From positions 56,298,001 to 56,362,000 of the forward strand of contig NC_045696.1 in the NCBI RefSeq assembly GCF_009834535.1: a stretch of 64,000 bases of DNA, read 5' to 3'. Under the pieces are notes generated by a model. It had not been told where the DNA came from, made no database searches, and saw only the letters and a list, made by a program, of their open reading frames with translations. A program made the translations under genes and the position numbers. This document shows, piece after piece, positions 1 through 64,000 of this stretch. The DNA comes from Camelus ferus. Its lineage: Eukaryota. Within the stretch, counting starts at the first letter, position 1. Every line of letters starts with the position of its first letter.

Positions 1-2147
1 ATTATGTCAATTTTTTAAAAAAAGACTGCAAAATGATGTTATATTTATCATTAGGAAGTCACTAGATTCCTCTATAACTATGTGGAGTCAGAATTATGTA
101 TGTGAGGTCAGGTTGTAGAGCAACTTTGAATAGATAAAAGAATAATTAAGCTAAGGAAATCAGGGATTAGAGATAAGTAAGAGTATATTGAGAAGATATG
201 GGGATACTAGTTTATCTTGGGAGCAAAACAGAAATTGTCCTGACACCAATAGTGTCTTAGAGGAGCACTCTGAGGTCAGTATGATGATCATTTTAGAAGC
301 CAAGAGTTGGCACAGAGACAGGTATTCTTCTAAGTTAAGATTTGCATTGCTTGCTAATACAATGGAAAATTGAGCATAGTTTGGAATCTCTTTCATGGAA
401 AAAATAGTTAATTTGAGATAATCCTCACTGATATTTTGTACATTTGCAGGGACAATAGTAATCTATAGGATTTTGGGGAAGACACACTAAAATTTATCTC
501 CAAAGTGAATGAGTCAAAAGTTGTAAATTTTAGAGACTGGCTAAAGCTTCATCAAGAAATCTGATAGATTTTTTTTTTCTTTTGGAAAGTGGCTCAGGAC
601 CCAGTGAATCTGGGGACAAACTTCAGTGCTTTTGCCAGGTGCCCATTTAAAACACTGATCCTTGCCTTGAACTATAATGTTGTGGCTATAATGTATTGGC
701 ATTCAAATGACAGCTTAGGAAAAGAGGCCTCATTATGCTCCCTACGGAAACAATTTGTTCCCTGCCAAAATTAGGATTACCTTGCTTTAGGAAGAGGGTG
801 CATACGATGCTGACAGCCAAATGATGATTTACCAAAAATAACAAATTCCACTGTGGATGGCAAAGGAGCCTCATATAACCCAGAAGGGAGAGGGTATTAG
901 GAATGACCTTCCAGACAGTTGTTGAGGGACATGCTGAAAACTGTGCTGAAAGCAAAATAGTCATAGCTGGGCGTGGCACTACTTTAATGACCTGGCAAAT
1001 CTGAAACTACCTTGGTAAAGGTAAATCATTGGGTGGGGGTTTTAAGCCCTAAGTGTTAAGGCCTAGAGCAGGCATAGCAAAAATGAGGAACTTGATCACT
1101 ATTTATTCCATTTCTATATACATGGCAGACATGGATAACAGGTAACTCAGTCTCAGGGTCCTTCTCAATCTACACAGCACCTTAAGTAGGCACTGCCTAT
1201 CAGTGGGAATTGTCAGATCATTTGAAACCTGTTTCCTTGCCTATGGATTGCTCCCATATGATGCCTAGTCTGCTCTTAGATGAGAGGATAATGGTCCTGA
1301 AAAGCATTTGGCTGTGAGAGAAGCTCTCATCTCCCAAGATATTGGGCAGCACATCTAAGTGAACATCCACTCATGAGGATGTCCAGGAGCTTGGGGATCC
1401 ACCTGCCATTCAGCTGACCCCAGGAGATGGACTTCCATGCTTCATTACTCATGGCCCACTGCCCAAGAATACCTGCTCTGAGTAGACATCAGCTAAGTGA
1501 GCCTTTCCATAATGAAATGCTGGCATGGCCAGGCTGCCTAAAAGAATCTGTGGTTACTTGCTTCTTGGCCTTGGCTTAGGACTATTTATGCTGTTGGAAA
1601 ATACTTAGTTTTTGAGCTGATGAAATGTGACAGCACCTGTGAAAACTGTTTGAAAACTTTAAAAGCCGGTACTCAGGTAGGGAATATGGGTGAGGGTGAT
1701 TATTAGGAGATAACAAAACTTAAGCTCAGAATTTTTCCTTAGGCTTACAATTTCTTATTTAATTAGCTCTTTTTTTTAATAAGACTGGAATGGAATCTTT
1801 CCCTTTCTGGGAGGCAAAAATAATGAGATGTTTGCCTTGACTTTGCTATTATTGTGTATTTGTAACATCCCTAAATCCACCCCAGTGCGTCCTACACACT
1901 TGTCAGATTGATGTAACTCTCACACCACTGTCATCACTTAACCCAGCTGCTCAGGAACCTAAATTGATCCCTCTATCTGTTGTAGAAAATACAGGCTCTT
2001 CTTTCTTGCATTCAAAGTCCTCCTTCAACTACGCATGCTTTCCACTCACCCATAAGCCTCCACCATCCCTCCAATCTCACCTCTTCCTGCTTCACATTGT
2101 AGAAGCAGGTACTGTTACAGCTGGCAGTCATCAAAAAGATGGTGCTC

Positions 2148-2686
2148 CAAATATTCATAAAAGCACTACTTACAATTGTCAAGATAGAGAAACAACCTAA
2201 GTGTCCATCAACAGATGAATGGATAAAGATGTAGTATATATATACAATGGAATACTACTCAGACATAAAAAAGAATGAAATGCCATTTGCAGCAACATGG
2301 ATGGACTTGGAGGGTATTATGCTAAGTGAAATAAGTCAGACAGAGAAAGACAAATACTGTATGATATCACTTATATGTGGAATCTAAAAAATACAACAAA
2401 CTAGTGAATGTAACAAGAAAGAAGCAGACTCACAGATACAGAAAACAAATTAGTGGTTACCAGTGAGGAATGGGAAGGGGGAGAGGTGCTATAAAGATAG
2501 GGGATTAAGAGGTACAAACTATTATGTATAAATAAGCTACAAGGATATATTGTACAACGCAGGGAATATAGCCAATATTTTATAACTATAAATGGAGTTT
2601 AACTTTTAAAAATTGTGAATCACTATATTGTATACCTGTAACATATGATATTGTACATGAACTATACTTCAATAATTTAAAAAAAA
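2148..2686 (+). mobile_element. 5'-truncated LINE-1 (end of ORF2, 3' UTR, poly-A) with 15-bp TSD
   Basis: L1 3' motifs (aagtgtccatcaacagatgaatggataaag, gcaacatggatggac). TSD aaaaagatggt(g/t)ctc at 2133-2147 and 2682-2696. Confidence 0.9.
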
Positions 2687-2699
2687 GATGGTTCTCATC

Positions 2700-2770
2700 C
2701 AATCTTTGTACTTCATAGTTGGGGAAACTGAAGCCCAGAGCGGTGAAGTGACATTCCCAAGGCCACACAC
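2700..2770 (-). mobile_element. MIR SINE fragment
   Basis: MIR core-like ggggaaactgaagcccagagcggtgaagtgacattcccaaggccacac. Confidence 0.65.
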
Positions 2771-5334
2771 GGCCCTTCCACTGTGGCCAAGACAACATGC
2801 TTTCCATTCCCTACACAACTTGTTCCTCTGGTCCCAAGCACTGGGACAGGATGGGTAGAACTGGTACCCAGGGAACAGCCTGGCAAGGGATAAATGATGC
2901 ATAAAGCAATATTGAGAATTAAAAACCCAATGTGCTTGCAACATACTGTGTTTGCAACAAATGTCCTTTATGTAGAATTTGTGACCCTCTCAATAGGGAA
3001 TTAACTAAAGCTGGGAATTAATCTGCAAACTTTTGTTTTACTGGCTTTGCAAGGAATACTTGGACAATTGTCTTCTATCTAAATAGAATGAATTATTGAG
3101 GGCTAGAAATGTTTAAAGGTATGACAGGGTTTCCCCGGGGAATGGCCCATTGGGTTATTATTAGTTGCCAAGGTTTTCCTCTGAACTGAAGTTAACAAGG
3201 TCATTTGAAGGGTAATCATACTGAGGAACTTCTGTACAATGACCCCGTTACAACTTGCCCAACTAGAAGCTAGGAAACCACACCTTCTTTAGAAAGTTTA
3301 TGTGGTAGTCAGTGGGAGGTGGTTAGTGATTTAAACCTTACTGATTATCATGAATGGCAGGAAGATGAAAAAAGTGAAGGAAAAGCCTTGATTATATGAA
3401 AATTGTTCAAGAAAATCAAAGGAAGTCTTGTAAATGTTCAAATACATAATGTAATTCAAAATGAGACTGATCAACTTTCTACATCTGCTTTGATGCGTAG
3501 ATAAGGATACTTATAATTCAGGTATTAAGTATTTAAATATAAATTACTCCTTATAAAATGAGGGTTTTTTAAAAATAAGTTTTCTTTATTATTTAGAGCA
3601 TCACCCTGGAACTTAAAAAAACTAAAAATCTCTCATCATCATTTTTAGATATACACAGACTATAGAACTTATTCAGATTATTACAAATTCCAAATAATTG
3701 GAGCCTGAATTAATGAAGTTTCAATATGTCTACAAGTGGGTGAGGCATTAGTCTGAGTGCCCTGGTCAAGACTGAGTGCTTTTCATACTTTACCACTAAA
3801 AAAAAAAAAAACAAAAAAAACAAAAAAACTATTCCAATAAGATCTGCTCACAACAAAGCTCAAAGGAGCAAACTCTGTCCTCTACTCCACAAAATGGAAA
3901 ATGGTTGTTTGTTTTAATACAAAAATGCACCCCCAACTTCTGCACATAGGCGCGCACACACACACAGACATAAGCCCTCGTGACTGACTCCTCAGGAAGA
4001 TGCTTCATTTTGTCCATAGCTTCCTTCTTTCCTGGCACATGGCAGAGGTACACCAAGAGCCCTCCATACCCAGGGTGAGAAGCAGGGTGTGCTTAATCTA
4101 TGTTTAGGAAAAACTTTACAAGTCATATCATCTAATTTGAGTGGGGAAAAGTGGTCACACTTTGCATAAGCAAAAGCTCGCTGAACGTTTATTAACTGGA
4201 ATATTGTTGACTATTGAAATGAGAACTCTTTGTAGCTGAAAAGGTCTACAGAAATACATTAATAATATAAAGATCAGTATTAGCCAGTCAGCCCTTTGGT
4301 ATGTAACTCTTTAAAGCCCATGACTCATGAACAACAGCAAGCTGTGCTTTTACCGCTTCTTCACTTATGTGGGCTTCAGTTTCTTCTCTCTGTTTAGTCT
4401 AACCTCTGTAGGTGAACACTGTTCCCTTGCTTGAGATCAGAATAACTTTACCTCTTTTCAGTTTTTTATTACCATCACAGCACTTCTCAAAGAGCAAGGC
4501 GTGAGGGCTGACCTTCCCGATTTTTGCTTCTTACTCCAAGAATAATTTGAAAATCCTTTTTGGCTTGGCTTTGGCATTACGGGTGTGCCGTGATCCATTC
4601 CTGGGTTTGTCTTCCTGACACACCAGATGCAGAATCGTGAAGTTCTGTCTTTCTTCTCCTGGGTTAAATGCACGTCCAACAGGCCTCAGATCCTCTGCTT
4701 TTGCCATGCCTCCAGCCTTTCACAGATGGAGCCCTAGGTAACCTTCACCTGCAGGCCCCAGCCTGCCTGAGCCATGAGTCAGTTCTCCCTAAGGCCGGAA
4801 GAGTATCACCAGTCTCAGCCCCAACCGTCTGAAATTCGGCTTGCTGCCCACAGAGTGCTAGCAGTGAAGAATCAGGGCCTGTGAGGCTTTGGAGTAACAG
4901 CATCTCTAATCTGTGTTGGTCCCAGGGTACAGGAGAAAGAGCAGTGGCTAAGGAGCCAGGTGAACCTGAAATGTTAGAGTTAGTCTCCCTCTTCTGACCC
5001 TTAGCTGTGTGACCTTGGGCTAGTCACTGAACCTCCCTGAACCATCTGCTTCTTTTCCATATAGAGGAGGTCATCTTTAATTACTAGCCCCTACAGGGGC
5101 TCTTGCTAGTAACTATATTTAGTTTTTCTATTATACTATTTAACAATTCAATACAAATAAAGGCTTCTTTTTAAATTTTGTATCTCAAATTATCTTTGCC
5201 TGATAGGATGATGGAAACTTTACCTATTTACCATATAAAATCAATATTTAAACCCTTAAACCATACCTTTAAACCATAAAGATATCGAAGGGCTATATAA
5301 CAATAACAACAACAACAATAATAATAATATTGAT

Positions 5335-5515
5335 AATATTTAGTGAGGGCTAATTGTGTGGTAGGTACTGACCTAGGCACTTGACATGGACTATTGTATT
5401 TAATCTTTACAACAATCTTAGAAGTAGACACTATTATTATTGTCATTGTATAGATGAAGAAACTGAGGCATGAAGATCTTAGGCAACATGATCAGCACAG
5501 CTAGGATACAGCAGA
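5335..5515 (-). mobile_element. MIR SINE
   Basis: tagatgaagaaactgaggcatg core preceded by tttaatctttacaacaat. Confidence 0.75.
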
Positions 5516-5619
5516 GATTTGGAGAGAAAGTTATTAGTTAAACCAAGAGGTTATTATTTTTATACTTCAAGCAGTTTAAGTCACTCCAGATAATAATAAG
5601 TAAATGTATTGGCTGTTGT

Positions 5620-5975
5620 CACATTTGTTTGTTGAATACCTGCTGGGTACAAAGCAACGACTAGAGATGTGAACTATGGAGCATTATAAAAGGAGGAACA
5701 TATGGTCCCTGCCCTCAAGAAAATCAGAAGCTAGTAGGGGAGCTGACTGAGAAATAGTGAACTCCCATACAACTAAAATACAGTAAGTGCTTTAATAGTG
5801 CTACAAGCTAAGAGCCACTGAGCTCAGAGCTGATAGCAACATATTTCAGTCATATCCAGAAAGCTTGATTACAAAATTTATCTTTGAGTGTTGATGGACA
5901 AGGAGAATTTTGAGAGTGAGAGAAGTGAGAGAAAGACATTCCGGGCAAAGGAACCACATGGGAAAATACACTGAG
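5620..5975 (-). mobile_element. L2 LINE 3' fragment
   Basis: atttgtttgttgaatacctgctggg...tggtccctgccctcaag...ctagtagggga, typical of a reversed L2 3' end. Confidence 0.65.
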
Positions 5976-6899
5976 TCACTGTTGACTCACTAACCTCAGT
6001 GCAGGGCTTGTTCCTGGAATAGCAGGGAGTTTAGGGTTTCTAAGCCTTAGGGTATCTGTGAGGAAGTCCTCATTTGATAGATGATAGTAGAAAGGTGGAA
6101 CCATAAAATCTTGGAGTCGAAGGGTCCCCTAAGGTCATCTAATCCAATAAATCATCCAATGCCTAAATCTCTTCCAAAAGCCTCCTGCCAAGTGGTCATA
6201 AAATTTAGGCTAACATATTCCTAGCAAAAGATACATTTTTTTCTCCTAAGGCAGCTGATCTCATCACTACCTGCAATTATACTTCTCAGTTGTTTGTTTG
6301 TTTATTACTCATGTATTGTCTTTCAGACTAGAACTCAAGTTCCATCAGGGTAGGGATTGTCTGGCCTATCAGTGCCTAGCAAAGAGCAGGCATACAATAA
6401 ATATTTGTTGAAATGAACACATTCAATTTCAGGACAACTCTGACACTCAGAGTTCTTAGGTGATTTCCACAAGGTGGTCTTTTATATATATGAAAACAAT
6501 TATAATAACTCCCTTGTATTTTCTCCAAGTTAAGTATCTCCAGTTGGTTAGCATTTCCTCATGAGATACAACTTTCGGGCCCTTCACTATCCTGGTTATC
6601 TTCTCAAATAAACTCCACTTTATTTCTTTTAATGTGTTGTTCTAAAAATAGAAGGCAATAGTCCAACTTTGTGATACCCTCCAACTAGATAGGTCCAATC
6701 ACCTCTCTTGTTCTAGGACCTACAGTGTGACCCAGTTGGCACTAACTTTGTTGAGGTCCACTTCATACTGTGGACTCATGTTTCTATCCATCCTCCCTAC
6801 TCACTCTACCCTCCTCTGTGTTCTATGGCTTACTCACATCAATCCTGTCTTAACTTGTGCAGATAGATTTTGAAAATCAAGCCCAACACCTTACATTTA

Positions 6900-7930
6900 G
6901 CAGGCTATTACAATAATCCAGGACCAGAGACACAAGGTAGTAAACTAATGCAGTGTAGCCAGAAAGGAAGAAATATATGAGAAAAAGAGAAACACGTTTG
7001 AGGCATTATCAACGGAACTTGCAACCCACTGATTTAGTGACTGCTAGCACATGTTCTCAGTGGATGCCTCACCCTACAGACTACTTATGAACTAGGAATT
7101 AATTCCCAGCTTCTCCCCACCTCACTGTCCCTGAAGAAAGCATACTACTCCTTATAAGTCTTTAATATTTTTCCTAGTTATTATATAGAAGCACGTTGGG
7201 AAAAGTCAAAGGCAGCAAGATTTCTAGCCTAGACAACTAAGAGAATGATGGTCTCAGTAAAAGAGTTAGTCAAATTCAGGGGCAGACTTTAAGGTAATAA
7301 TGAAGCACTTGGTTTGGGGCATGTTGAATTTGAAGGCCTGATGATATCTAGAAGCAGATAGACATTTTGTAACACTTTGACTTTAGAGCACAAAGCTAAA
7401 ATGCAGGTTTGTTAGTCATTAACAGAGATGCCAGAAGCTTTACCCAGAGAATAAGAATGCTGAAGATCATCTAGACCAAAAAAAAAAAAAAAAAAACAAA
7501 AAAACAAAAAAACCCTAAAAAAAACCCAAACAAACAAAAAACAAAACAAAACAAACAAACAAAAACCCTTGGATAAGAACAAAATCTTTAACAACAGCCA
7601 TATATAATCAGTATTTGGAGAAGGAGTCTCCTAGAGAGAGAGCAGTGCTCAGAAAGTATGAGGAGAACTCGATGGCTTTAGAGTTGGGTCAGCCAAAGCT
7701 GGACACAGTTACAGAAAGTAGAAGATAAAGGAGTCACATCAAATGCAGCAGAAAGCTCCTGGAGAACAAAAGCTCTTAAGATGTAACTGAGTTTATCAAT
7801 GAGGAGGTGTTTGATACCCTTGGAGAAAATAATTCCAGTGAAGTTGGACCCACGGTGCAAGTAGCTAAGAAATAAGGATTAAAATTGTAGCAATGAAGTC
7901 AAAGCAGTAAACACAGACTGCTATTCTGAG
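6900..7930 (-). mobile_element. Degraded L2 LINE fragments interrupted by an A-rich tract (about 7477-7566)
   Basis: Reverse L2-like motifs (ggctattacaataatccagg, ggtttggggcatgttgaatttgaagg, tcaaatgcagcaga). Confidence 0.55.
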
Positions 7931-8971
7931 AAGCCATTGTACAATACATGCAAAGTAAAAAGAAACAAATCTGTATAAGATTCATATGACTTACATGTTC
8001 TAAAACATAATATAAGTTTAATTACCATTTCACTGTAATTTCTAACTGACTCTAGAATTAGGCACTTGATAGGTCTATGACTGTACCAGGTATTCAACAG
8101 ATCTCACTATATGAAAGAGAAAAATGGTAATAGATTGTTATGGATAGATTTCATTGAACCTTTTTAGGTTTCATAAGATTATTGAAATTTATGGACTGTT
8201 CTGCTCAATTGTGTACTCCTAGTTATTACTTCAGCACTCAATGCAAAAGAAACTTTTCAGCACTTAGAGCTTTATGGTCACAGGAAATGCTTTAAACTTG
8301 CAATTTACACATATATGTTTATTGAAGAATGATAGGGTGCTCAATAAAGGACTTCCAAGCAGAGAAATATGTTACACTAGGTTAAAATCTCTGGGGGAAA
8401 TGAGATGGAAAAATGTCATGTAAAATTTTCAATTGTGAAAGGAGAGCTTGGTATAAACTTTCAAAATGGATGAGTATCAAGATACCCTGGCATTTAGATA
8501 TCATTGGTAAAACTTAAAAGCAATGAAATAGATTTATTTATAATATGCTGGAAACTATATCCTTTTGAGCCCTTTAAACTTATTGTGAAACATTTAAATG
8601 TCAATTTAAAAAATATATTAGAAAGAACACAACTTTTCAACATTCTTTTAGAGGTTACTGCCTACACTATGACCTAAGAGGCTTACCTTACTCTCCACGG
8701 CTGAGAGAAATCATTTTGTTTCTGGTTTTCAAAAAGTAGACACACACAACATATCCCCAGGGTTTGAGATCCTCTTCCTCTCACCTCACATCCTCTTCTT
8801 TGCCCTTTAGGGATGTATCTTTGGCTCCAAGTCCTATATGCTTATACATTACCTTTTTCAGTCCCCCATCCCACACACACTTTCTTCTGAACTTGTAATT
8901 TTCCTTCAACATTGCTGAGTTGTTCCAGTTATTAGGAGACAACTGGCTTCTTCCTTCATCCTTTGCTCCAG

Positions 8972-9160
8972 CATTAATTCTCAAACTTTAACATGTATCA
9001 GAATTACCTGGAGGGCTTGTTAAAACACGGATTACTGGGTCCCACCTCCAGAGTTTCTGATCTGGAATGTCTGGAGTAAGGCCTGAAAATGTGCATTTCT
9101 AATAAATTCCCAGGTATTGCTGATGTTGCTGGGCTAAGGACTTCAGTTTGAGAACCACTA
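8972..9160. mobile_element. MER5A-like hAT-Charlie MITE
   Basis: Inverted ends ttctcaaact / agtttgagaaccact; internal tgcatttctaataaattcccaggt. Confidence 0.85.
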
Positions 9161-10099
9161 CTCTCAGCTAATGTCTGCTCTGCCCCTCAGAGGTCATGTG
9201 GCCTAAATGGCAGGTACCATATGTAGAAGCTAAGAGTGGCATCAAAAGAGATATACCAGGCAGAAGCATTTGAGCTTTCTCAAACAGATTTCTCATACAA
9301 TCTAAAAATTCTTCAGGATTGGATTGATTTAGAGCAGAGTTCAAACAAAAAGGGCCACAAATAGAGAAATATTGACAAAGTTTCACAGTACTCACCCCAA
9401 AATAAAGAAACTTACATTCATGTTGGATCTTCTATATGCCAGGCATTCTCCCAGGCAGGGTCTCACATGTTAACTCATTTAATTCTTGTGATCTAAGTTT
9501 TACTATTATTATTTATTAATTATAATAATACTACATTATTATACATTATATCTAAATAGTAAATAATATTTATTATGTGTTCTCTTTACCCATAAGAAAG
9601 TTGAAGATCAGAAAGGGTAAATCTATTGCAAATTGTCCTTTAAACTATTTACTAATTTCAGGTGACCATACAGAGGGATGAAAAAAAATCATCAATTTAT
9701 CAACCTGCTACTACAGGCAAATAAATACTTCAAAAAAATCGTAGGAAATCATTTAAAGAATCAATAATGAGAACAGGCAGATTTTACTAAACAATAAACA
9801 GTTGGTCCCATTTGGTTCATTCATCAACAACAAAGAATAGAAAAGAATCTGGAATCTCGTTCCACCTAGTACTGGTCATTGATTTTTAAAAGAAGCATTT
9901 GCTTCCATCAACCATAACTCAGTTCTTTCAGCATTACCAGAAAAAAGAAGCCGCCAATAATAATATATGATTCAAAATTTCATACATTATAAGCTACAAA
10001 ATAACCCTAGATCACAGAACATTCTCATATCCTAGAGAATGAGCTGATGAAGACTAAAAATTAGGGAATGTTTATTATTGTATTGAGAAATTGCACAGG

Positions 10100-10156
10100 G
10101 GTGTGTGTGTGTGTGTGTTTGTGTGTCTGTGTCTGTGTCTGTGTCTGTGTAGTGTG
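10100..10156. repeat. (GT)n / (GTGTCT)n compound microsatellite
   Basis: Direct reading. Confidence 0.9.
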
Positions 10157-10189
10157 TTCTCATATTGTTATTATTCTCAATGTCTGGAA

Positions 10190-11920
10190 TCCAATAAAAA
10201 GTTACCAGGCATAAAAAGAGAAGGATATTTTAACCCATTGTGAAAAGACATATCAATCCATCAAAACCAACCCAGGGTTGACATATATTTTAGAATCATT
10301 GGATAAAGATATTAAAATGATGTTCCATAGATTCAAAAACTTAAATTGAGACACGAAAGTTGTAAAAGAGAATCTTATCAAAATTTTAAAGATCAAATGT
10401 ACAAGTATGTGAGATGAAAACTACCATAGATGTGATTAACAACTCATTACACACTGCAGAAGAAAAGATGAATGAACCTGAAGACAGCTATAGAAGCTAC
10501 CCAAAATAAAACAAAGAGAGAAAAGTGAATTGAAAAAAAAAATATGATGGAGCATCAGTGAGCTGTGGAAAAACTTAAGCAGTAATTGGACTTACTGAAA
10601 GAGGGAGGGTGGACAAAAAAATATTTGAAGAAATAATGGACAAAATTTTGATGAAACTGCATTGTAAACAGCACTGCTATGAACACTGGGCTGCATGTAT
10701 TGCTTTGAATTAGAGTTCCCTCCGTATATATGCCCAGAAGTGGGATTGCTAGATCATATCGTAAGTCTATTTTTAACTTTTTGAGGAATATCCATATTAT
10801 TTTCCATAATGGCTGCACCAAACTATGTTCCCACCAAAAGTGTAGGAGAGCTCCCTTTTCTCCACACCCTCTCCAGCATTTATCATTCATGTACTTTTGA
10901 ATGATGACCATTCTGATTGGTGTGTGGTGATACCTCATTGTAGTTTTGGTTTACATTTCTCTGCTAACTATTGATATTGAGCATTTTTTCATGTGCCTAT
11001 TGGCCATTTGTATGTCTTCATCGGAGAATTGTTTGTTTAGGTTTTCTGCCAATTCATTTTTGGATTGGGTCATTTGGGTTTTTTTTTTTTTTGTTGTTGT
11101 TAATGCTATTAAGTTCTCTGAGCTGTTTGTATATCCTGGAGATTAAGCCATTATCAGTTTCACTGTTTGCAAATATTTTTTCCCATTCCATAGGTTGTCA
11201 TTTTGTTTTGCTTATAGTTTCCTTTTCTGTGCAAAACCTTAAGTTTAATTAGGTACCCCCCCCCCCTTTTTTTGCTTTTATTTCTATTGCCTTGGTAGAC
11301 CACCCCAGGAGAACATTGCTAAGATTTATGTCAGAGAATATTTTGCCTACATTTTCTTCCAGGAGGTTTATAGTGTATTGTCTTATGTTTAAATCATTAA
11401 GCCATTCTAAATTTATTTTTGTGTGTAGTGTGAGGGAGTATTCTAACTTCACTGATTTACATGCTGCTATCCAGTTTTCCCAACACCACTTGCTGAAGAG
11501 ACTGTCTTTTCTCCATTGTATATTCTTGCCTCCTTTGTCTGAAGTCTGATGAAAACTGTAAACCCCTACTCCAAAAAGTTTAGCAAACCCTAAGCACAAG
11601 ACACATGAAGAAAACTACATGAAGACACATAATAAATTGTTCAAAACAAGTGATAAGGGTAAAAGCTTAAAAGAAGTCAGACATGTTATGCACAGAGAAA
11701 CAAAGACAGGAAGGAATGACAGGAAATTTCTGTTGGAAACAATATAAGTGAAAGGACAGTGTAACAACATCTTTAAGGTCCTGAAAGAGAAAAAAATAAC
11801 TGTCAATCTAGAATTTTATATCAGGGAAAATATCTTTCAAAAAGGTGGAATAAAGAATTTTTCAGACATACAAAAGCTGAAAGTTGAAAGAATTTATCAT
11901 CAGTACACCTTTGCTATACA
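10190..11920 (+). mobile_element. Old L1 (L1M-type) 5'/ORF1 remnant, split by a younger antisense L1 insert
   Basis: ORF1-like remnants (aaaatatttgaagaaataatgg; aacaacatctttaaggtcctgaaaga; LKEKKITVNLEFYIRENIFQK). Confidence 0.7.
10660..11545 (-). mobile_element. Younger L1 ORF2 C-terminal fragment without 3' UTR or poly-A
   Basis: ORFs 11249..11599 (KDSLFSKWCWENW) and 10555..10938 (MRYHHTPIRM...[10 protein letters not shown]) are L1 ORF2 C-terminal sequence. Confidence 0.92.
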
Positions 11921-12237
11921 AAATCAGGAGATTTTTATTTCTACCTTTCCAATCCAGATGCCTTTTATTTCTTTTTATTGTCTTATTGCATTGGCTAGAA
12001 GCACTAGTACAATTCTGAACACAGTATGGACATCCTTGTCTCATTCCTGATCTTAAAGGGAAAAGGCATCTTTGTTAATGGTCATTTTATTAAACTCTTT
12101 AATCATCCATTTAGAACATACCATCTATTTCCTATCAGGACCATATCAGTTTTTTCCCTAGGTAGAAGGCAAATAAGAATCAGAGGGTAGAAATTACAGA
12201 GGACAGCAAGCAACTTGACATTTAAAAAAAAAAGCAA

Positions 12238-12314
12238 ATGCTGTACATCAGAAATTGACATCATAAACCAACTATACTTCAATTAAAAAAAAATTAAAAA
12301 TTAACAAAAAACCC
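12238..12314 (+). mobile_element. Extremely 5'-truncated L1 stub (about 45-nt body plus A-rich tail)
   Basis: atgctgtacatcagaaattgac...atacttcaattaaaa matches the last bases of the L1 at 47354-47410; possible TSD aaagcaaa. Confidence 0.7.
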
Positions 12315-12699
12315 AAAGCAAAACAAAAACAAAAACTGCTTTCTAACAGTGAGAACCATTAAGAAATGAAAATGGTTGCCTTGGGAGAAAGTGCCTTTCT
12401 AGAAGTTTCAGAAAACACATGCTATGAAGAGTGTGGCAGTGATTTTAATCCTTTATGGGAGAAGAAACTAGTTGACCTCTTCAGTTTTCTTATGACTGTG
12501 ATGATTCTTTGATAATTTGAGGCTGTGAGATGTTCAAAAAAGGGAAATTATAAGCAAACTAGGTATTTGAAAGCTTACATACAGTGTTACATTCAGGCAA
12601 TCCAATATACCACTATTTTTTTTCAAGCTTTTAAAAATACAGTTTATTAAACCCATAATTTTCTGTAATTTTGTTTCTCAATTTATTACCCAGGTTCCA

Positions 12700-12930
12700 T
12701 CTTTTTTTTTAGACTTCATTTTTTTAGAGCAGTCTTAGGTTGACAGAATTGAGAGGAAGGTAGACATTTTCCATATACTCCCTACCCCAACACACGCATA
12801 GTCTCCAAATTATTAACATCCCCTACAAGAGTAGTCCATTTGTTACAACTGATGAACATACACTGACACATCATAATAACCAAAGTCCATAGTTTACATT
12901 AGGGTTCACTTGTTATACCTTCTATGAGTT
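12700..12930 (-). mobile_element. Old L1 (L1MB-like) 3' UTR fragment
   Basis: Poly-T followed by atttgttacaactgatgaac...ccaaagtccatagtttacattagggttcact. Confidence 0.75.
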
Positions 12931-14389
12931 TGTAAATACCACTACTTTTTGCAGAAATATGTTCAAATTATGTTTTAAATGCCCCCTTGAAATCATTCTC
13001 AGGGAATCTTTAGTAGTCAATTCATTGTAAACCCCAACACTTCATGGCTCAATAAAGAAGTTCCATTGTACAGAAGTATTTGTACCTGGTAGGATTCACG
13101 AAGCTGGCTAGAAGAAATTCAGACTGTCAGAAGAAATTCCTGATTGGATGAGACCATAAGAAAAGATGGTGCTGAGTGATCTGTTGGTGCTGGACTCTGG
13201 GGTGTGTTTGTTTGTTTGCTTTGGTAGGTGTCTCTCTAACCTCATGGGGTCAGTGGAAAGATAAAAAAGGCCTCTTCTCTTGCTGATTATACCACCAGGA
13301 AGCCTCAGGTAGTTGAAATGAAAATGCTTCAAAATACAGGAACAGATACATTGCCAGAGAGAAAACAGGACAGACAACTAATTAAGAGCTGAGCACCGGA
13401 AGAAAGGCCAACAAAACAGCCCTGGAAACCAAATTAGTGAGGTGAACGAGGACTGCAAAGGATTGTAGTGAGTGTCAAACTTAGATCTGGGTTGACATCC
13501 CAGATAATTTGGCAACAATTAACAATGCATGAAATTTAGGTAGATTGGGACTCCATTTGTACCTAATTGTTCATATTTTATGAATTAACACATATGCAAA
13601 GATGTATAAAGAAAAGTCAATATACTCTTTTACCTAATCACTGTAACCAAGTCTGGTACCCAGAGGCAACTTTTGTTACCAGTTTGTGGTGTCTCTTTTC
13701 ACAGATAATCTATGAACATACAAGCTGGGAGGTGGGGGAGGTATAATTGTAGCACAAAGGAAATACTGTTCAGTATCTCACATTTATCTTTTAACAATAC
13801 ATCTTTGAGACATTTTCTATTTGTACAAAGTGTTCTATTTCATTTTTTAAAAACAGCAGCATAGTTTTTCATTGTGTGGAAGTACAATTATTTATTTGAC
13901 CAGTCCAAAAATGATGAATATTTAGGTTGTTTCTAGTCTTTTGCTAGCATTTTTCTGCTGCTTTTAAAAAGTATGCACCTTAGTGGTGACTTTTAATGAA
14001 AATGCTCAATAAACATATCAGGAACTTAAGAAATAACACTTCATACTTAACAAATTATCTAAAATAAAAGGTTTTAGACTCCGAGGTGAAACTGTATGTA
14101 CAACAAACTCAAAAACAGCTTCTACACTCACAAAGCTCACAGACTAGTTGAGGATACAGGCAATTCCAATACTGTGTGGCAGGCATATGGGAAGGGAACA
14201 TGTTGTGAAGAATGTCTGACTCAAATATTTGATTTTTACATTACAGAAGCTACATAAATGTTCTAGGTGTTGGTTTGAGGTTCAGTTTCTTCTCATGTGA
14301 ACTATTTAGTCATAGCCATTGTCTGCTTGCCCATGGAAGCTAAGTATTTATTACATATGTGAATATCTGTATTTTTCAATATATAAACC

Positions 14390-14830
14390 CAAAGCTCATT
14401 CTGTTCCAGCCACACTGGCCTTTGCTGTTCCTTGAACAACACAGGCATTCTCCTTCCTCAGAGCCTTTGATTTGCTGTTCCCTCTGCCTGGAAATCCCTT
14501 CTTGCAGCAAACACATAGTATGTCCTCTCTCCTCTCTCAAGTGTGCTCAAATATCACTCTATTTAAAATTGCATCCTTCATCTCCCAAGACTCTCTGTTT
14601 TCCTTCTCTGATTTATTTTTCTCCTTTGTGCATTTCACTTCTAAACTAAAAAATGTATTTATTTTGTTTATTTTCAGTCTCCACCATTAGAACTTAAGAC
14701 CCACAGAGTCAGCAGTTTTGTCTTATTTGTTTTATTTATTTGTTTCATTTATTTTATTCTTCACTAGATCCCCAATAGTTAAAATAGTGTTCAGCACTTA
14801 GTAGCTGCTCAATAAATATTTGTTGAATAA
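14390..14830 (+). mobile_element. L2 LINE 3' end
   Basis: ccagccacactggcctt...ctgttccctctgcctggaa...gctcaataaatatttgttgaat terminus. Confidence 0.8.
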
Positions 14831-15477
14831 TTAAATTGTCATCTATACAAAATTGATGTAACATACATATCATTCTGGAATTAACTTTCGTATTGAAGAA
14901 TACATCTTAGATATCTTTTCATGTTGGTATATATATATATATTTTTTCTCATTCTATTTAACTACTATATAATTCTTCAAAGTAGTATGAATCCTAGTTT
15001 AATTAGTTTTTCTTTAATAGACATTTGAATCATTTCCAATTTGTTGCTATCACAAACAACATGTAATATAACATATTCATCTTCATATAATTGTGGTTTT
15101 CTTGCAGGGCTTAAAATTTGAGTATTGAACACTTAATTTTATATATTTACAAAATCCATCCAGTTATTCTGCTAAATTTTCTTATAAATTCAATTAATTT
15201 ATTTGTGGGTTATTTTGTTGTTTCACCTGCAAATAATGAGTTTGTTTTCTCCTTTCAAGTTCTTGTCATTTTATTTCTTTTCTTATCTTAAATTTACTGT
15301 CTTAAATTTAGAATGCCCAGTCTAATATTGAACAGCAAGAATCCTTAACTTATTCCTGGTATCAGAGGGGAACTTTTAACATTTCACAAGTGAGTATTAT
15401 ATCCATGTAGGGTTTCTGTTGAAACTATCAGATTAATTATGTTCACTTCTATTCCTTATTTGAAAAAAATTCTGACG

Positions 15478-16127
15478 TTCTTCAAAAAACTAAAGATAGA
15501 AAGAACTATCATATAATCTAGCAATTTCACTTCTGGGTAGATATCCAGAAAAAAATGAAAACACTATTTCGAAAAGATACATGCACCCCAGTTTTCATAG
15601 CAGCATTATTTACAATAACCAAGATATGGAAGTAACCCAAATGCCCATCAACAGACCAAATGGATAAAGAAGATCTAGTATATATATCGAATGAACTGTT
15701 ACTCAGCTACAAAAAAGAATGAAATTCTGCCATATCCAGCAACGTGGATAGATCTAGACATTATGCTTAGTGAAATAAATCAGACAGTGAAAGACAAATA
15801 TTGTATCACTAATATGTAGAATCTAAAAAATAATACAAATGAATGTATATGCAAAACAGAGAGAGACTCACAGATGTAGAAAACAAACTAGTGGTTACCA
15901 AAGGGGAGAGGGAAGGGTGGAGGGGCAAACAGGTATATGGGGTTAAGAGATACAAACTACTGTGTATAGAGTAGATAAGCAACAAGGACATATTGCATAG
16001 CACAGGGAATTATAGTCATTATCTTGTAATAACTTTTAATGGAGCATAATCTATAAAAATAGTGAATCACCATGCTATACACCTTAAACTAGTATAATAT
16101 AGTAAATCAACTATTCAATTTAAAAAT
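15478..16127 (+). mobile_element. 5'-truncated L1 (ORF2 end and 3' UTR), next to an older antisense L1 fragment at about 15200-15465
   Basis: aaagatacatgcaccccagttttcatagcagcattatttacaat and typical 3' UTR motifs. Confidence 0.88.
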
Positions 16128-18296
16128 GACATTTTAAAACTGTCAAGAATAATACGTATCCATACATTCACTAGAATTAGCAATAAATATATTTAAACAA
16201 ATAATTTAAAGTAAGATTCAAAGAAATACAAAGACCTAGGTAAAATAACTAAATTTGTCTTCAGCTCTTTCAGATTTTCTTTCCTATATTTTCTGAATAC
16301 AAACACCAGAACTATTTTCTTTAAAATGCTAATTTCATCATGCCATTCACGTGCACAAAATCTTTCAATATCTCTCTGTGCCTTTAAGAAAAATTCAGAC
16401 TCCTGAGCTGGCATTAAGATTTCTCTTCAATGTGGCAGTCCCAAGTCAATCTTTCTAGCTATTGTCTCTCACTATTTCCCCACAGGAACCTAATAAGCCA
16501 AAAGGGTCACTGAACAAGCCTTGTGCTTTCCTGCCTCTGTGCCTCTGTTCATACAGTCTCCACATACAAAGGTTTCACCAGCTCGTCCTACCCGTATCAG
16601 TTTTACTTATCTCTAAAAACTGGGCTCATAATTTCAAGTTCTGTGCAAAGACTTCTATGATTCTCAGCCCAGTTGAGTCAATTTTTTGAATTCCTACAGC
16701 AAAAAATATCCAGCTCTCCAGTTCTCAATAGTGGTGTCAGGTTGTGAGGAATGTCACCATTTGTTACCACCAAGCATTAAAGCAGGGGATTGTAAAATTT
16801 TAAATAATTAACTAATAGAAGCAATTTTAAGATTCCTTCCCACATTATTACCACCTTCCATCACTTGAGTCCTCACAGGCTTTCTAGATGGGAGCTACCT
16901 CTGCAGCACCGGCAAGTACACGTAACTGTGGGTCTGCCCAGGAGCGTGTCTCACTGTACGATTCTAAGAGCAGCATCCCGTCATTCCCTAGGCCTGCCCT
17001 TTTGCCCAGTACTCAGGGGTCGTGTTGGAGACCCAGAGGCTTGGAAGAGTTGAGAGTTCCATGCAAGGACAAAGGGGAGGGGAGGGCCTTTGAGATGACT
17101 CTAAATCCATAATAGGCATAGTTACTTGTGGGGTGGGGATATTGAGGGAAGGAGTTATCATTTGGGTGTGGAGATTTGCAGGAGGTTAACAACAAAACTT
17201 TCAGAACAGGGAGGGGTTGAGGGATGTATGGTAAAGATCGCTTTGTAACCGAAAATCCTTGCTTGGGAAAACACAAGAGGCCACCCTTGTGTTTTCAATC
17301 CCACCTTTGCGCAGAGACTGTCAGAAATAGGTGGGTGGAATTTGAGAGTGGTCAGATTTCTCAAAATTAAAGGTAACAGCAGAGCCAGAGAAATGCAACT
17401 TTTACCATTACGGTGACTATTTTATTTCAAACTGATGTGGCTTAGGACAGCATGGGTTATATTCAGAAGTGGTTTTTTTTTTTTTTTTTTTTTTTGGTCA
17501 TCTTAGGGCACACAGGAATGATAGAGAGATAAAAATAGTTATATTTAGGTGAAAAGTTATGGGCAATTTTTGTGGTGTTATAACAAACATAAAGTTTAAG
17601 TAAAATATAAAATGTTTAGTAACAAATAGTTATTATTAAGCTGTTACCACAAAATTAAGAAACACAAAAATATTAAAATGTTATTGAACTGTTACCATAA
17701 AATTATATATATATAATATATACATTCATATATATGTATGTATATATGTGTAGTTAAAGGCACACATTGTTCACATTGGTCTGGGAACGATTTCTGACTG
17801 GACACTTCATAGGTCAATGTCAGCTTCCACACCAGGCACCCTTGGCCCCTGCAAATTCTCTTAGGAAAAGCCAGTGCCGCTGGAGACAGCAGGAAAGGGT
17901 TGTATTAAGACCTGAGTGGGGAGAAGAGGGTCAGGGAGTCACTTCCTGCACACCAGGAGAAAGATAAAAGAAGAAACTAAATGATACAAGCTCTCTACCC
18001 TCAAGGTCAGCTCAGGGTAAAATTGGGTTGTAAACAGAATAGTTCAATATTTTTATCTCATTGGACCCCATTTTCTTCCATTTCTACTTTGTATCTTTAT
18101 TAAAATTATGAAAGAATGTTTCCCTTCTTTGCCACACTTAGTTCTGTTTCTTAGAACTTTCCTAGCACTGGAGCTTATACTCTGCCTGTTTCCTGAGCCT
18201 CTGGCTTTATTGTCAAGCTTGCACAATGCCTCACAGGCCCTCAGGAGATTCCTCCACATTAAGCTGGCCCTGAACACGCTGGCTGCCTAACCCCCA

Positions 18297-18313
18297 GGCT
18301 GCCACCTGCTGTC
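18297..18313 (-). promoter_or_regulatory. CTCF-like motif GACAGCAGGTGGCAGCC
   Basis: One mismatch to CCASYAGRKGGCRS; motif only. Confidence 0.4.
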
Positions 18314-19115
18314 TCGCCCTATAGATGTTCATTTACCGGGGACGCACCCTGACAATCTCTACAATCTCATGAATGGCATGGCCTCCTTTCCCAGGTGGAC
18401 TCGTGCCTATCATCCCTGAGAACGGGCTCCGCGCTGACCTGTAACTCATCTGACCTCAGGGGGCCCTGGGAACAGTGTCCTGCCCCAATTACAGAAAGCA
18501 GAGTGTGGCTGAGGTCAGCCCCAGGCCGCCCTTGCTGGGCCTATTGCCCTGTGGAGGATTCTTGGGGTTTCCCATGGCTTAGTCAGGCATCTCTTCAGAC
18601 TTCATGAGTATCATTCCAGTAAGCCCAGGCTGCAGTCCTCCACAAATCACATGACTCCTTCACTCCCACCCCAAGTGGCTTGCTCATTCTCAGCCTTGTC
18701 TGATGCAGTCACTAAGAAAACCTCACCTGGACTGCTGTGGTTCTTCAATGCCTATGAGAAACTCTTCATTTTGTCTTTACCTGGTCTGTCCACTACCCTA
18801 GGTGACCACAGGTATCATGGCCTGGTTAATGCTGAAGAATATTCTGAGAGCCTGACAGAGTCCCTGGCTTGGGGTCCAGCTTACCATAGTTGAGGCTTTA
18901 AGGTTAACTCTCAGGAAACTGAGGAAGTGTCAGGGCTGTTTAATGCCCCAACATTGCCAAATAATGGGTTTTCTGTTAAACACCTAAAGCATGCAGAATT
19001 TGATTAATCCCACTGTGACTTCTGGGGATGAGGCAGAGCACCCCAGAGTTTACAGACACACCACACCCACTATGAAATACTGTGACCTCAAAGTATGCTG
19101 TAGATCAGTCATCTT

Positions 19116-19351
19116 TTTTTTTTTTTAATTGTAGTAGTCAGTTACAGTGTATCAATTTCTGGTGTCTAGCATAATGCTTCAGTCATACATATACATATAT
19201 ACGTTTTCATATTCTTTTTCATTATAGGTTACTATAAGATATTAAATATAGTTCCCTGTGCTACACAGATGAAATATGGTTTTTATCTATTTTATTTATA
19301 ACAGTCAATATTTGTAAATCTTGAACTCCCAATTTATCCCTTCCCAACCCC
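19116..19351 (-). mobile_element. Short L1 3' end with 15-bp TSD, inserted at the edge of a MER5 element
   Basis: Poly-T plus reversed L1 3' UTR; TSD tagatcag(t/c)c(a/t)tctt at 19101-19115 and 19352-19366. Confidence 0.85.
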
Positions 19352-19356
19352 TAGAT

Positions 19357-19520
19357 CAGCCTTCTTATACTTGACTGTGCATGTGAATCACCTGGGGATT
19401 TTGTAAAAATGTGGATTCTGATTCAGCAGATCTGGGTGGGACCTGAGATTCTGCATTTCTAGCAAATTCCCAGGTGATATCAATACTGCTGCTCCAAGGA
19501 CCACACTTCAAGTAGCAAGA
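19357..19520. mobile_element. MER5A-like hAT MITE
   Basis: gaatcacctgggga...gattctgattcagcagatctggg...tgcatttctagcaaattcccaggtgat...ggaccacactt. Confidence 0.8.
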
Positions 19521-20614
19521 CTCTGAAGGAAGCCAAGCAGATGGCCAATATTCTAGGACATGATTCCAAATTATGTCATTCTATGGACAATTTGCTTGCA
19601 GCTGGAAAGGAAGTCATCTTTGAGACAAATGGAAATGGCCTTCATTCACTTTGCCACTTTCCCCAGATAGATGACATTTCTTTGGGAGTAAGCAGAGATA
19701 AGGGAACAGATTAGTGTCCAAGAGGAATCCAGCCATATGTCAGTATTTCCACACCATGGCACATTACCTCCTCAAATACTCACCTAAACACACCCCATTT
19801 CTCACCCACCCAGCTAGTGAGTCAGCTCTCAAGGCCCTAGGACAGGGCAGAAGAGAGGATGTGAAATTGCTCAGTAACTGCATAATGGTTAGTTTTGACA
19901 GCTGGGATTTTCAGAGAAGGTAACAAGGATCTTTTCAACCTCCACCTGCTGTCCAGGTGGCAGTTGGCAGCTCACTGGGCTGGGCACTATGGGGATCAGA
20001 AATAAATAAAACCTTGTCCCTCTTCTCTAGACATTTGCCGCCTAGTGAGGAAGACACATGAGCAAATAATGATGGAATGATGTGTTAAGTCTTCAGAAGT
20101 CTTATGACAAATATCTATTTTGAACATACCCAGTGAAAGGGTAGGGCTAAAGTTTGGGAACGGACTTAGAAAAGGCTTCACAGAAGAATGGCATGGGAGC
20201 ACAGGAAGGTGGCCTAACCAGAGTATCCCAACAGGCCTCCTCACGAGGAAAGCTAGGAGGAGAGGACAGCTCCAAAGAAGAGTCCCCTGGATCAAGGTTT
20301 TCCAAAACACACATCAGGAAGGAGATGGAAAGTGGAGCAAAGGCCCTTGCTTAATATTAGTTAAATATTTGATCAGATAGAACTCCTCATGAGGTATGAG
20401 GGTTTTCTCTTTTCACTTTTAATGTTTCTCTGAGTGATGTTAGAAGTATTTCTAGTAAAGTTGAAGGCAGATAAGAAAGAGTTGATTGCTGTAATGAAAG
20501 GGGGCATTTACGAGCTTCTCAAAGATCTTTGCCCTAGAAAGACATGGAAATCAGGCAGCAGTGCTCCAGGGACAGGCTGATGCAGGGCTAGCTGCAATAG
20601 TGGAAGAGGGTGTA

Positions 20615-20633
20615 ATTGCCATCTAGTGGCCCA
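20615..20633 (-). promoter_or_regulatory. CTCF core motif GGCCACTAGATGGCAAT
   Basis: Close match to the consensus CCASYAGRKGGCRS; motif only, no binding data. Confidence 0.6.
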
Positions 20634-21529
20634 AACCCAAATGTGAGCCCCAGTCTAGGCACCTGCAGTCTCTTCAGGTATGGAATCATCATAGTCTATA
20701 CATGTCATTTAGTATAACCTCCTTTGTCCTCTTCAGAGTCCTAGTGCCTGAGGTGGGTTACCAGAGAATATTGATCCAACTGTGCAAATGTCAAATGAGC
20801 AGTATACACATTAATTCATACTAAAGTGTAAAGGCTTACTCAAAAAATGTCAGTGACTGATCCTGTGCCTGCGTCTAATTTGAGGAGAGAAATTGATGGC
20901 GGAACCAGAGAGCAGGAAAAGCAGGGGTGGGGGCAAGGGAGTGGGTTGTCCCCAGAGAAGAAACAAATACAGGAAGAGGCTGCTGGAGCAGCAGCTGCCT
21001 TTGATTTTACTTGTTTACCTTCCTGGGAAGGGGCAAATAGAAGCTGCTCATGATATTATTTTTAGAGCTACTTTCAAGCAGTGTGGCTAGAAAGGGCTGT
21101 GGTGCAGTTTGGCTATGAACATTGTTTAGCATGCCTAGTTTTCTTATAGAAGGGCTTTGTTCCTAGGTGCACCACCATGTTAAATTAAACACTCTGAAGA
21201 AAAGAATTCCCTATCAGTGCCCCCTGAGTGATTTGGGGTGGCTCCTCTGGCCCTGGCATGGTGCCAGTTGCGGGTGGTCTGTTTCACTGTTTCCTGCTGG
21301 ACTCCACTTCTCCAGGGTCCCTTGCTGTTTGCCAAATTCTTACAATGAGAGAGAGCCCAAGGGCTCCTTCTAGCCTGTGAAGAAGGTATTTTTGGATGAG
21401 GAGGCTGTAGTGAGGCTGAGCCTTTCCAGAGCAGGTGAGAGAGAGGCCAGGGTGCATATGACACGGAGGGAGAAGGGGCAAGGACTGGGGATTTGATAGA
21501 CAGACAGACAGACACAGCTCTCATTCTGG

Positions 21530-21690
21530 CTCCTTATGACCCATATGACCATTTAGGCAAGTTAGCTCATCTTTCTGGTCTTAGTTTCCTTTTCTATAAA
21601 AAAGAGATTAAAAACAATGAGTGTTACGTGAAGATTTAAAGGGGATAAGAAATGTAAAGCACAAAGTCTGGCACCTAGTAGGTGCTCCAT
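21530..21690 (+). mobile_element. MIR SINE
   Basis: ggcaagttagctcatctttctggtcttagtttccttttctataaa...ctggcacctagtaggtgctc. Confidence 0.75.
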
Positions 21691-22194
21691 CATTACCTTC
21701 AAATCTCTTCTAATCACCCCCATTTCCTTCGCTGCACCTCCCTACCTTCTGTTGGAAGCGTACCTCAGGCTCCAGTGTTGCTCCAAGATCCCCGTCTTCT
21801 AAGAGTTCTCTTTTGGTGCGAGACAAAAGGATGTGTTACAGCTGAAGCTTCTGAGTGCTTCCAGGTGGGGGGCCTCCTCCTTGCAGAACGCCCGCCTCCT
21901 CTCTGGAACCACTTTCTCCCTCCCCGGCTCAGGCTCAGGTGCGGGGAAAGGGCTTCTTACCGAAAGCCGAGGGGTGCGTGGCTCAGTCTGAGCGAGACAT
22001 GTTCTTTCCCAGAGCCCTAATTCTTTGGTGTCATTTCCAAAGTGGTTCTTCTCACTTTCTGAGTGTTAAAACCTCAAAGATTTTAAGCATCTTGGCTTGA
22101 AGGATAGATCCTAGAGACAACCTCAGCTGCTTTTAGTTTGGGCTGGGATTTCTCATATTTAAGTAAGTTACAGGCCTCTCTCAATTTGGTAAAA

Positions 22195-22469
22195 GAGAAA
22201 TAACAAAGAATCTACCATTTTAACCATTTTTAAGTATAAAATTCAGTGGCAGTAAGTGCTTTCACATTGTTGTGCAACCGTCACCCCATCCCTCTCCAGA
22301 ACTTTTTCATCATCCCATACTGAAATCCCATACCCATTAAATGATAGCTTAAATTAATTCCCCTTTCCCCACAACCCCTGGTAACACTATTCTACTTTCT
22401 GTCTCTATAAATTTGACTATTCTAGGCACTTCGCATAAGTAGAATTATACAATATTTGTCCTTTTGTGT
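22195..22469 (-). mobile_element. Old L1 (L1MB-like) 3' UTR fragment
   Basis: ttaaccatttttaagt...cattgttgtgcaacc...ccagaactttttcatcatccc...ctactttctgtctcta. Confidence 0.8.
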
Positions 22470-22482
22470 CTATACAAGCCTC

Positions 22483-23589
22483 TTTTATTTTATTTTATTT
22501 TTTTAACATTTTTTATTGATTTATAATCATTTTACAATGTTGTGTCAAATTCCAGTGTTCAGCACAATTTTTCAGTCATTCATCGACATATACACACTCA
22601 TTGTCACATTTTTTTCTCTCTGAGTTATCATAACATTTTGTGTATATTTCCCTGTGCTATACAGTGTAATCTTGTTTATCTATTCTACAATTTTGAAATC
22701 CCAGGCTATCCCTTCCCACCCTCCACCCCCCTGGTAACCACAAGTCTGTATTCTCTGTCTGTGAGTCTATTTCTGTCCTGTATTTATGCTTTGTTTTTGT
22801 TTGTTTGTTTTTGTTTTTGTTTTTTAGATTCCACATATGAGCAATCTCATATGGTATTTTTCTTTCTCTTTCTGGCTTACTTCACTTAGAATGACATTCT
22901 CCAGGAGCATCCATGTTGCTGCAAATGGCATTATGTTGTTGGTTTTTATGGCTGAGTAGTATTCCATTGTATAAATATACCACATCTTCTTTATCTAGTC
23001 ACCTGTTGATGGACATTTAGGCTGTTTCCATGTTTTGGCTATTGTAAATAGTGCTTCTATGAACATTGGGGTGCAGGTGTCATCCTGAAGTAGATTTCCT
23101 TCTGGATACAAGCCCAGGAGTGGGATTCCTGGGTCGTATGGTAAGTCTATTCCTAGTCTTTTGAGGAATCTCCACACTGTTTTCCATAGTGGCTGCACCA
23201 AACTGTATTCCCACCAGCAGTGTAGGAGTGTTCCCCTTTCTCCACAGCCTCTCCAGCATTTGTCATTTGTAGATTTTTGAATGACGGCCATTCTGACTGG
23301 TGTGAGGTGATACCTCATTGTAGTTTTGATTTGCATTTCTCTGATAATTAGTGATATTGAGCATTTTTTCATGTGCTTTTTGATCATTTGTATGTCTTCC
23401 TTGGAGAATTGCTTGTTTAGGTCTTCTGTCCATTTTTGGATTGGGTTGTTTATTTTTTTCTTATTGAGTTGTATGAGCTGCTTATATATTCTGGAGATCA
23501 AGCCTTTGTCGGTTTCACTTGCAAAAATTTTCTCCCATTCCATAGGTTTTCTTCTTGTTTTACTTCTGGTTTCCTTTGCTGTGCAGAAG
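22483..23589 (-). mobile_element. Young 5'-truncated L1 (about 1.1 kb) with an uninterrupted ORF2 C-terminus and a perfect 13-bp TSD
   Basis: ORF 22995..23597 (200 aa; [18 protein letters not shown]ys-rich domain). TSD ctatacaagcctc at 22470-22482 and 23590-23602. Confidence 0.95.
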
Positions 23590-24329
23590 CTATACAAGCC
23601 TCCTTTAAAGGAAAAATATATGTATTACAGACTGATTCTATCACCTGTTCTCAGGTTACACACGCACCTGCACACATGCACACGTATATATAAAAGTAGG
23701 TATAGATTCCTATGTGTATAGTTCTGTTTACAAGTTAGGCAATTAGAAAGCCAAATCATCAAACTAAACCTAAAAATCCACAAAATCCTATATAATTAAA
23801 TTTAATGTGAGAGATGATGTTTTGCAAAACCCCAAAGTTGTTTAATAATAGAAGGAGTTTTGGTTCTGGTTCTATGTTTAGTTTCTGTCTGCATTTTGAC
23901 TTCAATTATTTTAATGCAGAGAATAACTGTATGCAATAAGCATATTATAGAAAATGTTACTAGTACCATCAAAACTTGTTTTGATGGTGCAGGATAATCC
24001 AACCACACAATGAAACATAATGATGCCAGCAAGCAAGTCCTGAAGACTAATTTTAATAAAGTTTTACTAGATAATAATGTAAAATTATCTTTTCTTAGAG
24101 ATAAGATTAGCATTGTGATGTTATTGAAATCTGAATTAAAGGAGGCATCTCATCTAATTCTTATTAGAGTTTGGAATGAAAAAGTCCTTTATCACAATTA
24201 CCTACCATACTTACTGCTACTAAACTGTTGCAAGTTGGTACATTCAAAGATCAACTCTGAGCAATAGAATCTGAATATAAAATCAACTGCTATGGCAAGG
24301 TCCTCTTGAATCTAGCATGCTTATAAAAC

Positions 24330-25084
24330 TGTTTCAATCATCTATTGCCATGAAATAAACTATACCCAAATTAGTGGCTAAAGCAACATTTATTTTGCTT
24401 GGAAATCTATGTTTTGGGTTGGGCTTGGTAGGTACAGCTTGTTTCTGCTCTACTAGGACTTACCTGGGGTGGCTCGAAGACCAGGAGCTAAAATCATCTA
24501 ATGCAGAGGTTGATAAACTTTTTCTGTAAAAGATAGTAAATTATTTTCACCTTTGCAGACCATAGTTTTTGTTGTAACTACTAAACTCTGCCCTTGTAGC
24601 ACAAAAGAAGCCATAGGCAAATAAGCGAGTGTGGTTGTGTTCCAATAAAACTCTATTAATAAAAACAGGCAATAAATCAGATCTGGACCTCAGGTCAAAA
24701 TCTGCCAATCCTTGACCTAAAAGCTTCCTTACTCCCATACCTGGTAGTTGACGCTGGCTGCCGACCCTTATCTGAATCTTCCAGCCAGAATACCTCGGTG
24801 GGTCTCTCCGTGGGGCCTGAGCTTCCTCACAATATAGAGCTATGCTCCAAAGGCAAGTATTCAGAGAGGAAGAGCCAGGAGGAAGCTCTGTCTTTTTTAT
24901 GACCTAGCCTGAGAAGCCATGCATCATCACTTCAACCGCACTGTTTCCCGAAGCAGTCACAAAGGCCCACTGAGGCTGAAGGGGAGGAAATGAAAGCTCT
25001 ACTTCTTGATGGGGTAGTGACAAGGTTCTGGAAGAGCATGGGACCAGGGATATTGCTGAGCCCGTTTTTGGACAAGTCTTCCAC
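24330..25084 (-). mobile_element. MLT1 (ERVL-MaLR) solo LTR containing a nested MER58 element
   Basis: tctattgccatgaaataaactatacccaaattagtggctaaagcaac start; gagcttcctcacaat; ttttatgacctagcctgagaagcc. Confidence 0.75.
24504..24714. mobile_element. MER58A-like hAT-Charlie MITE nested in MLT1
   Basis: cagaggttgataaactttttctgtaaa...gtgttccaataaaact...tgccaatccttg termini. Confidence 0.8.
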
Positions 25085-26822
25085 CTTTACCATCTACCAT
25101 GTGATGATTCAATTCTCCCCCTAGTTTTTTACATTCAAATCATTTCAAAACCCTTGCTTAAACCCTTGCTTGATGTCATTTGAGCTTCATTTGTTATGAA
25201 GACATTCACAAATACAACTGGTACTGAAATTTCTTGGAGCTGTTCTAAGTCATCTAGATTCAGGACAAGTTAAAATTTATTTTTATATTATCATTAAAAT
25301 AAAAAGCCAATTTCAAAAAAAACTCAAAGAGATCTTGTGGTTCTTTGAAAATATTGTCTCCACTTGAGAAGCACTGATTCAAGACTTAGGCCGTAGGGGA
25401 AAACAAACAAACACGGACCAGTCCAACTTCCTGGAGTGAAGGTCGAAAGTCCTGTAATCACGGGCTGTGTGCACTTGCTCTAAGAGTCCTCTCCCCACAG
25501 CTCCCCGGGGAAGCTGTAGGTCAAGGATTTGGTCTTTTTTCCCTCAGAGACACCAGTAACAGCCCCTCATTGTTTTTAACCATTTTCAGCTGCATTCTGG
25601 CTCTTCCGAAGCCTCTGCACAGCAGTGTGAGAAAAAGTTCTCTTCTGCCTTTATAACTGGCTGGAATTCAGATCGACATGCCTTAGCTTTGTAGATCATC
25701 TTCCAAAAGCCTTTCTTAGGGTTTTGCTTGGCATCCGACCTGGAGGACTGGATACCTGATGGAGGTAGAAGAGCAGGCATGGGAAGGAACTTTTACCTGC
25801 TTAACCATCTGACTTCTCTTTCTTGGTTACCCGAACAAATAGAGCTTAAGGATGCTGCCCACTCTGACAAAGCCTTGCTGAGATCTTCCTTCAACATTTC
25901 AAATGGTAGAAGAAGACGTGGGAAGCATGTCTTCAAGTATGGAATGCCCCTATTCTGAGAACTGGAGGTGGTTAGACTGAGACGCCATATCTGAAATCCA
26001 TAGGGAACAATGCAAGCACACCACAGACCTCAGTGTCAGGCAGGATGGTGGTTAATAGCATGCACCTCTCACACCCATGTGTCTTTTTTCTGGGTTGTTA
26101 GGTGTTGAGCTTTTCACATTTGGTCCAGGGACTGAGGGTAGGGTACCCAGCTGGTGTGGGGCTTCGGAGACCTTTACTGAGCAGCAAGAAGGGAAGGAGT
26201 GGCATATCCTGAAGGTGGGGCAACACTTGGTTAAAGCTAATTTGCTGTTTCTGTTGCACTGGTAAGTGAGGGGCTGAGCTGTGGGCCCTCCTTTTCTCCT
26301 GTACATCTTGGTAAGAGGTCTCTATCTTAAGATGCTTTCCTCTTTCCTACTCTTCATTCCCCTACTAACAGCCAGACCTCCTCTCTGTGACTCATGTACT
26401 CGCTGTAGAGATAATTCTGATGTCAGAAGCAGAGACCATTGATTTGAAAGAAGGAAAGCAATGACTATTCAGAAACAAGTCTCCTCTCATCATGCAAATA
26501 CCTCTAATTAAGAAATCCAGATTCTGTGTCATGGAAACATAATTTCCTTTGACTCAGAGGATTCCAAGAATTGCTGCAGGCTATCAAACTTCCTTGATTT
26601 CCTGGGTTAAATGGCTTTGCCTTTTGCTCTGAGTTTTCTTGAACAAAAGTGAATTCAGTCTGACATTTGTGAAATATCTGGCATGTGCCAGGAGTGGTCC
26701 TAGTGACTTGAGAAATAGGTATGAACAACAGAGTTCCTACTGTCAAGGAGCTTACAACTAAACAAAATAACCTTTAAGTGGTAAAACTCTGAATGCTATG
26801 GGAATCCTGATAGAAAGAACAC

Positions 26823-27135
26823 CGTAATGGGTTGAATTGTGTTCCTCCAAAATTTATATGTTGAATTCCTAACCCCCAGTACCTCAAATGTGGACCGCAT
26901 TTGGAGCTAGGGTCTTTACAGAGGGAATTAAGTTACAGTGAGGTCATTAGGCTGCACACAAGGGAGAGAGGCCTGGGACACATCCCTTACAGCCCTTAGA
27001 AGGAATCAGTCCTGCCAACATCTTGATTATCTTGATTTTAGACTTCTAGTTTCCAGAACTGAGACAATAAATTTCTGTTGTTTAAGTCTCCCAGTTTGAG
27101 GTACTTTCTTACAACAGCCCTAGCGAAATAATAGA
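26823..27135 (+). mobile_element. MLT1 (MaLR) solo LTR, internally deleted
   Basis: gtaatgggttgaattgtgttcctccaaaatt...aataaatttctgttgtttaag...acagccctag. Confidence 0.85.
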
Positions 27136-27160
27136 CACTCAGTGGCCACCTTCTGCTTTT

Positions 27161-27324
27161 TTTGGTTGTTATTGTTTTGGGGGGTTTTTGTTTTGTTTTG
27201 CTTGAGTGGGGATTAGGTTTATTTATTTATTATTATTTTTTAATAGATGTACTGGGGATTGAACGCAGGACCTCGTGCATGATAGGCATGCACTCTACCA
27301 CTGAGCTATATACCCTCTCCCCTT
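27161..27324 (-). mobile_element. tRNA-Ala-derived SINE (vic-1-like) with 14-bp TSD
   Basis: Reverse strand has tatagctcagtggtagag (A box), ggtcctgcgttcaatccccag (B box) and an A-rich tail. TSD cac(c/t)ttctgctttt at 27147-27160 and 27325-27338. Confidence 0.9.
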
Positions 27325-29744
27325 CACTTTCTGCTTTTGCACAAGCTGGTTCGGGAAAACCCTGGATAGATGTAAATTAAATGTCTGTGGAGCTTGCATT
27401 TACTAGACATTCATTCATTTATTCATTCATCCATTCCCTGTCTCTTTACCCTGGCTTATGTATTTTCTACTGCACTTACCACTAGCTGGGAAATAGAATC
27501 TTTTGTTTACTTGTTCACTGTTTCTCCATCTGCTTCATGATAGATGCACAATAAATATTTGTTGAATCAGAATTCATCCTCTCTTGCTCCCTTTCCCTCT
27601 CTCCTTCCATTAATATTTAAGCACCTCTTATGTCTGTTGTGTGCACAGCATTCCATGCTCATCCCCATCAGGACGTAAAGAGGTTCAAAGGATGGCTCTT
27701 GTCTCCAAGGAGTTTGTGATTTCAGGAGAGAGAAGCATGCCCATGTGAGGGGCTGCCTTCCACTGCCAGGCAGAGGGTGAGTGTGTGTGTGCTGGACAGC
27801 TCTTGGATCATTACCATTGCAGAGGGAAGGCACAGTGGGCTGAGATGTGCAGGAAAGGCTCACGGAGGAGGAGGGACCTATGCTTGAGATGAAGAAAGGG
27901 AACATGAGAGTAATCCATCTACCTTCCCTAATACCTGCAGCGATGCTTAGGGAGGAGCAGGATTGGTCTGGGGCAGGACTGGGCAAAACGTAGGGATGGA
28001 GATGATGGCAGAAAGCCCAGGGGCTCTCAACTCTGGCGGCACGTGAAAATCTCTTTGGGAACTTAAAATGCTAATGTCAAGATCTTACCTTGATCTGGGA
28101 TTCCTGGTAACTGCAGGCAGGGCTTCAGAGGAAAGAAATCCTTTTAGGATGTGGATTGACAGCAGTGGCTTCTGGATGCTAGGCCCGGACCACTCTGGCC
28201 CAGTCAGGAGGCTCCTGTAGTTGTGGAGTGACAGGGCTAATTGCTGGAAATAAGACATCTGGCTGCATTCCACTGGGAGGGCCCCCTTTCCCTGAGTGTA
28301 AAAGTGCCTGCTTGTGACATCAGAAGGATGTGTTGACAGATCTGCATCCTGTTCCGATTCTCTACTATATTTTATGGTGGGAACAGTAGCAACTGCAGCA
28401 GAAACAACCCAGTCTCTGCTTTTTTAAGATGCTTCAGCTTCCTGTAGGTGTTCATGGATGGGAAAGATGGAGGGAAGTGGTTTTCATCATCGCAAGTTTT
28501 TGTTTGTTTGTTTTGAGGATATTGGGGGAAACTGGGTCCAGAGTTTTAGGGATCTTACTGCTTGGGTCCTGTTAGCTCAGTTTCTTCCAGCATTATTGGT
28601 AAGGCCCTATCATAATGCTTGGCATATAGTGGACTCTCCACCAATGAGACAGAAGAGATCCTCTGAAATGCTAAACTTCAAGTACAGTCTGCAAGAAATA
28701 CGCTGCCAAATTCCTTTTTTGTTTGCTCAAAATCCACTTGGTACAGACAGAAAGGTAGGAGCAGAGAGAAGAGTTGGTCAGTCTTCTAAATAAGCCTAGA
28801 AATGCTGATTGAGATCTACCTGGCATCAGGCGCTGTGCAGGATACTGTGGACATGCAAGGCTGAATCAGACATGGCTTTTGACCTCCAGTCCCTGATGAT
28901 TTAGTCAGAGAGGCAAGAAGCGAACATGTGAAAAGTTCACAATGAAGGATTTATGTAACAGCTCAAGATAATAAATTCTGAGACCAGTTGGAACTGGTCG
29001 GAGGAAAGAGAAGTCACTGCAGCCTGGGGTGGCTAGAGGGAGAGGGAGGGGAGGTGGGAACAGATGTGAGAGCCTCAGGTGGGCGCTGGTGCGCTCTGGG
29101 TGACACACAGCAAACCCACTTGGCTGGAACAAGGTGGAGAGATTTAGGCAAGCTGAGAATGGGGGAGGGTAGAGCCCCAGAATGGAGGGTCTTGAGCCCC
29201 AAACCATGGTGAGAGTTCATCCTGCAGGAAGTGGGAGCAAGGACAGTCTTTCAGCAAAGCAGGGACCTGAGCTGAAGAGATTCCAGGGCCCTGCCTGAGT
29301 CCCAGCAGAAGCCCCGTGGTCTGCCCTGATTCTAGTCACCACAGGGTCTTCTGGGACCCTTGCCCAGCATCAGCTTTTGTGCCACTTAAAGCGCACGGCA
29401 CTGGAGAAAAAACTTTCAGCTTGGAGGACTGGGTTTGGTCTTTTTAAACAAGGGACTGGCTTGTTTTCATTACCACGTGTGTTTGGCATTGAACTTCCTG
29501 AAGGGGGCGGGAGGGACCAGGTAGTTTTAGAAAGCTTACTTCCAGCCTTCAGGACGCTGTTGTTCAATGACTCAGCAATGGAGGGTTTTGCAACAGGCTT
29601 ACAGAACCAGACCAGCTTGCTGGAAACCTTGGTGTCCTAAGAAAACCTCGGCCTGGGTCCCTGCCCTGCCGGGTTGAAATTCCTTCTGTCTTCTGGTAGC
29701 ACGCCTGCAGCACATGCTCTGGAACCAGCATTGGGGCGTCCAAA

Positions 29745-29935
29745 AAGGGCTTTGGAATCAAGTCAGACTTCAGTTCAAAAGTTGGCTCTGCCTCTAACCG
29801 GTTGTGTGACTTTGGGCTACTGACTTAACCTCTCCCAGTTATAGTTTCCTCATCTGCAAAACAGAAATAATGACTATTTTGCGGGGGTGTTTATAAGCCT
29901 TAAATGAGACAAGGATTAAGTGGCACGTAGTAGGT
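29745..29935 (+). mobile_element. MIR SINE
   Basis: gggctttggaatcaagtcagac...tgtgtgactttggg...agtttcctcatctgcaaaa. Confidence 0.8.
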
Positions 29936-30329
29936 ATCCTATTTTTTTTTCTACTATGAAATGCATAGTATTTCTGTAAAGGAAATTAGTCCTCTTTTGG
30001 CTCTACCCTAAAAAAATCAGATTTCCTGACTTTCAGCTGCACCTTTCTCTAGGCGTGCCCTGATATCTGAGTCCTGCAGGTGGATGTGCTTCCCACAGTA
30101 GATGAGCCTGACCTAGAAGGGGTTCAGGGAGAAAATTCTGTTATCCTAGAAGTAGGCTGAACCAAAAGGCCATCCTCACATTGCCAGACCTATTTAAAAG
30201 ACCCTTCCATCAGAAAAAAAAAAAAATGAACACGAGGAACGGGGATTTTGGTATTAAGCAAGAAAACATAGAGAAGATTTTAAAATATAAAGCTGTGTTT
30301 CCCAAACAACTTTCTAAGACAAACACTTA

Positions 30330-30490
30330 ATATAATGTTTACTATGTACCAGACATAGTTTGAATCAATAATTAATATTACTTCATTTAACCTTCATAAC
30401 CACTGTATGAGGAAGGTGTTATTATCCTAGTTTACAGTTGGGTAAACTGAGCCACAAAGAAGTGATGCAACTTGCTGAAAATCACACAGA
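30330..30490 (-). mobile_element. MIR SINE
   Basis: tttactatgtaccagac...catttaaccttcataac...tttacagttgggtaaactgag. Confidence 0.75.
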
Positions 30491-33433
30491 CACCTGGGTG
30501 ACTTTAAGGCCTGGCATTGCATGGGGGAAAATTATTGTTCAAAAATTAGTGGAGAAGAGAGCCCATCTAAAACGCCTGCTTTTGAGAAAAAGTCCGGGCA
30601 TTATCCCAAAGCATTTAAACTTCAGTGAATCAACATTGTTGCCCATGGTGAGATACCTAAGCCATGCTTCCCAGGTGACCTCAGCTCTTATGAGAAGTCA
30701 TATTAAGTCTAATTGGCAGTGACAGAAAGTTGGAGGGGGAGGTGGTAAGGACTCTGGGGGTCCCCCTTGAGCCAGTTCTGGCAAGGCCACTCTCCTCATT
30801 TCTTTTGACAAACATTTGCTGAGCATCAACCAATGCACCAGGCACAGTGCTGGGTGCTGGGGACACCAAGATAATTACAACAAGTTGTAGGCGCAAGAAG
30901 CCCACAGTCTAGTAGGGAAAGCAGAGAAATGAACCAACAGTTCTATCCACCCTGAAGAAAGGGCTCTGCAAGGGTACCCTTGCCCTTCTTCACGGAAGTG
31001 AGCCCCACTTTCTTTAACTCAGACCACAGCCAACACACTCATTCACAAGAGAGGCAAGGTCCACTGACAAAGCGAAGCAGGATGCCTCCTGCCCCCTGCT
31101 GTCCTCCCTCCTTCACATCTCATCTCTGTTCCCTGGACTTCTTGTCTTCCCTTTTTTTTCTGCTCTTTTGCTTTTCTCTTAGTCACCTGCAGACCTTTCC
31201 AGGGCTTCTCCAAAGCTTTTATTCTCTGAGCCCACATGTCATACTAGTATATTTAGACATCCGAAGGTAAGCCAAAGAATGAAAAGGGTTGGGAAAACAC
31301 TGACCTACATCTTGTCAAGCTTGTAACAGGTCATTTTGCCTCATGGCACTAGCATTTCCTGTCTCTTTGTGACCTCGGTAGTGAACTGAGTATCCTGAGA
31401 TGTTCCCTTACTCAAATGCAGTCTAGCTGCGGATGCTATGATCAGGAACATGTCAGGGAGAATGAGATCAGACTGGGTACCAGTGGTGGGAAAGAGCAAA
31501 GTTTGAAGACAAAGAGTAATCTCTCCTGTTTTCAGCCCTAAAGATGCCGTCTCTGCCTTAGACCTTCCTTAACAAAACCCAGACGCTGTTACTGGGAAAA
31601 GTGCAGCAGCCAGAGGGAACAGGGAAACTGTTTTACTTGGGGCTCTGAGAAGGGGGGCTCAGGGAGGTGATGGTGAGAAAGATGAACAGACCACTCTCCT
31701 GCTAATACAACTGCTTGTTGCTTAGTTACAAGCCTGTGAGGAAAGCATCTTTAAGAGATCTTTATCACAATAACTTTCTTGCTTCTCTTCCATTAACTCT
31801 ATCGCTTACCTCACTTCCCTCTAAGAGACTTAAAGTACTGTCATTTTCAGATTTCAGTTCCTTCTGGATCTTTCAGTGATGTTGTTTCTTACTCTTAAGG
31901 CAGTGGAAGGCACTGGAAGGCAGTGAAGCCAGACGGCTCTGCCGCCCTTTCTGCTGCACCGCTAGCTCCATTATAGGTTCTTTGCCTTCCTTTGTTTCCT
32001 TGCTTTCCTTTGTTTCATCCACTTATTGGCCCAGAAATCCATCCATCAAATATTTATTGGGCTCATACTTTGTACAAGGCTCTCTGATGGCTACCCTAGA
32101 GGATACAAAGATGCAGAAGACACATTCAACGCTTTCAGGAACTTGTAATCTGTGGAGACACATCTGAAAATAATAAAATAAATACAGGTACAGAAGAGAT
32201 TCTGTGCAACTTGCATTGACTTTTCTCTTTATCATTTAGAAGTGATATGGTTTGTTAAAAACATGCCTCCCACATCTGATGCTCTTTTCTCCTCTACAAG
32301 CTCTGGGGAGGCCAAGTTGACCCTTTAAGGAAAGAGAGTTTGACTCAGGCCAGGGGAGAGGGACAGATTTTGGGATCAGGATGTACACATCCAATCCAAG
32401 ATTTCAGTCAGCAGAGCAACAACACATAGATGGGTAAGAAGCAGGCCAGGCTCCACGCCAGACCTTAAGACAGGCATAGCCCGGACGGCGGCAGCAGAGG
32501 CAATGTTTACTTCTCCAGGGTTTCCTTGCATAACAAGTAAGAGCAGGCCAGAAGTCATGGCACACTCACCCCTTCAAGGATTTCTTCGCTGGATCAGGTG
32601 GCCTTGGGTAAAAGATTTAGGGAAAGAGCTTGTGAGGAGTAGGCGTGGAGATGGCGCAGAGTAAACAGTAGAGCTGGAGACAGTATTTTAGGGTAGGCCG
32701 TTGTCGTGTTTGGTACATAGTTTTCAAACCGAATGATAAATAAGGAAAAGGCAGGATAGATTCTCCATTTTTTCAACCAAGTCTAGCAAGGGTTACAAAG
32801 TCAAATGGACACAGACGCCTCCATACAACTAAGTTTGAAACATGGACCCCCAAATATCTTTCTTTATTTAATTAAGAGATGTCAATTTTGTTTGGAGGAT
32901 GTTCAGAAAGAGCTGAAAGAGAATGCATGCTTTCCCTGAGCCTTGGAGGATGAGTAATTCACAAGGTGCACAAAGAGGGAAAAGAAATTTTATCTAGAAA
33001 TTCTAGATAGAAGAGGGCTGGAGATGTGGAAGGGCTGGGATACGGGACCTGAGGCTATAGGAGCAGAGAGAGTGAGAGGCTACAAGGACTGCCAGGTTTA
33101 GAGGCTGCATATTTCACGCTGATGAACAGTAGGCTGCTTGTGGTGACATACTGGGAGGAAAGGAGGTGGTGAAGCCCAACCACAGGACCTCCTCTTCTGG
33201 AGGAAGAGTCGAGGGTCTCCAGAGTTTCCTCTGCCCGCTGGGGCAGGTGTTTCTGGGATAGGAGGCTGCACAGGGAGACCACAGAAGAATCTGTCATGAA
33301 TGGCAGTTTGGTAGAAGGGTCAGCAAGCAGCAACTCTAATGGCCGCTGCGTCTCCACCCCTTTGGGTGGCTCAGTCTTCTCTATGCCCTGAAACTACAGT
33401 TTCTGAAGAGACTTTGCCTTGGGAGCCATTTCT

Positions 33434-33439
33434 TTTATT
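33434..33439 (-). terminator. GPR156: Candidate GPR156 polyadenylation signal AATAAA, implying a 3' UTR of about 1.75 kb
   Basis: First minus-strand AATAAA (tttatt on +) that I found downstream of the stop codon; no transcript evidence. Confidence 0.55.
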
Positions 33440-34079
33440 AAGGAATCTCTTGGATAGCATACAAACAGCACAAGCAGAAACTCCAAACCCACACACTGAA
33501 TAAATTATGATATTTGTGTTTAAAAGTCGACAACAGAAGAAGCTGTGTTACTAGGAGGGCCTCCCGGTCTGGTGTCTGGAGATTCATAAGGTGTCAGCAG
33601 CCACCGGGAGTCCATGACACATCTTCTGTGAGACGTTTAGAGCCAAATGCCCCCTTCCAGACATATCTAAGGAGGCCCAAACTCGTGCACACAAACATGT
33701 GCACACGCAGATGCACACCCAGGTTGGGGCAGGGAATAGCCTGTAAACAACAACAGCTCAGCAACAAGTGCAGTGGCCCCAGCTGTGTCTTCCCTGTGGC
33801 TCTGGCAGCAGAGGAGACCCTGGCACTTAGCTTTCACTGACTCACTGGCTCCCGTCGGGGGTCCAGCGGGCCCCTGAGGCCATGGGGCAGCAGGGGCTGC
33901 CTCCTGAGGTGAGGAGCCCCGTTTTGTTCTCCTGGACTGCACAGTGAGCACAGGGCAGCTTCCCACACTACCCTGGCTTTCTGGTCTGGCCTGCCACCCT
34001 CAGAACAATGAATAGATGCGGCCCAGGGAAGTTGACCCACGTGGAGTCCACGAGCTGTGGGGCAAGCCCCCCTGGGGCC

Positions 34080-34250
34080 ACTCCACTCTCCAGCGGTGTG
34101 ATGTTGGGGAAGCCACCTCAGGTCTCAAAAAGCCTCATACTCTTATCTGTAAAAATGGGAATGCGAGTGTCCACTTCAAGGGATTATTGTAAGGAACTGC
34201 TGATTTTTGGTATTTCCAAGTACCGTGCCAGACTCGAGGTAAACGTTCAA
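34080..34250 (+). mobile_element. MIR SINE within the predicted GPR156 3' UTR (antisense to the gene)
   Basis: gcggtgtgatgttggggaagccac...ttatctgtaaaaatgggaat...agggattattgtaagg. Confidence 0.65.
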
Positions 34251-35198
34251 AACCTGTTTTCTTTCCTACCTTCTCCCCCATTTCTTCCTTTCTGTTTCCC
34301 TACTTTCTATTTCCAGGTTTGTGTAGCCATCGGTGGTCACGTGGTCCCAAGGGCACTCAAAGCATCCCTCGACTAACAGGGCTTCACCTACCTCAGCAGA
34401 GATTGCCAGTGTGTGCGTCCCCTACTGCAAAACCACACCACTAGCAGAGTTCAAGGGGTGGGGCTCAGGTGCCATCCGAGTCCCGGAGAGAGATCTGGGC
34501 AGCCTGTGGCCCAGTGGACACCTGACTGCCTCAGGGACAATGGTGAGGCACCATAATGCTGTAAAGACATGAACACCAAACAGAGGTGGAGAGGTGGCTC
34601 TGAGCTGAGTCTAGCCAGAAGCTGGAACCTGGGGGTGGTGCTGTTCACCAACTTGAACAGAAATAAAACCACCCCTAGCCAAGAGTGGGATACCTAAGGA
34701 CGGAGGAGACTTATCTTCCTAGCAGGTCTGCCACCAAAAAGCCAGGTGGACGCAACCAACACAGTCCACAGCTCTGGTTCTGCAGAAGTTTTCCTTCCAT
34801 TTCTCCATCTGTCTGTCTACCAGCCATTCATCTGGTATATATGAAAACTTTTGTAGATCACAGGCTCCTCAGGACAGAAATCCCCCTGGGCTCATTTAGC
34901 ACCTTTTATCCAAAGGGTATCTTTTATGGGCACTCAACTGGAGTTTTTTATGGGAATGCTGTGAGGTAGTAACAAGACAGGCGATACCCCTCTTTTTATA
35001 GATCAAGAAGTGCTCAAGGTAACACACTGCTCAGGCGAGCACAGCTGAGACATGGGGAGGGCTGGTCAAACGCATGGCACTGGTCTAGTCCCCGAAGGCC
35101 AGAACTGGCCTTCCCTTTGTAGGCCATGGTGCAGCTTGTCCTGGACAAACCTCTACATCCAGACTTGCTCTGCTGTTCACACCAGTGTGGGTTTCAAG

Positions 35199-36527
35199 TC
35201 ACCTTTGAAGTTCACGATAGGCTTTGAGCGGGCCCACAGCTTTTCCCAGGAAGCCACTCCCCACTGCAGGCTCAGGGTCGGTGTCTGAGGAGTCGCTGCC
35301 ACTGGAATCAGAGGAGCTTTGGAAGCAGATTTCACAGTAGGGCCGGTGGCAGCGGCAGAAGAGCTCGTCTGAGCTGCTGGATTCTGTGTCAAGGTAGCTG
35401 CATGGAGAAGACAGGGAGGGGCAGCCTGGAGACCCCGGGGACTGCAGCTGCCGCTGCTCAGGCAGGTCTGCTGGGGCTCTGGACAGGTTGGGAGCAGTGG
35501 GACAGATTGCCCGGCCAGAACCAGAAGGCCGGTAAGGAAAGGTTGCGCGGCTCCCTTGGGCTCCCTGGGGCTCTGTCTGTTGTTGTTTGCTGCCCTCCAG
35601 GGAGCCTGACTTGCCTTGAGGATCTGGGAGTAGTAAAGGCTTCCCAGAAGAGGGTCTTGGTACCCTGGAATCAGCAGTTTGGGGGTCCAGGCAGGGGCTG
35701 TCCCTGTCCTGCACGTTGAGCCCACGGTGCGCCCCAGAAACAGTTCTATTTACCTGACGGCCCCCATACAAGGGTACAGAGCCTGGAAAGTGCGAACGAG
35801 CCCGCAGTGCTGCCCTCCTTCTCCTCACCAGGTGGGGGCTGAAGCCCAGCTCCTCAGAGAGGGGCGTCTTCTGGGGGCTGTGGGCAGCGCTGCTCTTCCA
35901 TGGCTGCCCTGGACAGGACAGAGGAGGGCCAAGGGCAGCCTCAGGGCCCAGGCCCAGATCTTGCAGTACTTCCTGAAGCTTCTCCCTGATCACTGCATTG
36001 ACCCTTGACCGTCGCTCTTGGGGCTCCTCTGAGTTCCCCAGCTGCCCCTGCCTCTGGGGAACAGAGCCTTCTCCACTTGGTATGAGGCTCTGGTGGAGGG
36101 CCACAGGGACCTGGTCTCTCTCTTCTGCACCCTGACTTTGCTCAGCCCACAGCTTCTGGTTGCAGCCCAAATTGAAATGACCAGAAAAGTCTTTCAAGTC
36201 AGAAATTTTCTCTTTCTGCTCTGAGGAGGGGCTGGCATCCTTCCTAGGCCCCTTGAGGTTCTGTACACTGGAGGAAGGCCCTGAGACACTCTGGGAGTCC
36301 CGGGTGGCTGCACGGGTATCGTTCTGAGATTCAGAGAGGTATTCGGAAGGCCCTTGAGCTGCCAGGCTGTGGGCAGAGGCCGCGGCCAGGACATCTGTGC
36401 TGTGGGAAGAGGCAGGAGGGACAGCCCCCTCTGGAGGGTCATAGGCGCACTCAGCTGACATCAGCCTCATCAGTTTCTCTTTGGCGTTGTTTACTTGTTC
36501 CTGCAGGCTTTCAATCACAGCATTTTT
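35199..36527 (-). CDS. GPR156: GPR156 terminal coding exon (coiled coil KNAVIESLQEQVNNAKEKLMRL, long Ser/Pro-rich tail, CRCHRPYCEIC). As written it stops at 35199; the canonical end ...KPTLV* at 35177 is in another frame.
   Basis: ORF 35199..36518 (439 aa) plus acceptor tttcacAG at 36529-36528. The conserved ASWEKLWARSKPIVNFKGDLKPTLV appears in ORF 35177..35725. Confidence 0.95.
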   Translation of the reverse strand, partial: KNAVIESLQEQVNNAKEKLMRLMSAECAYDPPEGAVPPASSHSTDVLAAASAHSLAAQGPSEYLSESQNDTRAATRDSQSVSGPSSSVQNLKGPRKDASPSSEQKEKISDLKDFSGHFNLGCNQKLWAEQSQGAEERDQVPVALHQSLIPSGEGSVPQRQGQLGNSEEPQERRSRVNAVIREKLQEVLQDLGLGPEAALGPPLSCPGQPWKSSAAHSPQKTPLSEELGFSPHLVRRRRAALRARSHFPGSVPLYGGRQVNRTVSGAHRGLNVQDRDSPCLDPQTADSRVPRPSSGKPLLLPDPQGKSGSLEGSKQQQTEPQGAQGSRATFPYRPSGSGRAICPTAPNLSRAPADLPEQRQLQSPGSPGCPSLSSPCSYLDTESSSSDELFCRCHRPYCEICFQSSSDSSGSDSSDTDPEPAVGSGFLGKAVGPLKAYRELQR

Positions 36528-39500
36528 CTGTGAAACAAAAGCAAAACCATCAACAAAAGATGCTGCTGAGGGTTTTCACACTATGTCCTAAGGTGGAGAA
36601 AGCGTGGCATTGGAGGACCTTGATTTAAATCTCAGCTTCTCTGCGTATTAGCTGGTGATCTCAGGCTCTGAGGAGGGACCCCCATGAGTGAGATGAGTTG
36701 ATGCACATAAAGTGATTAGCATGACAATGGACTATGGTGCTCAATAAAGATTAACCTTGATTTACTGTTGTTGTACGATCTTAATCCCCGCGTTGTCCCC
36801 AGGCTGTGGCACTGTCTGTGAGAAGGGAGGATGGGGCACAGTCTAAGTCTAGCTGCCTGCTGGCTGCTGCAGCGCCCTCTCAACTTTCTTCAGAATTGAG
36901 GGGGTCAGGTCACTCTGCAGGACACAGTCTGAATAATGTTTGGGATGGCCCAACTCTGGGGATATCACACTTTTGCAAAATACAGATGACCTTGAGGCAC
37001 CACTCAAGGAGATGAATGAATGGGAAAACAAGAATTTTGCCTCTTGCTAGACAGCCTAGAAAATGGGAAGAACAGGGAGAAGGATGGAGATTCCTGGGTC
37101 AAAGTGACAAGATTGGAGCCAAGAGCCAATGAGAATCTCAGGCTGATATTTTCACCTCTTCTGGCTGGAACCTAGGGGTGGGGGGCTGAAGCTATCATGT
37201 GGCACTATCAGCTGTCAATATCTCCCAAAGAAGAAATTGTATCAAAATTATTGGAGAAGCTTAAAAAAATAGGATTACCGGGAGTAGGTCCCTGATAACT
37301 TGATTCAATAGAACTAGAAGGGAGCCCAGAAGATAAATGAGGCTGGGGCAGTTCTGCCAGGAGCTGCCTACCTGCTGCAAGGCTGTTAGTTGATAAATAA
37401 GCTGTGCCTGGGATGCTGGCAGACGACAGCTACAGAGATGTGCCTGTTGTAACTCTGAGACCTTGGGACATGAAGTAGGAGGAAGAGTTAGTGGCAGTGG
37501 GTGTGCCCTGAGAATCCTCTGGTGGTACAGTAGTGACTGTCTAGCTCAGGCCTTGTGTCCATCTTCTGAAATTATGGATATTCAAAGGTAATGGAGCAGC
37601 AAAGAAATTCTCATGGGGAACTGATGGTCTTGGTTCAGATAACATGAGGTCGAGGGTTTGGAGGAGATAATTAAACAAGCGCTATGTTCCAGGAAGTCCT
37701 TGTCCCAATACCAAAATGCTGCCTCTTTGTTGCCATCGTCTTTAGAAGCTGAGGATGAGCATCTGGACATCCATTTTTTATACCCTAGAATAAAAGGATG
37801 TTTCCCCTCTTTAGGATACCTGACACAAGTTGCCTGCGGACTGAACCTGTGGTTTCTTCTCAGGTAGATACGGACAAGTTCCCCAGAAGCGACCCTTCGA
37901 GGGAGCCGTAAAGTAAGTAAACAAGCCCCGTAATAGTCTTCTGGCAGCAACGCCAAGGCAGCTCTACTGCTCCGTGTTTCTAAGCAGGAAGGTGATTTTT
38001 CTGATTATTGGTACTCCCAGTTCAACCTGGTTTAGTCTACTTCTTTTATCATCAGGAAGGAGTCCCAGACCAGTGAGTAACTGGTGAATAAGCGGAAGGG
38101 ACCTGCAGCTGAGCATCTGCCCGCATTCTCCCTTCTCAGCCACAGGGCAGCAAGGGCTGGGCGTTGTTGGGGAAGTGCAGTGACTCAAGGGCTCACGAGG
38201 AGCAGAGGGGATGAGTAACGGAGACATTCGCTCAGGCTTTTCATATCTGAGTGGTACCAGGTATCTCTCTGAGGGTCTCACAGGGCTGGCTGTGCTGGCT
38301 GCACTGGAGGGACCCCCAGCCCTCTTCCTTCTCATGAAGCCATCAGCTGATGACAGCTACCCCGGCAACTGAACCCTGAGTGCTGCCTTTTTGTGCTGTG
38401 TCCACAAGTTCCTTTGAGTGTAGGAAAACTGTAGAAACACTGAGTTGGGAAGAATATTCTTTTCCCCGCACACCAAGCTGGCTGGTGACAGTTTTAGGAA
38501 CATCAGCCTCATCAGTAAATCTCCCTTCTTCGAGAAAAGAAAGTGGGGCTCTGTTTGCACCGTGGCTGTGTACTAATCAGAGGCATGGTGTGTGAGGCAC
38601 TGCCATCCTGAGCCCCAAATCTGACCAAACGTGGCAGCTGCATTTAAATGAGCTTCTTAACGATTATTTTGGGCACATCCAGGGAAGCAAAGCATCCACA
38701 GGCATGTTTTATAAGGTGCAGGCCACGGGGAGAAAACAGAATCTCTTGTTTCTATGTTTCAAAGTAATAGGTGAGTTTCCTCTGCTGCAGAGTGTCGAAG
38801 GGAGGTTCTTCAAGCTCTGGGAAGGTTCTAGCTGCTGGCCTCCAAACAGCCTGGGAAGTCAGGGACGGATGCTGCCCCATAAGGCCTCCGGGGACCCCTG
38901 CCTTAAGGCAAGGGAGGCAAGAATAGGATGGACCGCCCAGATCATGGGAAAGTAGAGGAGGACACCAGGGTGACAGAGGGGCTGTGGAGGACGGAAGAGC
39001 AGCTGAGATGTTGGACTCAGGGTTTGTGCACATGTGGAGTCAGGGGAGATACTTTATCCACTGGCGGTGCTGAAGCTGGGACCTCTCTTGACCTGCCACA
39101 GCATCCTGGGATGGGCTGCTGGCTCTCAGGCTTGTTCTGGGAAGGATGCTCCAGGTGTGGGGTGTCGGGGGCAGGAGGTCAGCACTTCACTGAGTATGCA
39201 TCTGCTCCCTGTTAGGGCCCTTCCCCTGCAGACTCAAGGCATCTTTCTGGATAGAGCAGATTCAGTCACTGCGTGGGAAGCAGGGTAGCATGGCAGAAGC
39301 ACATGAAGCACGTCACAAATTACTATGAGGCTGAAGAGTCAGGCCACTTGGCTGTTCCAACACCAGCGGGTTGTGAATGAAACCCATTCTGGGTGTCCTT
39401 GCCAAGTTTCTGGCCTTCTGTTTAGCTAAAAAAGAACGCTTCTTTGAAGACTTCACAGACTATCAAAGGCAACACTACTCCTTTGCCAGGTGGGAAGAAA

Positions 39501-40179
39501 TCTGGCTTTGAAATGGTCCTAGATGCTTCATAAACAGTAAAGAAGTGGAGAAGTATTAATCTAATGGATGAAAAAGGCCCAGACCGAGGGGACGGGGTGT
39601 GAGGCTGAGGCGCACAGACAGTGGGTGCCTGGGCTGCTGAACCCCTTCACTGGTGGTGTTTCTTAGGTCCCCATCACACCACCCTCTCACACAGGGACTG
39701 CTGCTACCCAGGTGTCAGTCCAATACAAAAAAGCATAGTTTCCCAAATAGTGCCCACTCAGGTATGTTCTTGACCCCCCAAAAATAAGTAAATAAAAGGA
39801 ATATAATTTTGTTATTGTGAAGAAACTGACTAATTCCTCTGGGCTCCGTGCCTCCTCTGAGGTAGGGCAGCCTCAAGCCTTCCCCTGTGCTTTCTTCAAG
39901 CCCACACCAGTCTGCCTAGTTCTGGGACAGGTGCCAATTCTGGCTCCAGAACAGAAGAAAGAACTGGGGCTGCCAGGTCCCCCTTTGGTGAGACTATGAG
40001 ATTCAGAGGCTCTATTCAGCCCTCCTCCCTATCTTTAGACATTTCTTGATTTTCTAGGTTGGTAGGATGGTTGAGATTTCTAGTTAGAACCCAGAAAAGA
40101 CAGTAAGGGGTCCTGTAAGATCTTAGAAAGAATGTAAAGAAAGAATATGTCATACAGCGGAAGCTAGCGTCCACCACTA

Positions 40180-40490
40180 CTCAGGGCCTTTGCAATGCTG
40201 CTCCCCTCACTTGGAATGCTTTTCCCTGCACTCTTTCCCTGGTTAATTTATAGTTAACCTTTAGTTCTCAGTTCAGGGAGTCTTCTCTGACCACTCTAAA
40301 TTAGGTTCCCCATTACTCTTTTTTGCCACTCTGATTTTTCCCTTCATAACATCACCATTTATATGTTTACTTGATCAATTTCTATTTCCTCCGCTACACT
40401 GTGAGCTCCATGAAGGTGAGGACGATATCTGTTTTGTTCACCAGCACTTAGCACAATGCCTGGCAGACATCCGTCGCATGAATGCATGAA
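40180..40490 (+). mobile_element. L2 LINE 3' end
   Basis: ctcagggcctttgca...tgagctccatgaagg...cttagcacaatgcctggca...tgaatgcatgaa. Confidence 0.8.
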
Positions 40491-40680
40491 GTGGGTGAGG
40501 GTCAGCAGTGGGAAGGGCATTGGGGGAGCACTGAGGCTCTGCTCGCTGCTAAGGGAAACAGGAATGGCTAGGAAGTGGGGAAATGGGCGGAGAAAGAATG
40601 TTAGCGATGAGACATCTGGGGCCCACCAAAGCGCGGCTGGAGTTCTTTACAGAGAACCCACCAGGCAGGGTCTAGCTTAC

Positions 40681-40839
40681 TTCTGTGAGGAGTCTCTCCA
40701 TGGAATTTTTCTCTCCTCTAACATGGCAATTCTGTTCCTCACCATACTGGCTATGCAAGCTTTTGCTGGGAGTGCTGAAATACTTGGCCATGCGTCTGAT
40801 TGTTTGGTTTTCCTCTTCAAATACCTTCCATTGCTTCAG
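40681..40839 (-). CDS. GPR156: GPR156 coding exon (proximal C-tail): LKQWKVFEEENQTIRRMAKYFSTPSKSLHSQYGEEQNCHVRGEKNSMERLLTE
   Basis: Manual translation matches the recalled GPR156 sequence. Acceptor tctaacAG, donor GAA|GTAAGC; 159 bp, phase 0-0. Confidence 0.95.
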
Positions 40840-42616
40840 CTGTTAGATAAAAGAACACATGTTATTTATTTAATTACACACCCAGAAACACATTCTCTCC
40901 ATTTCCCAAAAACACCAAGGAATGACAGTGTCACAGATACACACAGGCACAAACTATTCTCCCCTTAAAATCTACTTTACTCTGGATGGTTCACAGATAG
41001 CAATGACAGAAGGTTTAGAGAATGTTAAAATTGAATCATTTAAAAAGTGCCAAAGGAAGATGTCAGGTTGATGACGTAGAAAAATCTCAGCTTGACCCAT
41101 CTACCTACCCACTGCCCGACTGGCCAAAGAAAAGCAGAGTTGAGGTGTACTTCGAGGGCCGCATTCTCAAGCCAGAGTTTAGGAGCAATACCGGGGTTAA
41201 GCAATCTAAACACTGTATGTTTCAAATGAAGCTGGTTTTTGTTGTGTGCAGCTGTTCTTAATTAGTCTCACTTGTTGAGTAATGGTATGCTTACTGCTAT
41301 TGAAAACCCAGCTCCTCGCTGGAAGACTTCTAACCCAAATCAATAGTCAAGGCTCAGACAAAAAGAAAACCACAAATGTCAATAAAAATCAAGAAAAGAT
41401 GATAGAACGATAGGCCGGCGACCTGACCGTCTTCTTCCCTGACAAACGAGCAGAGACTCAGAAGGAGGAGGACCCCAGTTAGAGCAGGGCCTCCGCTGTA
41501 GCCCGCGCACTGCGCTGCACGGCCCACCCTCAGCACAGCCGGTGAACACAGAGACTGTCAACGGGGAGGGGCCTAGGGAACGTTTTTCAGGGGAAACTGG
41601 TTTTGAGAAACAGTCCATGGATACCAGGGACGGGACTGAACATGGAACATTCACAAACAAGGGCACGCACCTGAGCCTCTGGGACACTGTCTCTTCCTAG
41701 CAAATGCCAGTGACACAAATGCCAGGGGAACCGAAAGGGCTTGAGGTGTCTCCTTTTCTCCTTAGGGATTCCCATAATTAAGAGCCCTAGTGATGGACGC
41801 TGGGCACTCTGGCCCCTTAGCTCTAGAAATGCTGCTAAGGTGTCTGTGGGGAGTCTCAAGGGATCCTGGGATGTCTTTGCTCGCTTGTCAAATACTTACT
41901 AAGCTCTGACTATGGAATACAACCCAAATTTGGTAAATCCCAGATAGGATTATAAATCCCACCATCAATTTCAATGCCACATCCTGCTCAAGTCCTCTTT
42001 GGTCTGCGGTTGACTCAGCATGAGTCCACGGTACCGGAGTCAGAGTAACCTGTGCTGGGTCAGGCCAGGAACCTCCCTTCTCAGATACCCTTCTTGAAGG
42101 CCCCTCCCTAGGGTGCCATCATCTCACTGTCCTCCTCAGGAGTTGCTGGAGCGCAGGAGTTGCAGGGGTAGGGGTGGGTGGATGAAGCAGCCCCCAGCGT
42201 CGCTCTCCTAGCACGGCCCCTAGCAGTGCTGCCGTAGCTCTGCGCCCCCTCAGGGCCCCTTAGCAGCACAGCTCTTCCCTTCTCTCCCCACAGCACCCTG
42301 AGTCCAAGCCCTCCCTGCAGGGCTGCTGGAGGGACTGCTCAACACTAGTGCAAGCGCACTTCCAAGGCTTTTGGTCTGTCTCACCCGAAGCAGGCTGCAT
42401 GCAGCCAGGGTGCCCCTCGAATAAAGCCCCTGCCTTCAACCCCCTCCCCCTTAATTCCCTTGTGAAGGTCCTGGTCCTGGTCTTGTACTTGACCCTTTAG
42501 GATTTCTAGAATATGGCTATAAATCACCCTTAGCTAACAATTTCAGGAGCTCGTCAACGCCCTTTCTTCAGAAGGACCAGCGTAGCATTATTTTCTCAGC
42601 ATCTGGGCTATGTGGG

Positions 42617-43106
42617 TGCAGGAGGCAGAGAACGGCCCCCAAAAGATGTTTCCCTCCTGATCCCTGTAACTTTGTGAATATGTTACCGTCCATGGCAAAA
42701 GGGATTTTGCAAATGTTACTGAGTTTAAAATTTTGAGACGGGGAGATTGTTCCAGATCATCCAGGCGGGCCCAATGTAATCAATCACAAGAGTCCTTATA
42801 AGAGGGAGGCGGGAGAGATGTGACAATAGAAAGAGAGATTACGAGATGCTGCACTGTTGGCTCTGAAGAGGGAGGGAGGACCTGCGAGTCAAAGAATGCA
42901 GGCGGCAGGTGGACACTAGGAAAGGCAGGGAAACAGATTCTCCCCACAAGGCTCCAGCAGGAACGCAGACCTACTAACACCTTGATTTCAGCCAAACAAG
43001 GCCCACGTTAGATTTCTGAGCTCCAGAACTTAAGCTAGCAATCTGTATCGGTTTAAGGCCCTCAACACGTGGTAGTTTGTTACAGCAGCACTAGGAAACC
43101 AGCACA
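42617..43106 (+). mobile_element. Complete MLT1 (MLT1D-like) solo LTR, TG...CA, with a perfect 5-bp TSD
   Basis: ggcccccaaaagatg...catggcaaaagggattttgca...ggtagtttgttacagcagca. TSD GTGGG at 42612-42616 and 43107-43111. Confidence 0.9.
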
Positions 43107-43605
43107 GTGGGACTAAGCCTCAGCTCCAGAGCAGGATGCTCCCGGGCCTTCAGAAGTTCACCCCTCGTGCCTCTCTCACCTGCTACTCCCCTTGTTTTGA
43201 TTTGTGCTTTGAGAAGAGCACAGACTCCGGGTGTTCCAAACACCTCCTCTTCTCTCTCATACCTCTCCGCCTCTGGTCAGGGAGACCCCTCGTCTGAAAT
43301 GCCACCCACTGCTCCCCCCTAGTCTGCTCAGTGAGCTCTTAATCCTACTTCAAGATGGGCCCAAACACCCCATTTTCTGAGACTGTGTCACTGAGTCCCC
43401 ACACAGGCTGGGACACCCCTTCCTCATCATAGCGTGACATGACTTCCTCAAACACTTTATAATATGTATTATAAATCCTTTCACATCCGCTCCCAAGTAG
43501 ACTGAGAATGGGGCTGTGTGTTTAACTGCATGTTCCCAGCAGTTAGTAAATGGATTGACAGATATACAAATGAAGGAAGCTTTTCTTTAAAAAGTTCATC
43601 TGGGG

Positions 43606-43632
43606 GTGCTCAATTCAGCAGCACATATACTA
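43606..43632 (+). pseudogene. 3'-truncated (tailless) U6 snRNA retropseudogene, nt 1-27
   Basis: gtgctcaattcagcagcacatatacta versus U6 GTGCTCGCTTCGGCAGCACATATACTA is 24/27, with two differences being CpG-to-CpA. Flanked by the direct repeat aaag(t/c)tcatctgg. Confidence 0.85.
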
Positions 43633-43646
43633 GAAAGCTCATCTGG

Positions 43647-43776
43647 TGGCAGAGGGTGGATATAGCTCAGTGGTAGAGTGTGTGCTTAGCATGCATGAGG
43701 TCCTGGGTTCAATCCCCAATACTTCTATTTAAAAAAATTAAGACTGCCTTTGGGGCTTCAAAAAAAAAAAAAAGAA
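43647..43776 (+). mobile_element. tRNA-Ala-derived SINE (vic-1-like) with poly-A
   Basis: tatagctcagtggtagagtgtgtgcttagcatgcatgaggtcctgggttcaatcccc (AGC anticodon remnant). TSD aaagctcat(c/t)tg at 43634-43645 and 43777-43788. Confidence 0.9.
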
Positions 43777-45319
43777 AAAGCTCATTTGTCTAGTAGGGTT
43801 GCTGTGACATTTACAGAGAGCTAAAAGGAAGAGCAGAAAGTCACAGGCACCTTCACAGAGGAGTAGATGAACACTTGGTGGGTTTAGATGAGAAAATAAC
43901 GTCTGACTTCAGGACCCCACCTGCCTCCCAAAGGCAGAGGCAGAGGAGGAGAATGTGTGGGAGGATAAGTCACATTCAAACCACAAAAGCAGGGGTTGGC
44001 TCATTGCTGGTGATGACCTCAGTGTTTGGCATAAACACTTAGGCATTTCCTGAGGGCCTCTGAGAATGCTACTTGGTCTGCTTGCTTTTTCAGTAACGTC
44101 ATCCAATTCACCCAGCTTTCTAGCACTGCCTGGCTACCCTTGAGATATCTGTGCCTTTGCTTTCATAAATTTCTCCCATCAGAGTCCAGTCTGAAGGCTC
44201 AGTAGCAAGAAGGAAGCCCACCTTCCTGTCCCTTTCCCTCCCCATGTGGCTCTCCTCACACACTTTTCCAAATATGCTCAGCCATTCCACTGTCCTAGGA
44301 ATACCCAGTCTCAGGTCTCACTGGGAGCATCCTTCTTTAACCAAAGGCCACCCAGCCAGAGGAGAAAATCAATTCAGGGGCACACAAACCCCAACAAACC
44401 TGTTACTTTTATACTTTGAAAAAGATTTAGCTCCTAAACCTAAAATACAATAGCCTATAAAATATATTTTTTAGTTTCAGATCATGGTCAGTTCAAGAGG
44501 AGGAAAAGCATGAGAGAGAAAATAGAAAAGACAGAATATGAGAAAGTACACTCAAGACAGACAGGAGGGCTGAGGGAGAGAGAAGGAAAGAGAAAGGCCA
44601 ACTCTGTCCCTCTGCCCAGTTCCTGTACCATCCCCCATTTAATTCCATTTCCACTCCGCTTCAACAAACCAAGTGCTTGTTGTGTAGTTCAAACCTGCAA
44701 GTCAGATTCCAGGCTGAACTTCATCCTGCAATTTTATGTCTGTGTATAGATGGGAGTGTACCTAGATGTCACTTCTGTCCTAGAGGCTGAGGATTTAAAC
44801 ACCGAGAAGAGTGGAAATCTGAGGCTTAGGATGCAAGAGGGACAGAGGCCAGTGTGGAGAGAAGAGACCCAAGTAGGGCTGCATCATGCAAGTTTACTAA
44901 TTCACTCCATTTTCAGATGGAGGTCTTGTTTTAGATCAGAAAGGCTTTCTTCTAATAGATCCTTGGTGATTAATTCTGCCCCAAATTATCTTGTCCTCTT
45001 TCAGAGACTCCTACTAGCTCTAAATTGTATCCTTAGATCTGTTCTCCATATTTCTTATTTAGTCTCTCATTTTTTATTTGTTTCCTTGTTTTCTATTTCC
45101 TTAGATTAATCCACTAATTCAGTATTTTGCCATGTCCAACTGCCTATTCATTGCTTCTGCTGGGATTTTAAAGTTAACATAATATTTTTCATTCTTATTC
45201 AATATTTCATGATTTAAGATTATGTCCTTTTCATGATGGTTTGCTTCAGTTGAAGAGAGGCAGTATCCTTTGAATTTTATTGACAAGACTAAAAAGGTAT
45301 CTTGTGAAAACTTATTCTA

Positions 45320-47410
45320 AAATAAAAGGGATCCAGACTGGAAGAGAAGAGGTAAAATTGTCACTATATGTGGATGACATGATATTTTATATAGAAAACC
45401 CTAAAAGCTCCACACAAAAACTACTAGAGCTGATAAAAGAATTCAGCAAGGCAGCAGGATACAAGATTAACATACAGAAATCAGTTGCATTTCTTTACAC
45501 TAACAACGAAATAGCAGGAAAAGAAAGTAAAGAAACAATCCCATTTAAAATCGCATCCAAAACAATAAAATATTTAGGAATAAATTTGACCAAGGAGGTG
45601 AAAGACTTATATGTGGAGAACTACAAAACACTGATTAAAGAAATTAAAGATGACTTTAAGAAATGGAATGATATCCCATGCTCTTGAATTGGAAGAATCA
45701 ATATTGTAAAAATGGCCATACTGCTCATGGCAATCTACAGATTTAATGCAATCCCTATCAAATTACCCAGGACATTTTTCACAGAACTAGAACAAATAAT
45801 CCTAAAATTTAAATGGAGTCACAGAAGATCCAGAATTGCCAAAGCAATACTGAGGAAAAAGAACGAAGCTGGAGGAATAACCCTCCCAGACTTCAGACAA
45901 TACTACAGAGCTACAGTAATGAAAACAGTATGGTACTGGCATAAAAAACAGACATACGGATCAATGGAACAGAACAGAGAGCCCAGAAGTAAATCCACAG
46001 ACCTACGGTCAATTAATCTTCAACAAAGGAGGAAAGAATATGCAATGGAAAAAAGACAGTCTATTCAGCAAGTAGTGTTAGGAAAACTGGACAGCAGCAT
46101 GTAAATCAATGAAGTTAGAACACTCCCTCATACCATACACAAAATAAACTCAAAATGGCTTAAAGACTTAAATATAAGACAAGACACAATAAACCTCCTA
46201 GAAGAAAACATAGGCAAAACATTCTCTAACATAAATCTTAGCAGTCTACCCAGGCAATAGAAATAAAAGCAAACATTAACAAATGGGACCTATTAAACTT
46301 ACAAGGTTTTGCACAGCAAAGGAAACCATAAGCAAAACAAAATGACAACCTATGGAATGGGAGAAAATATTTGTAAGTGATGTGACTGACAAAGGTTTAA
46401 TTTCCAGAATATATAAACAGCTCATACAACTTAATAAGAAAAAAACAAACCACCCAATCCAGAAATGGGCAGAAGATCTAAAAAAGCAATTCTCCAGTGA
46501 AGACATACAAATGGCCAATAGGCACATGAAAAAATGCTCAATATCATTAATTATCAGAGAAATGCAAATCAAAACTACAATGAGGTATCACCTCACACCA
46601 GGCAGAATGGCCTTCATTCAAAAGTCCACAAACAATAAACGCTGGAGAAGGTGTGGAGAAAAGGAAAACCCTACCACACTGTTGGTGGGAACGTAGTTTG
46701 GTGCAGCCATTGTGGAAATCAGTATGGAGATTCCTCAAAAAACTAAAAATAGACTTACTATATGATCCAGCAATCCCATTCCTGAGTATATATCCTGAGG
46801 GAACTCTTAATTCAAAAAGATACATGCACCCCAATATTCATAGCCACACTATATACACTAGCCAAGACATGGAAACAACCTAAATGTCCATTAATCGATG
46901 ACTGGATAAAGAAGATATGGTATATTTATACAATGGAATACTACTCAGCAATAAAAAAGAATAAAATAAGGGCATTTGCAGCAACATGGATGGACCTGGC
47001 GATCGTCATTCTAAGTGAAGTAAGCCAGAAAGAGAAAGAAAAATACCATATGATATCACTCATATGTGGAATCTAAAAAAAAAAAAAGAAAAGAAAAGAA
47101 AAAAGAGGACACTATGAACTCATCTACAAAACAGACATAGTAAATAATTTTATGGTTACTGGGGGAAAGGGAGTGGGAAGGGATACATTTGGGAATTTGA
47201 GATTTGCAAAGGTTAACCACTATGTATAAAAACAGATAAAAGAACAAACTTCTACTGTATAGCACAAGGAACTACATTCAGTATCTTGTAATAACCTTTA
47301 ATGAAAAAGAATATGAAAACGAATATATGTATACATATGCATGACTGGGACATTATGCTGTACACCAGAAATTGACACATTTTAACTGATTATGCTTCAG
47401 TTAAAAAAAT
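45320..47410 (+). mobile_element. 5'-truncated L1 (about 2.1 kb: RT C-terminal half, Cys domain, 3' UTR), antisense in a GPR156 intron
   Basis: ORFs 45280..45687 ([11 protein letters not shown], the RT YxDD region; KYLGINLTK), 45712..46104 and 46352..46696; contains stops and frameshifts. Confidence 0.96.
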
Positions 47411-49114
47411 CTATTTTACTTCAGAGGAAGACAGCTTCTCTAAATCAGAAATTTGTGGTCCTCTTCTTGTGAACTACAGAATCTCTTCTTAGGTCCTTTC
47501 CTTCTGAATGTATAGTCTTACATGGGAAGAGCTATAGTTTCCTGCTGTAGTAAATACATTTTCTTGGCTTTTCCCTCATCACCACAAGATGATTGCCATA
47601 GCCCCAGGTGTCACAAACATTCAGGGTAAGTAGAAGGTAGAAGAGATGATGCCAACCACACCTATAGCTTTTTTAGGAAAGCAAAAGCTTTCTCAGAAGC
47701 CTCTCAGGAAACCTTTAGTGTTCAAAGTTGTCACCCCTGGCAGAGCAAGTGTTTAGCTCTTTCAGCCTACATAGTGGAGGTGAACAAGGAAGAAAGGGTT
47801 TGGCAATGGGGGGATGGGTTATCAATCAATAATGTTGACCCCAGGGCCTAAGGGGTGGGCTTCCCAAAAGTCTCCTCTCCACTCTCTTTTCCCTACCTCC
47901 CAGGGAGGAACAGCCCTGGCTTTTCATAGCCCTTTCCGGCTACATCCCAGACAAGTAAGACGCAGCTCTCACTGGCTTCCTTCAGTCCAGTTCTGATAAT
48001 ACTAAGATTCAACAAAAAGTTCTCTCATTTTTGGCACAGAGGCAATATCCATCCTTGATTTTTAGAGCTGCTTCTACAGCTTTTTTCATATTTGTTCATT
48101 CTCTTGAGTATTTTGATGAGAATGTATGAAAGGGAAGGAGAGTAAAGGGCCTACGCCTGAGTCACACTGTTGTGCCCCAAAGTGCTCTCTTCCCTTTTAT
48201 AAACACACTGTCACCCTCCATCAGCCAGAACTTTAATTACGGGTTAGCTCCCTCATGGAGAAGTCATTCTTAGCCAACTGGAAGATGCAGTGGGAGTCAG
48301 GATGCGGTCTTGAGGGAGTCGTGGGATGACGGGAGGCCTCATGGGGGAAGAAAAAAAGAGCTAGCAGGAACCTAGGAAAAGTGCCTAATGCCAAGTTCAC
48401 TGACTTGAATGTGTGTGGTTCAGTGGTACCTGGGGCATACGTGAATAATTTAACCTCACTTTCCTTTCAGAGCCGGTGGATTCCTTCACCTTTTCCTCTG
48501 ACTCCCTTTCTTTCTCTTGGCTGTCTGGAAATTTCTCCTTCTGTCTTCCTCCCATTTGCTTTTTCCTTAATCCTCATAATAAGAAACACATTTTTAATTT
48601 AGTTTTTATTTTTCCTTATTATGAAAAGAAAAGGAATGTTCTACATTTTTCTCTAATAAAAAGGTAAAAAAGCATGTTAAATTGCATAAAGGTCAAAACG
48701 CCTTTTCCCCTGTGAACATGCAGCCGCAAACAGGAAAGAAGGAAAGATTCCTCACTCCCGGGCTAGGAAAAGAAATGACATTTTCAGGGTGAAGGGGGGC
48801 TGAGGATGTGTGAAGCGGACTGGAAGGTGGGTGGGAAAGCAGTTTCTGTGAGAAGCCGCCAGGGCAGAAGTGGGGACACTGCTCCGTGGCTCTGACCTGC
48901 CCTCCTTTCTGACAGGGAGCAGAGTTACTCCTTCAGGACATCGAGAAGGGAAGAACAGAGGGGATCAGCCCGATGGGAACCGCACTTTCCTCTGACTCAC
49001 CAATCAGCGGTGCCCAAATGTCTCAGCAGGAAACGACGTGAACAATTTATCATTCTAGCCAAGTCTCTGCCATGGTGGGGAGGACTGGTCCTCCAAATTC
49101 CCCCTTGAACATAC

Positions 49115-49351
49115 CTGGGGAATGAAGATGAAGCAGTTGATTGCGGTCGTGCAAACAAAGATACCCCCAGATGTGAGTCCAAAGACCAGGTTGGGCCAGG
49201 AGTGCAAGTATCTGGTGACCACAAAAAGCAGCCCAGCAGCCAGCACCACGAGGTTGACCCCAACCATGATGGTTAAAGACTGATTCACAGGAGGAGAGCT
49301 GACGTGGTCAGTCAGGCCAGCCAGGTAGGCCCCATAGAGCAGCAGCAGGCC
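49115..49351 (-). CDS. GPR156: GPR156 coding exon (TM5-TM7): GLLLLYGAYLAGLTDHVSSPPVNQSLTIMVGVNLVVLAAGLLFVVTRYLHSWPNLVFGLTSGGIFVCTTAINCFIFIPQ
   Basis: Overlaps ORF 49055..49288 and ends in the class C TM7 F-x-P motif. Acceptor tctgcAG, donor CAG|GTATGT; 237 bp, phase 0-0. Confidence 0.97.
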
Positions 49352-51419
49352 CTGCAGACGGAGAGAGAACCAGAGGCTCAGAGAAGTGAAATATGAGGCT
49401 CGGGGTCAAAGAGCAGTCAGGTTGGGACCAATTTCCTCATCTGTAAAATAGGGATTCACCTACCTTGAAGGGTTGCTATGAGGATTTACTAAGATAGCAT
49501 GTGGGAAGACCCTTAGGGTGGTCCCCTTACACCTCGTGTGTGCTTAGTACATTTTATTTTCCTCTCTTTCTCTGAGAACTAGTTTATCGGAAGTCAGCAC
49601 ATCAACCATCAGACAGGACTCTGCCGGGATGCAGCACAGGACAGGATGGTACAGGTGCGTAGGAGCCCTAGAGGACAGGCTGCTGGGCACTAGGAGGGCA
49701 GCGGGCCAACTGTGCTGCTGGTGGTGAGGGCCTTCCCCTCCACTGTGTGGTTTTGCACTGCATCAAGCTGAGGGGCATGCGGGAGCTGAAATAGCCCCAT
49801 GGCCTGCTTGTCAAGCCATGCGCCGTGGCAGGGGCAGCGCCCGGAGGAAGGGGTTCTTTTCTCTAATTTTTCCCAAAGGCACCATCTGCTTGCCAAGCCC
49901 TGCACCTGTGAGACTGCATCTGCCCAGAAGGGATGCCTTTTTCTAATTTACACAAAGGATCTCTATAGGCTAGCAGTGGCTCTGTGCCAGTGGGTATTTA
50001 TGGGAGAAGAAGAGCAGAAAAAAAAAGAGAACAAAGGCAGGCCGGGCCCTAGCCAGGACTGTGGGACAGGCACAGGGAGCAAAGGCCCCAACTATACCCT
50101 TCACCGTCTCTGTGTCATTCCTTGCCCCACCCCCCGGAACCCAGGGCCCTGTTCTTTCCTCTTTGTCATGAATGTAAACCTGCTTTCAGATTTCTCATTT
50201 GTACTTTGGAGAAAATGACTCACAGCGTCTTAAAGTGCTGCCTCTCCTAGAGGGAGCTGCATATGAACAGAAATCAAAACTTTAGTCAATAATACACAAA
50301 ATATAGATTCAATATATGTCCACTTGATTAGGTGCAAAGTACCGTGCTTGGGTAGGTGTAGGGCAACGGTGCTGCCAAGTAGAAGTCAGGGCTCTAGCTT
50401 TTAAGAAGCTCAGTCTGGTTGGGAGATTTAAGGCAAGCACACCAATATCCATGTTTATGACCCAGAATGTGAAGATGCCATGGGGATGAGGTGGAGTGGG
50501 ACTACGGGGATTCAGAGGGAGAATCAATAATAAAAGTAAGGTCAGGTATCAGGAGGGCACCTGCCAATGACCCTGAAATCACACCATCTGACCAACTCCA
50601 TCTGCAGAGATGGCCCTAAGGACACTTTTTTGGAGGACTGGCTGTGCCTACAGTGAAGGAGTTGGCAGCAGGCAGCACAGCAGGGATGCTGTCTGGGTGG
50701 CCCTGATGCTCAGTGTCCCAAATGGGGCCTGAGGGCCAAAAGTGGCCACTGTGATATCTTCAATGACTAGAAAATACACAAATCAGGAGGCCAGTGGGGC
50801 TGACTTTTGGAAAACTGACGTCCTTAGGTGGCATTCAGCAGAGTCAGTACATTAGTGATTTAATTAAAGGTGAATAAAATTAATTCTATGACTTTGAAAT
50901 GTTCAAATCTGATTCTGCTGAAATGTTTTAACTCCATGAAAATTCTTTCCAAAAGGGAACTAGGTATGAATAAAGCCTGTGTACATGTATGGCTTGTGTT
51001 TGAGTGAGTCACATCCGATACTTGTGGGTCACACGCCCTAAATGTTGAGCATTGTCGGGAGGGGTGGGGGCAGGCTGAGGGGGGCAGTCCTGGGACTTCA
51101 TGTGCAGATGTGGGGTCCTCCTCAGGAACTGCTCGTCAAATAGGGAGCCCGGGGGATCGGGCTCAGTCAGTTTCCTGACACTCAGCACTCTTTCCCCCTT
51201 TTCTTTCTTTGTCCTACAGAAAGATATTGCAGTGAAATAAAATGGAAATGGGATTATATAAAAGGCAATGGAGAAAATAAATCACGTTGAGTCGCAGAGT
51301 GAGTTGCTACGGGGGACGTGCTGAGTTCCTGTGCCAGGGAGGACGTCCTCTTCTACAGGGACTGGAAGAGCGGGCGAGGCACTGGGCTTTCAGGACCGGG
51401 CAGTGGAAGATTAATTATA

Positions 51420-51650
51420 ACAAAATAATATCTAACAGTTAGTAAGCTCTTACTATGTTGAAAACTCAACACACATTAACTCTTCAAAACTCAGAACCAT
51501 TCTGAGATGGTGTTATCATTATCCTTATTTTACATATGAGGGAACTGAGGCTCAGAGAGGTTACGTGAGGTTCACTCAGCTAGGAAGGGGCTGAGTCAGA
51601 ATTCAAACCCTGTTCTGTCATATTGTGAAGCTCATCTTCTTAACCACTAA
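51420..51650 (-). mobile_element. MIR SINE
   Basis: ttttacatatgagggaactgaggctcagagaggtta...gattcaaaccc. Confidence 0.8.
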
Positions 51651-52668
51651 TAAGAAACTAGAAATCAAAAGCTGTTCACTTCCTACCATTTTCTCTTAAA
51701 AATACTTCAATCAAAGTAGCACATGCACATAGTTAACAAGCAACGTTTCCCTGGCCTAGCTCTGTGCATCCTCAGGCCTGTTTCTTAGAAGCAACCGCCT
51801 GAACACTTTCTGAGTAGTGAAGTGAGTAAAAATTTACCTTTATAGGCCACTTATTTCTACAAAAACTCCTTCTCCTCTGCCAGCAATCAACCAGGCCTCT
51901 CTGTCCTGATAGTCAACAGGCAGCCTCCCACCATGCAGGGCTTGTCCTGGTCACTGAAATCGGCCTGCCCCATGCCCCCCAGAGCCAGATTCTCTGTCCC
52001 TCCAAGCTGAAAACCAGCTAACAGGAGAGCTGGTTCTGAGGACCTCCCTTCGTGCCCTGTAGATTTATCTGTGCCCTCTGGAAATATCCTCCTTTGCCAT
52101 CTAACAGAGACAAATGAGTCTAATGACAGGAGAGTCAGGGCAAATGGGAGACACAGTGAGGTAGCTGGAACCACTCAAAGGACCCTATGGATGTTGCCAT
52201 CTATCTCTGGGCCAGCCATGCTTCCAACCAGAGCGAGAAAGTTAGATGGCCAGAAGGCAGCAGGATACCTTGACCTAAATCTAGAAGAAAAACAGAAGAG
52301 AGGTAATATGGGCACTTAAGAGAACAAAATGTTTCCTCATAATTCCCCTTGTAGGTAGCTGGGGAGAAAACTGGTATTGCCAAATCAGTGAAAAAAATCA
52401 GACCAATAGATGGGAGAAATAGTGGGTAAATTCCACATGATTTGGAGGAGGACTGAATCAGGGAATCCAAAGAGTTGATAAAGTGACCCCTCCAAACAAA
52501 TAAAAAGTAGAGACATAATAATGGTCATGGCTTTGAGATTTATGTGTCAACAGAGGTCTCCTCTGATTGCAATATTCTTCGCAGAAATCACCTCGTTAAT
52601 TCCCAAAATTCTTCTTCATATCCACTTTGTTGGTGACAGTAGTATCCTAAAGAGATATGGTTACCAAC

Positions 52669-52764
52669 CTTGCATCCCAAAACGAGAGCAATCCAGACAT
52701 CAGAGTACCGGGAAGCACAGAAGTGTGTGCTGGTCAGAGAGCAGGACACATCTCTCCCTGTCAC
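52669..52764 (-). CDS. GPR156: GPR156 coding exon (ECL2-TM5): VTGRDVSCSLTSTHFCASRYSDVWIALVLGCK
   Basis: Manual translation. Acceptor ccctcctAG, donor AAG|GTTGGT; 96 bp, phase 0-0. Confidence 0.95.
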
Positions 52765-53184
52765 CTAGGAGGGACACGGAGTCAGGACTGAGGGCACCCA
52801 CAATTACCAGGAACATACACATGCGGCAGATCTTTGTAAACATTCTGGATCGTGAATTCCCCTACAGCATATAATTTCTCCCTTAATATGTAAAATCTGT
52901 AACATTTGGGTGAGTCCATTAGAATCTAAAGAGGGTTACTATGAACTGGAGGAAAAGACGATACAGTTGGGCTGACATGTGGATGCTGGGTGCCAGCAGG
53001 AATTACCCCTGTTACGTGCTTTGCTACTACAGTGATTCAAATTAGCGCATCAGCATAATTACAAGTTATTTCACATCCTGTCCCTGCTATCTGTTAACAG
53101 CGAAAACCTTAAATATTCAATCTGCACTGTCAAGATTCCACTGTATTCCTCAGGCCCTTTATGAGGCTAGAGACATAATACTTC

Positions 53185-53400
53185 CCATTAACTGAACACT
53201 GTATACTGGGCACAGCTGAGTCCTTTTTCTGCATTGTTTCACTTAATCTTCACCACAGCCCTATGAAATAGGTATATTATTATCTCCATTTTTACCTATG
53301 AGGAAATAAAGACTTATAGAGGTTAAACAACTTTCCCACAGTCACATGGCTGCTAAATGGTAGAGCTGGGATTTGAACTGGGGTTGACTGACTCCAAAGA
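53185..53400 (-). mobile_element. MIR SINE
   Basis: cttaatcttcaccacagccctatgaaataggt...tttacctatgaggaaat...ggtagagctgggatttgaac. Confidence 0.8.
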
Positions 53401-53774
53401 ACACCTCAAAATACTACCTTTATTTTTCAACAATTAAGGTAAGGCAACTCTGTGTAGCTGAAAGTTTTCATTATTGATACTGTGGGAGCAGACACTACTG
53501 CCAGGCAGATTCCAGAGTGCTGACATCTCAGTGGATGCGGCTGGAAAACACTTGGGGTGGGAGGAGAAGTGGGTGTGGCAGCACACCCTGCAGACAAGGG
53601 GCAGGCATTCACCACAGCCACAGCTCCTGACTCTCCATCTTCTGTGGGTCATTTATCTTCTTGCTGGGAGGATGCCCACATGGTAAACGCTACAGGGAGA
53701 ATGTCCCCCGTGAACCCACAGAAGCCAGTCCCTCCAGTTCAGGAACTAGATTCTCCAGGGATTGGGCTCCTCAC

Positions 53775-53900
53775 CGTCATACTGACACTGAGAATCTGGA
53801 GGCACTGGATGGGGTCAGTCAGCACCCATGTCATGAGCAGGATCACATCAGCTATCACCAGGGCTGCCACCAACCCCAGGAGCTGTAGGTCTTTGATGAT
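53775..53900 (-). CDS. GPR156: GPR156 coding exon (TM4-ECL2): IIKDLQLLGLVAALVIADVILLMTWVLTDPIQCLQILSVSMT
   Basis: Manual translation shows the W-x-x-x-D-P end of TM4. Acceptor ttttgcAG, donor ACG|GTGAGG; 126 bp, phase 0-0. Confidence 0.96.
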
Positions 53901-54439
53901 CTGCAAAAGAGTCAAGGCTGTAATTTTCCTTTGCTCACTGGCTATGCAACACTAGGGCTCGAGTGTCCTATGTGCTCTGAGCTAAAGGCTCCTAGGTCAG
54001 ACTTCCAAAGGGGCTTCAAATGCAGCCATCAAAGATGAAACAGACAGTAAATATGTGCAAGGATTTCTATGTCTATATCATCATTAAACATTTTCATTCA
54101 TTTATCTTTTCCATATCCTTGCTTTTCCCACAGAATAGTCAAGGGATCTTATAAAATAAATACACTGTTATTTCTAGATATGTTCATATGAGCACATAGA
54201 AGATGTGGAAGTTTTCACATAAACTGTTAACAGCCATTAACCTGGAGGGTGGGATTGAGAGATAAGGGTGGTGAAAGAGAGATTACTAGCATTTTCTCTA
54301 TACATATGTGAATCATTTGACTTAATACAAAGAGAATGTGTTATTTTTGTGGTTACAAAAATAAAATTAAGAAAATATACATATAGCAACAGGATGAAAA
54401 ATTGAAAAATATTAAGGTAAAGAGACAATAAGGAGAATT

Positions 54440-57400
54440 AGGATGAATACTCAGGTGAGGAGAGCACACAGCATTCAAGAACTAGGGCAGAATTGTGGAC
54501 CTGCATTTTTGACAACCAATGAAAAGAAGGAAGCACAACTAGTTACATGATTCATCATGTTTGTAAGATAAAAACAAATCAATTGCTTAATCAAACTACT
54601 CCAAGCCAGTGATAAGGTGAATATCTTCAAATCAACCAGCAAAAAGTGACATATCATGTATAGAGGAACAAATATAAGGAAGACATCAGATTTTTCACCA
54701 GATAGAAGGCCACATGAGAAAACAGTGGAAGGGAATCTTCAAAGTACTAAAGAAAAAAACTTCTTCAATCTAGAATTCTGTATCTAAAAAAAATATTTTT
54801 CAAAAAGAAAAGTGAAGAAGGGAAGGGTATAGCTCAGTGGTAGAGCACATGCTTAGCACCCACGAGGCCTTGGGTTCAATCCCCAGTACCTCCATTAAAA
54901 TAAATAAATAAACCTAATTACCCCCTCCAAAATTAAAAATAAAAAATTAAAAACAAAACAAAACAAAAACAAAAGTGAAATAAAGACTTTTTTCAGATAA
55001 ACAAAAACCAAAAGAATTCAGCATTAGCACACCTGCATGAGAATGTTAGATATCCTAGAAGCAAAACGAAAATGATACCAGATGAAAATATGGATCTATA
55101 CAAGGAAATTAAGAGCTCTGGAAATGTTTAACTTCATGGAAAAATATATGACTGATTTTTTTTATTTAAATATTTTAAAAGGTAACTGTCTAAACAAAAA
55201 ATAATAACAATTGCGTGGGGCTTATAATGCATATAAAAGTAAAAACAACACGAAGATTGGAAAGTAGGGAAATGGAAGTATCCTATTGTAAAGTACTTAT
55301 GCTATATGTGACTGTCAGTTATACAATTATACACAAACTCTTCCAGAAGTTGAAGAAGAGGAAATATTTCCCAATTCATTCTACAAGGCTGGCATTATTC
55401 TGTTACAAAAACCAGAAAAAGATTTTAGAAGAAAAGAAAGCTACAGAGCAACATCCCTTAAAAACATGAATACAAACATTACAAACAACATATTATGAGA
55501 ATGAATCCAACAATATAAGACAAGGATAATACATCATGATCAAATAGAGTTTGTCTCAGGAATGCAAAGTTGGTTTGAGATCCTAAGATCATTTAATGTA
55601 ATATACTGTATGAGTAAACTAAAAAAGAAAAATCATATGCTTAATAGACACACATTAATAGAAAACACATTTGACAAAACCCAACATTAATTCTTTATAG
55701 AAATTCTCAGCAAAATAGGAATGGAAGAGAATTCCCCTAACTAGATAAAGGGCATCTGTAATAAAATTACAGATAAAATCATACTTAGTTTTGATCAAGA
55801 CTTAATGTTTTCCCCACGTGATCAAGAAAAACTCAAAAATGTCTGCTCTCAGCACTCCTACTGAACATCATAGTGGTGTTTCTAGCCAGTGCCATCACAG
55901 AAGAGACTGGAAAGAAACCATCTTTTACAGAAGATGATCATCTATGTAGAATATCTGATGGAAACTACAAAAAAGCTACTAGAACTAACAAGCAGATTAG
56001 CAAGGGTGTAGCATGTAAGATCAGCATACAAAAATTAACTATATTTCTATTTATTAGCAATAAAAATTAGAAAGTAAAATAGAACAGTAACATATATAAT
56101 ATCATAAAAATATAAAATACTTAGGAATAAATTTGATAAAAGAAATGAAAGACTTCCACTGAAAACTACAAAAAAAATTGCTGAGAGAAATTAGAAAAGA
56201 CCTAAATAAATGAAGAAATATATACTGTGTTTTTGGGCTGAAAGACACAACATTATTAAAAAGTCAATTCTCCACAATTTGATCTATAAATTCAACACAA
56301 TCTCCATCAAAATCTCAGCAAAAAATTTGAAGAAATTGGCAAACTGATTCAAAACTTCATATGGAAATTCCACAGACCTAGAATAGCTAAAACAACATTG
56401 AAAGAGAAGAACTAACATTCCTGAAATGAAGATTTAGTATAAAGCTACCATAATACAGTGTTGGTGTCAAAATAAACTACATCAATGAGACAGAGTCCAG
56501 TAACAGATCCACACATCTACGAGCAAATGACTTTCAATAAAGGTGGAAAGGTAACTCAGTGAAGAAACGACAGTCTTTTCAACAAATGGTGCTGGAACAA
56601 TTAGATATCCATATATAAAAAAAATAAATTTCAACCTACAGATCACATCATATTTCAAAATTAAATCAAAATGGATCACAGACTTAAATGTAAAAACAAA
56701 AACTCTTAAAACTTCTGGAAGTAAACACGGGAGAAGAACTTTTGGGGCCCTGGGTTAGGTGAAAGATTCTTAGATCTGACACCAAAAATATAATCTATAA
56801 AAGATCAAAGTAGTCAATTGGACTTCATCAAAATTAGAAACATATTCTTTTTGAAAGACATTCTTAAGTGAATGAAAAGTCACAAACAGGAACAAAATTT
56901 TTGCAATTCATGTATTTGATAAAGGACTGTATCCAATAACTCAATAACAGAAAACAAACAACTAAATTAAAAAAAATAGGTGAGAGATTTGAGCAGATAC
57001 TTTATCAAAGAAAATATATGGATGACAAATAAGCATATAAAAAGATGCTCAACATTGCATCAGGGAAATGCAAATTAAAACACAATGAGATACTACTACA
57101 CACACCTATTAGGATGACAAATGTGAAAAAGATCAATCAAGTCAAATGTTGGGAGGATATGGAAGAAAGGGACTCTCATATACTGTGGGTGGGAATGTAA
57201 AATGGTACAATCACTTTCGAAAACAGGCATTTTCTTAAAATGCTATACATTTACTTAATATGATCCAACTACTCTTAGGTTTTTAACCAAGAGAAAGGAG
57301 CATATGTTTACACAAAGACTTGTATACTAGTGTTCACAGCAGTTTTATTATTAATATCCCCAAACTGGAAACAAACCCAGACACCCATCAACAGGTGAAT

Positions 57401-57800
57401 GGATAAACAAACTAGTTACTCTACACACTGGAATATCACAGCAATAATGAGGAAAGAACCACTGATGCAAGCAACAACATGGATGAATCTCCAAATAATT
57501 TTGCCAAGTAGAAGACAGATAAAAAAGAATACATGCTGTATAATTCCATTTATATAAAATTATGGAAAATGCAAACTAATCTATAGGGACAGAAAGCAGA
57601 TCAATGCTTGCCTGGGGACAGGGACAGGGGATGTAAGAATTGCACAGGAGAGGGAGATGACAAAGTTGTATGAGGAAACTTGCAGATTATACCTCATGTT
57701 TCATGGTCATATAGATATGTCAAAACAGCAAATCATACACTTTAAATATGTGCAGTTCACTGCATATCAATTATATCTCAATAAAGCTATTTTTGAAAAA
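54440..57800 (+). mobile_element. Old, heavily mutated L1M element (ORF1 remnant, ORF2 remnant, 3' UTR), antisense in a GPR156 intron
   Basis: Degenerate ORF2 motifs (caggaatgcaaagttggttt, atacttaggaataaatttga, cttttcaacaaatggtgctggaacaatt); ends in tctcaataaagct. Confidence 0.88.
54817..54970 (+). mobile_element. tRNA-Ala-derived SINE (vic-1-like) nested in the old L1, 9-bp TSD
   Basis: ggtatagctcagtggtagagcacatgcttagc...gggttcaatccccagtacc and an A-rich tail. TSD aaaagtgaa at 54808-54816 and 54971-54979. Confidence 0.9.
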
Positions 57801-58630
57801 AGGAACCAGTGGTCTAGAGGAATGGATGAACTTACTGTCCTTTATACAATCTTTTTCATATGTATGGTTACTCAAAGCAGAGCTTTTGTAAAATATTTAC
57901 CACAATTCAACAATGTTTGCTAAAAAAAAAAGTCTCATCATTCCAGAAAAGTAAACTCTAACTGAGTGATATACTGGGTCTGGGCAGGGCCTATATTGAC
58001 AAAGGGTTTGATGATCAGGCTTGAGGTTTGGGCAGCTTTGCTAGGAAACCTGATAAAGTGGGGGAATGTGGTTAGGATGACACTTGATGTCAGGGACATG
58101 CAGGTATCTGGCTGCCACATAGCTTAGAGGGCTGATTCCGTCTAATCCATGGATGTGCTCTTCCTTGCTCACTGCTCCAGGCTCATCCTTCTTGGTGCAG
58201 AGAATGGCTTCTTATACGGAAAAGAACTGGGCTCCAAAGAGGGAAGAAACTGCTAACTAGCTACAGCTTCTCTGTAACCACTCTCCCTCTGTCCACTTTC
58301 AGCTCACATCTGTGCCAAGCAACAGCCTCTCTGGGCATCTTGCTCTCCCTCATACTGGTGCCAGATAATGGCCAGCTCACACATTCCCCCAGAGCAGTAC
58401 CAGGGCCTGGGGTGCATATGAAGCAGAACCTTTGTTTAAAAATCTATATCCCAATAGCATCGACACAGCCTTCCAGCCTTGGAATTTATGAGGGTACATG
58501 ACTCCAAGGTTTGAAGCAGGAACTTCAGATCGACATAAAAGGGCCAGGCTCAGGAATCTGGCACAAGCTTCTCTAGCTTTTAATCAATAGTGGAGCTGCT
58601 GTCTACAATCAAACAGTGTTGCCTACTCAC

Positions 58631-58741
58631 CACTCTCTTGTCCGGAACCCTCTGGGTAAACACCCTGTAGAGTCGCCAGCTCTTCCCCAGAATGGGACCA
58701 AACACAAGGGAGGTCCCAATGCACAGCATGGACAGTCTTAT
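58631..58741 (-). CDS. GPR156: GPR156 coding exon (TM3-ICL2): IRLSMLCIGTSLVFGPILGKSWRLYRVFTQRVPDKRV
   Basis: Manual translation shows the GABA-B-like K-S/T-W-R TM3 motif. Acceptor cctgtAG, donor GTG|GTGAGT; 111 bp, phase 0-0. Confidence 0.96.
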
Positions 58742-58997
58742 CTACAGGTGAGAAGGGACAGAAGCAAGAGGCATAAGAGGAACCTTTGTGGTTCTCCACA
58801 CATTCTCATCTGCAGAGCCTCAGTCCACAGAGGGCCTAGGGCAGAAAGTGGACCTCACTGACTCAGCGTTCCAGGGATCACCTCTGAAAGTGCCCACACC
58901 AAGGATAAGGGTAACCACCGCCCACAGGAGCAGATGATTTTAAAAATTATCAAAACTTTGGCACTATATTCAAAACAAAATTGAAGACTTCACCTAC

Positions 58998-59133
58998 CTG
59001 AATGAGAGTTTCCATTGAGCTTCCAGCTAAAGCACCTTGATCTCGAATCCCAAAGAGGTAAGCGCTACTGTAAGTCAGACAACTGCCCAGTAAGGTCACA
59101 ATGTTCAGATTGGGACTGGACATCTTCACAATC
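58998..59133 (-). CDS. GPR156: GPR156 internal coding exon (ICL1-TM2-ECL1): (R)IVKMSSPNLNIVTLLGSCLTYSSAYLFGIRDQGALAGSSMETLIQ
   Basis: Carries the class C/GABA-B-type IVKMSSPNLN motif and matches GPR156 as recalled. Acceptor cctatAG|G at 59135-59134, donor CAG|GTAGGT at 58997-58996; 136 bp. Confidence 0.96.
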
Positions 59134-60644
59134 CTATAGGAAACCAGGGAAGAAGACACCTATTGTCATGACCTTTGCCCTGGGAGTGGATAGAGCTTCC
59201 CCACCAGCCTAATCTCCAAAGCAACCTCAGAGTAAAAGGCCACTGGGAAGAAAAAACTTTATACCCTGTGAAACTCTTATGATTTATTTTATTTACATTT
59301 ATTTTCAAAAAGAACTAAATCCTGGCATTTCTTGCTTGTGTAACTCCAAGGCTTTTAAAAGAAGGCCAACTTCCTAAAAACAGGTGGTATCAGAGAAGAG
59401 TTAGGATTTTTCCATGAAGTTTATGGTTGCTAAGAGATTGCTCTATGCAGCCTAGTGAACAATAACTAGCAGGTAGATACCTAAAGAGATACAGCTTGGA
59501 GCCTTTAAAAATGAGCTGTAAGGTAAACTACCATTTGGGAAAAGCTTGGGGATTTTTCATTCACTATTTGCTTTATTTGACACATAAGTTCTTTTTCTGT
59601 TTCTGACCAAGAGAGAAAGAGAAAGCAGGGGTTGAAACCAAGAAATTTGGGAAAGGTCTTTTCTCCAGTGATTTCAAATGAGGTTACAGAGCACATTAAA
59701 GATGAGAGGGAAATGTAAACAATCAGGGTCTGAGACAAACCCTGGGCACCAACAGACGCTCAGGACAAGGTAGAAATACATGAATTAGTTAACCTACAGG
59801 GAAAACCACGCTTATCTTGGATAGTGACCGATAACAATTAAGAAGAAAAGTAACTAGTATCAATTAAGAAGGAATGTAATTGTACTAAAGAGTTTTAGTC
59901 TAAATAGGATATTCTACACAAATGCAATATTTATACTATTAGTCATTTGATAATTATACTTTTATTTTTAAATAATAACTATCTATGGACCTGGATTACC
60001 TGGCTGACCACCTTGAAGGCCAGAGCCAAGGCAAAACCACCTACTTAGAACAGCCTAGTCTAAAGTCCTAAGGTAGCTGGGGGGCATTAAACAAACAGTT
60101 GGGCAGTGCTGGACTTAGAACCATCACAACCACCATCGGCCCAGTTTGTTCACTTTGTAGCTGGCACCATAATTATGTCCACACACACACAGGAATACCA
60201 AACCACTGCCCGGGACTCAGGCCCAAGTATGGTCACTGTGGGCTAGTGAGTCCAGTTGAGCTTTACCTAGTCTATGAGCAGAAACCTTGATTTTTTTTTT
60301 TTTCTTTCTGCCTTTAAAAGAAAGAACAACTTTCATGTATTCCCTTTGTAAATGGGGATGATCATAAAACCAAAGAGTTGTGAGGATTCAATGATGCAGT
60401 ATAGAAAGTATGTGGCACAGGGTCTGGCCTGTAGTAAGCATGTTGCCAACATAGCTGATGGTACTAATCTCACCATCTTCCAGGCTTTAGAAACTGGAGA
60501 ATCACCTTTTCCTTTCCCTGTTTCTTTATTAGCTCTACCTAGTCAATTGCCAGTTTCTTTCACCTGCTATTTCACAATCTCACTGGGCTGTCCCTCACTC
60601 TCCATTTCTGCTGCCACATTTACCCAGGATACAGTCACGTTAGG

Positions 60645-60860
60645 AGCAATGGAACTGGAGTCGGATGTGACAGATGGGAATCTTGGCTCAGCCCATCGCA
60701 GCTCAGTGACTTTCATTGAGTCATTTAACTAGTCTAGGTTCCTGTTTTGTCATTTGTGAAATGAAGATACATCCTCTTTAGTGTCCACCCACAGAGTATT
60801 GTGAAGGTCAAATGAGGTGTGTTCCAAAACTCTTTGGAAACTCTAAGGCAATGCAAAAAT
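60645..60860 (+). mobile_element. MIR SINE
   Basis: ggaactggagtcgga...tcatttaac...gtcatttgtgaaatgaagat...ttgtgaaggtcaaatgag. Confidence 0.7.
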
Positions 60861-62959
60861 ACTAATTTCCAGATTTTTTGATATAACCTTCAGCTCTCTG
60901 TAACACCAGGTTTTCCCCATCCTAATACATTCCATGCATTACTTTCACACTTATTTTGCTAAAATACCAACTTCATCACTGAGCAAGAGAGCTATGTGTA
61001 TAAAGAACAAATTCCTATTGTTCACCTTAAGACTTCTGTAGCCACACTTGAGAGTTAGCCCTAGTCTACCTATTCTTCATTCAGGCTTGCATCCTCAGTC
61101 ATCATGTCTTTAAACCGTGGACTTCAAGAGAGTAACCTTCCCTAGTTTCTTTGTCTCTTCCCATAAGAAAGGGGACTATGTGGTGAATGTTGACTATCAA
61201 AAGAACAAAGTATTTGTTAAGAAAAGTTAACACATTAGAGAGATCAGTGCTGACAATGATTTGAAAAGACAGCCCCACTGACCGGGACTGGCCGCTTGGT
61301 GCAGTCAGAAGCGGAGACAGTGGGACAACCCTGGGTGGGCTCCTGCAAGACCCATGACTGAGGCTGATCTTCCCGAGGGCCTCTCATAAGCTCCCTGCAT
61401 GAGCCACGATTACCTGAGGACGAGGTTCTCCCCAAGCGAGTGCCAGGTTTCAGTCACAGATCTGTGTTGTCTAAATCACTAATGGGTAGGTTTCTTTCTT
61501 AATTCTTCTCTGGATCCATTTTATTTGAACACCACTGTACAATCAGGTCTTCTTTGTGTACTTTAGTGCTGCATGAATCCTGATTTAGAATTTCTCCCCC
61601 TCTTGATTTAGTTAGGAGGAACTCAATTTAGTTTTTTTTTTTTTTGGACAAAAATGTACATTACATAGTCTTAATATCTCAGAAGTTGATGCAAATTCAT
61701 TTTTCAAATGGACATATATATATGTTTTTGATATTCTTCCTAAACAATTTTACTGAAAACTTGCCTCAGGAAAAAAATGAATGGAAGATGATTTACCTAT
61801 TTTGTTTGGCCAAGTTAACACCTGTGAAGTCCCTGAAAGGTGAATCATCTCCAATTCAGCAGGTGACTTACGTAAGTCTAGAGGATGTCTTTGTTACTTT
61901 GATCGGAATTCAACCTCCAATGTCATTTATATTTTTCTATTGAACTAAAAGATGAAGCCTGCATATGCTGAATATTTTAATCAACCACAAACATAATTTC
62001 TACAAAGCAAGAAGATTTAAATACCATATACTTATAAATAGCCCGTCCCATCTATATTACTTGTGTTTCATTTACGAAGAGATAAAAAGCACAGGCTGGG
62101 TTACTGGCAGTCAGAAACAAGGTGAGATTGTTTTGAAAAAGGATTATGTATCTATCTCAGTATCTTTTCCCTTCATTTATTGATTAGCAATGTCAGGTAA
62201 GAGCTTTCTTGATTTTTTTCTTCTCAAGTAAGTTCTCAATACATAGAGATAAATATCCATTTACATCTGCAGATTCTGTGTAAACCTGGCTTATCATTTC
62301 AACAGCCTTTAATGAATTCAGATGCATAAGTGACATCTACCAGCTCACAGTATGACATTTTAAAATTTTTCATCAAAGACGAGTTTCTGAACATGGAAGT
62401 TTATTACACTTGGAGTTATGGAGGACTAACTGGTCATCCTGCTGTTTCTTCTTAATGATGCTAAGGACGGAGTTTGCAAGCATGACCTGAGAATGGGGCT
62501 GAGGGTACCTCTTGGCTTGTTGGGACTATAAGAAAACTTTCCTAAAATGTCACAGGGCCATGCTTTCTAAAATGCTACATGAGTTGATACAAATGGTATC
62601 CTTGAGCTTTAAACATATCTAAAAGCAAATAAGAATGTCCTTCCAAAAAGCTTTTTAATAAAACAAGATTAAATTGTGAAATTTATTGAATTTCTTTTCC
62701 AATCCACTGTTTTTGATCCATGCTACAATGGAATTATAAATCTAACTCATCTAGATATGTATCAAACAGTTTTTATTTCAGTGTTGTCTTGTTGTCTGGG
62801 GTGTTTCAGCAAATGCGATCATTTTGCTTATTTTTAATGTATTAAGTTCAAAATCTTAACCTAATTCAAGTTCTGGATGCCTAAAACTAATATTTGTGTG
62901 ACCTGTAATTATTTATGTTCAAATTTTGTATCATGAGGGCGAGAGCAACCTGACCTTGC

Positions 62960-64000
62960 TTCTTATTCTCCTGCCTGGACCTCCTAGGAGATTTCATTAA
63001 CCTTTCAATCTCCAGATATGAATTCTTTAATCATAACAACTTCACTTTATTCCACTTTCAGACACCCATCCCCAGGTCACACCCTGGGTCTTATGATCAT
63101 TCAAGATGGTTCCATTTCAGAAATTTTAAACACCAATATCCCACTTTCTGATCCCAATGCACCCGAAATTTAACTCCTAGTCTCCTCCCTCAATCTGTTC
63201 TGACATTCTCCCCCAGTTCAGACAGTGGCAACTTCATCTTTCTTTTTGCTTGGACCAAAAACCCTAGAGTCATACCTGACTCTAGCTCACCACCCACATC
63301 CAAGCTGTCATGAAATCCTATTGGCTCTACTCTTAAAATACATCCAGATTCCAAATGCTTCTTACCACCTCTGCTGCCACCACCCTGATCAAAGTCCAAC
63401 TTTGCACATCTCATTTGGACTAATGCACTAGCCTCTTAACTGGTCTCCCTGCTTCTACTCTGGACCCTCCTTAAGGCTATTTTCAGCACAGCAGCCATAG
63501 CTATCACGTCACTTCTCTGCTCAAAATCCTGCAATGGCTTTCCACCTCACTCGAAGGAAAAGCCGAAGTCTCTACCAGGGTCTTCAAGGCCTCCACATTT
63601 GGTCCCAGTTATCTCTCTGCCTCATTTCCTACTTCTTCCCCTTGCCCACTCCTCTCCACCCACCTCCTCTCTATTTCATGAGAACGCCAGGCATTCTCAC
63701 ATTTCTAGGCTTTGAAGTGGCTGAACTCCCTACCTGGAATATGTTAATTCACATGTCAGCATGACTCAATCCCTCTCTCCCTTCGTGTCTTTGTTCAAAT
63801 GCTACTCTCTCAGCCAGGGTTATGATGACAACCCCACTTAAAATCACACTCTTCCACCAGAATTTCAAATTTTTCTTATTCTCTTCTATTCTCTCCATCC
63901 CCATCCCACCATAGCGCTTACTACTTTCTAACATATTACATAATCTACATATTTATTATTCTTGTTATTTACTGTCTTCTGCCAATTAGAATTGTTCAGG
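62960..64000 (+). mobile_element. L2 LINE fragment(s), running to the window edge
   Basis: cctcttaactggtctccctgcttc...cagcacagcagcc...cacttctctgctcaaaatcctgcaatggctt...ttgttcaaatg. Confidence 0.8.

What the first reader, a model, noticed from the sequence alone, without database searches (positions are those of the whole stretch)
35177..35270. +1 frameshift puts the conserved GPR156 C-terminus (...KPTLV) out of frame
Seen: the minus strand reads GAG CCT GCA GTG GGG A GTG GCT TCC TGG GAA. The exon start (36527) to the canonical stop (35177) is 1351 nt, which is 3n+1. As written, the protein ends AVG-SGFLGKAVGPLKAYRELQR* (19 new residues). Removing one G from the run at 35259-35262 gives AVG-VASWEKLWARSKPIVNFKGDLKPTLV*, the same length as and nearly identical to the human tail as I recall it. 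Knowledge: C-terminal T-x-V fits a class I PDZ-binding consensus; GPR156-Galpha-i signalling orients inner-ear hair cells; a last-exon frameshift would escape NMD. Inference: the orphaned frame is undecayed, so this is either a homopolymer assembly error or a recent allele or lineage change that removes a possible localisation motif.
Basis: partly seen in the sequence, partly recalled or inferred. Interest (0 to 1): 0.7.

Follow-up and report, generated by a model that had tools for sequence, protein, structure and literature searches.

The report
Likely assembly typo in camel GPR156
One extra base in this wild-camel genome assembly shifts the last 26 amino acids of the hearing gene GPR156 out of frame, but a second wild-camel record and all other camel and alpaca records found keep the normal ending, so it is likely an assembly error that has been copied into public protein databases.

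Summary
The frameshift is in the sequence: the last GPR156 exon is 1351 nt (3n+1), and as written the protein ends in 19 new residues instead of the conserved 26-residue tail ending KPTLV. It is probably not camel biology. Of 8 camelid protein records, 6 keep the normal tail: two dromedary, two Bactrian, one alpaca and a Camelus ferus record from a different assembly (EPY76844.1). That last tail matches the window's orphaned frame 26/26. The 2 records with the shifted tail (RefSeq C. ferus) lie on a contig exactly as long as this window's contig, so they are not independent. No read-level G3/G4 count was obtained, and the other wild-camel record is a different haplotype, so a rare real allele remains possible (about 10%). 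A fixed lineage change is nearly excluded. The tail fits a class I PDZ-ligand pattern, but I found no binding evidence in print. Low interest; a database correction is warranted.

The parts
35177..36527 (-). Coding part of the last exon of GPR156 (human exon 10 of 10), acceptor to canonical stop; 1351 nt, one base too long
   Evidence: matches C. ferus RefSeq P0125 residues 367-808 exactly
35258..35262 (-). Site of the surplus base: G4 run (35262-35259) plus adjacent A (35258); which of the five is extra cannot be told from protein data
35199..35258 (-). Shifted frame as written: 19 new residues ending ...ELQR, stop at 35201-35199; protein 808 aa instead of 815
35177..35257 (-). Orphaned canonical frame: 26 residues ending KPTLV and stop; identical 26/26 to 5 Camelus records, 25/26 to alpaca
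35180..35188 (-). Terminal T-L-V, fits the class I PDZ-ligand pattern (binding untested)
   Evidence: pattern from PMC7138185
35325..35357 (-). Conserved Cys/His cluster upstream of the break, retained in both readings
40681..59135 (-). Six upstream coding exons of GPR156 (residues 78-366: about 59135-58998, 58741-58631, 53900-53772, 52761-52669, 49351-49115, 40839-40681), with no other frame break; residues 1-77 were not found in the window and presumably lie beyond its high end
   Evidence: exact match to P0125; two boundaries are off by a codon or two in the greedy mapping

Best explanation
This assembly carries one surplus base at 35258-35262 in the last exon of GPR156, and it is likely a consensus error rather than a base in the animal's DNA, so the real protein would be the normal 815-residue receptor ending KPTLV. 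Inferred mechanism: an over-called short G run, or a heterozygous G/A site written as both letters, during consensus building. Automated annotation then accepted the nearby shifted stop and published the 808-residue form in RefSeq and UniRef.
For: (1) EPY76844.1 (P0140, C. ferus, 2,777,389-bp scaffold, hence a different assembly) has the normal tail, identical 26/26 to the window's orphaned frame. (2) Two dromedary, two Bactrian and one alpaca record also have it. (3) The only shifted records, P0125 and P0121, are 100% identical to the window's exon and lie on a 122,453,268-bp contig, the length of G000:C1. (4) 191 of 194 fetched GPR156 proteins, fish to mammals, end in the motif F-K/R-x-D-L-x-P-T-L/F-V; the other three are P0121, P0125 and one partial rodent model. 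In the search made with the shifted protein, 119 of the 120 listed representatives (of 133 hits) were canonical. (5) The break sits at a G run; in PacBio assemblies of six organisms over 70% of indel errors fell in homopolymers (PMC8574707, passages). (6) A second extra-G frameshift sits in a GRAMD1C exon 5 Mb away on the same contig, checked against PDB Aster-C. (7) The tail matters: a zebrafish stop at aa 734/797 abolishes hair-cell reversal (PMC8129141), and human last-exon frameshifts cause recessive deafness (PMC10033407; PMC10562426). A common or fixed allele is therefore unlikely (inference).
Against: No reads were counted at the site. P0140 differs from the window at 4 of 423 residues upstream in the same exon, and no fetched camel record shares the window's haplotype, so the window's own haplotype has no independent witness. 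The sequencing technology of this assembly was not established. In PMC8574707 the G/C errors in GC-rich genomes were mostly deletions, not insertions. A run of 3-4 G is short. The GRAMD1C case is one anecdote, was not compared with other camels, and could itself be real. The 194 proteins include isoforms, searches were queried with a canonical tail, and cluster representatives hide members (P0125 was hidden behind P0001). An earlier scan note reports real inherited frame breaks in camels (KCNMB3; not checked here).
Confidence: 0.87

Rival explanations
1. A real, rare 1-bp insertion carried, probably heterozygously, by the assembled animal and captured in the haploid consensus. It would escape NMD and give an 808-residue receptor with an intact 7TM core and G-protein-contacting segment but without the last 26 residues. 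It would likely be a recessive loss-of-function allele, through degradation or mislocalisation.
For: The window's exon haplotype is unique among the Camelus records fetched. Human GPR156 has pLI 0 and heterozygous carriers are reported unaffected (PMC10033407; PMC10562426), so such alleles can persist. Real 1-bp G duplications in this exon exist in humans (c.1863dupG). An undecayed orphan frame is expected under this reading as well.
Against: Seen in one assembly only and in 0 of 6 independent camelid records. A second extra-G break nearby suggests a pattern of the assembly. From my own knowledge, not a call: erroneous frameshifts usually outnumber real ones in draft consensus sequences, more so in conserved segments.
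Confidence: 0.11
2. A fixed or common wild-camel change that replaced the GPR156 tail, altering receptor anchoring in hair cells.
For: Two RefSeq C. ferus proteins and their UniRef copies show the shifted tail.
Against: Those records come from the same assembly as the window. The other C. ferus record is intact. The orphaned frame has no amino-acid decay (26/26). Loss of the distal tail is deleterious in fish and people.
Confidence: 0.02

Closest known systems
GPR156 (class C orphan GPCR, Pfam PF00003 7tm_3); camelid records XP_010969164, XP_064350903, XP_006210398, EPY76844
   Same: Same gene: 98% identical to the dromedary protein over the last exon; exon chain intact up to residue 789.
   Different: This assembly alone has one surplus base 26 codons before the stop.
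RefSeq XP_032335886.1 / XP_032335899.1 (C. ferus GPR156 X1/X2; UniRef A0A8B8T0U5, A0A8B8T198)
   Different: Nothing: they are this sequence as annotated. The names as listed carry no low-quality flag.
Human GPR156 last-exon frameshifts p.S642Afs*162, p.P718Lfs*86, p.His622Alafs*30, and zebrafish gpr156 sa34566 (stop at aa 734/797)
   Same: Last-exon truncations that remove the conserved terminus; loss of function (PMC10033407, PMC10562426, PMC8129141; passages).
   Different: They remove 64 to about 190 residues, including the Cys/His cluster (inferred from position). The camel shift would replace only the last 26. Those alleles are genotype-verified; this one is not.
Homopolymer indel errors in long-read assemblies (PMC8574707)
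   Same: Single-base indel at a short run that breaks a predicted protein.
   Different: That study covers microbes and protists and found mostly deletions at G/C runs; the technology behind this assembly was not determined here.

Membership tests
GPR156 orthologue | 7tm_3 (PF00003) domain plus long tail, best hits named GPR156 | tested here: met
GPR156 orthologue | Single-copy locus, not a duplicate or retrocopy | tested here: met
   1 match in G000 for the 301-base query; introns present
Assembly consensus indel error | Absent from independent assemblies of the same and sister species | tested here: met
   0 of 6 independent camelid protein records, 1 of them C. ferus; protein level only
Assembly consensus indel error | Absent from accurate reads of the assembled individual | not testable with these tools
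   No read-level count at the site was obtained
Assembly consensus indel error | Located at a homopolymer or other error-prone context | tested here: inconclusive
   4 of 5 candidate positions are in a G4 run, 1 is the adjacent A; the run is short
Lineage-specific change or gene loss | Shared by independent individuals of the lineage | tested here: not met
   P0140 intact
Lineage-specific change or gene loss | Decay of the abandoned frame | tested here: not met
   26/26 identity to 5 Camelus records
Class I PDZ-binding motif | Free C-terminal X-S/T-X-hydrophobic | tested here: met
   PT[LF]V end in 191 of 194 proteins; definition from PMC7138185
Class I PDZ-binding motif | Demonstrated binding to a PDZ domain | not testable with these tools
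   No report found: 10 papers listed; 2 opened for GPR156/PDZ passages; 0 papers; 0 of 6 supplement files; the word PDZ is absent from the main text of PMC11621567, PMC8129141 and PMC10202454

The most novel reading that the evidence does not exclude
A genuine loss-of-function allele segregates in the wild camel that swaps only the last 26 residues of GPR156. It would be the most distal GPR156 truncation among those I found described, a natural test of whether the fish-to-mammal conserved PT(L/F)V terminus anchors the receptor at hair-cell junctions, and a recessive deafness risk in a small population.
Probability: 0.11. Interest if true: 0.45.

Novelty: not a real feature. Interest (0 to 1): 0.1.

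Why it matters
If it is an error, the practical point is that the current RefSeq/UniRef wild-camel GPR156 proteins carry a wrong C-terminus, which could be misread as camel-specific evolution of a hearing gene. If it is a real allele, it would isolate the role of the terminal 26 residues of a deafness-linked receptor and would matter for conservation genetics. Either way, the near-invariant terminus is a testable candidate PDZ ligand for which I found no binding study.

Tried and rejected
Duplicate or pseudogene copy: rejected, single match in G000. Break located elsewhere in the exon: rejected, only 5 adjacent positions of 1351 give the camelid junction and tail. A test for exact identity with P0140 over the whole exon returned no position because of 4 upstream amino-acid differences. 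Rescue by a cryptic mini-intron: GT and AG positions near the break were listed; they allow only spans under about 100 nt through conserved coding sequence, so I judged this implausible, but it was not tested with RNA. Run search: 20 of 24 listed runs hold part of the 2-kb stretch, best word share 0.97, none 1.00; this is not diagnostic, because ordinary substitutions between camel haplotypes explain the shortfall. Search of short proteins: 13 hits, best 76% identical, no camelid record. Literature: GPR156 + camel gave 3 papers, none on this allele by title and abstract start. GPR156 is absent from the 6 supplement files of PMC9482650 that are held as text. Supplements of other PDZ screens and of bioRxiv preprints were not seen and could hold GPR156 binding data. 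No structure or complex prediction was run, because the tail is predicted unstructured (PMC11621567) and no partner is known. The four earlier scan notes naming GPR156 concern unrelated microbial 7TM proteins; a sequence look-up found nothing.

Full report
Observation. On the minus strand the last coding exon of GPR156 begins after an AG acceptor at 36527 and reaches the canonical stop at 35179-35177 after 1351 nt, one base more than a whole number of codons. Read in the exon's frame, the protein follows other camelids to ...EPAVG, then gives 19 unrelated residues and stops at 35201-35199. The next frame holds the normal 26-residue tail ending KPTLV. A G4 run lies at 35262-35259 with an A at 35258. 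The region is single-copy in G000. Six upstream exons in the window (residues 78-366) match the annotated protein without another break.

What organism and gene. The best hit of the exon's translation is dromedary GPR156 at 98% identity. Its 90% cluster has 7 members. Five have the normal tail (two dromedary, two Bactrian, one alpaca). Two RefSeq Camelus ferus isoforms (P0125, P0121) have the shifted tail. These two are 100% identical to the window's exon and lie on a 122,453,268-bp contig, exactly the length of G000:C1. They are therefore this assembly's own annotation and add no support.

Independent wild-camel evidence. A search with residues 560-815 of a Bactrian protein found P0140 = EPY76844.1, labelled C. 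ferus, on a 2,777,389-bp scaffold and so from another assembly. Its tail is normal and identical 26/26 to the window's orphaned frame. In total 6 of 8 camelid records are normal, and the 2 that are not come from this assembly. The limit of this evidence: P0140 differs from the window at 4 of the 423 upstream residues of the exon, and the window's combination of polymorphic residues is not shared by any other fetched Camelus record. P0140 shows that the shift is not fixed in the species. It does not show that the assembled animal lacks it.

Conservation. 191 of 194 proteins fetched end in F-K/R-x-D-L-x-P-T-L/F-V; the exceptions are P0121, P0125 and a partial rodent model. The 194 are the best 120 of 133 hits, 6 extra cluster members, 13 of 13 hits and new rows among the best 120 of 155 hits. 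They include isoforms, and two of the three searches used a canonical tail as query. The search with the shifted protein alone gave 119 of 120 canonical. The orphaned tail matches the consensus of 81 non-camelid eutherian representatives at 24 of 26 and keeps a Gly at position -8 found only in the 5 canonical Camelus records. An undecayed frame is expected both for an error and for a young allele, and argues only against an old lineage change.

What the tail does. G-protein coupling uses residues 320-338; the cryo-EM construct stopped at residue 346 and the rest is predicted largely unstructured (PMC11621567, passages), so the last 26 residues are not needed for coupling in that system. The distal tail is needed in vivo: a zebrafish stop at aa 734 of 797 abolishes hair-cell reversal (PMC8129141, passages). 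Human last-exon frameshifts cause recessive hearing loss, and two such proteins were absent or much reduced in Cos7 cells (PMC10033407, passages; PMC10562426, passages). All of these remove more than the camel shift would. The terminal T-L-V fits the class I PDZ-ligand pattern (PMC7138185, passage). I found no binding study: GPR156 + 'PDZ-binding motif' gave 0 papers; GPR156 + C-terminal + PDZ gave 10 listed papers, of which the 2 opened had no link between the terms; GPR156 was absent from 6 of 6 supplement files of one large PDZ screen; PMC10202454 (passages) leaves intermediary proteins for GPR156 localisation unidentified. The localisation-motif idea is thus plausible and untested.

Is the assembly prone to this? 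An earlier scan note pointed to GRAMD1C, 5 Mb away on the same contig. I fetched it. The exon's translation follows PDB Aster-C up to ...WSSL and then continues in the next frame, with the break at a GG pair. That is a second extra-G frameshift in a conserved exon, though I did not compare it with other camels. Homopolymer indels are the typical residual error of long-read consensus (PMC8574707, passages); in that study G/C errors were mostly deletions, and I did not establish this assembly's technology. No read-level count at the GPR156 site was obtained. The run search listed 20 of 24 runs holding part of the stretch, none completely, which does not discriminate.

Verdict. Shown: the extra base in this assembly, its propagation into two RefSeq proteins, the intact tail in six independent camelid records including one C. 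ferus, and deep conservation of the tail. Inferred: that the base is a consensus error (0.87), rather than a private allele of the assembled animal (0.11) or a common wild-camel change (0.02). The finding is most likely not a biological feature; interest 0.1.

Noticed in passing
L002:571-675 (G000:C1 about 51,266,970-51,267,074), break at L002:652-653: A GRAMD1C (Aster-C) exon also has one extra base at a GG pair; the translation follows PDB Aster-C up to the break and resumes in the next frame. Not compared with other camels.
   Followed up: partly
window 35177-35210 (-): The terminus F-K/R-x-D-L-x-P-T-L/F-V is kept from fish to mammals at the end of an otherwise fast-evolving tail (191 of 194 proteins). 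It is a candidate class I PDZ ligand with no binding study found.
   Followed up: partly
window 35325-35357 (-): A Cys/His cluster followed by a Ser/Asp-rich run is conserved from fish to mammals just upstream of the break. It might bind metal, be lipidated or be a kinase target; these are untested guesses.
   Followed up: no
window 35177-35749 (-): An alternative frame of the last exon is open for 190 codons up to the canonical stop. A yak gene model (P0051) contains a piece of this frame, and the long novel tails of human frameshifts (fs*162, fs*86) suggest it is open in humans too.
   Followed up: no
window 35259-36527 (-): Four Bactrian-type records (window/P0125, P0140, P0124, P0126) differ at five residues of this exon (395, 415, 469, 502, 582), each with its own combination.
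   Followed up: partly
window 35201-35203 (-): All five canonical Camelus records have Gly at position -8 of the tail where 186 of the other 186 canonical proteins have Asp or Glu; alpaca has Asp.
   Followed up: no
window 33439, 32872, 32058, 31223 (-): Candidate polyadenylation hexamers 1.7-4.0 kb downstream of the stop.
   Followed up: no
window about 2130-2670, 10560-11610, 15570-16110, 22800-23620, 46020-47100: Mutually similar repeat fragments (75-86% identity), some with LINE-1 ORF2-like translations (label recalled). Ordinary old repeats.
   Followed up: no
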